Shown here piece by piece: positions 1-64,000 of a stretch of 64,000 bases of DNA. The stretch is from Planctomycetota bacterium. Its GTDB lineage: Bacteria > Planctomycetota > PLA2 > JAEUHO01. The stretch spans positions 1 to 64,000 of the forward strand of contig CBDCWP010000031.1 in NCBI GenBank assembly GCA_965223505.1, given 5' to 3'. The first letter of the stretch is position 1. Every line of letters begins with the position of its first letter. The notes under the pieces were generated by a model, which saw only the letters and a list, made by a program, of their open reading frames with translations, was not told where the DNA came from and made no database searches. The position numbers were made by a program, and so were the translations under genes.

Positions 1-225
1 GCCCGATCGGACCGGGGTCGAGGTGATCGGGAGCTGCGGTCGCAGATGGAGACCGTGGCGTTGCCGATCCTGATGTTGACGGGGCTGCAGGACGAGGCGA
101 TGGAGTCGATCAGCCTCGACGCGGGCGCGGACGACAACATCACGAAGCCGGTCGTGCCGGAGCGGCTGCGAGCCCGGGTCGCTGCGTTGCTGCGGCAGCA
201 ACAGCGGATGCGCCGGCGCGCGTAG
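1..225 (+). CDS. Response-regulator receiver domain, 5'-truncated by the window edge, with an apparent 1-nt frameshift near position 28
   Basis: Frame 2 reads PDRTGVEVI. Frame 1 continues RELRSQMETVALPILMLTG...LDAGADDNITKP...LRARVAALLR to TAG at 223-225. PILMLT, GADD and KP are receiver hallmarks. Confidence 0.75.
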   Translation, partial: ARSDRGRGDRELRSQMETVALPILMLTGLQDEAMESISLDAGADDNITKPVVPERLRARVAALLRQQQRMRRRA

Positions 226-241
226 AGCGTGCCTTTGGCGA

Positions 242-292
242 GCGTAGGAACACATTGGGCAGGTTCCTACGCCCGCCTCCGGCGTTTCTTTC
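242..292 (+). terminator. Inverted repeat plus a short GC hairpin and T-rich tail after the receiver gene (possible terminator)
   Basis: GCGTAGGAAC (242-251) / GTTCCTACGC (263-272) is a perfect 10-bp inverted repeat, followed by CGCC-TCC-GGCG-TTTCTTT. Confidence 0.35.
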
Positions 293-386
293 GTTCTCAT
301 TCCAGGGCGCGGTGCGCCCAAGATTCCCACACCCTGTACGCGCGAGTTTGCGGGGGCTGACACGGAAAATGCGGAATGTGTTGACG

Positions 387-524
387 TGTAGGGGCGGGGC
401 GAGGCCCCGCCCGCCGCGTGCGCCGTCGGAGTGCGAGCCGTCGTTGGACCCGTGGTCGCCGGCGGAGGCGTTCCCTGCGATCGTGTCTGGTCGTTCGCGG
501 GCGACCACGAGGGTCGCCCCTACA
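387..524. repeat. Inverted pair of GTAG-family REP-like elements (REPIN-like)
   Basis: GTAG-GGGCGGGGC-GAG-GCCCCGCCC at 388-412 (+) and GTAG-GGGCGACC-CTCGT-GGTCGCCC at 523-499 (-). Each is GTAG followed by a palindrome, and the outer ends TGTAGGGGCG / CGCCCCTACA are complementary. Confidence 0.6.
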
Positions 525-615
525 TGGGTCGGCGGTTCATCGTCCGCCCGCAACGGACTCTTAACGCCGCACGCTTGCCGTGTGATTCAACGGCCGAAGA
601 AGCCGTTGCAAGGAA

Positions 616-644
616 ATGGTAGCGGCGGGCGGACTCGAACCGCC
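616..644 (-). repeat. att-like duplicate of the tRNA-Met 3' end (distal island boundary)
   Basis: ATGGTAGCGGCGGGCGGACTCGAACCGCC is identical to 9437-9465 (T arm, acceptor stem and CCA of the tRNA). Confidence 0.9.
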
Positions 645-800
645 TCGCCGGCGCGCTGGCACGCAGGAGGCTAGAACGTTCGAGGGGGACTCGGCTTCTC
701 TTCGCGGCGTTTCTTCCGCCAGCGGCCAAACGGGCACTCTGTGTCCATTTGACGAACGACAACACGGCTGCGCACTCAGGGTGCGTTGGAGGAGAGAGCA

Positions 801-1145
801 ATGCAGATTCCCATCAAGATCCGCGAGACGCTTACGGGCGCCACGACCGTCAAGTCACCTGGCATCGACGTGAGCGGGATGCCGTTGGCCGCGATCAATC
901 TGACCGTCCACACAACGGGGGGGACCGTCTCGACCTTCACGGTTCAGTTCCAGACCAGCGGGAATCTGGAGGACTGGACCAACGTCGGACCGGCTGTATC
1001 GCAGACAACGGCGGGAGTCGCGCTCGACGAGATCAACGTCAAGGACGACAAGTACGGTCGATACGTGCGCGCCGTCGTCGCCATGACCGGGACGGACCCG
1101 CTGATTAACTACAGCCTCTGGCTGGACACCTATCCTTCGAGCTAG
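801..1145 (+). CDS. Small (114 aa) Thr/Val-rich predicted beta-sandwich protein resembling small phage virion-associated proteins
   Basis: GGAGGAG RBS before ATG 801. The pattern FTVQFQTSGNLEDW...YGRYVRAVV has alternating beta-strand character. The family resemblance is by eye only. Confidence 0.7.
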   Translation: MQIPIKIRETLTGATTVKSPGIDVSGMPLAAINLTVHTTGGTVSTFTVQFQTSGNLEDWTNVGPAVSQTTAGVALDEINVKDDKYGRYVRAVVAMTGTDPLINYSLWLDTYPSS

Positions 1146-1326
1146 TTCGTTCCGACGAGATCATCTAGCTCTAGGGAAGGGGACCGCCATGCAGTTACTC
1201 GGACCTCAAGGGTCGTACGATATATCGCTGCCTCTGCCTCCGACGGGAACGCCCGGGGGACCGATGTACGCCACTCCTGTCTCCGTTCCAGTTCCCGGGG
1301 CGGTTGCGCCTTCGGGAGGTGGTGGT

Positions 1327-1411
1327 GGGTGAGGCCCCGGGGGATGTCCGCCAGGTGGCGGGCAACCGGGCTCCGGGTGAGGTCCGGGGGGATGCCCACC
1401 AGGTGGCGGGC
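1327..1411 (+). repeat. Two 37-nt direct repeats 48 nt apart, encoding G-[TGA]-GPGGCPPGGG, each with a SECIS-like hairpin
   Basis: 1327-1363 and 1375-1411 differ at 4 positions, all silent third positions. AGGT hairpin loops lie at 1353-1356 and 1401-1404. Confidence 0.85.
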
Positions 1412-1529
1412 CAGATTTTTCGCCCGGGTCGCCAATGACCCAAGACTCTGTTGGGCGGCAGGACCGTCTCGACAAGGTCGAAAGCGACCTGCTTTCAGTG
1501 TTCGAGTCGGAAGCGGGCTCTGTCGAAAC

Positions 1530-2926
1530 GGCAGAGCAACGTTCTTTCTGTAAATCGCTGAGCGGTTGATCAAGCGTCGTCCCTCGGCAAGTACCTCCGT
1601 CCGGTTTCCCATTCCTCGCTGATCTCGATGAGCACCGCGCTCGCAAGCCGCAGCAAGGACGCTTCGTTTGGAAAGAGTCCGGCAACACGCGTGCGCCGCC
1701 GGATCTGTTGATTCAGGTTTTCGAGGCTGTTGGTGGTGCGCAGGCGCTTGCGTTGCGCCTCGTTGAGGCCATGGTCGAACACGGTGAATCCCTGCGAGAT
1801 GTTCTCCTCGGCCCAACGCGCCAAGTCGGGCGCGGGCTTGTCCCACTTCTTTACGAAGGCCTCGAGCTTCTCTTGAGCCTCGCGCCGCGACGTCGCGTTG
1901 AACGCGGCGCGAAGATCAGCGGCGACGTCGCGTCGAAGCTTCTGACGCGGCACGTAAGCTTGTGCGTTCTGCTGCAGGTGGAACTGGCAGCGCTGCCAGG
2001 CGACGCCGGCGAAGCGGGCAGCGAGCGCGGCGGCCAAGCCCTTGTGGCCGTCGCTGGTGATGAGCTCGACGCCATGCAGTCCGCGGTCCTGGAGCGAGCT
2101 GAGGAACTCGCGCCAGTGAACCTCGGCTTCCGAAAGGCTCACGCTCGTTCCCAGCACGCTGCGCCTGCCGTCGTGGCCGATGCCGATGGCGATGAGCAGC
2201 GCGCAGTCGCGCACCGATCCGCCGTGGCGCACCTTCTCGTAGCGGGCATCGAGCACGAGGTACTTGAATGCCCCGAGCGGCCGTGTGCGCCAACGCGAAA
2301 GCTCCTCATCGAGCAGCGCAGCTGCTCGCGACACGCTCGTGGAGCTGATTTCAAGGCCGTTGCAAAGCACCTTCGTAATCTCCTCGACACGGCGCGTCGA
2401 AACACCCTGGACGTACATCTCCGCCAAAGCCAGCGTGAGCGCTCTCTCGCTTCGCTGGCCGCGTTCAAGGCTCGATGGGTAAAACGCATCGCCGCCCTCG
2501 ACGTCGCGCACCTGAGGCACCTGTACGTCGATCTCGCCTAGGCGCGTGCGAACGCGCTTGGGCTTGAACCCGTTGGCGTACCCGCGACGCTGCTCGCTGC
2601 GCTCGTGCGGTTCAGCGCCGAGGAAGGCACTGCGTTCGATTCTCATGGACTCGTTGATCAGCACTCGCATCGCCTCGGCCATGCCGTCGAATCCGCTCTC
2701 GCTGAGCGCTTCCAGGGCGTCGGCCCACGGCGTACGCTGTTCGTGGTGGGTCACGTCGATCTCCAATGCAAGTTGTCGTAGACCTGCAAAGGTACGGCGT
2801 TGATCCGCCACTCAGTTGACCCCGGGAGATGGCGGCGCGCCCGCTTCGCTTGAATCAGCTAGCTGATTCAAGCGAAGCGAGCGCCTCTCTCTCGGGAGCC
2901 ATTTACAGAAAGAACGGTACACCCTC
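1530..2926 (-). mobile_element. IS256-family insertion sequence, complete (1397 bp)
   Basis: Imperfect 26-bp TIRs GGCAGAGCAACGTTCTTTCTGTAAAT / GAGGGTGTACCGTTCTTTCTGTAAAT, and an 8-bp TSD GTCGAAAC at 1522-1529 and 2927-2934. Confidence 0.93.
1570..2754 (-). CDS. IS256-family (mutator-type DDE) transposase
   Basis: Motifs MYVQGVSTRRV, YLVLDARYEKVR, ITSDGHKGL, QRCQFH and RTTNSLENLNQQIRRR. Likely GTG start at 2754 after GGAG (track start 2811). Confidence 0.95.
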   Translation of the reverse strand: MTHHEQRTPWADALEALSESGFDGMAEAMRVLINESMRIERSAFLGAEPHERSEQRRGYANGFKPKRVRTRLGEIDVQVPQVRDVEGGDAFYPSSLERGQRSERALTLALAEMYVQGVSTRRVEEITKVLCNGLEISSTSVSRAAALLDEELSRWRTRPLGAFKYLVLDARYEKVRHGGSVRDCALLIAIGIGHDGRRSVLGTSVSLSEAEVHWREFLSSLQDRGLHGVELITSDGHKGLAAALAARFAGVAWQRCQFHLQQNAQAYVPRQKLRRDVAADLRAAFNATSRREAQEKLEAFVKKWDKPAPDLARWAEENISQGFTVFDHGLNEAQRKRLRTTNSLENLNQQIRRRTRVAGLFPNEASLLRLASAVLIEISEEWETGRRYLPRDDA

Positions 2927-3794
2927 GTCGAAACTCTCGATCAACATGGGGCGATTCCTGACGGCGGTCCGGTCGGAGCCACGCGCTTGGCCCTAGCAGC
3001 CTCACTCGACTCGAACGTGCCGTACTCCTTCGCGAATAGTCCCTTTCGCTTTGTCGACGGGCCGGATGGTAGACCAGTACCTACCGGCCCTGCTCCAGGC
3101 AAACCCGACCCGAATCCGTACACGGACTGGCCAGCGAGTATCCCTGCTCATGGCGCCCCGACCGGCAAGGGCAGAGTCTATCCAGGCACTCCAGCCCCCG
3201 GCACTGGTCCCCGCGGGAGGTGTGGGGCTTTCAAGTACAACGAGAACGAGATCAGGTACCACGGTAAGGGGGTCTGGTTCGATGTCGTCGACCGAGCGCC
3301 GGGTGCGACCTACTTTTGGATTCAGTATGTAAAGGAACTAATGGGATGGACAGATCCGACGGGCCAGGTGAAGAAGCCTAAGAAGATCCTCGGGAACAAC
3401 GGAGAACGAGGGAAGTGGAATCTCGACGGTGCAACTCGGTCGAATCCCGGATACCCGCATCAGGATGGAGGGATAATGGTCGATGCTCCTGGCCCCGGCC
3501 GCCCGCGGGGAGCGAGGGAGGGCGACTCAAGGGCGCAGCTCTACCTCAATGCGCAGGGCCAGATGAACGCGTTTGGAGGTCACTCGAGCAACTGGCCGGG
3601 AAGTCCGCCCGTAACTGAGATGTGGGTCTTGACCGAGTTCCAAACGTATTTGATCGAGGTGACTGAGAGTGCAAGCCGCGTTGTGGGCTACTATGAGTGG
3701 ATGAACTGGTTTCACTTTGACTTGAATGGGAAGCCGCCCTTCTACGAGGTCAAGGGAGGAGCGGGAGACGCAACTTGGCATTCGACGAGTTAGT

Positions 3795-4397
3795 ATGAAA
3801 AGAGGCTCTGGCCTGAAGCTAGCTGTCACCGTTGTGGGGATCAGTCTCATGATCCTAGGGGCTGTCGCGATTTGGAAGCCCCCACGAACTGGTGGCCGGG
3901 TCGACTTCGTCAGTGTAGATGAGTCGACCAGGGGTGCGGCCGTGCCTCAGTTAGAGGGCCGAAGTGGCCACTCCGAACGACCTACTGAGGTTGGGTTATC
4001 CGCTAGGCTTCCTCTCGGTGATCTCATCGAGAGCCTATTCTCTTCGCCAGCAGACGACGGAAGTCGTCATCGTACGCTTGAGCGGCTGAAGAGTGAGCCG
4101 GGGATAACTCCCGAGTTGATCGATCAGTACTGCCCGCGCGAACTGATCGACATCGACGGCCTCATGCATCTTGCCTTGCTCCTTGATTGGATGTGGGCAG
4201 CGCGCCAGGAGACCATTTCCCATCCTAGTGATGCATGGTGCAAGTGTCTCATGCGCCTAGTTCTGCCGGGCCGTTCGCGAGCAAGAGCGATCGGGCTCCG
4301 ACTCGCCGGGCGCTCACTTCGTGAGGGCATCGTTACGGCTGGAGGATCGAGACACGTGAAGCCCTGCGAGCTAATGAACTCTCTCAGGAAGGTCGAC
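3795..4397 (+). pseudogene. 5' part of an N-terminally membrane-anchored, Leu-rich helical protein, interrupted by the second IS256 (possible immunity or partner protein)
   Basis: ATG 3795 lies 1 nt after the upstream stop. TM helix LAVTVVGISLMILGAVAIW. The frame runs into the IS256 TIR at 4398. Confidence 0.6.
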
Positions 4398-5664
4398 GAG
4401 GGTGTACCGTTCTTTCTGTAAATGGCTCCCCGGAGGAGAGGCGCTCGCTTCGCTTGAATCAGCTAGCTGATTCAAGCGAAGCGGGCGCGCCGCCATCTCC
4501 CGGGGCGAACTGAGTGGCGGATCAACGCCGTACCTTTGCAGGTAACGACACCACGCAAAGGAGGAACGACGTGACCCACCACGAACAGCGTACGCCTTGG
4601 GGCGACGCACTGGAAGCGCTCAGCGAGAACGGGTTCGACGGCATGGCTGAGGCGATGCGGGTGCTGGTGAACGAGGCCATGAAGGTCGAACGCAGTGCCT
4701 TCCTCGGCGCCGAGCCCCACGAACGCACGGATCAGCGCCGCGGCTACGCCAACGGCTTCAAGCGCAAGCGCGTCAGAACCCGCTTGCGCGAGATCGACGT
4801 CCAGGTGCCCCAGGTTCGCGACGTCGAGGGCGGCGACACGTTCTACCCCTCCAGCCTTGAACGCGGCCAGCGAAGCGAGAGAGCGCTCACGCTGGCCCTG
4901 GCGGAGATGTACGTCCAGGGCTGTCTCGACGCGGCGTGTCGAGGCGATCACGAAGGTGCTTTGCAACGGCCTTGGAGATCAGCTCCACGAGCGTGTCTCG
5001 AGCAGCTGCGCTGCTCGACGAGGAGCTCGAGCGCTGGCGCACACGTCCGCTCGGCGCGTTCAAGTACCTCGTACTCGACGCTCGCTACGAGAAGGTGCGC
5101 CACGGCGGATCGGTGCGCGACTGCGCTGTGCTGATCGCCATCGGCGTCGATTCTCACGGCAAGCGCAGCGTGCTGGGAACGAGCGTGAGCCTCTCGGAGG
5201 CCGAGGTCCACTGGCGCGAGTTCCTCGCTTCTCTCCAGGACCCGCGGCCTTCACATGGCGTCGAGCTCATCACCAGCGACGGCCACAAGGGCATTGCGGC
5301 CGCGCTGGCGTGCGCGGTTCGCCGGCGTGGCCTGGCAGCGCTGCCAGTTCCACCTGCAGCAGAACGCGCAGAGCTACGTTCCGCGCCAGAAGCTTCGACG
5401 CGACGTTGCCGCTGACCTTCGCGCCGCGTTCAATGCGACGTCGCGTCGCGAGGCCGAAGAGAAGCTCAAGGCCTTCGTGAAGAAGTGGGACAAGCCCGCG
5501 CCCGACCTGGCGCGCTGGGCCGAAGAGAACATTCCGCAGGGCTTCACCGTGTTCGATCTCGGCCTGAACGAAGCGCAGCGCAAGCGCGAGAACCTGAATC
5601 AGCAGATCCGCCGCCGCACCATTGTTTCCGAACAGCAGAGCGCGGTGCTCATGAGATACGCTGC
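4398..5664 (+). mobile_element. Second IS256-family element, a related but non-identical isoform, frameshifted and lacking a recognisable right end
   Basis: Same left TIR GAGGGTGTACCGTTCTTTCTGTAAAT at 4398. The transposase (GTG 4571) is split over ORFs 4514..5134, 4936..5415 and 5255..5680. The 3' end decays by multiple deletions. Confidence 0.88.
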
Positions 5665-5930
5665 CCGAACGACCTACTGAGGTTGGGTTATCGCCGCCTA
5701 TTCTCTTCGCCGAGACGAGCGTCATCGTACGCTTGAGCGGCTGAGCCGGATAACTCGCGATCAGTACGCCCGGCGCTCATCGACGGCCTCATCATCTTGC
5801 CTTGCTCCTTGATTGGAGGAAGCGCGCCAGGAGACCATTTCCCATCCTCAGGAGCGACGCTGACTCGCCCGCTCACTTCGTGAGCGCATCGTTACGGCTG
5901 GAGAGCAGAACGTTAAGGAACTTCTCAGGA
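5665..5930 (+). repeat. Deletion-riddled copy of 3973-4389
   Basis: Collinear exact blocks such as CCGAACGACCTACTGAGGTTGGGTTATC, CATCTTGCCTTGCTCCTTGATTGGA and AGCGCGCCAGGAGACCATTTCCCATCCT. The copy is 266 nt versus 417 nt for the original. Confidence 0.9.
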
Positions 5931-6007
5931 GTCCCACAAGTTCGCACTTTGAGAAAGCATCGTCGGCAGTTCTCCTGTCGTCGAGCGGGGATCTAGAAAC
6001 GGCGGCC

Positions 6008-6658
6008 ATGGTGAAACTTGTTGGTGTGGCGGTCTCGCAATGTGAGAACTGGGGGTACGCCCAGATTCCACTTCTACTGCGTGGCGACCGCAGCCTTCAA
6101 GATGATCTCGTCGATGAGATCCTCGCTGGCCTACATAGGGAGTGGCCGCGCAACGTTGCTTTCAATGGAGACCAACCGTCCTTGAGCGCGAGTGGACATC
6201 CACACTGGCACTCATATGCAGAGCTGATCGCGAGATCTGATCTTCTCACGAACCACTTGGAACATCAGTTGAGCACTGGGGTTGTTGAGAGTGCCGGTGC
6301 CGAAATTTCTCTTCGGAGTGCAACCTGCGTACTCCTTCAACGGCCCCACAGTTCGGTGGCGGCGTCGGTCTTCGCGAGGAGCTATCCGGATTCTGTGCGT
6401 GCTGCTCGCGAGGAGGCGGCAAGGTGCCTCTTGTCCAGCCGAGAGATGTCCGAAGATACTTGGTACTCCTTGTTGTCTCGATCTGAACAACTGTCGTCAA
6501 GTGTGCGGCAGCGCCTAGTAGCTCGACTCGCGCATGATGCCGACCTGCTCGTGCGGGTACTGGATCGAATTGTAGAGGAGGACTTGGAGCTGGCGGCACA
6601 ACTGAGACGCCATGCTGAGGAGCACTTCGATGCCGTTCGAACCGCCGAGAAGAAGTAG
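6008..6658 (+). CDS. Helical hypothetical protein; probably the 3' part of the gene starting at 3795
   Basis: 216-aa ORF on the same strand with similar Leu/Arg-rich helical composition. It follows the duplicated segment that ends at the IS insertion point. Confidence 0.5.
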   Translation: MVKLVGVAVSQCENWGYAQIPLLLRGDRSLQDDLVDEILAGLHREWPRNVAFNGDQPSLSASGHPHWHSYAELIARSDLLTNHLEHQLSTGVVESAGAEISLRSATCVLLQRPHSSVAASVFARSYPDSVRAAREEAARCLLSSREMSEDTWYSLLSRSEQLSSSVRQRLVARLAHDADLLVRVLDRIVEEDLELAAQLRRHAEEHFDAVRTAEKK

Positions 6659-6852
6659 CCCACCCTGCGTTCGCGCTCTCGCCTTGACGCCCCCCAAGCT
6701 GTCGTGTTTCCGTGGTGGTGCTCCTGCCGGGAGCTGTGCTCTTTGACTTCCGCGTTCGTGCACTCAGCTTTCGTAAAGCGGGGGTCATCCGTTCAACGGT
6801 AAGCGTCCGGCGAAACCCGCCTTGCGTTCGTCGGCGAGTCACGTAGGGGACG

Positions 6853-8460
6853 CTACGCGCGAGCGAAGAGCTTCTTCAGCGCGCTCTGGCGTCGCTGCTC
6901 GACGTCCGGCAGGAAGTGTTCCTTCCATCCGTGCGGCGTGAGCTTGGTCACATCCGAGCACGTGGCGATGCGCAGCAACACGTCCTGGAAGTACTCGCGC
7001 GGATTCACGCCCGCGGCCTTGCAGCTCTCCACCAGGCTGTACATTCCCGCGGCCGTCTCGCCGCCGGCCTGGTTGCCTACGAACATCCAGTTCTTGCGTC
7101 CCACCGCGACGCCTCTGAGCGCGCGCTCCGCGGCGTTGTTGTCGATCGGAAGCCGCCCGTCCTCGGTGTAGCGCACGAGCGCGTCCCAGTTGGATAGCGC
7201 GTAGTCGATGGCCTGGCCCATGGCGCCTTTGTCCAGAACCGTCGAGCGCGTTGCCGCGAACCACGTCCGCAGCGCGCCAAGTCGCGGCAGGGACTCACGT
7301 ACGCGAAGCTCTCTTCGAGCTTTCGCGTCCAGGTCCTTGCCGAGCTTCTCGATTGCGTACAACTCGCCGATCTGGCGAATCGCTTCCTTGGCCAGCTTCG
7401 GCTCGCTCGACTCCGCCGCCACGAACTTCCGACGCGCGTGTGCCCAGCAGGCCACTTCCGTGGCCGTGCCGTGCGTGAAGAACTTGTCGTAGCCCGGAAA
7501 CGCATCGGCCACGATGTAGCCGCCGAAGTCGCCGAAGATCTTCTGTGGCCCGTCCCGGCTGCGAGTCTGCGTGAAATCGAAGAAGCAACGGCCGTCGATG
7601 TCGCGATAGATCCACACCCGCGCCTGGCGCTTCACGCCCGTGCTGTCTTGAAGCATCGTCACCGGTGTGTCGTCGGTGTGCACGATGTCCGAACCCAGAA
7701 TCTCGCGCCGCAGTTGATCCACGATGGGCTCCAGGAGCTGTGCGCAGCGGATCGAGGAAGAAGAGAGCACCGAGCGCGAGAGCGAAAGGCCTTCCGATCC
7801 GTACTTCTTCTCCTGCCGGTGATACGGCATGTGATTCAAGAACCGCTCCGTGAGCACGTGCGCCAAGAACCCCACACCCAGGATGCCCTTGTCGATCACC
7901 CGCTCAGGACCCGCCGCGGTCACCACGTTCTCTTGGCAACTTCGGCAGCTGTACTTCACCCGCTCGATCTCGTGCACCAGCGAGAACTCCACCCGCTCGA
8001 GCTCCTTGCTGGTTTGCTTGCCCATCGGCTCCAAATGGCCGCCGCAGGGGCATGAGCGCTCCGTCTCCGCAAGCTCGAACGTCGTCTTGAGCACCGGCAG
8101 GTGCTCGGGGAACTGGTTGCGGCGCCCCTTCTTCTTGCGCGTGTGCGCAGGAACCTGGATCTGGCTCGTGGCCACCGCACCCTTGGCCTCAGGCCCGCGC
8201 AGCGCTCGCTCGAGGATGCCGGCCAGGAACAACTGCGCGGATTCAAGCGGCGCAGCGTTGGTCGATTGCTTCTCCGAGCCGCCCCAGATCATGCGCTTGA
8301 GCGCATCCACGTTTTGTAGGAGTTGCGCGATCTTCGCATCGCGCGATTCGATCGCAGCGTCGCGCTCTCCGATCTTCGCGTCGCGCGCCGACACCTCGTT
8401 CTCGAGCTCATTGATACGTTCGAGAAGGGCCGTGCGTTCATCCATGCGCGCTGCGTTCAT
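6853..8460 (-). CDS. tnpC: IS66 transposase TnpC
   Basis: Coiled-coil N-terminus, CPCGG...CRSC zinc finger, HTDDTPV, ACWAHARRKF, IDNNAAERALR and GRKNWMF. Confidence 0.95.
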   Translation of the reverse strand: MNAARMDERTALLERINELENEVSARDAKIGERDAAIESRDAKIAQLLQNVDALKRMIWGGSEKQSTNAAPLESAQLFLAGILERALRGPEAKGAVATSQIQVPAHTRKKKGRRNQFPEHLPVLKTTFELAETERSCPCGGHLEPMGKQTSKELERVEFSLVHEIERVKYSCRSCQENVVTAAGPERVIDKGILGVGFLAHVLTERFLNHMPYHRQEKKYGSEGLSLSRSVLSSSSIRCAQLLEPIVDQLRREILGSDIVHTDDTPVTMLQDSTGVKRQARVWIYRDIDGRCFFDFTQTRSRDGPQKIFGDFGGYIVADAFPGYDKFFTHGTATEVACWAHARRKFVAAESSEPKLAKEAIRQIGELYAIEKLGKDLDAKARRELRVRESLPRLGALRTWFAATRSTVLDKGAMGQAIDYALSNWDALVRYTEDGRLPIDNNAAERALRGVAVGRKNWMFVGNQAGGETAAGMYSLVESCKAAGVNPREYFQDVLLRIATCSDVTKLTPHGWKEHFLPDVEQRRQSALKKLFARA

Positions 8461-8818
8461 CTATACGCACACGTCGGACATGACGCGAATGAACTTTTGC
8501 CGAGAACGGCTCCAATCCGTCGAGCAACATCGCAAGCCACGAACGATCGACCTCGCGGCGCGATGCACGTCCGGGCAGCGAGAAGCGCGGGAACGTGCCG
8601 CGCTCCAATCGCTTGTACAGAAGCCACAGTCCGTTGCGGTCCCAGAAGAGCAGCTTGATACGATCACGACGCTTGTTGGTGAACACGAACAGATGCCCCG
8701 AGAGCGGGTCGTCGCCGAAGACGTCGCGAACGACCTGGCACAGCCCGTCGTGCGCCTTGCGAAAGTCCACCGGCTCGCGCGCTACGAACACGCGCACCGC
8801 GTCCGGCAGGCTCAGCAC
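8438..8818 (-). CDS. tnpB: IS66 accessory protein TnpB
   Basis: PVDFRKAHDGL, LFVFTNKRRDRIKLLFWDRNGLWLLYKRLERGTF. GTG start at 8818 overlaps the tnpA stop. Confidence 0.93.
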   Translation of the reverse strand: MLSLPDAVRVFVAREPVDFRKAHDGLCQVVRDVFGDDPLSGHLFVFTNKRRDRIKLLFWDRNGLWLLYKRLERGTFPRFSLPGRASRREVDRSWLAMLLDGLEPFSAKVHSRHVRRVRIDERSAHG

Positions 8819-9129
8819 GACTCGAGCAGCGTCACGAGCTCCTCGAGCCCCACGAACGGTTTCGATGTCGGCAGGTAGATCGTGCGGCCTGAACACAGCA
8901 CGACTTCGACGCGCTCCTCGCAAGATTCCGGCTGAACGGGTGCGAGCTCCACGAAGGGCTCGACCGCGCTCGCCGCCTCGCTTCGCAGTCGGCGAGCCCA
9001 GCGCTGAAGCGTCCCAACCGGGACACCGGAGCGCTCGGCGAGTTCAGAAAACGTCAGGCCCTCACGCGCGCGCTGCTCGAGCAACCGCTCGTACGTCGCT
9101 CTGCCGCGCCACCGTTTCTTCGCTGCCAT
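8812..9129 (-). CDS. tnpA: IS66 TnpA (HTH protein)
   Basis: HTH GLTFSELAERSGVPVGTLQRW followed by FVEL...VEVVL; first gene of the element. Confidence 0.85.
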   Translation of the reverse strand: MAAKKRWRGRATYERLLEQRAREGLTFSELAERSGVPVGTLQRWARRLRSEAASAVEPFVELAPVQPESCEERVEVVLCSGRTIYLPTSKPFVGLEELVTLLESC

Positions 9130-9437
9130 CGGCCATCTCCGTTCAGAACGGAGAATCCTGACGGATCGAAACAACGCTGCAAGGCGCGGTTCACAGGACG
9201 CTTACGTTCAACGAGTCCTCATCTTGACAGGACCTAAGCCCCCGTGCTCCCGTCGTCCTAGGCCGCACGTCGTGGCCTGTGGTCATTGACATCAGGAGCT
9301 GCGTCTGAACGCCCCATTCACAGACGGGGGAGCCTGAGATCGGCTGTGGGTCGATAGGGCCCCTAACCCGGAGAAGCGTCCCCAGGCGCCGTACCCCACG
9401 CCGCAACGTGCTTCGTGGGACCTCCGGCTAGGAGAGA

Positions 9438-9514
9438 TGGTAGCGGCGGGCGGACTCGAACCGCCGACCCCAGGCTTATGAAGCCTGTGCTCTAACCGAC
9501 TGAGCTACACCGCC
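9438..9514 (-). tRNA. tRNA-Met (CAT), elongator type, with encoded CCA
   Basis: GGCGGTGTAGCTCAGTCGGTTAGAGCA-CAGGC-TTCATAA-GCCTG-GGGTC-GGCGGTTCGAGTCCGCC-CGCCGCTACCA. It lacks the initiator C1:A72 mismatch and the GGG/CCC anticodon stem. Ile2 is not formally excluded. Confidence 0.93.
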
Positions 9515-9597
9515 ACGGTCAAGCGGGCCGCGACGGTACGCCTGAGGTTGGGCACGGTCAAGCCGACGAGCCAGTCCGTCCACCACCACACAGGAGA

Positions 9598-10081
9598 ATC
9601 CCGCGCCCACCCCCCGCATCGCGCTCCGTGACCTCGGCTGGCTCAACGGCGTCCGCCTCCACGTCGTCGAAGCCGGCTTCGGCGGCCACCGACGCCCACC
9701 CCTCGACCAACTCCTCCGCAGCCTCCACCACCTCCGGCCCACCATCGACACGTTCATCGTCCCGCCGTCACCCACGCCCTCCCCGCACCGGGCCTGCGCG
9801 AAGCCCTCGGCGACCGTTCCACCCGCGTCCTCGTCGCCACCCCCGGCGCCGAAGCCCGCTGGACGCCCAGCCTCCACGACGACACCGTCCGCTCGTTCGC
9901 CGTCACCTACGACGGCGTCAACGGGTCATTCCGGCTCATGACGCAGATGGCCCTCGGGCGCGTCACCTATGCCGGCGCCGTCGCGCTCGCCGGTCTCTGG
10001 CAAGCCGACAAGGAGATCGGCCGCGACGTCATCGTCGTCCTCGGCGAGTTCTCGGCCCGACAGCAGGCCGTCGCCGCGTAG
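9598..10081 (+). pseudogene. Frameshifted ORF resembling the C-terminal domain of cysteine synthase-like (fold-type II PLP) enzymes
   Basis: Strong C/G3 codon bias. It reads ...RPTIDTFIVP / PGLREALGDRSTRVLVATP...SFRLMTQMALG...GAVALAGL...GRDVIVVLGEFSAR to TAG 10079-10081, with a frameshift near 9760-9780 and no clear start codon after GGAG. Confidence 0.45.
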
Positions 10082-11008
10082 CTACTGCGTCGCCGACGTC
10101 ACGCGCAGCACGAATGTGTCCGACGTGTCGATCTCGAACGGCTTGCCGGCAACGTCCATCACGATCAGCGACACCGTGTCGTTCGGCCGCCGCTGACGGT
10201 ACTTCGTCAACGCGCCCAGGCCGCCGCGCACGTGAAACGCGCCCACGACGAACAACACCTTGTGATCCGGGTGCAGGTCGCGAAACCGGGCGATCGACTC
10301 CGCCATCGTGTCGTCCCAAAGCGACTGCGAACGGAAGAACGTCGGCGCGCGCTCGGGACCCATGACGTCGTAGAAACGCGTGCGGTACGCGTCGTCGGGC
10401 GTGCTCGTCTCGTCCGCGACGTAGCTCAGCTCCGTCTCGCTCAACGTGAGGCGGTACGCCGCGTAGTCGCCCTCGAACTTCCGGTACCCGCTCACCAGCG
10501 GCCGCGGCGCGTTGGCGGCGATTACCGGGATGCCGTGCTTCTTGCAATACTCGATCAGCGCACGGTGCCCCTTGGCATAGTCCGCGGACTGACGGGTGCG
10601 CTTCACGAACGCGGGCTCGTCGAGCTCGCCCGCGAGGTACGCGTCGAGATCGGCCTGCGTGTCCCGCTCGAAGAACTCCATGGCCAGCGCCATGCGCGGG
10701 TGCGCCGCGTGCACGGCTTTCAGCATGCGTAGCTCGGCTGCCGCGCCGACCGGGTGGCTGTGAAACTCTCCGAAGGCGATCACCGAGGCGTTCGGCGCCG
10801 CCGCGAAGACCGCGTCGGCGTCCATGGGTCGCCCGTCGCCCCGGAACCAGCCGGTGTCCCGGGGCTCGGGCGCCGGCGTCGGCGAGGGTGTGACGGACTC
10901 CGCCTTGGGGACGGCCGGCCGCTCGGGGCAGCAGCGGCGAGCCCGCCGGGGCGCGACACAGGCACTCAGGACGAACAGTGCGGCGAGCGCGATGACAACA
11001 GGCTTCAT
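10082..11008 (-). CDS. ChaN-family (DUF399, Tiki-like) lipoprotein
   Basis: Lipobox VLSAC, plus VIAFGEFH, LAMEFF, IPVIAANAPR, SQSLWDDTMAESI and VVGAFHV. Confidence 0.85.
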   Translation of the reverse strand: MKPVVIALAALFVLSACVAPRRARRCCPERPAVPKAESVTPSPTPAPEPRDTGWFRGDGRPMDADAVFAAAPNASVIAFGEFHSHPVGAAAELRMLKAVHAAHPRMALAMEFFERDTQADLDAYLAGELDEPAFVKRTRQSADYAKGHRALIEYCKKHGIPVIAANAPRPLVSGYRKFEGDYAAYRLTLSETELSYVADETSTPDDAYRTRFYDVMGPERAPTFFRSQSLWDDTMAESIARFRDLHPDHKVLFVVGAFHVRGGLGALTKYRQRRPNDTVSLIVMDVAGKPFEIDTSDTFVLRVTSATQ

Positions 11009-11108
11009 GGCGGCAGAGCATACGGCCCGCCCATGGGAAAAGGGCCACCCGACGTGAGAGACCGGCTACATTGCCGGGCTCGCAAGCGGATATCGAAGGA
11101 GGCACGCC

Positions 11109-11237
11109 GTGCCCAAAGCCAACAAGACGAGTCGGGGCGGCAGCAAGCGTGGCAAGCTCAAGAAGGGCAAGAGCCGCAAGGGCTGGACGCACAGTCACAC
11201 ACGCAACACCGTCAAGAAGAAGCTCAAGGTCAAGTAG
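11109..11237 (+). CDS. 42-aa highly basic small protein, possibly related to ribosomal protein bTHX
   Basis: AAGGAGG RBS then GTG 11109. Sequence MPKANKTSRGGSKRGKLKKGKSRKGWTHSHTRNTVKKKLKVK with host-like AAG/GGC codons; below the ORF-track length cutoff. Confidence 0.75.
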   Translation: MPKANKTSRGGSKRGKLKKGKSRKGWTHSHTRNTVKKKLKVK

Positions 11238-11339
11238 CCGCCTGCGGAAAGACGCGCAGGACACACGCGGCTCGTCACGAGGGCCCAAGGGGCTGAAACG
11301 GCGGGGCGAATCGCGCGGACGGACCTACCCTACGGGGCG

Positions 11340-12803
11340 ATGACGGACGGGGATCCCAGAGCCGATACCAAGGCCGCGAAGCGGCCCGCTTCCGGCGGCA
11401 ACGCGCGCTCCGCCGATCTCTCACGGCTGCGGATCCGGCGCGGCAACGAGCCCGTCGGACACGTGCGCGGGTTCCCGTGGATCCGTGTCCTGTTCGTCGC
11501 CTTGCTCGCCGGGCTCGCGTTCCTGTTTCGCGAGCCGATCGCGAGCCTGTGGAGCGACGCCGGCGCGCCGACCGTGCGGACCGCGCGCCCGACGCGTGTC
11601 GTCCCCGGACAAGCCGCCGAGGGCGACGTCTCCGCCAACGGCTACATCGTCGCCGACCGATCCACCTCGGTGGCGTCGGTGCGCTCCGGCCGCCTGGTGG
11701 AGCTGAACGTGCGCGAGGGCGACATCGTCCAGGAGAAGGAGATCGTCGCCCGCATCCAGTACGACGATCTCGAGGCCGATCTCACGCACGCCGAGCTGCG
11801 TTCCAAGGCGGCGACGGCGCGGGTGAAGGAGATGGCCGCCGATGCCGAAGCGGCGCGGCTGCTGCTTCCGCGACTCGAAGCCGAGATCGAAACCCAGGAG
11901 CGCCTGATGGCGGAGGCCAAGGAGCGCGCCGACCGCCTCGAGCGCGACGTCGAACGCAACCGCCCGCTCGTCGAGTCGAAGCGCATCGGCAAAGGCGAAT
12001 GGGACAAGATCCAGGCCGACGCGCGCGCGGCGCGCGAAGCCGTAGCCGCCATCGCGTCCCGCAAGCGCGTCAGCGAGGCCGCACGGACGGCGTGGCACGG
12101 GACCATCGAGAAACGCGAAGCCGCCGAGGCCGTGGCGCGCGCCGACCTCGCGACCGCCAAGCAGGCCGAGGCGCAGGCGCGCATCGAGCTCGAAAAGACG
12201 ATCATTCGCGCGCCGTTCAAAGGGCTCGTCATCCGCAAGGACGCGGAGGTCGGCGAGGTCATTGCCCCGACCGGCGCGGGCAATTCTCGCGGGAGCGTCG
12301 CGACGATCGTGGATCCGACGTCGTTCGAGGTGCAGGTGGAGCTCTCCGAGCGGCGGATCCTGCGCGTGGCCGAGGGCGACAACGCCATCATCTTCCTCGA
12401 CGCGGATCCCGACACGGGCTGGCCCGGCAGCGTTCGCAAGATCTGGCCGCGCGCCGACCGCTCGAAGGGGACGATCGAGCTGCGGGTCGTGTTCGACGAA
12501 CGGCCCGAGGTGCTGCGCCCCGACATGGCGGCCCGCGTCGTCTTCAAGGGCAGGGAAGACGCCGCGCCCGACGCGGCCAAGCCCGCGTACATGACGATTC
12601 CCCGTAGTGCCGTGCGCACGCGGGGCGACCGTACGTTCGTCTTCGTCGTCGAAGACGGCATGGCCCACCGCCGCGACGTCGTTCTCGGCGAAGACAAGGG
12701 CACGGCCGTGGTCCTGGTGGAGGGCCTCGAGGCGACGGACGTCTTCGTCCTGGACCCCGCGTCGGATCTCGAGGACGGCAAGCGCGTGCGAACGGGGAAA
12801 TAG
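11340..12803 (+). CDS. Efflux periplasmic adaptor subunit (HlyD/MacA-like)
   Basis: N-terminal TM segment, lipoyl halves SGRLVELNVREGDIV and IRAPFKGLV, long coiled-coil hairpin, LRPDM. Confidence 0.92.
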   Translation: MTDGDPRADTKAAKRPASGGNARSADLSRLRIRRGNEPVGHVRGFPWIRVLFVALLAGLAFLFREPIASLWSDAGAPTVRTARPTRVVPGQAAEGDVSANGYIVADRSTSVASVRSGRLVELNVREGDIVQEKEIVARIQYDDLEADLTHAELRSKAATARVKEMAADAEAARLLLPRLEAEIETQERLMAEAKERADRLERDVERNRPLVESKRIGKGEWDKIQADARAAREAVAAIASRKRVSEAARTAWHGTIEKREAAEAVARADLATAKQAEAQARIELEKTIIRAPFKGLVIRKDAEVGEVIAPTGAGNSRGSVATIVDPTSFEVQVELSERRILRVAEGDNAIIFLDADPDTGWPGSVRKIWPRADRSKGTIELRVVFDERPEVLRPDMAARVVFKGREDAAPDAAKPAYMTIPRSAVRTRGDRTFVFVVEDGMAHRRDVVLGEDKGTAVVLVEGLEATDVFVLDPASDLEDGKRVRTGK

Positions 12804-12804
12804 C

Positions 12805-13494
12805 GTGAGCGGGCTCGCGATCGAACTGCGGGACGTCTACAAGGCGTATCACAAGGGCGGCGAGTCCCTCGTCGTCCTCGACGGCCTCTCGATGAACGTG
12901 ACGGAAGGCGAGTTCCTGGCGTTGATGGGACCGTCGGGATCCGGAAAGTCGACGATCCTCAACCTCATCGGCGGGCTCGACACCGTGGACAGTGGTCAAC
13001 TGTTCGTCGCCGGTGTCGATCTCACGAAGCTCGGCGCGGAGGCGCTCTCCGCGTTTCGTGCCCGGCACATCGCCTACGTGTTCCAGGCGTTCAACCTCAT
13101 CCCCGTGCTGACCGCGGAAGAGAACGTCGAGCTGCCGCTCATGCTCACGCCGCTCGGCAAGAAGGAGCGCCGCGAGCAGGCGCGGTACGCGCTCGAGATC
13201 GTCGGCCTGGAAGACCGCATGGACCATCGCCCGAAGGCGCTGTCCGGCGGTCAGGAGCAGCGCGTCGCCATCGCGCGCGCCATCGCCATGGATCCCACGA
13301 TCCTGCTCTGTGACGAGCCGACGGGCGACCTCGACCGCGACAGCGCCGACGAGGTGCTGGAGCTGCTCGGCCGCCTCGCCAAGGAACACGCGACGACCGT
13401 CGTCATGGTGACCCACGACGTGCAGGCCGGCGAGTGCGCCGACCGCATCGTGAAGCTCGACAAGGGCCTCCTGGTGAGCGACGCCGCCGTATGA
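12805..13494 (+). CDS. ABC transporter ATP-binding protein (LolD/MacB-like)
   Basis: Walker A GPSGSGKST, signature LSGGQEQRVAIARA, Walker B LLCDEPTGDLD, MVTHD. GTG start at 12805. Confidence 0.95.
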   Translation: MSGLAIELRDVYKAYHKGGESLVVLDGLSMNVTEGEFLALMGPSGSGKSTILNLIGGLDTVDSGQLFVAGVDLTKLGAEALSAFRARHIAYVFQAFNLIPVLTAEENVELPLMLTPLGKKERREQARYALEIVGLEDRMDHRPKALSGGQEQRVAIARAIAMDPTILLCDEPTGDLDRDSADEVLELLGRLAKEHATTVVMVTHDVQAGECADRIVKLDKGLLVSDAAV

Positions 13495-14660
13495 CCCTCG
13501 GTCGTCTCGCACGCCGCCATGCCGTCAGCCACCCCGTGCGCGTTTTGCTCACGGTGGGCGCGGTGATGGTGGCGATGTTCCTCTTCTGCTTCCTGCGCTC
13601 GATCGTGACGAGCCTGGACGCCGCGGTCGAGCAGTCGGCGTCGAACCGCGTCGTGACCGGCAGCGCGGTGAGCTTGTTCCAGTCGCTCCCGCGTTCCTAC
13701 AAGAACACGATCGAAGAGATGGAGTCCGTCGAGTCGGTCTGCTTGTTCACGTGGTTCGGCGGCCTGTATCAGGGCCCCGAGGGCTTCTTCGGGCAGTTCG
13801 GGACGGATCCGCAAACGCTCCTGGAGCAGTATCCGGAGGTCCTCGTGCCGCCGGAGCAGACCCAGGCCTGGTTCGACGACAAGCAAGGGGCCATCATCGG
13901 CGTCGCGCTCGCGGAGAAGTACGGCTGGCAGGTCGGCGACCAGGTGCCGCTGATCGGCACGATCTACCCGCGCAACGACGGCGCGGAGTGGACGTTCAAC
14001 ATCCGTGGGATCTACCGCTCGACGAAGGCCAACGTCGACGAGATGACGATGTACTTCCACTGGACCTACCTCGACGAGGTGCTCGAGCGCGGCGATGCCG
14101 AAGGCCCCCGCGGCACCAGCGTGTACATCGTGAAGATCGCGGAGGGCCACTCGCCGCAGGAAGTCATCGATCAGATCGACCTGCGCTACCAGAACGGACC
14201 CCAGCGCACGCGCACCCAGACCGAGGCCGCGTTCCAGGCCGGGTTCGTCAGCATGCTCGGCAACCTGCCGACGTTCCTCGGCATGATCGGCGGCGCGGTG
14301 TTGTTCGCGATCATGTTCGGCGTGATCAACACCATGACCATCGCCGCGCGCGAGCGCACGCGCTCCATGGGGGTCATGCGCGCGCTGGGCTTCTCGCGGC
14401 GCATTCCCGCGCGCCTCTACATCATGGAGGCGACCGGCATCGTGCTCTTGGGCGGCAGCCTGGGCGTCGGCATCGCGCTGTGGACCCAGCCGGTGTTTCG
14501 GAAGCTCTTCGGCACGCAGATCCCCGTCTTCCACGTCGCAACCAACACGGTCGTCTGGGCGGGCATCATCTGCATCGTCATCGGTCTCTTGGCGGGCGCC
14601 GTGCCCGCGTGGCGCACGTCGCGACTCAAGGCCGTCGACGCCCTGCGCAGGGGCGCGTAG
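13491..14660 (+). CDS. ABC transporter permease (MacB/FtsX-like)
   Basis: TM1, large periplasmic domain, NTMTIAARERTRSMGVMRALGF and three C-terminal TMs. ATGA overlap with the upstream gene. Confidence 0.92.
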   Translation: MTLGRLARRHAVSHPVRVLLTVGAVMVAMFLFCFLRSIVTSLDAAVEQSASNRVVTGSAVSLFQSLPRSYKNTIEEMESVESVCLFTWFGGLYQGPEGFFGQFGTDPQTLLEQYPEVLVPPEQTQAWFDDKQGAIIGVALAEKYGWQVGDQVPLIGTIYPRNDGAEWTFNIRGIYRSTKANVDEMTMYFHWTYLDEVLERGDAEGPRGTSVYIVKIAEGHSPQEVIDQIDLRYQNGPQRTRTQTEAAFQAGFVSMLGNLPTFLGMIGGAVLFAIMFGVINTMTIAARERTRSMGVMRALGFSRRIPARLYIMEATGIVLLGGSLGVGIALWTQPVFRKLFGTQIPVFHVATNTVVWAGIICIVIGLLAGAVPAWRTSRLKAVDALRRGA

Positions 14661-14662
14661 CG

Positions 14663-15844
14663 ATGTTCCGCACGTTCATCCCCTGGTCGTATCCGTTCCG
14701 CAGCCTGCTGGTGCGCTGGCAGGCCGCGTCGTTCAGCGCGCTCGGCATCGCCATGACGGTCGCGGTGCTCTGCGGCGTCTTCGCGCTGCGCCAGGGGTTC
14801 CAGGTGCTCATGGACTCCACCGGCGCCGACGACGTCGTCGTGTACCTGCGGCCGGGCGCGACGAGCGAAGGCGAGAGCGGCATCACGGTCGGCAAGGTGC
14901 AGCAGTACAAGAAGGAGCGCCCCGAGGTCGCCCTCGACGAGAACGGTCGGCCGCTCGCCGCCGGCGAGTCGTACCTCGCCGTCTTCCTCGACAAGGTGGA
15001 CGGCAGCGGGCGCGTCAACGTCCCGATTCGCGGCGTCGAGGAAGCCTCGTTCAAGATCCAGGGCGAGCAGCTGCGGATCCTGGAAGGCGGCCGCAACGTC
15101 ACGTTCGGCGCGGACGAGATCATCGTCGGCAAGCCGATCGCGGGACGTATCGCCAACTGCGAGATCGGCGATACGCTCACCATCAACGTCACGCCGTTCG
15201 AGGTCGTCGGCCATTTCGAGCACGACGGCGCGTACCGCTCCGAGATCTGGGGGGACGTCGACCGCATGGCGGCGGCGCTGGAGCGGCCGGTGCGACAGCG
15301 CGTCGTGGCGCGGGTCGTACCGGGCACCGACATGGCGTCGCTCAAGGAAGAGCTCGAGAATCACAAGCAGCTCGCGAGCAAGGTGCAGACGGAGCGCGAG
15401 TACTTCTCGGCACAGACACGCGTGCTCGGCGACGTGCTGGGCATCCTCGGCTTCATGCTGACGACCATTCTCGGCATCGCCGCCGTTCTGGGTGCGGCGA
15501 ACACCATGCTCGCGGCGGTGGGGGCGCGTACGCACGAGATCGGTGTGTTGCGTTCGCTCGGATTCGGCGGATTCGCGATCCTCGTGGCGTTTCTGATCGA
15601 AGCCGCGTTGATCGGCGCCGTCGGCGGCGTGATCGGATCGCTCATCGTGCTGCCGCTCGACGGTCTCGAGACCGGCACGATGAACTGGAACACGTTCACG
15701 GAGAGCGCGTTCGCGTTCCGCGTCGACGCCGGGTTGATGACGACCGCGATCGTGGTTTCGGTCGTGCTCGGTCTAGTGGGCGGGTTGCTTCCGGCGTGGA
15801 AGGCCGCGCGCATGAAGCCGGTCGACGCGATCCGGCGGGGATGA
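14663..15844 (+). CDS. ABC transporter permease (MacB/FtsX-like)
   Basis: Same architecture as the preceding permease; NTMLAAVGARTHEIGVLRSLGF and LPAWKAARMKPVDAIR. Confidence 0.92.
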   Translation: MFRTFIPWSYPFRSLLVRWQAASFSALGIAMTVAVLCGVFALRQGFQVLMDSTGADDVVVYLRPGATSEGESGITVGKVQQYKKERPEVALDENGRPLAAGESYLAVFLDKVDGSGRVNVPIRGVEEASFKIQGEQLRILEGGRNVTFGADEIIVGKPIAGRIANCEIGDTLTINVTPFEVVGHFEHDGAYRSEIWGDVDRMAAALERPVRQRVVARVVPGTDMASLKEELENHKQLASKVQTEREYFSAQTRVLGDVLGILGFMLTTILGIAAVLGAANTMLAAVGARTHEIGVLRSLGFGGFAILVAFLIEAALIGAVGGVIGSLIVLPLDGLETGTMNWNTFTESAFAFRVDAGLMTTAIVVSVVLGLVGGLLPAWKAARMKPVDAIRRG

Positions 15845-16845
15845 CGATGAAGGCGTGGGTGCTCGAACGACCCGGACGCGTGGACGCGGGCGCGTTGACG
15901 CGAAAGGAGCTCGACGAACCGCGGCCGGGCCCCGGCGAGATCCTGATCGACGTGGACGTGTGCGGCCTGTGCCGCACCGACATTCACATCGTGCAGGGCG
16001 AGATCGCGTTGCCGACGCTACCGATCGTGCCCGGCCACCAGGTCGTCGGCCGCGTCGTGGGCGAGAGCAAGCGCTTCCAGCCCGGGCAGCGCGTTGGGGC
16101 GGCGTGGCTGCACGAGAGCTGCGGCGACTGCCATGACTGCGCGCGTCTCGACGAGAATCTCTGCCGCAACGCGCGCTTCACCGGCTATCACGCCCCTGGG
16201 GGGATGGCCGAGCGCATGGTCGTGCCCGAGGCGTTCGCGTACGCGTTGCCGCCGTTGGTATCGGACCTACAGGTCGCGCCTCTTCTGTGTGCGGGCATCA
16301 TCGGCTACCGCGCCCTGCGGCAGGCCGACGTCGGGCCGAAGGAACGCGTCGGGCTGTACGGGTTCGGGTCGTCGGCGCACATCAGCCTGCAGGTGGCCCG
16401 GCACTGGGGGTGCGAGGTGTATGTCGTGACACGCGGCGAGACGCATCGGGAGCTCGCGCGCGAGATGGGTGCCGCGTGGGTGGGGGCGTCCGATGAGCGA
16501 CCGCCGAAGCCCCTCGATCGCGCGGTCATCTTCGCGCCCGCCGGCGAGCTGATTCCCGACGCGCTCAAAGCCGTGCGCTGGGGCGGCACGGTTGCCTCGG
16601 CGGCGATCCACATGAGCCCGATTCCCGAGATGGACTACACCGAGTTCCTCTTCGGCGAGCGCACGCTGCGCTCGACGACGGCCAGCACGCGCGCGGACGG
16701 CGAGGAATTGCTCGCGATCGCGGAGGAGGCCGGGATCGAGACCCATGTGGAGGTGTTCGCGTTCGAGCACGCCAACGAAGGCCTCGCCGCGATCGCCGCC
16801 GACCGCGTTCGCGGGTCGGCGGTGCTAAACGTGCGCGGCTCGTAG
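15841..16845 (+). CDS. Zinc-dependent alcohol dehydrogenase family protein
   Basis: CGLCRTD, PGHQVVG, structural zinc motif CGDCHDC...ENLC, APLLCAG, GLYGFGSSAH. Confidence 0.92.
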   Translation: MTMKAWVLERPGRVDAGALTRKELDEPRPGPGEILIDVDVCGLCRTDIHIVQGEIALPTLPIVPGHQVVGRVVGESKRFQPGQRVGAAWLHESCGDCHDCARLDENLCRNARFTGYHAPGGMAERMVVPEAFAYALPPLVSDLQVAPLLCAGIIGYRALRQADVGPKERVGLYGFGSSAHISLQVARHWGCEVYVVTRGETHRELAREMGAAWVGASDERPPKPLDRAVIFAPAGELIPDALKAVRWGGTVASAAIHMSPIPEMDYTEFLFGERTLRSTTASTRADGEELLAIAEEAGIETHVEVFAFEHANEGLAAIAADRVRGSAVLNVRGS

Positions 16846-16862
16846 GAACGTGTCCCGACGGC

Positions 16863-19040
16863 CTACTGGAACAACATCTGGTGGTAGGAGGGGAAGGGCC
16901 AGAGGGCTTCGTCGGTGCGGCGCTCGATCGTGTCGCACGCTTCGCGCAGCTTGCTCATGGCCGGAATCATCTCCGCCACCAGCCACTCGGCGTGCGCCGG
17001 CGCATCGCCGTGCGGCGCGCCCTTGAGCGCGGCGCGGACCGCGTTCACACCCTGGATCGTCTCCTGGATGACCGCGCAGTACGCCTCGAACTCCACCTTC
17101 TGCTCGGGGAGCTCGGCGCCGCACGCCGTGGCCGACTGGATCGCGTCCGCCATCTGCTTCTGCTGCTCGTAGGCGGCCGGCAGCACGCCGGTCTTCGCCA
17201 TCCGCAGCATCTGGATCGCCTCGATCTCGAGCATGGTGTTGTACCGCTCGATGCGCACGTTGTACCGCGCCTTCAGCTCGTGCGCCTTCAGTACGCCGTA
17301 CTTCTCGAACAGCGCCGCGGTGTCCTCGTCGACGAGCGCGGCGAGCGCCGCAGGCGTGTTCGTCAGGTTCGGCAGTCCGCGGCGAGCGGCCTCTTCGACC
17401 CACTCCTCGCCGTAGTTGTTGCCGTTGAAGACGATGTCCTTGACCGCGCCGTAGACCTCGCGAACGACGGCGAGAATCGCCTCGTTGCGGTCCTGGCCGG
17501 CGTCGCGGCGAGCCTTGAGCTTCTCCGCCATGAGGTCGAGCGACTCGGCGACGGCCAGGTTCAGGAACGACATCGGCATCGAGTTGGACTGGCTCGAGCC
17601 CACCGCACGGAACTCGAATTTGTTGCCCGTGAAGGCGAACGGCGAGGTGCGGTTGCGGTCCGTGTTGTCCTTGCGAACGTCCGGGAGGACGCCCAGGCCC
17701 GTCTGGATGAAGGCGTCGGCGTCGGCCGCGACCGACTTCTCCTCGAGCAGCATGTCGAGGATGTGCGTCAAGCGATCGCCCAGGAACGCCGAGATGATCG
17801 CCGGCGGAGCCTCGTTGGCGCCCAGACGGTGGTCGTTGCCCACGCTCGCGATGCTCGCGCGCAGCAGGCTCGCGCGGCGATGCACGGCCTGGAGCACGGC
17901 GGTCAGGAAGAAGAGGAACTCGACGTTCTGGTCCGGGTTGTCGCCCGGATCCAGGAGGTTCTTCCCCGTGTCGTCGGCCATCGACCAGTTGTTGTGCTTG
18001 CCCGAGCCGTTGACGCCGTCGAACGGCTTCTCGTGCAGCAGCACCGCGAGTCCGCGGCGACGCGCGACCTTGCGCATGATGTCCATGAGCATGTGGTTCT
18101 GGTCGGAGGCGACGTTGATCGGCTGATAGATGGGAGCCGCTTCGTACTGGTGCGGCGCGACCTCGTTGTGCCGCGTCTTGACCGGAATGCCGAGACGCCA
18201 AGCTTCGGCCTCGACCTCGCCCATGAAGTTGAGCGCGGTCTCGTCGATGGTGCCGAAGTAGTTGTCCTCCATCTGCTGGCCCTTCGGCGGCGCGGCGCCC
18301 AGCACCGTGCGGCCCGTCACCTCGAGGTCCGGGCGTCCGTCGAACCAGTTGCGGTCGATGAGGAAGTACTCCTGCTCGGCGCCGAGTGTCGAAGTGACGT
18401 TGCGGCAGTCGCGGTCCATGAGCCGCAAGACGGCCGACGCGGACTTGCTCAGCTCGCGCATGGAGCGCAGCAGCGGGGTTTTCTTGTCGAGCGCTTCGCC
18501 GGTGTACGAGACGAACACCGACGGGATGGTGAGCGTTCCGCCGTGTTCGTTGAAGATCAGGAACGCGGGCGACGTCGGATCCCACGCGGTGTAGCCGCGC
18601 GCTTCGAACGTGCTGCGCATGCCGCCGCTCGGAAACGACGACGCGTCGGGCTCGGCCTGGATCAGGTCGCGGCCGGCGAAGCTCTCGATGGGCGCATCCT
18701 CGTCCAGCGAGAGGAAGGCGTCGTGCTTCTCGGCGGTGGCGCCGGTGAGCGGCTGGAACCAATGCGTGTAGTGCGTCGCGCCGCGTTCGACCGCCCAGTC
18801 CTTCATGGCGCCGGCGACGTGATCGGCCAGGCCCGTGTCGAGCGGCTCACCGGTGCGGATCGTCGCCTGGATCGCCTCGAAGATGGGCCGGGGCAGGCGC
18901 TTGCGCATCTCGCCCAGGCTGAAGGTGTGGGAGCCGAATGACGCCGATGCGGGCGTCGACGGTCCGCTGGACGCGGACGCCTTGGACGGGTTCACGGAAG
19001 ACATCTCCGGGGAGTGCGTGCGGATTCCTGCTGCCATCAT
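16863..19040 (-). CDS. glnA: Glutamine synthetase type III
   Basis: 725 aa. HYTHWFQPLTGATAEKHD, EPDASSFPSGG, GAEQEYF, HEKPFDGVNGSGKHNNWS, TDRNRTSPFAFTGNKFEFRA. Confidence 0.96.
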   Translation of the reverse strand: MMAAGIRTHSPEMSSVNPSKASASSGPSTPASASFGSHTFSLGEMRKRLPRPIFEAIQATIRTGEPLDTGLADHVAGAMKDWAVERGATHYTHWFQPLTGATAEKHDAFLSLDEDAPIESFAGRDLIQAEPDASSFPSGGMRSTFEARGYTAWDPTSPAFLIFNEHGGTLTIPSVFVSYTGEALDKKTPLLRSMRELSKSASAVLRLMDRDCRNVTSTLGAEQEYFLIDRNWFDGRPDLEVTGRTVLGAAPPKGQQMEDNYFGTIDETALNFMGEVEAEAWRLGIPVKTRHNEVAPHQYEAAPIYQPINVASDQNHMLMDIMRKVARRRGLAVLLHEKPFDGVNGSGKHNNWSMADDTGKNLLDPGDNPDQNVEFLFFLTAVLQAVHRRASLLRASIASVGNDHRLGANEAPPAIISAFLGDRLTHILDMLLEEKSVAADADAFIQTGLGVLPDVRKDNTDRNRTSPFAFTGNKFEFRAVGSSQSNSMPMSFLNLAVAESLDLMAEKLKARRDAGQDRNEAILAVVREVYGAVKDIVFNGNNYGEEWVEEAARRGLPNLTNTPAALAALVDEDTAALFEKYGVLKAHELKARYNVRIERYNTMLEIEAIQMLRMAKTGVLPAAYEQQKQMADAIQSATACGAELPEQKVEFEAYCAVIQETIQGVNAVRAALKGAPHGDAPAHAEWLVAEMIPAMSKLREACDTIERRTDEALWPFPSYHQMLFQ

Positions 19041-19154
19041 TCATCCTCTCGTCAGGCCGCCGGGATTTTGCATCAACCGGGCGACAGCGGCTCCCCAGGT
19101 GTCGTTATCGCACCATGAGACCTGACGATGGCGGACGGCATGCCGGGGACGGCA

Positions 19155-20426
19155 TCAGCCGTAGAGGTACATGGCGCGGAGCCCGGCCATGTACGCGGGC
19201 GCGACCTCGGAGAGCCTGCGGCTGTCCTGGAGGAGAACCTCCAGCTGTCGGAGGAATTGCAGGAGGTTCGCCAACGCGTCCGGACGCTTCTCGCGAAGCT
19301 CGTAGGCCAGCACCTGCGCCACGCCGAGCGGGTCGCCCTCCAGCTTCAGCCACGCGAGGATCTCCCCGACCGCTTCGACCTTCTCTTCCGTGTCTAGCGG
19401 CATGGGCTCTTCGCTCAGGAGCAGCTTCATCACGATGCGGGCGCGCAGCTCGGTGGACTTGCGGTTGATGAACATCTCCTTGAGCGCGGCGGGCGACTCG
19501 GGGTCGTCCGCCCGATAGCGGTCCAGGACGGCTTCCAGATACCAGGCCACGACGAACGGATCGAAGTCGTCCCCGAACACGCGGGCCTTGACCGCCGCTG
19601 CGCGACTCCAGTCGCCGGCCGCGATCCGTGCCGTGTAGAGCAGGGCCAGGTCGATCCGATCCTGGTTGCTCGTCGACCGCTCCAGCCGCTTCTCGTACTC
19701 GTCGAGCAGCTCGCGGCCGCGAGGGTCTTCCGAGCGGCCCAAGGCGACCGCCGCAGCCGCCCAGTTGGGGCGTTCCTCGCGCCGCTTCGACTGCAGCACC
19801 TCGTAGAGCACGGCCAGGTCCTGCTCGCGCTCCGGATAGGGCGCCGCCTGCATCGCCGTGTGCGCCGCCATCGCCTTGAACTGGGCGGCGCTGCGGGATC
19901 GGAACTCCTCCACCATGATCCGGACCGGGCGCTCGTTGGCCTGCCGGATGGCGTGGAAGAAGTAGGGCACCGCGGTCATGTCGGGTGTCCGGGCGATCTC
20001 GCGCAGCCGCGCATCCGCCCACGGATGCGGCCGCTCGGTCAGCGCCACCAGCGCCCGGTGTCCGGCCGGGCTCGGCTTTCCCCGTGACGCGTCCGTCCAG
20101 CCGAGCGTCGTCAGGGCCAGCTCTCCGAACCGGCGGGTGTCCGCCGACGTCATGGCGCCGGCGCGCTGCGGCCAGATGGCGTCCAGCGCACGACCCGGGC
20201 GCCGTAGCTGCAGGTAGACGCGCGCGGCGTACCAGCGGTCGTCGTCGTTGTCGAAGCTGGCCTGGTACGACTCGAGGCGCGCCAACACGCGCTTCTGTTG
20301 GGACGCGTCATGCACGAGCGCGTCGATCTGCTCCCGCATCTCTTCGCGGGCGGGGTCGGACAGCGCCCGCACGGCCACGAAGGCGAGGATGGCCAGGATC
20401 GCGAGGGGGGGCAGGATGCGGCGCAC
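19155..20426 (-). CDS. Exported or membrane-anchored helical-repeat (TPR/HEAT-like) hypothetical protein
   Basis: GTG 20426 gives the signal MRRILPPLAILAILAFVAVRA. All-helical composition with host codon bias. Confidence 0.7.
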   Translation of the reverse strand: MRRILPPLAILAILAFVAVRALSDPAREEMREQIDALVHDASQQKRVLARLESYQASFDNDDDRWYAARVYLQLRRPGRALDAIWPQRAGAMTSADTRRFGELALTTLGWTDASRGKPSPAGHRALVALTERPHPWADARLREIARTPDMTAVPYFFHAIRQANERPVRIMVEEFRSRSAAQFKAMAAHTAMQAAPYPEREQDLAVLYEVLQSKRREERPNWAAAAVALGRSEDPRGRELLDEYEKRLERSTSNQDRIDLALLYTARIAAGDWSRAAAVKARVFGDDFDPFVVAWYLEAVLDRYRADDPESPAALKEMFINRKSTELRARIVMKLLLSEEPMPLDTEEKVEAVGEILAWLKLEGDPLGVAQVLAYELREKRPDALANLLQFLRQLEVLLQDSRRLSEVAPAYMAGLRAMYLYG

Positions 20427-20594
20427 GGGCGTCTCTCTGGAGGACCGCCGGGAGAACGTCGGGCCTCGACGACCCATTCCTCGGGCGTTGAAGAACCCGT
20501 CGACCGAGTAGGCGGCCGTTCGGCGGCGCGACCCTACCATGTAGGCTGGTGGCGCGCGGTGTAGCCGCGCACCGATCCGGAACCGGAGAATTCC

Positions 20595-21008
20595 ATGCGA
20601 GTCATCGTCTGCACGCTCTTGCTCATGCCCCTGGTCCTCGGCGTGGCCGTCCTAGCCGCCCGCGGGGACGACGGGGAGATCGACCGTTCGACGCTCGAGC
20701 TCAAGGACCGCGTCAAGGCCCTCGAGTTGGAGGTGCAGTACCTGCGTTCGCGCGACAAGGCGATCACGGCCTACGTCCTCGGCAACGAGGCGCGTGCCAA
20801 GGGCCTCGATGACATCGCGTCCAAGTGCCGCCGCGAGGGCTTCACACAGCGGGCCATTCCGGCCGACTCTCGCGAGACGTTGCTCCAGGGCATGAACGCG
20901 CTGGCGACGCACATGCGCAAGGACCTCCCGGCGATCACCAAGGAGGAGGCCGCGCTCCTCGAGCAGATGGAACGCCTCCTGAAGGGTTCCAAGGCGGCGG
21001 GCGAATAG
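20595..21008 (+). CDS. Exported coiled-coil hypothetical protein
   Basis: GGAG RBS, hydrophobic signal peptide, heptad LKDRVKALELEVQYL. Confidence 0.75.
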   Translation: MRVIVCTLLLMPLVLGVAVLAARGDDGEIDRSTLELKDRVKALELEVQYLRSRDKAITAYVLGNEARAKGLDDIASKCRREGFTQRAIPADSRETLLQGMNALATHMRKDLPAITKEEAALLEQMERLLKGSKAAGE

Positions 21009-21072
21009 CCGCTACCACTGCGCGCGACGATGCTCTCGTTGCGCCGCGCTCCGTCGCGGCACCCCGTTTCGT

Positions 21073-22533
21073 CTATCCGTCGCGGCGGGCGATCCGGCGG
21101 CGCAGGCGGTCCGCGCGGTGACGCAACGCGTCCTCCGCCCGCGAACCGGCGTCGACCTTCGTGAGCGCCTCCGTCGTCCAGCGTAGCGCCTCGTCGAAGT
21201 CGCCGAGACGATGCTCGTAGATCTTCGCGACGTGCTCGTACGCGTCGGGATCGAACATCGCGCCCGAGACCGCCACCGACGTCCAGTGCTTCAGCGCGCC
21301 GTCGACGTCGCCGGACTGGCGACAGAGGCGGCCGAGAAGGCGCGCGAGCGGCAACGCCTCCTCGCCGTCGGCGTCCCGAAGTCCCGCCTCGAGGCAGCGG
21401 CGTGCCCGATCCCGTTCGCCGAGGTCGAGCAGCAACCGCGCCGTGCCGAGCTGATCGCCGGGGCGTGCAACCCGCCCGAGGGGGTCCTGGAGCGTCTTTC
21501 CGATGCGCGCCATCAGCACGATCATGCTCACCACGTCGATCTCGTTGTGGCGGAACGCGAAGGCGATCGCCGACGAGTCGCCCGAACGGAGGAAGTCGAA
21601 GTACGCGGAGGGGATGCGCCACCCCGGCAGGTCGTCTCCGCGGCCCAGCTCCAGCACGTGGCGTTCGAGCGCGCCGAGCGAGTGCGAGTGCAGCGTGCGC
21701 GCCCAGATCCGTCGCGCGGCGGGCAGCAAGTCGAGGTGGGCGCGCGCGGCGGGGCGCATGCGGTGCATGCTCCACCGCGTCAGCAGCAGCGGCCAGTCGA
21801 AGCAGCGTCCGTTGAAGCTGACGAGCGGCGCGTCGCCGACGTCCTCCATCAGCGCGTGGAGCAGCGCGGCCTCCTCGGGGTAGTCGCGCATGCAGTACTG
21901 CCGCACGACGAACGCGCCCGACGCGCCGGCGTCATCCGACTCGACGGCGCCCGTGCCGACGAGGAACGCGACGGTGCCGGTGCCGCCCGAAAGCCCGGTC
22001 GTCTCCGTGTCGATGAACACCGCATCCTCAGCGCACAAGCGTGCAGGTTCCGCCGAGGTGTCCGTGCCTGGCTTGGCCTCGTGCGCACGGAGTGGAACGG
22101 GATGGTCGAGCGCGGCATGCAGCGGCGTGTTCCCGTGCAGCGCCGTCAACGGGTAGCGACGCTCGACGTACAAGAACGTGCCGAACGGCGTCTCGCGCTC
22201 GACGCCGCCGACGCGCTCCCGCAACGTGGCGTCCTGCGCCTCGACGGCGTGTGACTCGAACGGGCGCTCCGCGATCGCCGGCGGCTTGAGGTCGAGCCGC
22301 ACCGGCTCCTTGTCGTCGGCGTCGACCTTCCGCGGCGCGCTCGACGCGGTATGGACGCCGAGGGCCTCGAGCCGCGCGCGAAGCTCGGGCGTCAGGCGAC
22401 GTCCCTTCGACGGCTGTTCGCCGTCGTCGCCCGGCGTCGGCTCGACCTGACGCAGCATGGGGATGTTGCGCGGTGACGAAACGGGAGCGCCGTCCGAGAG
22501 GATGCGTCGAATGCGGTCGGAAGCTGAGCTCAA
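21073..22533 (-). CDS. mrfB: RNase H-like (DEDDh) exonuclease with TPR tail, YprB/MrfB family
   Basis: FIDTETTGL, FNGRCFDWP, HLDLL, DLPGWRIP, HNEIDV; C-terminal TPR-like helices (AKIYEH). Confidence 0.85.
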   Translation of the reverse strand: MSSASDRIRRILSDGAPVSSPRNIPMLRQVEPTPGDDGEQPSKGRRLTPELRARLEALGVHTASSAPRKVDADDKEPVRLDLKPPAIAERPFESHAVEAQDATLRERVGGVERETPFGTFLYVERRYPLTALHGNTPLHAALDHPVPLRAHEAKPGTDTSAEPARLCAEDAVFIDTETTGLSGGTGTVAFLVGTGAVESDDAGASGAFVVRQYCMRDYPEEAALLHALMEDVGDAPLVSFNGRCFDWPLLLTRWSMHRMRPAARAHLDLLPAARRIWARTLHSHSLGALERHVLELGRGDDLPGWRIPSAYFDFLRSGDSSAIAFAFRHNEIDVVSMIVLMARIGKTLQDPLGRVARPGDQLGTARLLLDLGERDRARRCLEAGLRDADGEEALPLARLLGRLCRQSGDVDGALKHWTSVAVSGAMFDPDAYEHVAKIYEHRLGDFDEALRWTTEALTKVDAGSRAEDALRHRADRLRRRIARRDG

Positions 22534-22642
22534 CGATGAGGGAGTCCGGGTACCACGGTCGTCGCTCTACGAACGCTCAGCGTAGCCCGTCGGTTACGTG
22601 ATGCACGGAATCTCGTTCGAACGAACGGCCTGAAAGGAGCGA

Positions 22643-23854
22643 TCAAGCGCCGACTTCCAACGCAAGACACGAGGCGTCGTCTTCGAGGCCGCCGACGCCG
22701 CGCCATGCATGCACCGACTGCATCAGCTCCGGGAGCGATGCATCCAGTTCCTTGTCGCGTTGCCGCGACACACAGTCCACGAGGCGGTCGTACCCATAGT
22801 GCACGCCGTCGCCGTTGCGAGCCTCGGTGAGGCCGTCGGAGTACACGTAGAGCCGGTCGCCCGGGCGCAGCTTCAGTTTCGCCTGCTCGAACGACAGTCC
22901 TTCGAGGATGCCGATGGGGGGGCCGGTGGCCTCGAGCATGCGGGGTGGCTGGTCGTTCGAGATCAGCACGGGGCCGGGATGACCCGCGGTGACGTACTCG
23001 AGCTCCCGCGACTGGGTGTCGTACACGCCGTACATCAGGGTGAAGAACTGGCCCGTGCTGGCGCCGTGCGCAAATCGATGGTTCAGCCGCCGCGCCACCT
23101 CGACCGGATTGGTGACGAGCGTGGCGCCGTCCTCGGCTCCATGACGGGTCAACAGCGAGGACTGCTCCGGGGACGGGACCAGGACGCGGCTCAGCGTCAC
23201 CGAGAGCAGGGCGGCCTGTACGCCGTGGCCGCTCACGTCGAGCAGATAGAATCCGGCGTGCCGGTCGTCCAGGGGAAACACGTTGAGAATGTCGCCCGCC
23301 AGCTCGTCGCACGGCTCGAAGCGCCACGCGAAGTCGATGCCCGGGAACACGGGCAGGATGCTCGGCAAGAGTGATTGCTGGATCCGTGCCGCCGCCGCCA
23401 AATCCTCGGTCATGCGTTGATGGGTGCGGGAGAGCTCCGCGTAGGCGTCCCCGAGCTCGGCGTTTCGCTGAGCGAGCGTGTGCTGGAGCTCCGTGACGCG
23501 AATGCCCGCGCGCAGGCGCACGCGCAGCTCGTCGCGATCGAACGGCTTGGTCAGGAAGTCGTCCGCGCCCGCGGACATGGCCTCGACGAGGTCCTGCTTC
23601 TCCTGCCGCGCGGTCAGGAGGATGACGTATGCGTAACGATCGCCCTTGCGCTCGCGGATGTGCTCGAGCAGCTCGACCCCGTCCATGCCGGGCATCATCC
23701 AGTCGCTGATGACGATCGGGAACGCGCCGGCTCGAAAGGCGTCCCATGCTTCATCGCCCGAGCTCGTCGCAGTGACCTCGTGGCCCCACTTCTCGAGCGT
23801 GCGTTTCAAGCTGTGCAGCGAGACCGGATCGTCTTCCGCGAGCAGGATCTTCAC
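22643..23854 (-). CDS. Receiver-domain PP2C phosphatase (SpoIIE/RsbU-like)
   Basis: KILLAEDD...DWMMPGMDG...KP receiver; [35 protein letters not shown] overlap with the kinase stop. Confidence 0.93.
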
Positions 23855-26800
23855 GCCGTCGGATCCGCCGCAAGCTCGTGCATGGCTTCGTCGAGCTTCG
23901 TCAACGCGGCCTCGAGCGATTCCAACGCCCGGCTGCATTCCGCAAGATCGCCCTTCTCACCGATCTGCTCGAGTCGATGGGCGGCTTCGAACGCGTCCTT
24001 CGCCATGAAGTTGCCGATCGAGCCCTTCAAGAGGTGCGCGTTGCGGCGCAGCGCTTCCGCGTCGCCCTCCTGCACCGATGCGCGCACGTTCTCCAACATC
24101 GCCGGGTAGCTCTGCAGGAAGATCGTGGCGAGCTCACCCAGCAGCTCCTCGTCGCCGTCGACCTTGGCCAGCGCTTCGGTCATGTCGATCACGGGCGTCT
24201 CGGACACGGGGTCGACGGCCGGCGGCGGCTGGACCGGATCGGCATCGGCGACGGCTTCGGCGACCGCCTCGGTGAGGCGCTTGGCGTCGATCGGCTTGGA
24301 GAGATAGCCGTCCATGCCCGCGTCGAGGCAGCGTTCGCGGTCGCCCTTCATGGCGTGCGCGGTCATCGCGACGATCGGGATGTGGCGGCCCGTGTCCTTT
24401 TCGTGCGCACGAATCGCGGCCGTCGCTTCGAGGCCGTCCATCTCCGGCATCTGCACGTCCATCAGGACCAGGTCGAAGTGCGGGTCTTCTGTCAGACGTT
24501 CCACGCATTCCCTGCCGTTGTCGACCACGTGCACGTCGTGTCCGCGCTTCTCGAGCAGCCGAACGGCCAGCTTCTGATTGATGAAGTTGTCTTCGGCGAG
24601 AAGGATGCGATGGGATCGAATGCGTTCTTCCACAGGAGGCTCCACCCTGGACCGGACCGAAGGCTCCGCGTCCGCCGGGGTCAGCGTGCCCACGATCGCA
24701 TCGAACAGCTCCGATTGCTTGATCGGCTTCATCAGGGCCCGCATGCGCAGATCGTTCGCACGCGACGAGGTCTGCGCGCTCGCACCCGAGCTGAGGAGGA
24801 GCATCGACACCGACGCCAGGTCCGGATGCTCCCGGATACGCTGCGCCAGCTCGAGGCCGTCCATCTCCGGCATCTGGTAGTCGAGCAAGACGAGGCCGTA
24901 AGGCGAGCCGCCGTTCGCTGCACGCTCCATCGCCGCCAGCGCGCTCGAGGCACTCTCGACGGACGTCGGCCGCATCTGCCAACTCTCGAGCACGTCGTTG
25001 AGGATGCGCCGGTTGGTGGCGTTGTCGTCGACGATGAGCACGGCGAGGTCGCGTAGCGTCTCGTCGGACGTGGCCGTGGGCGAGCGACCGGCCCCGGGAT
25101 CGAGTCCCAGGACGATCGGGAAGTGAAACGTGCTTCCGACCCCCGGCTCGCTCTCCACGTCGATGTGGCCGCCCATCAGCGCGACGAGCTGCGACGTGAT
25201 GGCCAACCCCAGTCCCGTGCCGCCGAACTTGCGCGTCGTCGAGGCGTCGGCCTGAGAGAACGCTTCGAAGATCCTCTCGCGCGTGTCGGCGTCGATGCCG
25301 ATGCCGGTGTCGCGAACGGAGAAACGGAGCCGGGCCTGCTCCTCGTCGATCGACGTCACGTCGACCCGCGTGACGACCTCGCCGATCTCCGTGAACTTGA
25401 TCGCGTTGCCGACCAGGTTCACCAGGATCTGCCGCAGGCGTACGGGGTCGCCCACGACGCCGTCCGGCACCTCGGCATCGACCTCCCAGGCTAGCTCGAT
25501 GCGTTTCTGATGCGCGCGGGCTGCCAGGCCGCGCAAGGTGTCGCCCAACGTCTCGCGCAAGCTGAATCCCGTTCGCTCGAGCTCGAGCTTGCCCGCCTCG
25601 ATCTTCGAGAAGTCGAGGATGTCGTTGATGATCGTGAGCAGCGCGTCCGCGGACTGCTTCGCCGACTGCAGGTAGTCGCGTTGCTCTTTGGTGAGGTCGG
25701 TCTCGAGCGCGAGCTCCGTCATGCCGATCACGCCGTTCATCGGCGTGCGGATCTCGTGGCTCATGTTGGCGAGGAACTCGCTCTTCGCCCGCGTCGCGCT
25801 CTCCGCGCGCTCCTTCGCGACGCGCAGCGCTTCGTTCGCGCGGTTGCGCTCGAGCACGCGGCCCACCTGTTCCCCGACGGTGCCGACGATGTTGAGCAAG
25901 TCGTTGTCGGGCGCCATCTCCGCGCCCGAGAAGAACTCGAGCACGGCGACGACGTCGCCGTCGACCTTGATGGGGAAGCCGAACGCTCCGCGAACGCCGA
26001 TGTCGTCGCACAGCGTGGCGCGTGGAAAGTTGTCGTCCTCTTGGACGTTCTCGATCCACGCGGGCGATCCCGACTGCCAAATCCTGCCGGGCAACCCGAT
26101 GCCTTTCTCGAACTCGGTCTGCGCGGTGATGTCGGTGAACTGCTCGAATGCCTGCCCAGGGGCCCGATGCCAGATGCCCGTGCTTCGAAGGCGGCTCCCG
26201 GTCTTGTTGGGCGCGTACACGTGGCCCACCGGCCATCCCGCCATGGTGCAGACGGCGCTGACGCAGTTCTGGAGTGCATCGACGAACGACTTGGACTCCG
26301 CGGCGAACGACGTGACACGATTCACGAGGCGCGCTTCGAGTGCCCGCTTGGCACGGAGCCGGCGCGCGCGCTTGATGTCCGTGATGTCGCGGGCAGCCGT
26401 GTAGAGGATGCCGCGCTCGACGTCGGGGACGCCGGACCAGTCGAGCCAGACCCAGGAACCGTCCTTGCGACGATAGCGGTTCTCGAAGTGCGTCGTCTCT
26501 TCTCCTTCGACGAGCTTCTTGAACTGCGCGGCGGTCGCGGCGCGGTCGTCGGGGTGAACGAGCTCGAAAGGCGGCATCGCCTTGAGCTCGTCGATGGTGT
26601 AGCCGAGCACCCGCTCGTAGGCGGCATTCACGCGCAGGAATTCGCCGTTCGCTCGTCGCACGCTGAGCATGTCGAGCGAGAGGTTGAAGAACCGATCGCG
26701 ATCCGCTTCTGCTTCCCTGCGGTCCGTGATGTCTCTCGTCACGGCGGTGAAGAGTCGCCGGGTGCCGCCCTGGACCTCGTTGAGGCCGAGCTCCATCGGG

Positions 26801-27072
26801 AACCGCGTGCCGTCGCGTCGAACGCCCTCGATCTCGTGCATCTCGGCGGCGGGTGGGTCGTCATCCGTGCGGAGGTACGCCGTGACGCGCGCGTCGTGAG
26901 CGGCGCGGTATTCCTCCGGCATCAGCAGTCGGAGGCTGTGCCCGACGAGCTCGTCTTCGCTGTAGCCGAACATGCTCTCGACGGCGGCGTTGAGCGACTG
27001 GATCGTTCCGTGCTCGTCGAACGTCAGGATGCCGTCGAGGGCGGCGTCGAGGATGTCCTTGTTGCGTGCCAA
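23851..27072 (-). CDS. Hybrid sensor histidine kinase: PAS-PAS-GAF-HisKA-HATPase-REC-REC-Hpt (cytoplasmic)
   Basis: [38 protein letters not shown], two receivers and an Hpt motif AHLLKGS; no TM segment. Likely TTG start at 27072 after GAGAGGG (track start 27129). Confidence 0.95.
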
Positions 27073-27186
27073 TCCGAGTCCCTCTCGTAGGCGCGAGACA
27101 GTCAACCATAGCCCGCCGTTCGCTTCCAAAGCGACGGCGCGCGGGCCTTTATGTACGTAAAGACGCCTGAATCCAGCGGTGTGTGC

Positions 27187-29598
27187 TCAGGCGTGCCCGG
27201 CGTCGTCGGCACCGGTCGCGGCGAGCGCTTCGCTCGTCGGCAGATCGCCCGCGAGGATCAGATCCACGAGCTGCAGCGCGACCGCCTTCGAGCGCGCGCC
27301 GACCTCCTGCTCGGGGCCGACGCAACCCGGACAGCCCGACGGGCACTGGCACACGGCCAGGCGCTCGCGCGCGCCGCGGATCAGATCGCCGACGAGCGGA
27401 TGCAGCGCCTCGGCCAGCCCGATGCCGCCCGAGTACTGGTCGTAGAGGAAGATCGACGGTTCGAACTCCTCGGGCGGCTGCTCGGCGGGCCGCCCCGGCC
27501 ACGAGGGCTGCGCGAACCAATTGCGCGTGCGGTCGCCGATGACGACGCCCATGTCGCGGCGGTCGCACATCAAGAGCATCGACGCCAGGCCGTGGCACAG
27601 GTTCGCGAGGCCGTGCAGCGCGTCGATCAGGTCGCTCTGCGGGACGTCGAGCGCCTCGATCAACGCGCGCGGCAACGTGATCCACGTGGACTGCGTGTGA
27701 TACACGTCCTCCGGTAGCAGGATGTCGCCCCAGCCCAGGTTCTCCTGCGTGTAGAACTTGATCTTCTTGTAGCCGATCGCCTTGCGGATGACCTCGACCT
27801 CGCCGTAGGCCGTGGGGGACGCGTTGACGTTGCCTTCGCGCAGCTCCTGCAGCACCTTGACCTTCGCGGAGCTCAGCGCGTCGGTGTAGTACTCCGAGTC
27901 CACCTTGCGCACGAACGCCTTGCGCCGGTCCCAGTCGAGCTTGTCCACGTGGTACTGCTCGGACTGCACCATGTAGATCGCGCCTTCGTGGATCGTCGTG
28001 AACGCCCACGTGTAGTCGACCTCGGCGATGACCTGGTTCTGCTTGCTCGTCGTATCTACGACGACGAAGTTGGTCGACGTGACGCTGCGCAGCGAGATGT
28101 CGTTGGCCGGGTAGGCGTCGAGACACCAGTGCCAGCGCCCGCCGGTGTGTCGCAGCACGCCGTGCTCTTCGAGGTACGCCTTGAGCTCGCTCTCCGTCTC
28201 GACGTCGTCGCCGAGCTTCTCGTCGTCCTCGATCGGCAGCTCGAACGCGGCGCACTTCAGATGGCTGACGAGGATCTGCAGGTTGTCCGCGTTGAGCTGT
28301 GCGCACTCGGGCGACGCGTCGAGCAGGAACTCGGGATGATCGGCGAGGTACTGATCGAGCGGCGAGGAGCGCAGCACGAGCACGGCGGCCGAGGCGCCCT
28401 GGCGCCGCCCGGCGCGGCCGGCCTGCTGGCGGGTGCTCGCGACGGTGCCCGGATAGCCGGCGATGACGCACGCGTCGAGCGAGCCGATGTCGATGCCGAG
28501 CTCGAGCGCGTTGGTCGAGACGACGCCGCGGATCGAGCCGTTGCGCAGCCCGCGCTCGATCGAGCGGCGCTGCCGGGGTAGGTAGCCGCCGCGGTAGCCG
28601 ACGACCTGCGGGCGGCGATCGACCTTCGAGCGGATCAGGTCCTTGAGGTACTTGGTCATCACCTCGGTGATCGTGCGCGCGCCGCAGAACACGATGGTGT
28701 GGACGCGCTCGCGCAGGAAGCGGCTTGCGACCTCGCGCGCCAGCGACAGGTACGACGCGCGCAGGCCGAGCGCCGGATTCATGATGGGCGGGTTGAGCAT
28801 CACGAAGTGCCGTTCGCCGAGCGGCGCGCCGTTCTCTTCGACGAGCTCGACGGGCGACTCGAGCAGGCGCGATGCGAACTCGCCGGCGTTGGCGATCGTC
28901 GCGCTGGCGGCGATGAACACCGGATCGGAGCCGTGAAAGCGGCAGACGCGCCTGAGCCGCCGTAGCACGTTGGCGAGGTGGCTGCCGAACACGCCCCGGT
29001 AGGTGTGGAGCTCGTCGATGACCACGTACTTCAGGTTCTCGAAGAGCCGCATCCACTTCGGGTGGTGGGGGAGGATGGCGGTGTGCAGCATGTCCGGGTT
29101 GGACATGACGACGTGGGCGCGGTCGCGCACGACACGGCGCTCGGCCGGCGGCGTGTCGCCGTCGTAGACCGACGTGCCGAGCTTCGGGTCCTTGCCGGTG
29201 TCCAGCGACGACATGAGCTCGAGCAGCTCGGCGGACTGGTCGCGGGAGAGCGCCTTGGTCGGGAAGAGGTACAGGGCGCGCGCGCCGGGGTCGGCGAGCA
29301 TGGCGTTCACGACGGGCAGGTTGTAGCAGAGCGTCTTGCCGCTGGCGGTGGGGGTGACGACGACGGTGTGCTTGCCCGCGCGTACGTGGTCGTAGGCGGC
29401 CCGCTGGTGGGTGTAGAGCTTGCGGATGTCGCGCCGGGCCAGGGCCTCGGGCAGGCGCGGATCCAGGTCGTCCGGGAGGTCGGCGAACCTGGCGGGCTGC
29501 GCCGGGTTGACGCGGTGGGCGACGACCTCCGCGCGCAGGGACCGGCTGCCGACGAGTCGTCCGAGGACCTGGCGTACGTCTCCCGTCGGCTTGCCCAC
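27187..29598 (-). CDS. mrfA: DEAD/DEAH helicase with DUF1998 zinc domain, YprA/MrfA (Hrq1-like)
   Basis: TPTASGKT, DELH, SATIAN, TNALELGIDIG, QQAGRAGR, LYDQYSGGIG, CQCPSGCPGC. GTG 29598 follows GGAGG. Confidence 0.9.
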   Translation of the reverse strand: MGKPTGDVRQVLGRLVGSRSLRAEVVAHRVNPAQPARFADLPDDLDPRLPEALARRDIRKLYTHQRAAYDHVRAGKHTVVVTPTASGKTLCYNLPVVNAMLADPGARALYLFPTKALSRDQSAELLELMSSLDTGKDPKLGTSVYDGDTPPAERRVVRDRAHVVMSNPDMLHTAILPHHPKWMRLFENLKYVVIDELHTYRGVFGSHLANVLRRLRRVCRFHGSDPVFIAASATIANAGEFASRLLESPVELVEENGAPLGERHFVMLNPPIMNPALGLRASYLSLAREVASRFLRERVHTIVFCGARTITEVMTKYLKDLIRSKVDRRPQVVGYRGGYLPRQRRSIERGLRNGSIRGVVSTNALELGIDIGSLDACVIAGYPGTVASTRQQAGRAGRRQGASAAVLVLRSSPLDQYLADHPEFLLDASPECAQLNADNLQILVSHLKCAAFELPIEDDEKLGDDVETESELKAYLEEHGVLRHTGGRWHWCLDAYPANDISLRSVTSTNFVVVDTTSKQNQVIAEVDYTWAFTTIHEGAIYMVQSEQYHVDKLDWDRRKAFVRKVDSEYYTDALSSAKVKVLQELREGNVNASPTAYGEVEVIRKAIGYKKIKFYTQENLGWGDILLPEDVYHTQSTWITLPRALIEALDVPQSDLIDALHGLANLCHGLASMLLMCDRRDMGVVIGDRTRNWFAQPSWPGRPAEQPPEEFEPSIFLYDQYSGGIGLAEALHPLVGDLIRGARERLAVCQCPSGCPGCVGPEQEVGARSKAVALQLVDLILAGDLPTSEALAATGADDAGHA

Positions 29599-29728
29599 GC
29601 GGCGTGCCTCCCGTGCTGATGCGGTGTCAAGTGCCGCTCCATCGTATGAATTGGGGCCGACACGCCTGCTGGACGGCGGTCCGGGCCGCCGATGTGGTAG
29701 AAGCGTACGCCCCTGGTTGGAGACCCCG

Positions 29729-30553
29729 ATGCCCCGCCGACGCACGCGCAGACCGACCGAGCCGGTCACCTTGTCGCCGGACGAGGTGGAGAAGATGCGT
29801 GTCGTGGGCCGGTTCGCGTCCAGCATCCTCGACCGCGTGGAGACCATGATCGAGCCCGGGCTGAGCACGGAGGACATCGACCGGGTGGTGGACGAGATGA
29901 CGCGGGATCGCGGTGCGATCAGCGCCCCGTTCGGCTACCCCGCCGGCAGCTCGCATCCGTTCCCGAAGCACTGCTGCACGTCGGTGAACAACGTGGTGTG
30001 TCACGGGATTCCGAGCGCGAACCACGTCCTGCGCGACGGCGACATCATCAATGTGGACGTGACGCCGATCATCGACGGGTATCACGGCGACACGTCGCGG
30101 ACGTTCCTCGTCGGCAACGTCGACCCGGAGGCGCGCCGCCTCGTGGAAGACACGTACGAGGCGATGCGCCGCGGCATCGCGGTCGTGCGTCCCGGTGGGC
30201 ACGTGGGCGACATCGGCAACGCTATCCAGGAGTGGGCGGACGAGCGCGGTCACGGCGTGGTGACGGAGTTCGCGGGCCACGGCATCGGCCGGATCTTCCA
30301 CGGGCCGCCCACGATCAATCACGGGCGCCAGAGCCGTCCGGGCTACGCGTTCGTGCCGGGCATGACGTTCACGGTCGAACCGATGCTGAACGCCGGGCGT
30401 TGGAAGTGCCTGGTGCTCTCGGATCGGTGGACGGCCGTGACGCAGGACGGTTCGTTGTCGGCGCAGTTCGAGCACACGGTGACGGTGACGGAGACCGGCG
30501 TCGAGGTGCTCACGCTCGGCGAGGACAAGACGATCGACTTGACGCCGGCGTAG
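29729..30553 (+). CDS. map: Methionine aminopeptidase type I
   Basis: CTSVNNVVCHGIP, DIINVDVT, YHGDTSRTF, GHGIG..FH, TVEPM, SAQFEHT. Confidence 0.96.
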   Translation: MPRRRTRRPTEPVTLSPDEVEKMRVVGRFASSILDRVETMIEPGLSTEDIDRVVDEMTRDRGAISAPFGYPAGSSHPFPKHCCTSVNNVVCHGIPSANHVLRDGDIINVDVTPIIDGYHGDTSRTFLVGNVDPEARRLVEDTYEAMRRGIAVVRPGGHVGDIGNAIQEWADERGHGVVTEFAGHGIGRIFHGPPTINHGRQSRPGYAFVPGMTFTVEPMLNAGRWKCLVLSDRWTAVTQDGSLSAQFEHTVTVTETGVEVLTLGEDKTIDLTPA

Positions 30554-30573
30554 CGCTCCCGCTCGGACGTCGC

Positions 30574-31632
30574 TCAACGCCAATCGGGCTCGATGTGCAC
30601 GTCGAACTGTCCGGGAATCTCCGTCGGGGTCGAACCGTCGGCATTCATCACGAAGATCTTCTCGTTGGACTCGGCGGCGCCCTCGGGGACGCGCGTGAAC
30701 GCGATCCGCATGCCGTCGGGCGACCACGTGGGCTCGTCGTCGGGCCCGTAGTTGCCCGAGGTGAGGCGCGTGGGATTCATCCCGTCGGCGTCCATGCGCC
30801 AGATGCGAGAGAAGCCGAACTCGTCGTCCTGCGGGCTCGAGTAGAGGATGCCGTTCGGTCCCCAGTCCGGGTTGAGCTCCTCGGTCAGCGGGGTGTTGGT
30901 GAGCTGCAAGAGGATCGTGCCGTCGGGCATCATGGTGTACAACTCGCCGTTGCGAACGAAGACGATCTGCATACCGCTGGGCGACCAACAGGGATGCCGG
31001 TCCAGCCCGTCGGACGTCAAGTCCGTCACGACGCCCGTCGCAACGGTCACGCGCCGGATGCCCGTGCCGACGTGCCAGAAGACGATGTCCTCACCGTCCG
31101 GCGACCAACAGAGGTCACGAAGCGTGGCCGTCGCGCCGAGGCTCGCGATCGTCTGGAGGTCGTCGCCCAGCCGCGTCATGGAGCGAATCCGTCCGTTCTC
31201 GACGAAGGCGACGCGCGTTCCGTCCGGCGACCAGGTCGGCGCACGATTGAGCTCGAAGTTGTCCGTCAGCATGGTTTGAGCGCCGGCCGGACTGTCGGGG
31301 TCGAGCGTCACGATGTCGTACCCCTCGCCGTCGGCGTGGACGTACGTGCAGACGATGAGCCCCTCGCCCTCAGGCTCGCCGAGCACGCACACCGGCACGG
31401 TGAACTCGCAGAACTTGGTGCCCACATCCCGGACGCGAATGCGCGCATGGTGGATCCCCCGATCGTGATACGTGAACGACCGCGCGTGGCTGCAGCGGCC
31501 TTCACAGGGCACGATTCCCGTCGAGGCGTCCAGGATCCCATCGTCATCGAAATCCCACTCGATGCGGATCGGGAACTCGCTGCTGACCGTCACTTCGAGC
31601 GCCACGCTCTGGCCGGACTCCGCGTATTTCAT
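30574..31632 (-). CDS. PKD-like domain plus TolB-like (PD40 repeat) beta-propeller protein; possibly the frameshifted 3' part of the upstream lipoprotein
   Basis: EWDFDDDG and HARIRVRD (PKD-like), repeated PTWSPDG/WSPSG/PDWGP, no signal peptide. ATG 31632 overlaps the upstream TGA. Confidence 0.8.
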   Translation of the reverse strand: MKYAESGQSVALEVTVSSEFPIRIEWDFDDDGILDASTGIVPCEGRCSHARSFTYHDRGIHHARIRVRDVGTKFCEFTVPVCVLGEPEGEGLIVCTYVHADGEGYDIVTLDPDSPAGAQTMLTDNFELNRAPTWSPDGTRVAFVENGRIRSMTRLGDDLQTIASLGATATLRDLCWSPDGEDIVFWHVGTGIRRVTVATGVVTDLTSDGLDRHPCWSPSGMQIVFVRNGELYTMMPDGTILLQLTNTPLTEELNPDWGPNGILYSSPQDDEFGFSRIWRMDADGMNPTRLTSGNYGPDDEPTWSPDGMRIAFTRVPEGAAESNEKIFVMNADGSTPTEIPGQFDVHIEPDWR

Positions 31633-33104
31633 CTCGGAGAGCGCGACGCTCCGCCCCCGACCACTGCGGGCGCATCGGGACCGCTGAAGAGCCACTCACT
31701 TAGCGCGTACGGAGAACCGCTGACGCATTGCTCGTGCTGTAGAACCACCGCGGCCATCCCGTCATGCGCGACGGCGAGGTCCCAGCACTCCGGGAAGTAG
31801 GTACCACGATTCTTGCGAACGGAGCCGTCGTCGAGAATCCACACATTGGTGTCTCCTGAACGGAGGCGTGAGACCAGACGCTGTCTCGACACACAGAGCC
31901 ACCATGCGTTGCCCGCAGCGTCCATTCCCACTCTTGCGCCATGGGCGAAACAAGGTGATGGCTCAACAGCGACCATGGACTCGTCAGGGCCGCTCCAGTA
32001 GTTGGCAATCCCCCGGGACCATGCCTGTGCTCCTCCTCCGGCGACGGCATCACGTACCCCGTCGAGCCTCCGATCCTCATCCGGCAGAGCGGCGAAGTCA
32101 GCGGTGGCCCATGGCCAGCGTGCTCGCTCGGGTCCCCGAGCGCCTTCGAAGTACACGTGCGGGGTTCCGAGATCGTCGAACAGTGCTGCGACATTCACGA
32201 AGTGCACGAGGCCCCTGTCGCCGAGAACCGTCGAATCGTGAGGCGCGACAAAGGTGCTGCTGATCTTGAACTCGTGGACGGAGATCTCCTCATCGGCAAC
32301 GGCTACCACCGCACGGTCGGGGGCGCTGACGGCTACATCGAAGCCACCGCGAACGTACTGTCCGTATTCCGCAAACACCTGGGGCTGATGCCAATAGAAC
32401 TTGCGGGTTGCCGGATCGAACCACCGAAAGCGAACCCGACGTTCGGCTGCGAGCTGCTCGTCCGGCCGTTGATCCCATACAACCGCCGCCAATCCGGAAC
32501 TCGCGAGATCGACGGCGACGCGCACGTCCAGGGTGGCGTTGAGCTCTTGCTCGACGACGTGGACGCGTTCTACGAGGTGCTCCCCCAGGATCAATCGCCC
32601 GCCTGCGAACGGACCGCCGTCGGATGCGCCGTCCCACCCGCCGTCGACGTAGTCGTACACGCCGAGAAACTCAACGTGGTCCGAGGGCAAAGAGGACAGG
32701 TTGTCTTCGAGCCGGACCACCAACACGCCCGTAACCTCGGTGTCATTCCCGGCCATGACGAGATCCTCTAGCCGAACGATCGAAAGCGGGTCGCTCTCCT
32801 CCTTTCGACGGATCGGGCTCTGGTCGATCAGTACGGGCTCCGACCAGGTTTCGAGGTCCCTCCGATAGATCTTGTGCCAGACACTGCTGGTCTTGTCTTC
32901 GAAGGTCATCCAGACCGCGTGAAAGTTGCCGTCGCCGTCGGCGGCAACATGAGGCGAGGTAGGGCAGGATGGAAAGAAGTTGAAATTCTCCTCGCTAGGG
33001 GGGGGATCGGGGGGAACCGTACCGCACGCCAGGATCGCCGCGATCCCGAGGACATGGACCGCCGCCAACAGAAGCGATCGAGCTGAGCTGACATGCATCG
33101 TCAT
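31629..33104 (-). CDS. Putative lipoprotein with beta-propeller-like repeats
   Basis: ATG 33104 (ATGA overlap), lipobox ILACG, and repeats such as PHVAADGDGNFHAVW, VAVDLASSGLAAVVW and VGMDAAGNAWW. Confidence 0.65.
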   Translation of the reverse strand: MTMHVSSARSLLLAAVHVLGIAAILACGTVPPDPPPSEENFNFFPSCPTSPHVAADGDGNFHAVWMTFEDKTSSVWHKIYRRDLETWSEPVLIDQSPIRRKEESDPLSIVRLEDLVMAGNDTEVTGVLVVRLEDNLSSLPSDHVEFLGVYDYVDGGWDGASDGGPFAGGRLILGEHLVERVHVVEQELNATLDVRVAVDLASSGLAAVVWDQRPDEQLAAERRVRFRWFDPATRKFYWHQPQVFAEYGQYVRGGFDVAVSAPDRAVVAVADEEISVHEFKISSTFVAPHDSTVLGDRGLVHFVNVAALFDDLGTPHVYFEGARGPERARWPWATADFAALPDEDRRLDGVRDAVAGGGAQAWSRGIANYWSGPDESMVAVEPSPCFAHGARVGMDAAGNAWWLCVSRQRLVSRLRSGDTNVWILDDGSVRKNRGTYFPECWDLAVAHDGMAAVVLQHEQCVSGSPYALSEWLFSGPDAPAVVGGGASRSPR

Positions 33105-33613
33105 GGAGATCTCCGAATCACGAACCATGCGACGGCGGCGCCCAGGCACGCCGCGATCGCGTCGAGGGCATCGAACGAACCCCGCTCGAAGAAGGCCGCC
33201 CAGAAGCCGGGCGACGTGCCTGGCGTCGCTCTTGCGACCGGCACGGTTTCCCGCAGCTGACCGAGCTCGAAGCCGACCTCGATGAGCAGCCAGATGCCGC
33301 AGAGGACGAGCGCGCCTCGCGGCGCCGGCTGCGCCACGGCCACCGACATCAGGCAGAACGCCAGCGTGTGGAAGAACGTCGGCATCGGACCCAGCAGCGC
33401 CGCGACCTGCGCACAGGGCCGCACATCGAGGTCGAACGCTTCGGGCAAGAGCGCCAGGCTCCCCGCCGGACGACCCACTGCGTAGACGAGCACGCCGGCG
33501 ATTAGCGTCGCCAAACCCCATGCGAACAGCCGCCAATCGACCAACTCGCCGAGGGCGCCCCGCGGGCGCAGCGGGCGCTTCTCCGCCCGCAACGGATTGC
33601 CTACACTGGACAC
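33101..33613 (-). CDS. Small integral membrane protein (about 4 TM); start uncertain
   Basis: Hydrophobic segments; PTFFHTLAF, FELGQ and GSFDALDAIA, a loosely VanZ-like pattern. Confidence 0.65.
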   Translation of the reverse strand: MSSVGNPLRAEKRPLRPRGALGELVDWRLFAWGLATLIAGVLVYAVGRPAGSLALLPEAFDLDVRPCAQVAALLGPMPTFFHTLAFCLMSVAVAQPAPRGALVLCGIWLLIEVGFELGQLRETVPVARATPGTSPGFWAAFFERGSFDALDAIAACLGAAVAWFVIRRSP

Positions 33614-33630
33614 ACTGTCGAGTACGCAAA

Positions 33631-34224
33631 GTGAACGTCGAACGTGCCAACCTGCCGGAGATCGACCCCGCCCCAGGTGAGGTTACGGAAATCCTCGCCG
33701 CCGCTCGGCGCGGCGAGGCCGGCGCGAGCGACCAGCTCTACGAGGCGGTCTACGCGAAGCTGCGCCGCATGGCCAGGGGGATCATGCGGGGGCATCGCGC
33801 CGGCCCGACGATGCAGCCGACGGCATTGGTGCACGAGGCCTACTTGCGCCTGATGGGAACGGATGCGAACGGCTGGCAGGACCGCCGACACTTCTTCGGA
33901 TGCGCCGCGAGTGCCATGCGTTCGATTCTCGTGGACGCCGCGCGTGCCCGCGGCGCGCTCAAGCGCGGCGGTGATCGAGGCCGCATCGCATTGCGGGACG
34001 ACCTCGACAACGAGGTCTACGATCCCGACACGATCCTCTCGATTCACGAAGCACTCGAGAAACTCGACGTCCACGAGTCCGACGCGGCGCGTATCGTCGA
34101 GCTGCGGTTCTTCGCCGGGTTGGGCATCGATGAGACGGCCGAGGTGCTCGGCGTGTCCCGGCGAACCGCCTACCGCCGCTGGGACTACGCCCGGCTCTGG
34201 CTCTATCGCGAGATCGCCGTTTGA
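33631..34224 (+). CDS. ECF sigma factor, planctomycete-type (TIGR02999-like)
   Basis: VYAKLRRMA, TMQPTALVHEAYLRL, AMRSILVDAAR...KRGG, IVELRFFAGL, ARLWL. Confidence 0.92.
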   Translation: MNVERANLPEIDPAPGEVTEILAAARRGEAGASDQLYEAVYAKLRRMARGIMRGHRAGPTMQPTALVHEAYLRLMGTDANGWQDRRHFFGCAASAMRSILVDAARARGALKRGGDRGRIALRDDLDNEVYDPDTILSIHEALEKLDVHESDAARIVELRFFAGLGIDETAEVLGVSRRTAYRRWDYARLWLYREIAV

Positions 34225-37200
34225 GCGGCGCGCCGTCCCGGCGCGTGTACGACCTACTCGCGGAGGCCCGCGCGAAGGACGGTCCCGCGCGCGACGCGTT
34301 CCTCGACGACGTGTGCGCAGGGAACGACGCGTTGCGAACCGAGATCGACGCACTGCTCGCCGTCGCCGAAGAGACCGGTCACCGTTTCCTCGAACGTCCG
34401 GCGATGGAGAGCCTCCAGGCATGGGAGGAAGAAAAGCCGCCCTTGGAGCCCGGCGCGCGCGTCGGGCCGTACCAGATCGAGCGCCTGCTGGGGCACGGCG
34501 GCGACGGTGTGGTCTACCAAGCACGCCAGAGACGGCCGCGCCGTCGGGTCGCGCTCAAGATCCCGCGCGCTCGGTTGGTCTCGGAGTCGACGCTTAGGCG
34601 CTTCGAAGCCGAGACCGATCACCTCGGCCGACTGCACCATCCCGGTATCGCCCAGATCTACGACGTGGGCGTGCACGAGGGCGAGGCGTACTTCGCGCTG
34701 GAGCTGATCGAAGACGCGCGCACGATCACGGCGTACGTCGAAGAACGCGACGCACCCGTTGCGGAGCGGATCGAGCTCGTGGCGCAGGTGTGTGACGCAC
34801 TTCAGCACGCCCACGAACGAGGTCTGCTGCATCGGGACATCAAGCCCGCCAACGTGTTGGTCACGCCAGAGGGTCGCCCGAAAGTCGTCGACTTCGGCAT
34901 CGCGGTCGTCCAGGACCTCGAGGACGAACCGGAGGCGGCGGCCGGAACGCGTCCCTACATGAGTCCGGAGCAGCTCAATCCGTCGCTCGACGTGCGCACC
35001 GACGTGTTCGGACTCGGCGTGTTGCTCTACGAAGTGCTCACGGGGCGGCTCCCGCCTCGCGAAGGGATGGGAACCGATCGAAACCCGGCGTTGGATGCGC
35101 TGCCGCGCCGCTGGCGGGGCGACCTGAGCGCCATCGTCGGCAAGGCGCTCCGTCGCGATCGCGAGCGCCGGTACGCGAGCGCCGCCGACCTGGCCGCAGA
35201 TCTCCGGCGTTGCGTTCGGTCGGAGCCGGTCATGGCCCGTGATAACGGGATCGCATCTCGCGTGGTTTGTGCCGTGCGAAGGTACCGGACCGCGTGTGTC
35301 GCCGGGAGCGTCGTTCTGCTCGCGGTGTTGGCGGCGACGGCGTATGGCCTGGTTGCTGCCGCCCGGATCGACGACTTCCATCGCGTCAGGCAGCGGGTAC
35401 GGAGCGAAGCGCGCTGGGTCGCATACCGCACGGCAATCGCGACGGCGCAAGCTGCACTTCTCAACCACCGCCGCGGCGACGCCGTGTGCGCGTTGGAGAG
35501 TGCCCCTACGGAGCACCGTTCTTGGGAATGGCGGTACCTTTGGCGCAAGGCGGGACAGCACACGCGCGTGTTGCGACCCGAGGGCTACACGCTGAGAGCA
35601 GGTGTCGTCAGCGACAGCGGTCGTCTAGCGGCTGCGGAGGCTCGTGGTTCGTCGGCGAACACGGTGCGCATTGCCATCTACGACCTCGAGTCGGCGTCAC
35701 TTCTGCACTTGATTCCGACGAAGGGGAAGGTCACGGCGCTCGTGTTCAGTCCAGACGAGACGGTTGTCTGGAGCGGCGACCGCAGTGGATGGCTGCAGGC
35801 GCACCGGGTCGAGAGCGGAAAACTCGTTGCCCGACGGCAGCTTCACCAGGACTCACTCAACGACATCGAAGTCGATTCGATCTCGGGCCGCATCCTTACG
35901 GCATCGAGCGACGGCACGATTGGCGTCTGGAGCCTCGATGCACTCGCCCCCCTGGGGCACCTGTCACGCGGAACGGATCGCGTCATCTGCTTGGACATGG
36001 CGCCAGACGGTCGCCTTGCAGCGGGGAGCCGTGACGGCGTGATCGACATTTGGGACCTCGAAGCGCGCGAGGTCGTCAAACGGTTGGAGGGGCATACCAG
36101 CAGCGTCGAGTCGGTTGCGTGGAGTCCCGACGGGCGGCGGCTCTCGAGCGGGTCGAGGGATAAGACGGTGCGCCTATGGGACGCAGAGACGGGAGCGGGA
36201 CTCTCCGTTCGGGATGATCACGGAGCAACGGTGCGCGTCGTTGCGTTTTCCCCCGACGGCGAGACGTTCGCCAGTGGCGGCTGGGATCGGACGATTCGTT
36301 TCTGGCGGACGAGCGACGGCCGCCTGATCGAGACTCATTCGGACTACCACACTCTCTTGATCAGCATGGCCTTTCTCGACTCCCAGGAGCTGCTGTCTTT
36401 CAACGGGGGGATGCGGCGGATCCGCGCTCCGCGAGCAGTGGACCCCTACAGCGCGCATGAAGACCTGGCCAGCCACCTCACATGGAGCCCGGATGGCCGA
36501 TTTCTGGCGACGGCCGCCATCGACGGCAGCGTCGCGATCTGGGACGTCGCAGCGGACGAGCGGGTCGCCGTCGTCGGCGGCGACCATCGCTGTGTGGGCC
36601 TGGGATTCAACACCCGGGGTGTCCTTCGTCTTGCACAAGACAGCTTCGTTCTCGAGTTCGATGGGACGATGAGAAAGCAGGGACAGCTTGACCCTTCGAA
36701 TCCGGGGGCGGCCTGGTTCGGCTCGGACACGATCGTTGCGTCGTACTATGCGGGCTTGGTCCGCACGTTCGACGCGGTCACACTCGAACGGCGGAGAACT
36801 TGGGTGCTACCGGGAACCAGGGCGCGAGTTCTCACCGTCGCGCCGGAGACGGATATCGTCGCGACCGGCCACGACGACGGAACCGTCTTTGTTTGGCGCC
36901 TCACGACAGGCGCGCGCTTGGCGCGATTCAACACGACCGGGTGGCGGGTATACGGACTCTCCATCTCCAGGGACGGTCGCTTGCTCGCAAGCGCATCTCG
37001 TGACGGCTGCTCTCTATTCAACGTTGGAGAGCTGAACGTGAGCCACGTCTTGGGGCGCAAGACGGACGGCTGGCAACACGACGTCGCGTTCAGCGGAGAC
37101 AGCCGAAGGATCGCCTCGGCCGGGGGCGATGGGATGATTCGCATCTGGGACGTCGCGACCGGCGACCTGGTCTTGGCGATTCGCGGTCACGTCGAGTACG

Positions 37201-37331
37201 GCATCCGTCAGCTCGAGTTTTCCCCCGACGGCAACACGCTGGCCTACGTCTGTGGATACAACGAGGTGAAGCAGCTCGTTCGATTCCTGCGGGCCGTGCC
37301 CGAGAGCGAGGCGGACGGGGCGGCAAAGTAG
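34221..37331 (+). CDS. Ser/Thr protein kinase with a hydrophobic helix and C-terminal WD40 repeats
   Basis: LGHGGDGVVY, VALK, HRDIKPANVL, DFG, GTRPYMSPEQ; many GH...WSPDG...WD repeats. Overlaps the ECF stop. Confidence 0.93.
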   Translation: MSGAPSRRVYDLLAEARAKDGPARDAFLDDVCAGNDALRTEIDALLAVAEETGHRFLERPAMESLQAWEEEKPPLEPGARVGPYQIERLLGHGGDGVVYQARQRRPRRRVALKIPRARLVSESTLRRFEAETDHLGRLHHPGIAQIYDVGVHEGEAYFALELIEDARTITAYVEERDAPVAERIELVAQVCDALQHAHERGLLHRDIKPANVLVTPEGRPKVVDFGIAVVQDLEDEPEAAAGTRPYMSPEQLNPSLDVRTDVFGLGVLLYEVLTGRLPPREGMGTDRNPALDALPRRWRGDLSAIVGKALRRDRERRYASAADLAADLRRCVRSEPVMARDNGIASRVVCAVRRYRTACVAGSVVLLAVLAATAYGLVAAARIDDFHRVRQRVRSEARWVAYRTAIATAQAALLNHRRGDAVCALESAPTEHRSWEWRYLWRKAGQHTRVLRPEGYTLRAGVVSDSGRLAAAEARGSSANTVRIAIYDLESASLLHLIPTKGKVTALVFSPDETVVWSGDRSGWLQAHRVESGKLVARRQLHQDSLNDIEVDSISGRILTASSDGTIGVWSLDALAPLGHLSRGTDRVICLDMAPDGRLAAGSRDGVIDIWDLEAREVVKRLEGHTSSVESVAWSPDGRRLSSGSRDKTVRLWDAETGAGLSVRDDHGATVRVVAFSPDGETFASGGWDRTIRFWRTSDGRLIETHSDYHTLLISMAFLDSQELLSFNGGMRRIRAPRAVDPYSAHEDLASHLTWSPDGRFLATAAIDGSVAIWDVAADERVAVVGGDHRCVGLGFNTRGVLRLAQDSFVLEFDGTMRKQGQLDPSNPGAAWFGSDTIVASYYAGLVRTFDAVTLERRRTWVLPGTRARVLTVAPETDIVATGHDDGTVFVWRLTTGARLARFNTTGWRVYGLSISRDGRLLASASRDGCSLFNVGELNVSHVLGRKTDGWQHDVAFSGDSRRIASAGGDGMIRIWDVATGDLVLAIRGHVEYGIRQLEFSPDGNTLAYVCGYNEVKQLVRFLRAVPESEADGAAK

Positions 37332-37346
37332 TGCCCCCGAGACCGC

Positions 37347-37919
37347 CTACAGATGCTTGACGTAGGTCTTGAAGGCCGCGTCGTGCGTGCCGGCGCTCCA
37401 GGTGTTCACCATCGCCATCGGATTGCGAGAGAAGGCATTGCCGCCCGGATACGGGTCGGCCTCGGTCGGCCAGTCGTAGGCCGGTGCCGCCGGCGAGCCG
37501 GGCGCGCGCAGGCAGATGGCCAGCACCTGACCGGCCGTGACCTGGATGCCGAACGCCTCCAGATCGAAGCTCGTGAACGTCCCGCTCGTCGTCGGCAGCG
37601 TTCCCGTGGGAACGCTGATCGACGCGAGAACGTTGTTGTCGTCTTCGAGCGGGACGCCGGCCACCGTCTCCCGTACGTCGATGATCAGCGGCGTCTGGGC
37701 GTTCACCTCGTGCACCATGAGCTCGATCCGGCTGAGCAACCCCGTGATGCCGACCGTGAAGGTCGTGGCCTTGTCCACGGTGTCGTTGACGCCGCTCGAC
37801 GACGGACTCGTCACGCCGGCATCCTGATCCAACGACTCGGTCACGAGCGCGAACGGATCCGTGCGGCCTCCACATCCGCACAACAACAACACGAGGCCGG
37901 CGAGTACGACATGTCGCAT
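37347..37919 (-). CDS. Putative lipoprotein with a beta-sandwich domain
   Basis: ATG 37919 after GGAGG; lipobox-like LLCGCGG; TFTVGITGLLSRIEL...DAAFKTYV. Confidence 0.7.
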   Translation of the reverse strand: MRHVVLAGLVLLLCGCGGRTDPFALVTESLDQDAGVTSPSSSGVNDTVDKATTFTVGITGLLSRIELMVHEVNAQTPLIIDVRETVAGVPLEDDNNVLASISVPTGTLPTTSGTFTSFDLEAFGIQVTAGQVLAICLRAPGSPAAPAYDWPTEADPYPGGNAFSRNPMAMVNTWSAGTHDAAFKTYVKHL

Positions 37920-37955
37920 GGGCGCCTCCAGTCGAAGGCACTGTAGCAAATCGAC

Positions 37956-38801
37956 CTATTGCGCCGCCACACGCTCCAAGACCGCGCGGATGGCCGGACG
38001 CTTCTCGCGCCCAAGCCGCTCGCGGGCGTACACAGCGGCGTTCGCCGGGGCCAGCCTCTCGAGTCCCTCGGCCGCCGCCAGGCGCGTGTCGTCGTCGCCG
38101 TGCTCGATGCCGCCGATGAGGCGGGCGGCCGTACCCTCCGCCGGCGCACGCGCGATGAATCGATAGGTGTCGGTCCAGACCACGCGGGTCGCCGCCTCGC
38201 GCTCGTTCGCGAAGTCCTGCAGCATCGTCGACAGCTGTTCCGACGCGAAGTCGAGCCCGCCGAACAGCCGCGAGACCGGCATGTCGCTGAAGGCCATCTT
38301 CAACACCAACCGGTGGAAGTCCTTCTGCTTGAAGCCCGCGTCCGGGCCGCCGTCGGCGACGGCGCGCGCGACGACGTTGCTGTCCAGGCAACACGCCTCG
38401 ACGTGCGCCGAGATGTTCGTGCGTTGCGCCTCACCGAGCAGCGCGACGGTCGCGTCCGTGATCGGGCGCAACGCCAAGCTTCGCATGACGATCGTGCGCT
38501 CCTCCGTATCGCCGTGCCGGTACCAGTCCACGAGCGTGTCCTCGTCCGGCTTGGCGATGTCGATGATCACCGCGCCGGCGACGTCGCACGCCCGCCACAC
38601 GCCGAGGTCGACGATCCGGCCGTGCTCCTCCAGTCGATCGCCGCCGATGGGATCGCGGCCGAGCTTGCGCGGGAGCTGGGGGAGCAGCACCGGTGCGTGA
38701 TCCGGTCCCCTCTCGTCGAGTGTCGCGAGGGCGCTCTGCCACCAGGCGCGTGCGTCGTCGTCCAGCGCCGCGTCGAGGCGTGCCGCGAGATCCGCCATCA
38801 C
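37956..38801 (-). CDS. eboA: EboA-domain protein
   Basis: WYRHGDTEERTIVMRSL, RTN, FHRLVLKMAF, MLQDFANEREAATR; directly downstream of an eboB-like TatD gene. Confidence 0.8.
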   Translation of the reverse strand: MMADLAARLDAALDDDARAWWQSALATLDERGPDHAPVLLPQLPRKLGRDPIGGDRLEEHGRIVDLGVWRACDVAGAVIIDIAKPDEDTLVDWYRHGDTEERTIVMRSLALRPITDATVALLGEAQRTNISAHVEACCLDSNVVARAVADGGPDAGFKQKDFHRLVLKMAFSDMPVSRLFGGLDFASEQLSTMLQDFANEREAATRVVWTDTYRFIARAPAEGTAARLIGGIEHGDDDTRLAAAEGLERLAPANAAVYARERLGREKRPAIRAVLERVAAQ

Positions 38802-39679
38802 ATGGCGTCCGGGTCTTGGCCGCGAAGCGGCGAGTTGCCTTCGAACGTCTCGCGCAGGTTGGCACTGGCGGGATGCTCGAGCGCCTCGACGACGAGCTTG
38901 CCGCTCTGGGCGAAGAACTCGACCGGGTTGGCCCAGACGAGCCTTTCGATGTCGGCCTCGGGATAGCGAGCCTGCTGCAGCTTGAGCACGGTCTTCGGAA
39001 CCATCAGCGGGTCGCTGACGCCCCAGTCCGTCGCGCTGTTGATGATCATGCGCTCGACGCCGTACTCGAGCACGATCTTGACCATCCGGTTCACGTCCAT
39101 CTTCGTGTTCGGGTAGATCGAAAAGCCCGAGTAGCAGCCGAGGTCGCGGGTGATCTTGATCGTCTGCTCGTTGCCGTGGTCGAGCAGCACGCGCTCCATC
39201 GGGATGCCGCTGTCCTTCACGATGTCGATGCAGCGCTCGAAGCCCTTTTCCTTGTCACGGTGGGGTGTGTGGATCAGGACGGGAAGATCGTGCTCCATCG
39301 CCAGCTCGATCTGCGCGAGAAAGAACTTCTCTTCCTTCTTCGTCTGGTCGTCGAGGCCGATCTCGCCGACGCCGAGCACGCTGTCCTTCACCACGTACCG
39401 CGGCAGCACGTCGAGCACGTCCTGGTTCACGCGGTCGTCGTTGGCTTCGCGCGGGTTGAGCGCCATCGTGCAGAAGTGATGGATGCCGAACTGCTCCGAG
39501 CGGAAGCGCTCCCAGCCGAGCAGAGTGTCGAAGTAGTCGATGAACGTGCCAACCGACGTGCGGTTCTGGCCGAGCCAGAAGGCCGGCTCGAGAATGGCCC
39601 GGACGCCGCAGAGCGCCATGCGCTCGTAGTCGTCGGTCACCCGGCTGAACATGTGGGCGTGCGGTTCGAAGATTCTCAT
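38798..39679 (-). CDS. eboB: TatD-family metallo-hydrolase, EboB-like
   Basis: FEPHAHMFSRVTDDYERM, EPAFWLGQ, GWERFR, GVGEIG, IHTPHRDK, DHGNE, NSATDWGVSDPL. Confidence 0.85.
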   Translation of the reverse strand: MRIFEPHAHMFSRVTDDYERMALCGVRAILEPAFWLGQNRTSVGTFIDYFDTLLGWERFRSEQFGIHHFCTMALNPREANDDRVNQDVLDVLPRYVVKDSVLGVGEIGLDDQTKKEEKFFLAQIELAMEHDLPVLIHTPHRDKEKGFERCIDIVKDSGIPMERVLLDHGNEQTIKITRDLGCYSGFSIYPNTKMDVNRMVKIVLEYGVERMIINSATDWGVSDPLMVPKTVLKLQQARYPEADIERLVWANPVEFFAQSGKLVVEALEHPASANLRETFEGNSPLRGQDPDAM

Positions 39680-39841
39680 GGGTGAGTGGTCGGACGCTCC
39701 TCGTGACTCGTCGGCAAACCGGCTCCAGATCGTATTCCAGGAAACGATCCTGACGAGTCTGGGTTCATCGTGGGGCGCTCCGAGGGCCCGGCATCGCGCG
39801 GAATGTTCCAGCCTGCGTGCTGGTGCGCTACCTTGCGGCAC

Positions 39842-42016
39842 ATGTCCGCCGAAAAACCGTCATCGCCGCCCGAGCAGCGCGAGGTCCGTCTCGAGAAGAT
39901 CGAGCACCTCGAGCGCGCCGGGGTCTCGCCCTATGCCGAGCGCTTCGACCGCACGCACGCCCTGGCGCAGGCGCGGGAGTTGGCCGAGGCCCAGGAGAAC
40001 GCAGAGCCCGACACGGGCGGCATCGTGCGCGTCGCGGGCCGCGTGATGACGCTGCGTCGCTTCGGCAAGCTGCAGTTCCTGCACCTGCAGGACGGCTCCG
40101 GCCAATGCCAGATCGCGCTGGACGAACGGACCGTCGGCGCGGAGTCGATGGACCTCTTCCGGCGCTGCGTGGACATGGGCGATCACATCGGTGTCGAAGG
40201 ACGCACCGGCCGCACCAAGAAGAACGAGCCCACGGTCTGGGGGGAGAGCTGGACCTTCTTGAGCAAGGCCTTGCGGCCGCTGCCGGAGAAGTGGGCCGGG
40301 CTCTCGAACGTCGAGGCGCGCCAACGCGAGCGTTACCTCGATCTCATCTCGAACCCCGAGACGCGCGAGCGCTTCCGCTTTCGCACGCGCTTCCTGCGCG
40401 AGATGCGCCGCTACCTCGACGAGCACGGGTTCGAAGAGGTCGATACGCCGGTGCTACAGACCAAGGTGTCCGGCGCGTTGGCCAAGCCGTTCCACACGCA
40501 CCACAACGCGATGGACATGCCGTGCGTGCTGCGCATTGCGCCCGAGACGTGGCTCAAGCAGTGCGTCGCCGGCGGCATCGACCGCGTCTACGAGGTCGCG
40601 CGTTGCTTCCGCAACGAGGGCATGGATCCGTCGCATTTACAGGACTTCACGATGGTGGAGTACTACGCGGCGTACTGGAACTACGAAGACAACATGAACT
40701 TCACCGAGGCGTTGATCCTGCATCTGCTGGACACGCTTCTGGGGACGCGCATCGTCGAGTGGGAAGACAAGCGGATCGACTTCTCTCCCCCGTGGCCGCG
40801 GGTCTCGTTCCGCGAGCTGATCCAACGCGACGCGGGGCTCGACTACGAGGATCATCCGGACGCCGACAGCCTGCGGGCGGCGATTCGCGAGAAGGGCATC
40901 GATCTCGAGCGCGACGACCTCGAAAACGTCGGCCGCGGCACGCTGATCGACCTGCTCTACAAGAAGGTGAGCCGGCCGAAGCTGATCAACCCGACCTTCC
41001 TCGTCGGGCATCCGATCGACCTCTCCCCGTTGGCGCGGCGCAACGACGAGAATCCCGGCATCACCGATCGCTTCCAGCTCGTGGTGAACACCTGGGAGGT
41101 CGTCAACGCGTACTCCGAGCTCGTCGATCCGGTGGACCAGCGCGGCCGCTTCGAGAGCCAGGCGGCGGCGAAGGCCGCGGGCGACGAAGAGGCGCTCGAG
41201 GTGGACGAAGAGTACCTGCGCGCCATGGAGCACGGCATGCCGCCCATGTCCGGGTGGGGGATGGGCGTCGAGCGCTTCCTCGCGCTGCTCACGGGCCAGG
41301 ACAACCTGCGCGACGTGGTGCTGTTCCCGTTGCTCAAGCCGAAGAAGGATGGCGAGGTCGAGGACGCCCCCGTAGAGACCGGCGCGGACGGTGCGACCGA
41401 CGAGGACATGCGGCCCGAGCACCGCAAGCTGCTCGGCTACCCCGCGGACGACGTCGACGACATCGGCATCACGATGGACCGCGCGCGCGAGCTGTTCGAC
41501 GAGTGGGTCAAGACGCCGAGCCTGCGCCGCCAAATGGAGCAGTCGGAGGTCGTGATGGCGGCGCTCGCGCGCAAGCTCGGCAAGAACGAGGACGCGTGGC
41601 GTGTGCTCGGACTCCTGCACAATCTCGACTTCGACCAGGTGAAGGAGCCGGAGCGTCACTGTCTGGTGTCGGCGGAGGTCTTCGAGAAGGAAGGCATGCA
41701 TCCGGCCGGCATCCACGCGATCGCGGCGCACAACGACAAGGGCCTGCACGCCACCGGCATCCGGTGCATCTCGGTCATGGATCACGCCGTGTCGGCGGCG
41801 GAGGCGGTCGTGGGGTTGATCCACGCGTCGAGCCAGGTGTTGCCGAGCAAGGACGTGAAGGACCTGAAGGTCAAGAGCGTCAAGAAGCGCTTCAAGAACG
41901 CGAAGTTCGCCGCCAACGTCGAGCGCGACCTGATCGCGCGCTGCGAGGGCGCCGGCGTTGCCCTGGACGACTTCCTCACGCTCGCCGTCGAGGCCCTGCA
42001 GGGCGAGCGCGCGTAG
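39842..42016 (+). CDS. lysS: Class II lysyl-tRNA synthetase with a C-terminal HD-superfamily (COG2316-like) domain
   Basis: OB-fold VAGRVM..R.FGKL, RERYLDLI, EVDTPVLQ, LRIAPE, FRNEG, NAYSEL.DP, GMPPMSGWGMGVER, DVVLFP, then an extra ~220 aa. Confidence 0.95.
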   Translation: MSAEKPSSPPEQREVRLEKIEHLERAGVSPYAERFDRTHALAQARELAEAQENAEPDTGGIVRVAGRVMTLRRFGKLQFLHLQDGSGQCQIALDERTVGAESMDLFRRCVDMGDHIGVEGRTGRTKKNEPTVWGESWTFLSKALRPLPEKWAGLSNVEARQRERYLDLISNPETRERFRFRTRFLREMRRYLDEHGFEEVDTPVLQTKVSGALAKPFHTHHNAMDMPCVLRIAPETWLKQCVAGGIDRVYEVARCFRNEGMDPSHLQDFTMVEYYAAYWNYEDNMNFTEALILHLLDTLLGTRIVEWEDKRIDFSPPWPRVSFRELIQRDAGLDYEDHPDADSLRAAIREKGIDLERDDLENVGRGTLIDLLYKKVSRPKLINPTFLVGHPIDLSPLARRNDENPGITDRFQLVVNTWEVVNAYSELVDPVDQRGRFESQAAAKAAGDEEALEVDEEYLRAMEHGMPPMSGWGMGVERFLALLTGQDNLRDVVLFPLLKPKKDGEVEDAPVETGADGATDEDMRPEHRKLLGYPADDVDDIGITMDRARELFDEWVKTPSLRRQMEQSEVVMAALARKLGKNEDAWRVLGLLHNLDFDQVKEPERHCLVSAEVFEKEGMHPAGIHAIAAHNDKGLHATGIRCISVMDHAVSAAEAVVGLIHASSQVLPSKDVKDLKVKSVKKRFKNAKFAANVERDLIARCEGAGVALDDFLTLAVEALQGERA

Positions 42017-42030
42017 CGGGCCGTTTTCGT

Positions 42031-43527
42031 CTACTTGGTGGCTTCGGCACGGGACATCTCGACGATCTCATCGTCGGTCACGCACGCGGTGCGCAGGACG
42101 CCCGGTGCCACCTCGTGCCACCAACTCCAGTCGCCCTGCTTCTTCGACTCGCGAATCGCCAGCTCCCAGTCGCGCAGGAACGAGATGAGGAACAGCGGCT
42201 CCAACCCGCGCTCGAGGAACAGTCCGTGCAGGTTGCCGAAGCCGGGCTCGTGGTCCAGCAGGTGCGCGCTGCCGTAGAAGAGGATGACGATTCCTCGAGG
42301 GTCTTCCTTCAGCGCCTTCGCGACCGCGTCCGCGACGCGCCGGTTGCGCTCGAAGAACTCCATCTCCGGCTCCATCGGGTCATCGAGCGCCACGATCCCG
42401 GGACGACGCTCCGCGTCCGGCGTGTCCGCGGCCGGCAGTCCTTCCTTCGGCGACTCGAGCATGCCGACGCGGATCAGCGTCGCGCCGGCCGTGTGAACGC
42501 TCTCCGCGATGTTGACGTACCCGCTGACCGGCCACACCGTGCAGCTCCGCATCAGCTCGAGCAGGGCGGCGCCGTCGTCCACGATCGGCGCGGAGAAGAG
42601 CGGACGTGCCTTCTCGAATTTGTCATCGGGGATCATCTCGAGGCCGACGATCGCGTTGCGTTCCTGGTCGCGGTACATCGGCCCGATCTCGTTGAGGATT
42701 CGCGCGAACGCGCGCTGACACGGCTGCAAGTCGTGGCGGTCCGAGACCACGATGACGTCGGCGGCCTGCACGCGCGCCTGCACGTCCGTCATGTGCAAGC
42801 GCACGGCCTGGTCCGGGTCCTTCCGGATCTTGTCGCGAATGCGCACCAGCGGCGCGATGGCGGCCGCCAGCCACGGGAAGTCGGGACCGCCGATCGTGCT
42901 GTCGATCTCGCGCAGCGCCTTCAATGACGCCCGGGTGTGCAGCCCGCCGCAGCGCGAGTGCGGATCGCGTGCGCTGGACACGACGTCGGCCACGGTTACG
43001 GACTTGCCGCAGATCCACCCGCGCTCGACACGGGTGCACGCGGCGAGCTTCACCGAGACCTGCGTCGTCCCCGCGGTCACCGTGAAGAACACGTTGCCGC
43101 CCTCGATGCCCCAGTGCTCCTCGAAGGTCGTGTTGTGCGGTTCGAGCCCCTGGAAGCTCGCGATCGGCAGGTGGCACTCCGTCGCCAGGATCCTGCGGGT
43201 CTCGGCGAAGCTCTTGCGCAGCGCGTCACGGTGCCGGCGGCGCATGCCGTCGAATCCACCGGCATCACTCAGCTCCCGGCGGGCGTGCTCGAGATCGCGC
43301 GCAGTTCCTCGCGACTGGACGCGGTCGAAGACGTACTCGAGATCGCTCTTGGTGGGCCCCAGCGCCTCGAACGCGTCGACGTCGTCCGCCATCAACGCTT
43401 CGTACGCCCGCCACGCCAGCTCGCGAGCGCTCTGCGCTGCCGGGCGCGCGTCCCCGCTGTCGAGGGCGTACAAGAGCACCGCAATCACGGGCGCAGCGAG
43501 CAGCAGCACCCAGATCCAGCGCTTCAC
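42031..43527 (-). CDS. Membrane-anchored protein with a C-terminal ChaN/Tiki-like domain
   Basis: GTG 43527 and TM WIWVLLLAAPVIAVLLYAL. The C-terminal half has ADVIVVSDRH, IVGLEM and ILFYGSAHL, which parallel ChaN motifs. Confidence 0.6.
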   Translation of the reverse strand: MKRWIWVLLLAAPVIAVLLYALDSGDARPAAQSARELAWRAYEALMADDVDAFEALGPTKSDLEYVFDRVQSRGTARDLEHARRELSDAGGFDGMRRRHRDALRKSFAETRRILATECHLPIASFQGLEPHNTTFEEHWGIEGGNVFFTVTAGTTQVSVKLAACTRVERGWICGKSVTVADVVSSARDPHSRCGGLHTRASLKALREIDSTIGGPDFPWLAAAIAPLVRIRDKIRKDPDQAVRLHMTDVQARVQAADVIVVSDRHDLQPCQRAFARILNEIGPMYRDQERNAIVGLEMIPDDKFEKARPLFSAPIVDDGAALLELMRSCTVWPVSGYVNIAESVHTAGATLIRVGMLESPKEGLPAADTPDAERRPGIVALDDPMEPEMEFFERNRRVADAVAKALKEDPRGIVILFYGSAHLLDHEPGFGNLHGLFLERGLEPLFLISFLRDWELAIRESKKQGDWSWWHEVAPGVLRTACVTDDEIVEMSRAEATK

Positions 43528-43529
43528 GT

Positions 43530-45170
43530 CTACTTCGCGGCGCCACCGACGCTGATCGCGCGGCCTGCCACGGCCTGGGCGCGGCGCTTGTGCTTCTTGC
43601 TGGAGAACAGTCCGAAGAACCACGGCATGATCTGGCTGAACACGCGCACGCGGCGCTCGATCCACTCGCTCACGGTGTAGATCAGCCACACCAACGGCGT
43701 CATCACCCACGCGATCGCGCGCGTCAGGTGCCTGAACCCGGGGATCCGTGCGATCAGCATCGGAAGGAAGAAGAGCACGTCGAGGATCTTCGTCTTGCCG
43801 ATCCACGAGTGACGCGTCGCGCCCAGGATCGCCTTGCAGACGAGGTACAGCGGGTCGATCGTCAGCCCGCGGTGACGGTAGAGCTTCGTCATCGAGTTCA
43901 AGAAGCGCCACGGCGTGTACTGGCCGAACTTGATCTTGTTCTTGATCCGCTTGCGCTCGCGGCCGCGGATCATCTCCATCCCGGGCTTCACCTCGCCGTT
44001 CTCGTCGTAGATCATCGGGTAGAGATCGGACTTCTCCGGTACGCGCAGCCGGTTGGTGACCAGCGTGTCGACGCGGTGCCGGCCGCCGAACCAGAGGAAC
44101 TCCATCATGTCCGCTTCGGTCTCGCCCGGCGACCCGAGGAGGAAGTTGCAGAAGAGCAGGATGTTCGTCTTGCTCATCATGCCCATGGCCTTCTCGGCCT
44201 GCGCGACCTTCTGCGCCTTGCGGTAGAAGCGCAGCATCTCGTCGTCGAGCGACTCGACGCCGAACGCGAGCGCCAGGAATCCCGCGCGCTCGAGCTTCTT
44301 CAGCACGGAGACGTCGCTCTTCACGACGTGGTCGACGCGGCCGGTGCCGATCAGGACCTTGCGCACGTCGCTCGCGATCAGCAGGTCCGCGAGCTTGTCG
44401 AGCTCCTCCATGTCCGTGGTCATGTCGTCGTCGACCCACAGCACGAAGGGCGCGTCGATCTCGGCCAGCTCGTTGAACTGGCTCTGCGCCGAGCGTCCGT
44501 TCCAGCGCAGGTACTGACCGTCGGTGTCCTTGCCGTACTGGTAGCAGAAGCGGCACTTGTAGTCGCACCCCATGGCCGCGCGCACCAGGTCGATCTTGAT
44601 GCCCAGCACGTGGTACTCGTAGCGCGGATTGCGCAAGCTTCGCCGCGGATAGACGTCCTCGGAGAGGGGATGGCTGACCTTCTGGTTCCGAACGATTTCG
44701 TCGCCGCGACGCCAGGCGAGGTTGGGAATGTCTCGGGGCGAGCCCGCTTCCATCAGCGCCTTCGCGGGGATGTTCGCGACGCCCTCGATGACGACGTCGA
44801 TGCGCGGGTACTTCTCGAGGGTCTCGACGGCGTTGCCGAACCCGGTGCCGCCCGCGGCGATCGGCGTGTCCGCCGGAATCTGCGCCATGACCTCGTCGAT
44901 TACGTGCACGCCCCACTTGCCGAAGATCGCGCAGTCTTCGAAGAAGCCGTAGAGGCAGACCAGGTCCGCCTGCTCGATCTGTTCGCGCACGTCGTCTTCG
45001 AACCGCATGTCGAGCAGCGTCGCGTTGCAGCCGGCCTCGAGGACGCCCGCGTGCAGGTACTCGGCGGCGAGCGGGGGCAGGCACAAGTACGGGTTTTGAT
45101 ACGTGTACGGGTACACGATCAGCACATCGCGGACTCTTTCGCCGGCCTTCTGTTCGTACGTCGAGACCAT
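43530..45170 (-). CDS. B12-binding-domain radical SAM protein with a hydrophobic C-terminal tail
   Basis: AAGGAG RBS; PPLAAEYL, DLV, AGG and DVVIEG (B12-binding-like); GCDYKCRFC; VDDD, GVES, GSPGET. Confidence 0.88.
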   Translation of the reverse strand: MVSTYEQKAGERVRDVLIVYPYTYQNPYLCLPPLAAEYLHAGVLEAGCNATLLDMRFEDDVREQIEQADLVCLYGFFEDCAIFGKWGVHVIDEVMAQIPADTPIAAGGTGFGNAVETLEKYPRIDVVIEGVANIPAKALMEAGSPRDIPNLAWRRGDEIVRNQKVSHPLSEDVYPRRSLRNPRYEYHVLGIKIDLVRAAMGCDYKCRFCYQYGKDTDGQYLRWNGRSAQSQFNELAEIDAPFVLWVDDDMTTDMEELDKLADLLIASDVRKVLIGTGRVDHVVKSDVSVLKKLERAGFLALAFGVESLDDEMLRFYRKAQKVAQAEKAMGMMSKTNILLFCNFLLGSPGETEADMMEFLWFGGRHRVDTLVTNRLRVPEKSDLYPMIYDENGEVKPGMEMIRGRERKRIKNKIKFGQYTPWRFLNSMTKLYRHRGLTIDPLYLVCKAILGATRHSWIGKTKILDVLFFLPMLIARIPGFRHLTRAIAWVMTPLVWLIYTVSEWIERRVRVFSQIMPWFFGLFSSKKHKRRAQAVAGRAISVGGAAK

Positions 45171-45443
45171 GCCGCTCCTTCGGTGGATCGAGTATAGATC
45201 CGCAGCTTGCGAAGTCCTTGAAACTCGCGCCGATGGCAGGGCGAGAGCGCGCCGGGCGTGGAGTCTTGCCGAACCGCTGTGTCGCGCAGAGACCCGGTCG
45301 CAGCGGGGGCAACCGGCGGTATGCTTCCGTAGGGTATGGACGTACGCGCGTCCGCAGTTGCGGCCGCTCGGCCGAACATCGCCGGGCTCCGGCGGCGCGG
45401 TGCACGCACCCATTGCGCCCCTCGCACGTCCAATGGAGACCCC

Positions 45444-46706
45444 GTGATTCGACCGACTCATGCATCGCGCGTCGCCGCCATCGCCGCCGGCGGCATCGCA
45501 CTTCTGATCGCGACTGCCTGCGGCGGCGGCGGCTCGCAGCCGACCCCGGAGCCCGCGCAGCTCGGTGATCCCATCGCGGGCCTGAGCGCGGACGAGCTCG
45601 CGGCGTTCGAGGCCGGCAAGCTGGTTTTCGAACGTCGCTTCAAGCCCAGTGAGGGCCTCGGGCCGCTCTACAACGCGACCTCGTGCGTCAGCTGCCACAG
45701 CTCGCCGGTGACCGGCGGCTCGTCGAAGCTGTATCGCAACTTCTACGTCGCGCGCTCGGGCGACCCGACGGTTCCTGGCGGACAGTCGGACCTCGCGGGT
45801 CTGCCGAGCCTCGTCATTCCGGCGTTCGGGAGCGGGCCGCACGCGACGACGACGTTCACGCTCCAAGGCGGCCGCAGGTTGATTCCCCACGACGGCCTCA
45901 ACGGCGGCAGCGGGGATCCCGTCCAGGTCGCGCAGCGCAACGCGATCCCGATCTTCGGCGTCGGTCTCTTCCAGTCCGTGACCAACGCGACGATCATGTC
46001 GAACGCCGATCCCGAAGATGCCGACGCGGACGGCATCAGCGGGCGCTTCAACGTCGTCAACGGCATCGTCGGCCGCTTCGGCGTGAAGGCGCAGGCCGAG
46101 AGCATCGAGGCCTTCACGCGACCGCCGCTCCAGAACCAGATGGGCATCACGACCAACGCGTTCATCGCCAACGCGAAGATTCGCGAGCAGGGGACGATCG
46201 GAACGAACACGCCGACGACCGACAACGACGGCGTGCCGGACCCGGAGCTGTCGAACGCCGACCTCGGGAGCCTGATCGTGTTCACGCTCTTCCTCGGCCC
46301 GCCCCGCAAGAAGCCGTTCAATGCCGCCGCCACGCGCGGCGAAGAGGTGTTCGACGCCCTCGGCTGCGTGAAGTGCCACATCCCGTCGCTGCCGTCTTCG
46401 CGCGGACCCGTCGATGCGTACACCGACCTGCTGCTGCACGACATGGGATCGGACCTCGCCGACCACATCGCGATGGGGACGCCCCAGGCATCGACGATCG
46501 ACGGTCCTACGACGGATACCGAGTTCCGGACCCAGCCGCTGTGGGGCGTGTCGCTGCACGGCCCGTGGCTGCACGACGGTCGTGCCGGGAGCTTGATGGA
46601 GGCGATCCTCCTTCACGGCGGCGAAGCCCAGGCCATTCGCGACGCGTTCGACGCGCTCACCGCCGGTGAGAAGGCGGACGTGATCGCCTTTCTGGAGCAC
46701 CTGTGA
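45444..46706 (+). CDS. Di-heme oxidoreductase family (DHOR-like) lipoprotein
   Basis: Lipobox ATACG; GLGPLYNATSCVSCH, DPEDADADGISGR, GRFG.KA, GCVKCH, YTDLLLHDMG, FRTQPLWG, LHDGRA, AILLHGGEA. Confidence 0.9.
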   Translation: MIRPTHASRVAAIAAGGIALLIATACGGGGSQPTPEPAQLGDPIAGLSADELAAFEAGKLVFERRFKPSEGLGPLYNATSCVSCHSSPVTGGSSKLYRNFYVARSGDPTVPGGQSDLAGLPSLVIPAFGSGPHATTTFTLQGGRRLIPHDGLNGGSGDPVQVAQRNAIPIFGVGLFQSVTNATIMSNADPEDADADGISGRFNVVNGIVGRFGVKAQAESIEAFTRPPLQNQMGITTNAFIANAKIREQGTIGTNTPTTDNDGVPDPELSNADLGSLIVFTLFLGPPRKKPFNAAATRGEEVFDALGCVKCHIPSLPSSRGPVDAYTDLLLHDMGSDLADHIAMGTPQASTIDGPTTDTEFRTQPLWGVSLHGPWLHDGRAGSLMEAILLHGGEAQAIRDAFDALTAGEKADVIAFLEHL

Positions 46707-47905
46707 TGCGCGCCGTCCTGTTGTTCTCGGTACTCGTGTTCGCGCTCGCCTCGGCGTTGCTCGCCGCGCAGAGCGGGGCGCCGCCCGTCTCGAGTCGGAT
46801 TGCGAGCGCGTTGCCTGGCGACGGCGCGTTCGATGCGCCCGTGCCGCCCGTCGGCGCGCCCGGTGGCCCCTCGCGCGTGCTGAACGCGGTGGAGCTGGAC
46901 CGGTGGAAGCGCGGTCGCGCGTTGTTCGACCACGACTTTCACCGCGCGGACGGACTCGGCACGCCGGAGTTCAACGCCGACAGCTGCCGCGCCTGCCACC
47001 AGGATCCGCAGATCGGCGGCGCCGGCGGGCTCGAGCTCAACGTCTCGCGCTTCGGCCGCGACTTCGGATCGTCGACCACGTTCACGGATCTCCCGGGCGG
47101 GCAGGCAGCCAGCCGACTGCGCCCGCCGTACGTGCTCGCGCGCGAGGAGATCGACGCGACGGCCGACGTGTTCGAACAACGCCAGACACCGTCGCTCTTC
47201 GGCGCGGGCCTGATCGATTCGATCTCGGACGCGGAGATCCTCTCGAACGAAGACCCCACCGACACCGACAGCGACGGCGTGTTCGGTGTCGCGCGGATCG
47301 TCGACGCCGGCGGGTCGCTCGAGGTGGGTCGCTTCGGCTGGCGTGCACAGGTCCCCCGCGTCACGGACTTCGTACGCGACGCGATGGCGGGCGAGTGCGG
47401 CATCACCACGCCGGACGACGGGCGCGGTTTCGCGCTCGTGGCCGACGCCGACGCGGTGCCGGATCCGGAGCTGACGGTCGAGCAGGTCGACGACCTCGCG
47501 TTCTTTCTGTCGAATCTCGCGCCGCCTGCGCGCGGCGGCTCGCAGAGCGCCCTCGTCGTTCAAGGGGAGCAGCTCTTCGAGACGATCGGCTGCGCGACGT
47601 GCCACATCCCGACGTTGCAAGGCGCACAAGGGCCCGTGAACCTGTTCTCGGATCTGTTGTTGCACGACGTTTCGCCGGCCGGGTTCCGCGGCATGGCCGA
47701 GGCCGGTGCGCCGGTCGGTTTCTATCGAACACCGCCGCTCTGGGGCAACTGTGAAACTGCGCCGTACATGCACGACGGCGCCGCGGAGACGGTCGAAGCG
47801 GCGATCGAGATGCACTTCGGGGAGGCCGACGCAGCGCGCGTGGCGTTCGCCGGTTTGACGCAGCAGGAAAAGGAAGCCCTCCTGGCGTTTCTCGCGGATC
47901 TCTAG
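46703..47905 (+). CDS. Second di-heme oxidoreductase family protein (signal peptide)
   Basis: FNADSCRACH, DPTDTDSDGVFG, GRFGWRA, GCATCH, FSDLLLHD, YRTPPLWG, YMHDG. Overlaps the upstream stop. Confidence 0.9.
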   Translation: MMRAVLLFSVLVFALASALLAAQSGAPPVSSRIASALPGDGAFDAPVPPVGAPGGPSRVLNAVELDRWKRGRALFDHDFHRADGLGTPEFNADSCRACHQDPQIGGAGGLELNVSRFGRDFGSSTTFTDLPGGQAASRLRPPYVLAREEIDATADVFEQRQTPSLFGAGLIDSISDAEILSNEDPTDTDSDGVFGVARIVDAGGSLEVGRFGWRAQVPRVTDFVRDAMAGECGITTPDDGRGFALVADADAVPDPELTVEQVDDLAFFLSNLAPPARGGSQSALVVQGEQLFETIGCATCHIPTLQGAQGPVNLFSDLLLHDVSPAGFRGMAEAGAPVGFYRTPPLWGNCETAPYMHDGAAETVEAAIEMHFGEADAARVAFAGLTQQEKEALLAFLADL

Positions 47906-47908
47906 CGC

Positions 47909-48382
47909 ATGCGACGACGTTTCGCCCTCCTGGTCGCGCTCGTCTTCGTCGCGGGGTGCGGCGCCAGCCCGTCCGCACCGCGCGTGCCGACCGCCAACCT
48001 CGACGCGCTGCCGACGACACGCATCCTGGTGGGGGGCGCCGAGGTCGAAGTCTGGCTCGCGACGACGCCGGCGCAGCAAGAGCAGGGACTCATGTTCGCA
48101 ACACCGGAACAGCTGGCGCCGTTGCCCGACGGAACGCGCCGGGGCATGCTGTTCGTGTTCGACCCCGCAGCGTTCGTCAGCTTCTACATGCGGGATACGT
48201 TCGTGCCGCTCGACCTCGCCTACATCAGGTTCGACCGCTTCATCGTCGCCATCCACGATCTCGCGCCGCTCGACGAGACGATGGTCCTCTCGACGGAGCC
48301 GGTCGCGTTTGCGCTCGAGGTACCCGCAGGGACGCTCAGCGAGCTCGGCGTCGACGTCGGAGACGCCGTGTTGATACCCTGA
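47909..48382 (+). CDS. DUF192-family lipoprotein
   Basis: Lipobox VAGC; EQGLMF, GMLFVF, FYMRDTFVPLDLAYI, ALEVPAG. Confidence 0.9.
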   Translation: MRRRFALLVALVFVAGCGASPSAPRVPTANLDALPTTRILVGGAEVEVWLATTPAQQEQGLMFATPEQLAPLPDGTRRGMLFVFDPAAFVSFYMRDTFVPLDLAYIRFDRFIVAIHDLAPLDETMVLSTEPVAFALEVPAGTLSELGVDVGDAVLIP

Positions 48383-48439
48383 CCGGGTTCGGGGAGCGCG
48401 GTTCGCCGCGCCGAGAATCAGAGGTATGCTCCAAACGGC

Positions 48440-50731
48440 TTGGGCGCGGAGACAGACTCGGAGACCCGCCTGGTGACGCGTTCAGCGCGCTTGTATCGGG
48501 GCCTTTGCCTCCCCGCCATCGGCCTCGCCGCTGTTCTCACGCTCCTGGCGTGTGGCGGAGGGAGCAGCCCGGACCTGCAGGTGCCGCCGCCCCCGCAGGG
48601 TGGGGGCCCGTTCGGTCTGGACGCGCGAACGCCCCTGGCCCAGCTCGCATTTCCCACGTCGACGCCGAACCCGGGCGCCGTCCCGCTCGAGCCAGCGTTT
48701 CCCAATCTCGTCTTCGCACGCCCCGTGTACCTGACGGCGGCGCCCGACGGAACCGACTGGATCTACGTCGTCGAGCAGCGGGGACGCATCTGGGTGTTCC
48801 CAAACGACGACAGCGTGCAAACCGCCGACACGTTCCTGGACTTGCGGCCGGTCGTCGGCGGACCCGTCACCGGAACCCAGAACGAGGAAGGACTGCTCGG
48901 CCTTGCGTTCGATCCGGACTACGGCACCAACGGCGTGTTCTACGTCTACTACTCGTCCGTCTCGGGTCCGCAGGGCCGACGCTCGGTTATCTCTCGCTTC
49001 ACGGCGACCTTTCCCCAGGGCCAGGCGCCCACGGCGAACGCCAACTCCGAAGAGATCATCCTGGAGGTGCCGCAGTTCCAGTGGAACCACAACGCCGGCA
49101 TGATGGACTTCGGTCCGGACGGGTTCCTCTACGTCGCGTTCGGCGACGGGGGCGGGGCCGGCGATCCGCAGGACCACGGCCAGGACCCGAGCACGTTTCT
49201 CGGGTCCCTGATCCGGATCGATCCGCGCAACCCACCGGCCGGCCGGACCTACGGCATCCCGACCGACAACCCGTTCGTCGGCGAGGCGGGCATGCTCGAG
49301 GAGATCTGGGCCTACGGATTGCGCAACCCGTGGCGCTTCTCCTTCGACCGCAACACCGGCACGCTCTATCTCGGCGACGTCGGCCAGGGCGCGCGCGAGG
49401 AGGTCGACATCATCCGGCGCGGCGGCAACTACGCGTGGCCGATCTGGGAAGGCAACGCGGTCTTCGACGGAGGGATCCCGGCGAACCAGTTCGACATGCC
49501 GATCCTGGACTACGGGACCGGGCTCGGCCGCACCGTCATCGGCGGCTACGTCTATCGCGGCACCGCCGTGCCCAGCCTGAACGGCCTCTACGTCTACGGT
49601 GACAACGCGAGCGGCCGAATCTGGGCGATGAACTACGACGGCCAGCAGGTCGTCACGAACACCGAGATCAACACGCTGGGCAACGTGTGCAGCTTCGGCG
49701 AGGACGGCAACGCCGAGCTCTACGCCGTCTCGAACAGCGGGCCGATCCGGCGCTTCGTCGAGCCGAACGGCGTTCCGCCGCCCGCGTTCCCGGACACGTT
49801 GAGCGCGACGGGGATGTTCACGAACCTCGTCGATCTCACGCCGGCCGCGGGCCTGGTCGAGTACGACGTCAACGCGCCGCTGTGGTCGGACAACGCGGCG
49901 AAGCGCCGCTGGATCGGCGTGCCCGGCACCGCCCGGATCACGTTCTCCAACGGCGTGTACCAGTTCCCGGTCGACACGATCCTCGTCAAGCACTTCGAGC
50001 TCGAACTGACGGTGGGGGATCCGAGCACGCGGCGGCGGCTCGAGACGCGGGTGCTCATCAACCACGCCACCGGCTGGGCGGGCTACACGTACCGATGGAA
50101 TGCCGCCCAGACCGATGCGACGCTGCTGGCCGACGCACTCGATGAGACGTTCGTCATCCAGGATCCGAGCGCGCCCGGTGGGCAGCGCGACCAGGTGTGG
50201 CGCTACCCGAGCCGCACCGACTGCCTGCAGTGCCACACGGCGACGGCGGGTCGGATCCTCGGTTTCCGCACCGAGCAGCTCAATCGCGACTTCGCGTACC
50301 CGAACGCGACGGACAATCAGCTGCGAACGCTCAATCACATCGGGCTGTTCACGTCCGACATCGGCGATCACGCGCAGTACTCCGCGTGGGCCGATCCGCG
50401 CGACGCCGGCGCATCCGTCACCGCGCGCGCCCGTGCCTACCTACAGGTCAACTGCGCGCAGTGTCACCTGCCGGGCGGGCCCGCGCCGAGCGACATCGAC
50501 TTGCGGCACGACACGGCGGCGGCCGGCATGAACGCGATCGGGGTGCCCGCGCAGCTGGGCAACCTGGGCCTGCCGAACCCGGAGATCATCGACGCCTTCT
50601 CGAAGGAGAACAGCGTGCTGTGGCTGCGCCTGGGCACCACGGATCACACCCGCATGCCGAAGCTCGGCAGCAACCTCGTCGACGATCCCGGCATGGCGTT
50701 GGTCGGCCAGTGGATCGACCAGGGTCCGTAG
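48440..50731 (+). CDS. PQQ-dependent sugar dehydrogenase (GSDH-like propeller) fused to a di-heme cytochrome c domain; lipoprotein
   Basis: Lipobox LLACG; EEGLLGLAFDP, HNAGMMDFGPDG, GLRNPWRFSFD, GGYVYRG; PLWSDNA.KRRW, CLQCH, CAQCH, RMP. Start uncertain. Confidence 0.88.
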   Translation: MGAETDSETRLVTRSARLYRGLCLPAIGLAAVLTLLACGGGSSPDLQVPPPPQGGGPFGLDARTPLAQLAFPTSTPNPGAVPLEPAFPNLVFARPVYLTAAPDGTDWIYVVEQRGRIWVFPNDDSVQTADTFLDLRPVVGGPVTGTQNEEGLLGLAFDPDYGTNGVFYVYYSSVSGPQGRRSVISRFTATFPQGQAPTANANSEEIILEVPQFQWNHNAGMMDFGPDGFLYVAFGDGGGAGDPQDHGQDPSTFLGSLIRIDPRNPPAGRTYGIPTDNPFVGEAGMLEEIWAYGLRNPWRFSFDRNTGTLYLGDVGQGAREEVDIIRRGGNYAWPIWEGNAVFDGGIPANQFDMPILDYGTGLGRTVIGGYVYRGTAVPSLNGLYVYGDNASGRIWAMNYDGQQVVTNTEINTLGNVCSFGEDGNAELYAVSNSGPIRRFVEPNGVPPPAFPDTLSATGMFTNLVDLTPAAGLVEYDVNAPLWSDNAAKRRWIGVPGTARITFSNGVYQFPVDTILVKHFELELTVGDPSTRRRLETRVLINHATGWAGYTYRWNAAQTDATLLADALDETFVIQDPSAPGGQRDQVWRYPSRTDCLQCHTATAGRILGFRTEQLNRDFAYPNATDNQLRTLNHIGLFTSDIGDHAQYSAWADPRDAGASVTARARAYLQVNCAQCHLPGGPAPSDIDLRHDTAAAGMNAIGVPAQLGNLGLPNPEIIDAFSKENSVLWLRLGTTDHTRMPKLGSNLVDDPGMALVGQWIDQGP

Positions 50732-50759
50732 GAGGACGCCGCCTTGCGCGCGGATGTCG

Positions 50760-53700
50760 CTACGGGCCGGGGATCCGTAGCACGATGCCCGTCGTGCCCG
50801 GCGTGACCGCCTCTTCCTTGTTCGACTTGTTCTCGCCGGTACCCGCCTGCAGGTCGTAGGGCTCGTCGATCAGACCGAGATGCTCGAAGTTGCCGTCGGC
50901 GTCGGTCTTGATCCAGCGGTACCACGTCTTGCTCTGCGCCTTCACCCAGAAGTTGGGCTTCGGGCTGCCGTCCGCCGTCTCGACACGACCCTTGATGGTC
51001 AAGCCCTCGACCAGCTCGACGGTGATGTTCTTGGCGTCGGCCGCGAACGGGCCCGCCAGCGCGTAACGGTTGTCGCCGCGTCTCATCGCGGCCACCATCC
51101 ACTTCTCGTCCTTGCCGCCGATCGTGATCGTCCAGGAACCGTCCTCCGCAGCCTTTCCGTAGACCGCCTTCTGTGGATCGCCACCCTCGCGCCAGGCCCG
51201 GATCTGGAACTTGGGCGCGTCGCTGCCGGCGCCGAGCAGCTTGCCCCGCAGCTTGACGGCCGTCGGGACGACGATCTCGACGCCCTCCGCCGGCGCGTTG
51301 ACCGTCGTCGCCGGCGGCGCCGGGCCCCCGTCCTGTCGGTTGATCATGATCTTGTAGCTGCCGCGCTGCAACCCGGCGAGCTCGAACGTCCCGTCGCTCG
51401 TCGGCTGATTCCAGCCGCCGGCGTGCGCGCCCTCCTCGGTCTGGGCGTATATCCAACACTGGGTAAACGGCTTGCCGTCCTCGCTGCGCACGACGCCCTT
51501 GACCGACACGCCTTGCTCGAACTGCAGCTCGAGGTTGTCGGTGCCGGGGCGCACGTCCTTCAGCATGATCGGCGCGAACATCTGCTTGCCGTCGACCCAA
51601 TTGCTGTTGACGGTGAGGTTCACCATCACGTCGTCAGGAATGCCGGCGATCGTGAAGGTGCCGTCGTGCGCGACCTGCGTGTTGGCGTTGCCGTAGTGGC
51701 CGTCCGCCTTCTGCCAGCTTGCGTTGGCCCAGCCGCCGGTGCCGGCCTTGCCATCCGGGCCCGTCACGCGGCCCTTGATCGTCTGACCGATCGCCAGCGT
51801 CACCACGATGCCCTTCTCGCCCGATTTCACGCTGAGGTTCTTCGGTTTGATGAACTCCTGGGGCGGCGTGATGTTGAGCGAGATCTCGCCGTCCTTCAGA
51901 CCGCCGAGCCGGAACAGCCCGTCGGCGGCCGTGCGAACGGTCATCGTTCCGTGCTGGACGTTGACGCCGGCGACCGGGTTTCCGTCGGGCCCCTTCACGA
52001 TGCCGTCGATCTCGAGCCCGGTCTCGAGCCGGATCTCGACCGGCTCGCTCGGCACGGTCTCCAGCTTGACCGACTTCGTCTGGACGTTGAGCGGCAAGCC
52101 GTCGCGCCCCTTCGCGTTCGAGACCGTGATCGTGAAGGGCGGGTTGCCCTTGACCGTTCGCCGGAAGTGTCCGTTGACGACCTCGTTCGCATTGCTTCCC
52201 GGGTAGTACATCTGCTGGTTGTTGCCGGACTGGCCCTTGCCCTTGATCGCGACGTTGCACAACGGGACCGGCTCGCCCGCACTGTCGAACACGCGACCCT
52301 CGATCGTGACGGTCTGCGGCTTCTCGTAGACGAAGGTGAGCCCGATGGCGGGCGCTTCGAACTTCTCACCGATGTTGACCTGGCCCGTCTGCGTGTGCAT
52401 CACGATCTGGACGGGTCCCTCCTTGGCGCCCTTGAACTCGAAGTGGCCGTCCTTGTCGGTCGAGGCGTGGACCCAGTTGCCGCCGCCGCCGCCCATCGGC
52501 TGCAAGTTCAGGCCGAGGTTCGGCACGCCTTTGCCGTCCTTGTCGACGATGCGCCCGCTGACCGAGACACCGGCCAGCAGCTCCACTTCGACGTCATCGC
52601 GCACTTCGCCGGCCTTCAGCGCGCCGATCGCCTGCTGTTGCTGCTTCGCGACGAAGGTCGAGGAATGGACCCAGAGGTTGTACGTGCCCGCGGGAAGGTC
52701 GACGAACTCGAACGTGTTCTCCGGACCGACCTGCTTGTAGGTCGCGTCGCCGGCGAGATGCGACTGCGGTCCCCAGACGTTGATGCTGACCGAGGAGGTG
52801 TCGCTCTCGTCGGGACGGATGACCTTGCCCCGAATCGTCGCGCCGTGCGCGAGCTTGAGCTCGAGATCGGCCGTCTCTTCGCCCTCCTTGTACGCCAACG
52901 GCGCGGACTCTCCGCCCGCGAAGCCCTTCTTCTTGGCGTAGAGAACCAGCCCATCCTTCGGTGGCAACGACCGGACGGTGAACGTCCCGTCACGGTCCGT
53001 GACAGCGAGCTCGTTGAGCTGGTTGCTGTACCAGTTCACACCCCACTGATAGGCGACCTGCGAGAAGTTGAAGTTCTTGCACAGGATCTTCGCGTCCGCC
53101 GCGGGCGCCCCGTCGGGATCGAACACGACACCCGAGACGACGCGTCCCGGGGCGAGCAGGATGTCGCGCTCGACCGTATCGCCCTTCTCCGGCATCACGA
53201 TGGTGAGTTCGGCCGGCGCACCGGTGTTCGCGTTCGGATCGTAGGCCACGGGCTGGTTGGCTGTCGGCGCGAGCTGCGGCAGGTAGTACGCGTCGTGCAT
53301 GGCCACGATCACCAAGCGCCCTTCGGCGACGCCCTCGAAGACGAAGCGTCCGTTGGCGTCCGCTTCGACGATCATCGGTGGGTAGTTGTCGACGCCCGTC
53401 GCGCTCCGGGCCTGGTAGAGCCGCACTTCCGCCTTCGCGATGCCCTCCTTGGTCTCGTTGTTCAAGACGCGGCCCGTCACGCGACCGCCGCGGACCATCG
53501 TGAGGTCGAGCTCGGTCTCGGCGCCTGCCTTGATCTCCGTCTCCTTCAGTCGCCCGTTCGCCTTGGTCAGCGTGCGTGCGAGATAGCCGTCCGCGAGAAT
53601 GCGAGCGGAGGTGATCTTCCCCTCCGGGACGCCCTCGATGCGGTAGTCGCCTGCGCCGTCGCTCACGCCCGTCAAGGTCGCGTTGCGCGTCGTCGTCGTC

Positions 53701-54629
53701 TCGCCTTCCTCGATCTCCTGCATGACGGAGATGAGGACTTCGGCGCCGACGACCGGTGTCGCCGACGTATCGGCGACCTTCCCGAAGAGCGTGCCACCCT
53801 TCTCGCCGAGCCGGATCACGAGCTCGCCCTCGTGCGGCGTCGCCGCCTTGATGCCCGTCACCTTCACGCGTCCCGGCACCGTGACCGTAAAGGAGAGCGA
53901 GCCCGACGGGACGGCATCGAATTCGAACGCGCCCGTTGTCGTGTCGCTCATCTCCACCGGCATGGCGAACCAACGCTTCTTGAGCTCCTGCGAGTACCAG
54001 GAGACGGAGAGTGCGGCGCCGACGGGCTGGTCGCCGGCGTCGACCACGCGCCCGTTCAGGCGTGAGCCGGGCAGGATGTAGATCTCGCCGCCGCCGCCCA
54101 AATTCCATTGGTTCAGCGTCACGGTATGGACCGTCGACACCTTCGGCGCTTCGGGCCACGCGCGGAAGTGATATTTGCTCGCGGCGACGTCGTCGAAACG
54201 GTAGCGACCGTCTTCGTCGGTCGTCGTCTCGGCGACCCGTCTCCAGGTCTGCGCCGGGGTCCGCAGCTGTCGAAGGTCGCGCTCGAGCCGGTAACGAGGG
54301 TTGTTGCGTATCCACGTGCGCGGGTCGCTGTAGTCGATGTCGCCTTCGTCCTCGTGCATCGTGACGCGCATGCCCGCGACGGGCTTGCCGTCCTCGTCCT
54401 TCACGAAGCCCTGGACGTGGAAGTCGCCTCCCGGTAGCGCTGCTTCTTCGGGGCTGTTGATCGCTGCGCCGGTGCCCTTGAGCCCGGGCCCTTCCTGATC
54501 GACGATCGTTTCACCCTCGTCGCCGTAGTACGCCCCGCCGCCGCCGGTGTCGGCAAACGGGTCGAGGATGAGGACGACCGCGCCGACGGCCAGGCCGAGC
54601 CCCAGAACCAGAAAGACCACCTTGCCCAT
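50760..54629 (-). CDS. Large membrane-anchored protein with many carboxypeptidase-regulatory-like / prealbumin-like beta-sandwich repeats
   Basis: GGAGGT RBS, N-terminal TM, and recurring I.GRV.D..G.P..G and TD.DG.F...GL units across 1289 aa. Confidence 0.88.
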   Translation of the reverse strand: MGKVVFLVLGLGLAVGAVVLILDPFADTGGGGAYYGDEGETIVDQEGPGLKGTGAAINSPEEAALPGGDFHVQGFVKDEDGKPVAGMRVTMHEDEGDIDYSDPRTWIRNNPRYRLERDLRQLRTPAQTWRRVAETTTDEDGRYRFDDVAASKYHFRAWPEAPKVSTVHTVTLNQWNLGGGGEIYILPGSRLNGRVVDAGDQPVGAALSVSWYSQELKKRWFAMPVEMSDTTTGAFEFDAVPSGSLSFTVTVPGRVKVTGIKAATPHEGELVIRLGEKGGTLFGKVADTSATPVVGAEVLISVMQEIEEGETTTTRNATLTGVSDGAGDYRIEGVPEGKITSARILADGYLARTLTKANGRLKETEIKAGAETELDLTMVRGGRVTGRVLNNETKEGIAKAEVRLYQARSATGVDNYPPMIVEADANGRFVFEGVAEGRLVIVAMHDAYYLPQLAPTANQPVAYDPNANTGAPAELTIVMPEKGDTVERDILLAPGRVVSGVVFDPDGAPAADAKILCKNFNFSQVAYQWGVNWYSNQLNELAVTDRDGTFTVRSLPPKDGLVLYAKKKGFAGGESAPLAYKEGEETADLELKLAHGATIRGKVIRPDESDTSSVSINVWGPQSHLAGDATYKQVGPENTFEFVDLPAGTYNLWVHSSTFVAKQQQQAIGALKAGEVRDDVEVELLAGVSVSGRIVDKDGKGVPNLGLNLQPMGGGGGNWVHASTDKDGHFEFKGAKEGPVQIVMHTQTGQVNIGEKFEAPAIGLTFVYEKPQTVTIEGRVFDSAGEPVPLCNVAIKGKGQSGNNQQMYYPGSNANEVVNGHFRRTVKGNPPFTITVSNAKGRDGLPLNVQTKSVKLETVPSEPVEIRLETGLEIDGIVKGPDGNPVAGVNVQHGTMTVRTAADGLFRLGGLKDGEISLNITPPQEFIKPKNLSVKSGEKGIVVTLAIGQTIKGRVTGPDGKAGTGGWANASWQKADGHYGNANTQVAHDGTFTIAGIPDDVMVNLTVNSNWVDGKQMFAPIMLKDVRPGTDNLELQFEQGVSVKGVVRSEDGKPFTQCWIYAQTEEGAHAGGWNQPTSDGTFELAGLQRGSYKIMINRQDGGPAPPATTVNAPAEGVEIVVPTAVKLRGKLLGAGSDAPKFQIRAWREGGDPQKAVYGKAAEDGSWTITIGGKDEKWMVAAMRRGDNRYALAGPFAADAKNITVELVEGLTIKGRVETADGSPKPNFWVKAQSKTWYRWIKTDADGNFEHLGLIDEPYDLQAGTGENKSNKEEAVTPGTTGIVLRIPGP

Positions 54630-54815
54630 TCACACCTCCGCGCCACCCGGTCCGGAACGATGGCGGCTTCGGGGTGCGCCCAGGCGTCCTCCCCGCCGAG
54701 CGCGGCTCCAAACCGGGGGGCTTCAGCGTACGCCCAAACGAGGGCGCGGTTTGTCAGCTGCGGGTCAGGAAACGAAAGGCGGGTGCGCTGCATCCCGGGC
54801 TGCTACGCTCCTCAG

Positions 54816-55439
54816 GTGAGTGACGCAGAGAGCCAACCCGCGGCGGACGGCCCGTCGCCGAAGCGTGACGCCGATCCGGATTTGGTGCGACTCGCCGCCG
54901 GTTTCTACGGCGTGGTCCTGCTGTTCGCGGTCGGCTACGCGCTGTTCTCCGGCAACCACGAGATCAAGAAGATCCTCGGCACCCAGATGCCGACGATCCC
55001 CGCGTTGTTGGCAGGGATCGGCGTCGGCCTGGTCATCGTCTGCGTGGTGCGAATCGGCGCAGAGGTCCTGCCTGCGGTGGACAACGCGGCGACCGCGCTC
55101 GCCGAGCTCCTCGGACCGGTCTCCCGCAAGGACGCGCTGCTCCTGGCGCTGTTCTCGGCCGTTGCCGAAGAGGTGCTGTTTCGCGGTGCGTTGTGGCACC
55201 ACCTCGGGCTCGCCGGGACGACGTGTCTGTTCGGCCTCGTTCACATCGTGCCGAGACGCAAGCTCTGGGCCTATCCGCTGTTCGCAGCGGCCGCGGGGTT
55301 GATTCTCGGTCTGTTGCGGCAAGGCACCGGCAGCGTGCTGCCGCCCATCCTCGTGCACTTCGTCGTCAACGCGCTCAACCTCGTGTGGATCGGCGCGAGG
55401 GCGTCCAAGTCCCCGGCGTCGGCGGGCGATGCCGCCTAG
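54816..55439 (+). CDS. CPBP (Abi/CAAX-type II) intramembrane glutamic endopeptidase
   Basis: AEEVLFRG, FGLVH, HFVVN motifs and multiple TMs. GTG start at 54816. Confidence 0.9.
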   Translation: MSDAESQPAADGPSPKRDADPDLVRLAAGFYGVVLLFAVGYALFSGNHEIKKILGTQMPTIPALLAGIGVGLVIVCVVRIGAEVLPAVDNAATALAELLGPVSRKDALLLALFSAVAEEVLFRGALWHHLGLAGTTCLFGLVHIVPRRKLWAYPLFAAAAGLILGLLRQGTGSVLPPILVHFVVNALNLVWIGARASKSPASAGDAA

Positions 55440-56796
55440 CACCGCGACGACCGGGACCGACGCGCCGAAGGTGCGCCTCGTCGATCACCTTCACGTGTGT
55501 TGGCTGGCGTTCATCACGATCTTCGGCGCGGTCCCGTATCTCGTCGCGTTCGTCCTCTCGCCGGTGCTCGCGCCCTGGATGCGGCGTCGCGGAAGGACCT
55601 ATCTGTCGCAGCCGCCGTCGACGCCGGCGCCGATCCCGGACGTCGATGCGACCGCCTGGAACGGTCGGACGATCTTCGTCGTGGTGGGGGAGGCCTCGGC
55701 CGACCGGTTGGCAGCGCGCGTCGTTCGCCGCATCCTCGACCAATGCCCGGGAGTCCGCGTGCGCGGGTACGGCGGGCCGGAGTGCGCCAAAGCCGGCATG
55801 CTGGTCGACCGGGATCTCACGTCGCACGCCGTCATGGGCTTCTCCGCCGTTCTGGGCACCGTCGGCTTCTGGTGGCGGGTGTGCGCGCAAACGCTCGCGC
55901 GCTGGCGCGAGGAACGACCGGACTTGCTGCTCACCGTGGACTTCGCGGGCTTGAACGTGCGGTTGGCGCGATGGGGGCGGCAGCGCGGCGTTCGAACCGT
56001 GCATCTGGTCGCGCCGCAGCTGTGGGCGCACTCCCCGTGGCGTGCCGGCCGCTGGCGTCGCGCGGTGGACCACCTGCTGGCGATCTTTCCGTTCGAGCCG
56101 CGCTGGTTCGAGCGCTCGGGCATTCGTACGACGTACGTTGGGCATCCGCTGTTCGAAGAACCGCTCGACGAGCCGCGCACGCAACGCAGCTGGCCCGGCA
56201 CCGACGCCGTGACGGTCGAGCTCTGGCCCGGCAGCCGGCGGCGGGAGATCAACGGCCACGCGCCGTTGGTGCTGCGCGCAGCGCGGCGCATCGAGGCGCG
56301 CCTGCCGCGGGTCGAGTTCGTGGTGCGCCTGGCGGAGGACGAACACCGGGTCTGGTTCGACGAGGCGTCGAGCGGCGTGGATCGGCCCGCGCGCATTCGC
56401 TTCGCGACCGAAGCGTCCGAACACGCGCTGCCGCTCGTCGGCGCGCTCTGCGCGTCGGGGACGGCGACCGCGGAGCTGGCCGTCGAGTTGGTGCCGCTGT
56501 CGGTCTTCTACCAGACACGCCGGCGCGCACGGATCGGCGCGTGGGTCGTGCTGACGACACCGTGGTTCTGCTTGGTGAACGTCGTCGCGGGGGAAACCGT
56601 CGTCCCCGAGCGGCTGACGACGGCCAGCCGCGACGCGAACCATGTCGCCGACGATCTCCTGTCTTCGATCGCCACGGCCGACGTCTGGCGAACCACGCGC
56701 GAACGTCTCGAACGTGTTCGCGATCGGCTTGCGTCGCGCGACGTCGCGCGGCGTGCCGCGGCGATCATCTTGAGCGAGCCGGTGGGGAGCCGCTAG
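55429..56796 (+). CDS. lpxB: Lipid-A-disaccharide synthase with an N-terminal hydrophobic extension
   Basis: VVGEASADRLA, GYGGP, AVMGF, VDFAGLNVRLA, VAPQLWA, IFPFE, YVGHPL, PGSRRREI, SGTATAELA, LVNVVAG. Confidence 0.9.
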   Translation: MPPSTATTGTDAPKVRLVDHLHVCWLAFITIFGAVPYLVAFVLSPVLAPWMRRRGRTYLSQPPSTPAPIPDVDATAWNGRTIFVVVGEASADRLAARVVRRILDQCPGVRVRGYGGPECAKAGMLVDRDLTSHAVMGFSAVLGTVGFWWRVCAQTLARWREERPDLLLTVDFAGLNVRLARWGRQRGVRTVHLVAPQLWAHSPWRAGRWRRAVDHLLAIFPFEPRWFERSGIRTTYVGHPLFEEPLDEPRTQRSWPGTDAVTVELWPGSRRREINGHAPLVLRAARRIEARLPRVEFVVRLAEDEHRVWFDEASSGVDRPARIRFATEASEHALPLVGALCASGTATAELAVELVPLSVFYQTRRRARIGAWVVLTTPWFCLVNVVAGETVVPERLTTASRDANHVADDLLSSIATADVWRTTRERLERVRDRLASRDVARRAAAIILSEPVGSR

Positions 56797-56808
56797 CGCG
56801 AACCGCAT

Positions 56809-59508
56809 CTAGGTCGCGCGCTTGCGCAGCCAGCCGCCCGTCGGCGTGTCGCTACGGGCCAGGTCGTGCGGCGTTCCCGAGAAGAGCAGCTTGCCGCCGC
56901 GCTCCGCAGGGCCGGGTCCGATCTCGAGCACGTGATCCGCGGCGCAGATCAGGTGCGCGTGATGCTCGACGGCCAACACGGCGTGGCCGTCGTCGACCAG
57001 GCGCCGCAGGACGTTGGCGAGGTGCCGCACGTCGTGGGGATGCAGTCCCGCGCACGGCTCGTCCAGCACGAAGAGCGTGCGCGCTCGCGACGCGCGCCCC
57101 AGCGCCGCGGCGAGTCGCAATCTCAGTGCTTCGCCTCCGGACACCTGAACCGTCGGCTCACCCAGCGCCAGATGACCCAGCCCCACGTCCGACGCGGCGC
57201 GCAGCGGTGCGGCGACGCGCGGGATGTCGTGGAAGACGGAAGCGGCGTCCTTGATCGGCAGACGCAGCGCCTGATGAATCGAGAATCCCTTTATGCGCAC
57301 GCGCAGCGTCTCGCGGTCGAAGCCCGCGCCTTCGCACACGTCACAGGCCACACGCAGTCCGGGCAGATCTCGAACCGCGGCGCCGCGAACGCCGAGTCCC
57401 TTGCAGGCCTCGCACCGGCCGCCGCGGGTGTTGGCCGAGAAGCGCGACGCGCTCCATCCCTTGGCGCGCGCATCGAGTGTGGCGGCGTACAGCTCGCGCA
57501 GCGGCGCCAGCACGCCGAGCACGCTTCCCGCCGTCGCGCGCGCGTGACGCGCGGGCGCGCCGACGGCGGTCACGACGCGCTCGAATGCGCCGGCGTCGCG
57601 CGTCGTCGCACGCGGCGAAGCCGGCGCGGCGCCTCGGGCTCGCGCGGCGAGGTCGTGCGCGACGACGTCGACGGCGAGTGTCGTCTTGCCGGCGCCGCTC
57701 ACGCCGGTCACGACCGTGAGGCCGCGACGTGGGAACGTGCAGGACAGATCGAGACTGCGGTAGCGAACGTCGTCGAACGCGACGTCGCCTTCGTCGTGCG
57801 AACGCGTCCTGCGGAGCGGCGGCAGCTGCGCGCCTCGAATCGGCGCGTCGGTCAGCGCCGCCGGCTCGGCTTGCGCGATGATGCGGCCACCGTCCTCGCC
57901 GGAGCCCGGTCCGAGCTCGATGACATGATCGGCGTGGTCCAGGGCTTCTTGATCGTGGTCGACCGAGATGACGGAGTTGCCTTCGTCGACGAGCGCACGC
58001 AGGCGGTCTCGCAGTGCTCCCCGGTCCAGCGGATGCAGTCCGACGGTGGGCTCGTCGAGCAGATAGAGCAGGCCGCTCATGCGCGCGGCGCAGGCGCTCA
58101 CGAGCTGCGCGCGCCGCAGCTCGCCGCTCGAGAGCGTACCGGCCCGCCGTTCCAGGGTCAGGTATGGCAAGCCGACGTCGGCGAGGAAGCGCAACCGCAG
58201 GCGCGCGTCTTCGAGCGCCGGCGCGGCGAGCGCCGCCGCGGCGCCGTCGAGCTCGAGTGCGTTCAACCACGCGTTCAATGCCGTTGCCGACAGCGCGCAC
58301 AGCTCCGGCAGGCTGCGGTCGGCGAGCGTGGCAGCACGCGCGTACGGCGACAGCCTGCTGCCTTCGCAGTCACCGCAGACGTCCCAGCGCGCGAGACGTG
58401 TCCAGCGGCCGTGCGCGCTGATGACGCTGAGGAGTCCGGCGCGCTTCGGACGTTTTGTTCCGTCGAGCCAGCGTCGCCGGGCGGCCGCCGGCAGGTCGCC
58501 GAGGAGATCGCGCCCCTCGAGCTCGTGCAAGGCGAGCAGCGAGTCGAGGTGTGCCTTCAGGTGTGCGCGTTCCCTGGCGGGCAGCGCCGTGCGCAGGTGA
58601 CCGGGGATGCGGCGCAGTCGCAGAGACGTCGGGAGAACGCGGTCCGGATCGAGGACCGCGACGACGCCGCGTCCCGCGCAGGTTGCACACGCGCCGGCGG
58701 CGGATTGAAACGACAGGGCGGAGGTGGAGAGTGGTGGATAGGACGTGCCGCACGGAACGCAGTGCGGCCGGTCGGCAAAGTGCTCCACGAACGCGTCGGT
58801 GCCGGGTGGATCGATCGAGGCGGTGAAGCGGTGGTCGCCGATCTGCAGCGCCTGATCGACGGAGGCCGCAAACCGATCGCGTGCGTCGGGCTTCACGATC
58901 AGTCGATCGACCACGACGTCGACGGATGTTCCGGCGGCGACCGCATCGATGTCGAGGTCGTCGATGCGGTGAACGGTGTCATCGAGACGCACGCGGACGA
59001 AGCCTTCGCGTTCGGCTGCGTGAACCGCGTCCGGTCCGTCGCCGTAGGGCGCGCTGAGCACGATGCGCGTGCGTTCCGGCCGGGCGAGAAGGGCGGCGAC
59101 GATCGTCGCGGCAGGCATGGCGGAGATGGGCCGGCGGCAGCGCGGACAGTGGGGTATCGCGGCGCGCATGAAGAGGGCGCGCAGCGCGTAGGTGATCTCG
59201 GTGACGGTACCCAGGGTCTGGCGTGCGTCCGGCGCGCGGTTGGCGAAGCCGGCGACGACGGCCGGCGGCAGGCCGTCGATGCGGTCGACGTCGGGTCGCG
59301 CGACGAGCTCGAGGTCGCGCAGCCCCCGCGCGAACGTGCCGATGAAGCGGCGGCGCGACTCGGCGCCGAGGGTGTCCATGACGAGCGAGGACTTGCCGGA
59401 TCCCGAGATGCCGCAGACGACGGTCCAGGCATGGAGCGGGAAGTCGACGTCCAGGTCCTGCAGGTTGTGGGTGCGGGCGCCGCGGACGTGGATCTTCCGT
59501 TCGGACAT
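56809..59508 (-). CDS. uvrA: Excinuclease ABC subunit A homologue (divergent)
   Basis: VRGARTHNLQ, GISGSGKSS, LSSGE, LDEPTVGLHP; second cassette GVSGAGKTT, VSGGE, LDEPCAGLHP; CxxC zinc pairs. ATG 59508. Confidence 0.85.
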   Translation of the reverse strand: MSERKIHVRGARTHNLQDLDVDFPLHAWTVVCGISGSGKSSLVMDTLGAESRRRFIGTFARGLRDLELVARPDVDRIDGLPPAVVAGFANRAPDARQTLGTVTEITYALRALFMRAAIPHCPRCRRPISAMPAATIVAALLARPERTRIVLSAPYGDGPDAVHAAEREGFVRVRLDDTVHRIDDLDIDAVAAGTSVDVVVDRLIVKPDARDRFAASVDQALQIGDHRFTASIDPPGTDAFVEHFADRPHCVPCGTSYPPLSTSALSFQSAAGACATCAGRGVVAVLDPDRVLPTSLRLRRIPGHLRTALPARERAHLKAHLDSLLALHELEGRDLLGDLPAAARRRWLDGTKRPKRAGLLSVISAHGRWTRLARWDVCGDCEGSRLSPYARAATLADRSLPELCALSATALNAWLNALELDGAAAALAAPALEDARLRLRFLADVGLPYLTLERRAGTLSSGELRRAQLVSACAARMSGLLYLLDEPTVGLHPLDRGALRDRLRALVDEGNSVISVDHDQEALDHADHVIELGPGSGEDGGRIIAQAEPAALTDAPIRGAQLPPLRRTRSHDEGDVAFDDVRYRSLDLSCTFPRRGLTVVTGVSGAGKTTLAVDVVAHDLAARARGAAPASPRATTRDAGAFERVVTAVGAPARHARATAGSVLGVLAPLRELYAATLDARAKGWSASRFSANTRGGRCEACKGLGVRGAAVRDLPGLRVACDVCEGAGFDRETLRVRIKGFSIHQALRLPIKDAASVFHDIPRVAAPLRAASDVGLGHLALGEPTVQVSGGEALRLRLAAALGRASRARTLFVLDEPCAGLHPHDVRHLANVLRRLVDDGHAVLAVEHHAHLICAADHVLEIGPGPAERGGKLLFSGTPHDLARSDTPTGGWLRKRAT

Positions 59509-59688
59509 GGCGCGCCACCGTAACCGCCGACGGGGTTCGGACGATGTTGGCTGGGGGGCCCAGAGCGAGAACACGCGAGGTCGGCGAGCGGGCCCACAGG
59601 GAGAGCACGCGAGGTCGGCCGCGGCCCGATCGCGAGACAGTGTCAGATCACCGGGTTCGCACGGCCCGCCAGTACGCTGGTTCGCCTC

Positions 59689-60417
59689 ATGACGACGCCC
59701 GCAGAGACCCCGCCGACGCGACCGCCCGAGGTGCACCGGCGGCGGCTCTCCGCCGTCTTCGGAACGCTGTTCGGCGGCGTCCTCTTCGCGGCCTGCTTCG
59801 TCCCCTGGGTCAAGGTCGATCCGGCCCAGGCCGAGCGGGTGCAGAAAGCGGTCGCCGTCGAGATCGCAGGCGTCGCCGAACCGTCGCGGGCGACCCGTGA
59901 CTTCGCGCAGGTCTTCGACACCCTCGGCAACACGTCGAGCCTGAGCGGCGTCGACCTGTTCCAGTGGTGCCGGGCGGCGCGCGGCTACCGCGACTCGATT
60001 CGAGCCGGCGAGGCAGGGCGCGCTCGCGACCTGACGCGCAAGATCGATCGCGCGCTCCTCCTCTTCGCCATCGCGCTCGCGGCCATTCCCATCGGCGGCA
60101 TGCTGCTCGGGCTCTACTTCCTGATTCACCGGTTCCGCCGCAACCGCAGCCCCGTGCTGATCCTGGCCGCCATCATCGGCGCGATCGCGATCACGATCGC
60201 CGGCGCGTACGAACGCACGATCAATCCCATTCACGAGGCCGTGCAACCCGGGCTCGGATTCCCGCTGCTGCTCGTCGGCGGCGCTGGATTCCTGCTCGTC
60301 GCCACGTTCGGCGTGACCCGGCGCAACTGGTGGCGCGTGTATCTCGGCGTCGGCGTCACGGCCGCCGGGCTGGCGCTGATGGCGTACTCGTTCCTGCAGC
60401 GGGGAACGGTGCCTTGA
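59689..60417 (+). CDS. Integral membrane hypothetical protein (about 5 TM)
   Basis: Hydrophobic segments with FVPWV and G.GF.L patterns; its stop overlaps the start of the next gene. Confidence 0.75.
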   Translation: MTTPAETPPTRPPEVHRRRLSAVFGTLFGGVLFAACFVPWVKVDPAQAERVQKAVAVEIAGVAEPSRATRDFAQVFDTLGNTSSLSGVDLFQWCRAARGYRDSIRAGEAGRARDLTRKIDRALLLFAIALAAIPIGGMLLGLYFLIHRFRRNRSPVLILAAIIGAIAITIAGAYERTINPIHEAVQPGLGFPLLLVGGAGFLLVATFGVTRRNWWRVYLGVGVTAAGLALMAYSFLQRGTVP

Positions 60418-63197
60418 GCGCAGCCGGACGCAACGTGAAGCACACGACGCACCGCGTCGGACTACTCGTGTTCTTCCTCACGCTGCTCGGGTTGATCGGC
60501 GTCGGCCGGCTCGCGATGGAAGCGTGGCTCAATCGTCCCGCGCCGCGCGAGCTGCCGGAGATCGGCGCGCGCACCGACCAAGCCGCGCCCTTCCTGCTCA
60601 TCATCATCGACGGGTTGCGCGAGTCGGCGGCCTGGGCCGTCGAAGACCCGCCCATGCCCTGGCTGCAGTCGTTCGCGCGCGAGGGCGCGTCGGGTGTCGG
60701 CATCGCGGGCGAGCCGACGCTCACCGCGCCGTGCGTGCGCGCGCTGCTCACGGGACGCCGCCCCGATCTCCTGACCGGATTCCGCAACTTCAACGCGCGC
60801 CCCGTCGGCGGCAGCATCGTCGAGTACCTCGTCGACCGCGGCGGCCGCGCCGGTCACGGCGGCGACGCGGCGGCATACCAGTTCTGTCGTCCGTTCTACG
60901 TCGATGGCGACTTCCTGCAGTTCCCCGACGAGGGCCCGACCGACCAGGGCGAGAACGACGCGGAAGCCGTGCCCTTCGTGAAGGCGCTCATCGAGGACGG
61001 CTGCACGGTCGTCACGCTGCACCTCACCGGTCCCGACCATGCGGGCCACAAGTGGGGCGCGATCGGCCGCGAGTACTGGCAATCCTGTCGCGTGGTGGAC
61101 GATCACATTCGCGGCGTCGTCGAGGCGTTTCGCGCCAAGCACCCCGACGCGACGGTGCTGATCGCCTCCGACCACGGCGTGTCCGCCATGGGCACCCACG
61201 GCGGCGGCGAAGTCTCGGCCAAGCGCGCCCCGTTCGCGCTCGTCGGGCCGAACATCACGCCCGGCGTCCGCAAGGAGCTCGATCAGTGTTCGCTCGCGCC
61301 GACCGTGGCGATGGCGCTCGGACTCCCGATGACGCCGCTGGCGGACGCGCCGCCCGACCCGGAGCTGACGTCGATCCACCAGGGCATCGAGCGCGACGCC
61401 ATGGAGGCCTACGTGCGCGCGCGCCTGGTCGTCGCCGCCGACCTGCGCGGCGACGTCGTCGAGGTCGCGCGCGCGCGGCGCTCCGTCAAGGAGCTGGGCG
61501 GCAAGGACGCGCAGCAGCTGCTCGCGATGGCGGACGACATCAACGCGACCATCAATCCCTCTTCCGCGGGTCACGCGTCCATTGCGCTTCTCCTCGGCGC
61601 GTTTTGGTTGATGGTGCTCGTGAACCTCGTCTCTCGATCCACCGTCGAGATCGTTCTCGGCCGCGTGGCGTCGGCGTATTGCGTCGTCGCGATCCTCGCC
61701 ACGTTCGACCCGCTGCCGGCGCTCTACACCACGACGCCGATGACCTCGGCGATCCTCGTTCTCGTCGGATGCGCGCTCACGCTGCGCGCGGTCGGTTCCC
61801 TGTCCCTGCGCGGCGGCGCGCTCACGCTCGCCTGCCTGGCGGCGGTGCCGGTGCTAACGGGGGCGGGGCTCACCTTGCAGTCGGCGTTCGAGTGGGCGGA
61901 GGACACGGGCCCCGCGTCGCTGCGAATGGCCTTCGCGCTGCTGGCCTTCTCCGCTGCTGCGTTGGCGTTCGTCCGTCCGCGGGCTGCGTCGCTGCGATTG
62001 GCGGGCCGGGCGGCCGCCTCCCCCGGTCTCGTCGCGGCCTTCGGTGGATCCGTCCTCGGTTTCCTGCTGACGTTGCGGCCGTTCATCGACCCGTTCCTGC
62101 ATCTGATGATCGTCTACGCGGTGCTCGGCGTGATCATCGTGCTGCTCTTCGTGTTCACGCGGGCGAAGGGCTCGACGCCCGCGTTCGCGCGGTACGGGTT
62201 GCTCGCGACCGCGCTCGTGCTGTTCCTGGGCACGCGCATCGCCGAGGGCTTCACCGGCGACGTCTGGGTGAACGCCACCGACCTTCGCAGCCCGGTGTGG
62301 TGGGTCGTCGGGCTCAACCTCTCGCTCGCGGCGGTCGGTATCGTCCTCGCGCGCGGTCGCCCCGACGCGCGTGACGCTCCGGGCCTCGTCATCGCCGTCG
62401 TCGCCTGGATCCTCGCGTACGTGTCGCGCGCGTGGATGGACGCGCCGATGGTCGTCACGATCGGGGCCAACGTGCTCGGGCTCGCCGCGCTGTTGGCAGC
62501 GCTCCTCAGCGGCAGTCCGGACGGTCGCTGGTTGGTGCGCATGATCGCGGCGCTCGCGCTCGCGCGCCGGCTGTCGATGTCGGAGGCGGAGTTCTCGGCG
62601 TTCGCGCTGACGGCGGTCGGCGCCGCGTTCGCGTCGCACTGGCGCGGACCGGTGACGCGCTTGCGTGTCGCGTGGTGCGCCGTGGCGTTGTTGGCGCTTC
62701 GGACCGCGATCTTCCACGCGATGGGCTTCAACGAGAGCTTCTCGACGCTGGACGTCGGGCAGGCGTTCGCCGGATTGGAGGGCGGCGACACGCCTGCGCT
62801 CGACGCGGCCGGCGGCGCGGTGATCACGTGGCAGGTGATCGTGGCCGCGATCCAGGTCGCGCTGCGCATGTCGTTGCCCTGGGTGCTGATCCTGGGCGCG
62901 CTGGTGCGCGTGCTGCAGGCGACGCCCGGCGCCGGGCCGGGCATGTTTCGCTGCCTGCTGATGGACCTGGCCGTGACCTTCGCTGCGCGTGGCGCAGCCA
63001 TCGTGACCGCGCTCTGGGCGTGGTGGCGCAGCTCCTGGTGGATGACGAAGGCCTACACGGTCTATGCGTTCGGGGCGGCGGACGTGATCCTGCTGCTGGT
63101 GTGCGCGACGTTGGTCGGGGCGTGGGGCCCGAAGCGGGCAGGCCGTCAACGCCCGGCCGACGAACCGGCTGCCGAGCCCTCGGCGAGCATCGCATAG
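60414..63197 (+). CDS. Alkaline-phosphatase-superfamily transferase with a large polytopic C-terminus, resembling eukaryotic GPI ethanolamine-phosphate transferases (PIG-G/PIG-O)
   Basis: N-terminal TM; IIIDGLR, EPTLTAPCVRALLTG, LHLTGPDHAGH, ASDHG, GTHGGGE; more than 10 TMs, with FHAMGFNESFSTLDVGQAFAG near the end. Start is TTG 60414 or GTG 60435. Confidence 0.8.
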   Translation: MSAAGRNVKHTTHRVGLLVFFLTLLGLIGVGRLAMEAWLNRPAPRELPEIGARTDQAAPFLLIIIDGLRESAAWAVEDPPMPWLQSFAREGASGVGIAGEPTLTAPCVRALLTGRRPDLLTGFRNFNARPVGGSIVEYLVDRGGRAGHGGDAAAYQFCRPFYVDGDFLQFPDEGPTDQGENDAEAVPFVKALIEDGCTVVTLHLTGPDHAGHKWGAIGREYWQSCRVVDDHIRGVVEAFRAKHPDATVLIASDHGVSAMGTHGGGEVSAKRAPFALVGPNITPGVRKELDQCSLAPTVAMALGLPMTPLADAPPDPELTSIHQGIERDAMEAYVRARLVVAADLRGDVVEVARARRSVKELGGKDAQQLLAMADDINATINPSSAGHASIALLLGAFWLMVLVNLVSRSTVEIVLGRVASAYCVVAILATFDPLPALYTTTPMTSAILVLVGCALTLRAVGSLSLRGGALTLACLAAVPVLTGAGLTLQSAFEWAEDTGPASLRMAFALLAFSAAALAFVRPRAASLRLAGRAAASPGLVAAFGGSVLGFLLTLRPFIDPFLHLMIVYAVLGVIIVLLFVFTRAKGSTPAFARYGLLATALVLFLGTRIAEGFTGDVWVNATDLRSPVWWVVGLNLSLAAVGIVLARGRPDARDAPGLVIAVVAWILAYVSRAWMDAPMVVTIGANVLGLAALLAALLSGSPDGRWLVRMIAALALARRLSMSEAEFSAFALTAVGAAFASHWRGPVTRLRVAWCAVALLALRTAIFHAMGFNESFSTLDVGQAFAGLEGGDTPALDAAGGAVITWQVIVAAIQVALRMSLPWVLILGALVRVLQATPGAGPGMFRCLLMDLAVTFAARGAAIVTALWAWWRSSWWMTKAYTVYAFGAADVILLLVCATLVGAWGPKRAGRQRPADEPAAEPSASIA

Positions 63198-63231
63198 GCG
63201 GCGCGTCCCCCCCGGCCCCGAAGATGACGCC

Positions 63232-63798
63232 ATGAAGCGGCTCATCTCGGTCTTCGGCCCGGGTCATCCCACGCGCAAAGAGTACAACCTCGCCGCCGAT
63301 GTGGGTCGTGAGCTCGCGCGTCGCGACTTCGGCGTCGTCTGCGGCGGACTCTTCGGCGTCATGGAAGCCGCGTGCATGGGAGCGAAGGAAGAAGGGGGTA
63401 CGACCGTCGGCCTCCTGCGCACCTACAACCGCTTCGACGCCAACCCCTACGTCGACATCGTGATTCCCACCGGGCTCGGCGACGCGCGCAACATCCTCGT
63501 CGCCACGGCGGGCGAGGCCGCCATCGCCGTGGGCGGACGGCTGGGAACGCTGTCGGAGATCTCCATCGCGCTGAAGCACGGGATCCCGGTCGTCGGGCTC
63601 AACACCTGGAAGCTCGATCGCCACGCGCTGTTCGATCGCTATCTGCCCGCCGCGGCGTCGGCGCTGGAGGCCGTCGAGCTCGTGCTCGAGCTCGCGGACA
63701 AGCGGGAGGCGGAGCGCGCCGCGGGCGAGCCGGAGGTCAAGCCCGGAACCCTGCCGGACGAGGGCGATGACCCTGACCATCCGGAGCTGAGCCTGTAG
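63232..63798 (+). CDS. LOG-superfamily protein (TIGR00725-like)
   Basis: CGGLFGVMEAAC, ANPYVDIVIPTGLGDARN, AVGGRLGTLSEI. Confidence 0.9.
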   Translation: MKRLISVFGPGHPTRKEYNLAADVGRELARRDFGVVCGGLFGVMEAACMGAKEEGGTTVGLLRTYNRFDANPYVDIVIPTGLGDARNILVATAGEAAIAVGGRLGTLSEISIALKHGIPVVGLNTWKLDRHALFDRYLPAAASALEAVELVLELADKREAERAAGEPEVKPGTLPDEGDDPDHPELSL

Positions 63799-63807
63799 GG
63801 AAGGGCG

Positions 63808-64000
63808 TCAACCCTCGGCGTCGTCGTCCCGGCCGACCGCGTCGATGCGTCCCGACGTGAGGTCGTACTCGGGGCCGATGAGATCCGGCACGTGCCGCAG
63901 CGGAAGAGCCTGTGCCTCGGAGGGCTGTCCCGACATGTACCGCAAGCGATGCTTGCCTACGCGCACCGCGAGCCCGTCGACCAGAAGGCGGCGGTCCTTC
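63808..64000 (-). CDS. 3' end of a gene cut by the window edge, possibly an FHA-domain tail
   Basis: Reads KDRRLLVDGLAVRVGKHRLRY...DDDAEG to TGA (TCA at 63808-63810). L.DG..V.VG...L.Y resembles the last FHA strands. Confidence 0.45.
   Translation of the reverse strand, partial: KDRRLLVDGLAVRVGKHRLRYMSGQPSEAQALPLRHVPDLIGPEYDLTSGRIDAVGRDDDAEG

Follow-up and report, generated by a model that had tools for sequence, protein, structure and literature searches.

A planctomycete membrane protein with a catalytic half related to GPI ethanolamine-phosphate transferases and a conserved small membrane-protein neighbour

Glycosylphosphatidylinositol (GPI) anchoring is regarded as having been invented by eukaryotes, and it is unsettled where its phosphoethanolamine transferases came from. 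Fungi and parasites cannot do without these enzymes, and mutations in them occur in human GPI deficiencies; two of the enzymes, PIG-O and PIG-G, depend on PIG-F. To our knowledge, all characterised members of PIG-N, PIG-O and PIG-G transfer phosphoethanolamine. In the bacterial proteins EptA/MCR-1, OpgB and LtaS, a bundle of transmembrane (TM) helices comes first and is followed by a catalytic domain of the Sulfatase type (PF00884).

Full-text literature searches returned no paper on prokaryotic full-length homologues of PIG-N, PIG-O or PIG-G, and such proteins are not treated in the consulted passages of PMC3249071 and PMC4973528. A prokaryotic family with the same layout and a related catalytic half appears to have no characterised member. 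One member of this family is described here from an uncultured Planctomycetota bacterium, in a window (the whole stretch of DNA analysed) of 64,000 nt. A first-pass annotation had called the protein a look-alike of PIG-G and PIG-O. Its features, and those of the two adjoining genes, are collected in Table 1.

Table 1. Positions in the window of the enzyme gene, its predicted parts and its neighbours
Feature	Position	Strand	Details
Small 242-aa membrane protein, upstream partner gene	59689..60417	+	ORF, hydropathy
GPI ethanolamine-phosphate transferase-like membrane phosphotransferase gene	60435..63197	+	920 aa, start GTG 60435
N-terminal transmembrane helix, residues 6-31 (920-aa form)	60450..60527	+	Model helix 6-31; hydropathy peak 8-26
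Alkaline-phosphatase-fold catalytic domain, about residues 48-317	60576..61385	+	Metal ligands D59, D201, H205, D246, H247, H255
Thr97 codon, second T of PTLT, predicted catalytic nucleophile	60723..60725	+	Invariant, 27/27
Post-catalytic helical linker, residues 316-373	61380..61553	+	Model helices 316-341, 344-353, 359-373
Polytopic C-terminal membrane domain, about 16 helices, residues 378-893	61566..63113	+
Late conserved motif FHAMGFNESFSTLDVGQAFAG, residues 760-780	62712..62774	+	End of helix 742-762
SLOG/TIGR00725-family gene, 34 nt past the enzyme stop	63232..63798	+	PF18306, 6.7e-39; TIGR00725, 3.6e-34

Gene boundaries and architecture

The open frame that contains the enzyme spans 59964..63197 on the forward strand and is judged to be real; a database gene call for the same protein (P0002) gives the 920-aa GTG form and is 100% identical. 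An alternative start, TTG 60414, would extend the protein to 927 aa and would overlap the stop codon of the upstream gene (TGA, 60415-60417). Translational coupling to that gene had been proposed in the first-pass annotation; both starts are plausible. The enzyme gene of relatives begins 10-15 nt past the upstream stop, so a genuine overlap is no more likely than a short gap. The primary Pfam match of the protein is PF01663 (4e-12), while a match to PF00884 over residues 218-283 is secondary to it and marginal, at 25.3 bits against a cut-off of 25.

The topology read from the sequence at the outset, with one N-terminal TM helix, a catalytic domain and a long polytopic C-terminus, is borne out both by hydropathy and by an AlphaFold2 model (pLDDT 84.9, pTM 0.84). 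In the model, an alpha/beta domain at about residues 53-300 lies between the N-terminal helix and the linker helices, and three of the C-terminal helices come after the late motif. The same crude hydropathy method counts 1+15 segments in the planctomycete enzyme and 1+15 in a Gpi13 protein (P0217). The arrangement is like that of PIG-O/Gpi13 (alignment A3 and P0195), in which an N-terminal TM helix, a PF01663-type domain, a helical linker and about 15 TM segments follow one another. Unlike EptA/MCR-1, OpgB and LtaS, in which the domain order is reversed, the enzyme places one TM helix before the catalytic domain and 16 helices behind it.

Relationship of the catalytic half and of the membrane domain

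Sequence comparisons show homology of the catalytic half with GPI ethanolamine-phosphate transferases, and a specific relationship to these rather than to generic nucleotide pyrophosphatases. In the score comparisons and the tree, the eukaryotic sample consisted of five fungal Gpi13 sequences and one PigN-type protein, with no PIG-G, and the outgroup of whatever a word-based search returned. A profile of 30 diverse bacterial members gave 170 bits (E 3e-44) for a fungal GPI ethanolamine-phosphate transferase 3, 140 bits for the PigN-type protein and 88 bits or less for generic alkaline-phosphatase-superfamily (AlkP) proteins. An HMM of the catalytic domain only matched Gpi13 in one contiguous hit of 139-158 bits and the PigN-type protein at 133 bits, whereas generic AlkP proteins were matched in fragments, at 44-79 bits. 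In hhalign comparisons, A2 matched the 20 fungal Gpi13 sequences of A3 with an E of 7e-37 over query columns 20-410, which take in the N-terminal TM helix, the catalytic half and the post-catalytic linker helices. The corresponding value for A1 was 2e-14, and comparisons with single sequences gave 1.4e-27 for PIG-O and 1.8e-27 for the PigN-type protein.

A tree contained a 97/97 split with the family, PIG-O and the PigN-type protein on one side and 12 generic AlkP proteins on the other. The motifs PTxT (at the nucleophile), TG..P....NF, D..GH, DHG and HGG are shared with PIG-O/Gpi13, and the TG..P.....NF segment that follows the nucleophile lines up with its Gpi13 counterpart, although the catalytic half is only 21-26% identical to theirs. 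PIG-N/Mcd4 also has a homologous catalytic domain on the same side of the split, as judged from one sequence (P0196; PF04987, 1.7e-71) with a long tree branch and a C-terminal gene model that looks damaged.

The likeness to GPI ethanolamine-phosphate transferases is supported for the catalytic half and the layout, whereas whole-domain profile comparisons of the membrane half were not significant. Unlike PIG-O/Gpi13 and PIG-N/Mcd4, respectively, the enzyme has no match to PF19316 (PIGO_PIGG) or PF04987 (PigN) at E up to 0.1. Neither family was found among 27 close relatives (E up to 1) or 30 diverse ones (E up to 10), nor in the enzyme's own genome (E up to 10) or, as expected, in the prokaryotic control genomes. 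Comparison of the C-terminal domain alone with Gpi13 by hhalign was not significant (E 0.45-0.69), and HMM searches with this domain in both directions did no better than reversed sequences. When windows were slid over the membrane domain of Gpi13, the top score of the A2 tail (17.5, P 0.042) fell on the matching window, but a reversed control scored higher (20.8), and the A1 tail gave nothing. No solved structure was found to resemble the membrane half, and no solved PIG-N, PIG-O or PIG-G structure surfaced in the PDB by sequence profile or fold. Language-model features of the membrane half alone placed four eukaryotic PIGO_PIGG/PigN clusters nearest, with scores of 0.77-0.79 that serve as a lead only.

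In sequence, what the enzyme's membrane half shares with Gpi13 is the short late motif. This motif, singled out in the first-pass annotation, is real and is common to the enzyme and Gpi13 at the same position and spacing, with modest statistical support. Residues H761, G764, E767, S770, T771, G775 and G780 are invariant (H761 to G775 as counted in 27/27 aligned members), and in the model a low-confidence loop (770-796) and the last three helices follow. In both the best local and the extended full-length alignments, the motif aligns to FHFFKTGHQ..LSSIQWD.AF of Gpi13. As in PIG-O/Gpi13, it has the form F-x3-G-x4-[FL]-S-x-I-x5-F about 145-155 residues from the C-terminus, the median distance being 154 residues in the bacterial family and 144 in Gpi13. 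In the background this pattern is very rare: a six-frame ORF set of the enzyme's own genome (6.55 million residues) contains a single match to F-x3-G-x4-[FL]-S-x-[ILV]-x5-F, which is the late-motif site itself. Reciprocal motif-matrix scans, with per-protein expectations of 0.02-0.2, returned the corresponding site as the top hit in 4/7 Gpi13 and 5/13 bacterial proteins. In the PigN-type protein P0196, the best site of the bacterial matrix is ..HVGFFGTG.., 127 residues from the C-terminus.

The family is best explained as a large prokaryotic group that is sister or parent to the eukaryotic PIG-N/Mcd4, PIG-O/Gpi13 and PIG-G/Gpi7. On balance, the enzyme is probably a phosphotransferase of the alkaline-phosphatase superfamily that is embedded in the membrane, is competent for catalysis and moves a phospho-headgroup, probably phosphoethanolamine, to an acceptor in the envelope. 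The closest solved structures are hydrolases, namely a Xanthomonas NPP (2gsn/7mw8) and human ENPP7 (5tcd/5udy), which leaves some probability to a membrane-embedded lipid phosphodiesterase of the phospholipase-C or alkaline-sphingomyelinase type, cleaving the headgroup to water and using its large membrane domain only to bind or extract the lipid substrate. Hydrolases, however, would top structure searches by default, given that no GPI transferase structure surfaced in the PDB. The sequence scores and the tree place the domain with the transferases and not with NPP-type proteins, which are soluble or single-pass hydrolases, unlike the polytopic enzyme. Further, a 16-helix domain with the invariant polar residues H761, E767, S770 and T771 would be more than an anchor. 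Such a hydrolase is thus considered unlikely.

The partner gene and the genomic setting

The small protein encoded upstream has five hydrophobic segments by hydropathy, one N-terminal and four after a loop of about 80 residues, and could be assigned to neither a Pfam nor an NCBIfam family. The gene immediately before that of the enzyme encodes a small 5-TM protein in 18/22 related loci (17 recognized by tblastn and one, L008, by ORF reading), and the other four loci have too little upstream DNA. Fourteen partner sequences could be aligned (A4) at 25-39% identity. In one locus (L019), the partner gene stands between two paralogous enzyme genes. One distant member of the family differs: in L039, the one locus read with 1.7 kb of upstream DNA among four found with P0130, no small membrane gene occurs upstream, so that the partner does not accompany the enzyme throughout the family. 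Another distant member, P0109, found nothing in metagenome contigs when used as query.

The first-pass annotation had compared the partner with PIG-F. Sequence lends this analogy no support, as PF06699 (PIG-F) has no match in the partner protein or, at E up to 10, in the genome, but the gene pair itself is strictly conserved among the related loci. The setting differs from that of PIG-O and PIG-G in that the planctomycete genome has no PIG-F and the conserved neighbour is instead a small 5-TM protein unrelated to it. A complex prediction with the membrane domain (residues 390-920, A1) and the partner (A4) scored 0.00 in both runs, which speaks neither for nor against a complex. The partner is probably a subunit or an assembly or stability factor of the enzyme.

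Downstream, a SLOG/TIGR00725-family gene is present in 16/22 related loci. No terminator-like site was found between it and the enzyme gene, and the two are probably co-transcribed. Other flanking genes are lpxB, a CAAX protease gene, a uvrA paralogue, genes for large CarboxypepD_reg repeat proteins, a PD-(D/E)XK nuclease gene and nadA. Among these neighbours, no gene for glycan or lipid biosynthesis gives a lead to the acceptor.

The genome contains a phosphatidylserine decarboxylase, which makes phosphatidylethanolamine a plausible donor. This bears on the possibility that another group is transferred, such as phosphoglycerol from phosphatidylglycerol, or phosphocholine, in an OpgB- or LtaS-like function on a PIG-type scaffold. 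Against it stand the capacity of the genome to make phosphatidylethanolamine and the uniform transfer of phosphoethanolamine by characterised PIG-N, PIG-O and PIG-G, and we rate it as somewhat less probable still than the hydrolase.

Family members are known from Planctomycetota and Myxococcota, and a language-model atlas adds Verrucomicrobiota and Thermoplasmatota. The close clade was found in only 5/201 sampled Planctomycetota genomes, all in one GTDB family, so that the function is accessory. The GPI mannosyltransferase families PF05007, PF04188 and PF03901, which stand for the lumenal enzymes PIG-M, PIG-V and PIG-B/Z, were not found in the enzyme's own genome (92.5% complete), in searches run without a positive control and likewise silent in 14 prokaryotic control genomes. 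Together with the placement of the enzyme as one member of a large prokaryotic family, this weakens the relevance to the origin of GPI biosynthesis that had been suggested for it. In a broader scenario, common ancestry with PIG-O, PIG-G and PIG-N would extend over the entire protein and so take in the membrane domain. The eukaryotic enzymes would then descend from a prokaryotic envelope-decorating family, and the planctomycete enzyme would pair with its 5-TM neighbour in a complex of two subunits, comparable to the dependence of PIG-O and PIG-G on PIG-F. We regard this scenario as unlikely.

Active site, proposed reaction and significance

The catalytic motifs recorded in the first-pass annotation were all found in the translation (IIIDGLRE, GEPTLTAPC, LHLTGPDHAGH, ASDHGV and GTHGGGE, with the late FHAMGFNESFSTLDVGQAFAGL), and in the PF01663-type domain the metal site is complete and the predicted nucleophile is a threonine of PTxT. 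Residues D59, T95, T97, D201, H202, H205, D246, H247 and H255 are invariant in 27/27 aligned family members, and the core catalytic residues are also retained across the 30 diverse members. Thr97 aligns both with PTAT of Gpi13 and with PSLT of the Xanthomonas NPP, at the position of the nucleophile in NPP. A non-catalytic lipid-binding or regulatory protein that keeps just the fold, like PbgA/YejM, is highly improbable, given that neither the metal ligands nor the nucleophile vary in 27/27 relatives and that the TM bundle follows the domain instead of preceding it.

For the phosphotransferase favoured here, the following reaction may be proposed by analogy with the alkaline-phosphatase superfamily. 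The catalytic domain would face the periplasm, where Thr97, activated by a two-metal (zinc-type) site, would attack a membrane phospholipid, in all likelihood phosphatidylethanolamine, at its phosphodiester. Diacylglycerol would leave as a covalent phospho-headgroup-threonine intermediate is formed. A glycan or glycolipid of the envelope, which the 16-helix membrane domain would present, would then receive the headgroup on one of its hydroxyls, and the conserved late motif may take part in this presentation.

The enzyme is one member of its family and not a unique bridge to the eukaryotic transferases, so that its value lies mainly in the conserved two-gene unit. The substrate of the family, once found, would reveal a new bacterial envelope modification. 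Its discovery would also provide a model amenable to experiment, and possibly one that includes a partner subunit, for the GPI phosphoethanolamine transferases.

Gene and predicted architecture of the enzyme

The enzyme gene lies in an open frame at 59964..63197 (+) of the window and has two possible starts: a TTG at 60414, which overlaps the stop of the upstream gene (ending at 60417), and a GTG at 60435, which gives the 920-aa form held in the public protein collection (entry P0002). In relatives, 10-15 nt separate the upstream stop from the enzyme start. Thus, the two genes are closely spaced, although a real overlap is not certain. At a G+C content of about 70%, long spurious ORFs overlie the real genes in multiple frames of either strand; ORF length by itself is no evidence of a gene here.

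All of the motifs named in the first-pass annotation were found in the translation. An alignment of 27 relatives revealed invariant residues in the catalytic domain (D59, T95, T97, D201, H202, H205, D246, H247 and H255) and in the late motif at residues 760-780 (H761, G764, E767, S770, T771 and G775). The layout seen in an AlphaFold2 model (pLDDT 84.9, pTM 0.84) agrees with hydropathy, confirming the proposed topology of an N-terminal helix, a catalytic domain and a polytopic C-terminus.

Features of the enzyme, its surroundings and related loci (window coordinates unless a locus or residues are named)
Feature	Position	Strand	Remarks
CarboxypepD_reg / Ig-like repeat protein, very large	50760-54629	-	flank region
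CarboxypepD_reg / Ig-like repeat protein, very large	L037:4100-7060	-	flank region
CAAX/Rce1-like membrane protease	54660-55439	+	overlaps lpxB start by 11 nt
lpxB, lipid-A-disaccharide synthase	55429-56796	+	PF02684, 7e-58
UvrA-paralogue-like ABC ATPase	56809-59523	-	UvrA_inter + ABC domains; divergent to small gene
Small membrane protein, 242 aa	59689-60417	+	
Enzyme	60435 (or 60414)-63197	+	
SLOG cluster4 / TIGR00725-family (LOG-like) gene	63232-63798	+	34 nt 3' of enzyme
L019, shorter paralogue of enzyme	2551-5205	+	
L019, small gene	5219-5959		
L019, main enzyme	5976-8771		
N-terminal helix	residues 6-31		hydropathy + AlphaFold2 model
Alpha/beta domain	residues ~53-300		hydropathy + AlphaFold2 model
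Linker helices	residues 316-373		hydropathy + AlphaFold2 model
C-terminal membrane domain, ~16 helices	residues 378-893		hydropathy + AlphaFold2 model

Relationship to eukaryotic GPI transferases

The enzyme had been likened to eukaryotic GPI ethanolamine-phosphate transferases, and this is right for its catalytic half, which is related to Gpi13 (PIG-O) and PigN-type proteins, and for the layout common to both. Thirty diverse bacterial relatives were combined into a profile, which scored 170 bits against 'GPI ethanolamine phosphate transferase 3' of a fungus and 140 bits against a PF04987-bearing PigN-type protein, whereas generic AlkP proteins reached at most 88 bits. Profile-profile comparison with single sequences of these two kinds gave E-values of 1.4e-27 and 1.8e-27, respectively. 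The diverse relatives matched 20 aligned fungal Gpi13 sequences, all from Sordariomycetes (Neff ~2.2), at E 7e-37; this match begins at the N-terminal TM helix, spans the catalytic domain and linker, and reaches into the first membrane-domain helix. A narrow planctomycete alignment matched Gpi13 at 2e-14. Similarly, a catalytic-domain HMM gave 139-158 bits for Gpi13, as one piece, and 133 bits for the PigN-type protein, while its matches to generic AlkP proteins were fragmented (44-79 bits).

A maximum-likelihood tree was built from 47 catalytic domains, leaving out the fungal transferase 3 sequence P0195 owing to its truncated gene model. The eukaryotic sample in this tree is thin: five Gpi13 and one PigN-type protein on a long branch, with PIG-G missing. 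A 97/97 split parts the tree into two groups. On one side are 12 generic AlkP proteins together with a single short relative of 571 aa; on the other (34 rows) are the planctomycete clade and the bacterial TM-fused family, along with the five Gpi13 and the PigN-type protein. The catalytic domain does not group with generic pyrophosphatases.

The proposed PIG-G/PIG-O-like character of the membrane half is unproven: the late motif gives a consistent local signal, but whole-domain comparisons were not significant. PF19316 and PF04987 had no match in the enzyme or 27 close relatives, in 53 representatives (E <= 0.001), in the 30 diverse relatives (E up to 10) or anywhere in the enzyme's own genome. 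In hhalign comparisons of C-terminal domains alone with Gpi13, neither the narrow (E 0.69) nor the diverse alignment (E 0.45) was significant, and HMM searches with these domains did not rise above reversed sequences in either direction. A model of the membrane domain alone (pLDDT 80, pTM 0.84) found no convincing match among solved structures.

In the top-scoring C-terminal hhalign alignment, and likewise in both extended full-length alignments, the late motif and the next three helices fall on Gpi13 FHFFKTGHQ..LSSIQWD.AF and the helices behind it. The spacing F-x3-G-x4-[FL]-S-x-[ILV]-x5-F, common to the bacterial family and Gpi13, occurs in 35/52 full-length clade proteins, 13/59 diverse representatives and 70/119 Gpi13, at median distances of 154, 138 and 144 residues from the C-terminus, respectively. 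Among six-frame ORFs of the enzyme's genome (6.55 million residues), it occurs once, in the enzyme gene, a rarity that overstates significance because the pattern was derived after viewing both families. A fairer test is provided by reciprocal motif-matrix scans, with per-protein expectations of 0.02-0.2. A matrix from the bacterial motif alone placed its top site on the Gpi13 motif in four of seven Gpi13, and, in the PigN-type protein, on ..FFGTG... In the other direction, the top site of a matrix from Gpi13 was the bacterial late motif in five of 13 bacterial proteins. In sliding windows, the tail of the diverse alignment peaked at the matching window (P 0.042), with a reversed control scoring higher, and that of the narrow alignment gave no signal. 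By language-model features, the membrane half taken alone was nearest to four PIGO_PIGG/PigN clusters (0.77-0.79, a lead-level score). Judged from sequence, homology of the membrane domain with GPI transferases is plausible but unproven.

Small upstream protein and gene neighbourhood

The 242-aa product of the upstream gene has five hydrophobic segments by hydropathy. Its suggested role as a PIG-F counterpart is an analogy without sequence support, as the protein has no family match and PIG-F was not found in the enzyme's own genome. A tblastn search placed a homologue immediately before the enzyme gene in 17 of 22 related loci; in L008, another of these loci, it was recognized by reading the ORF. 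Of the remaining loci, three start within the enzyme gene, and the fourth offers just 522 nt of upstream DNA. The gene pair is kept even though identity of the small protein between loci is no more than 25-39%; the genomes concerned are, however, all kin. No small membrane gene precedes the enzyme gene of a distant family member, probably a myxobacterial one. From conserved adjacency alone, it is reasonable to infer that the small protein is a partner of the enzyme.

In L019, from a more distant Planctomycetota MAG, the small gene is sandwiched between a shorter paralogous enzyme and the main enzyme. Catalytic motifs are present in this paralogue too, as is FHALGGAES..LD...AF, which resembles the late motif.

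The conserved gene order is CAAX protease, lpxB, uvrA paralogue (other strand), small membrane gene, enzyme and SLOG/TIGR00725 gene. The last lies downstream in 16 of the 22 loci, with ~1.6 kb of other DNA intervening in two, and no terminator-like site was found between it and the enzyme gene in the window. The CAAX protease-lpxB pair is conserved in relatives having enough upstream DNA, as is the position of the UvrA-paralogue-like gene in relatives; its listed ORF reaches 60246 merely through high G+C. Of the two repeat proteins, one has 1289 aa; the other has 986 aa, with nine stretches of repeats and a weak match to Por_Secre_tail. No clue to the acceptor was found among genes near the enzyme.

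Family range and probable function

Close relatives of the enzyme are all from Planctomycetota MAGs. At E <= 1e-20, its gene is present in five of 201 sampled Planctomycetota genomes, including the window's own, which has one copy. All five belong to the same GTDB family, in which the four other sampled genomes were all positive; none of four genomes in the sister family, nor any elsewhere among the 201, carries it. Distant full-length relatives are numerous among 1.84 billion representatives (3487, 1116 and 98 matches at E 0.001, 1e-10 and 1e-30, respectively), and one such cluster is from Nannocystis (Myxococcota). The nearest atlas clusters (~800-830 aa; 0.97-0.98) are from Myxococcota, Thermoplasmatota and Verrucomicrobiota, and eukaryotic GPI transferases 3, 1 and 2 score 0.92-0.93. 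Relatives are publicly named 'alkaline phosphatase family protein' or 'hypothetical protein', apart from one JGI record, 'ethanolaminephosphotransferase'.

The enzyme's genome (92.5% complete) contains a phosphatidylserine decarboxylase; searches for the GPI mannosyltransferase families PF03901, PF05007 and PF04188, run without a positive control, found none. The main rival explanation is a lipid phosphodiesterase that would only hydrolyse its substrate. Most likely, the enzyme moves a phospho-headgroup, probably phosphoethanolamine from phosphatidylethanolamine, onto an envelope glycan or glycolipid; the reaction would follow the superfamily's Thr/two-metal mechanism. The enzyme is a prokaryotic version of an already known kind and comes from a large uncharacterised family.
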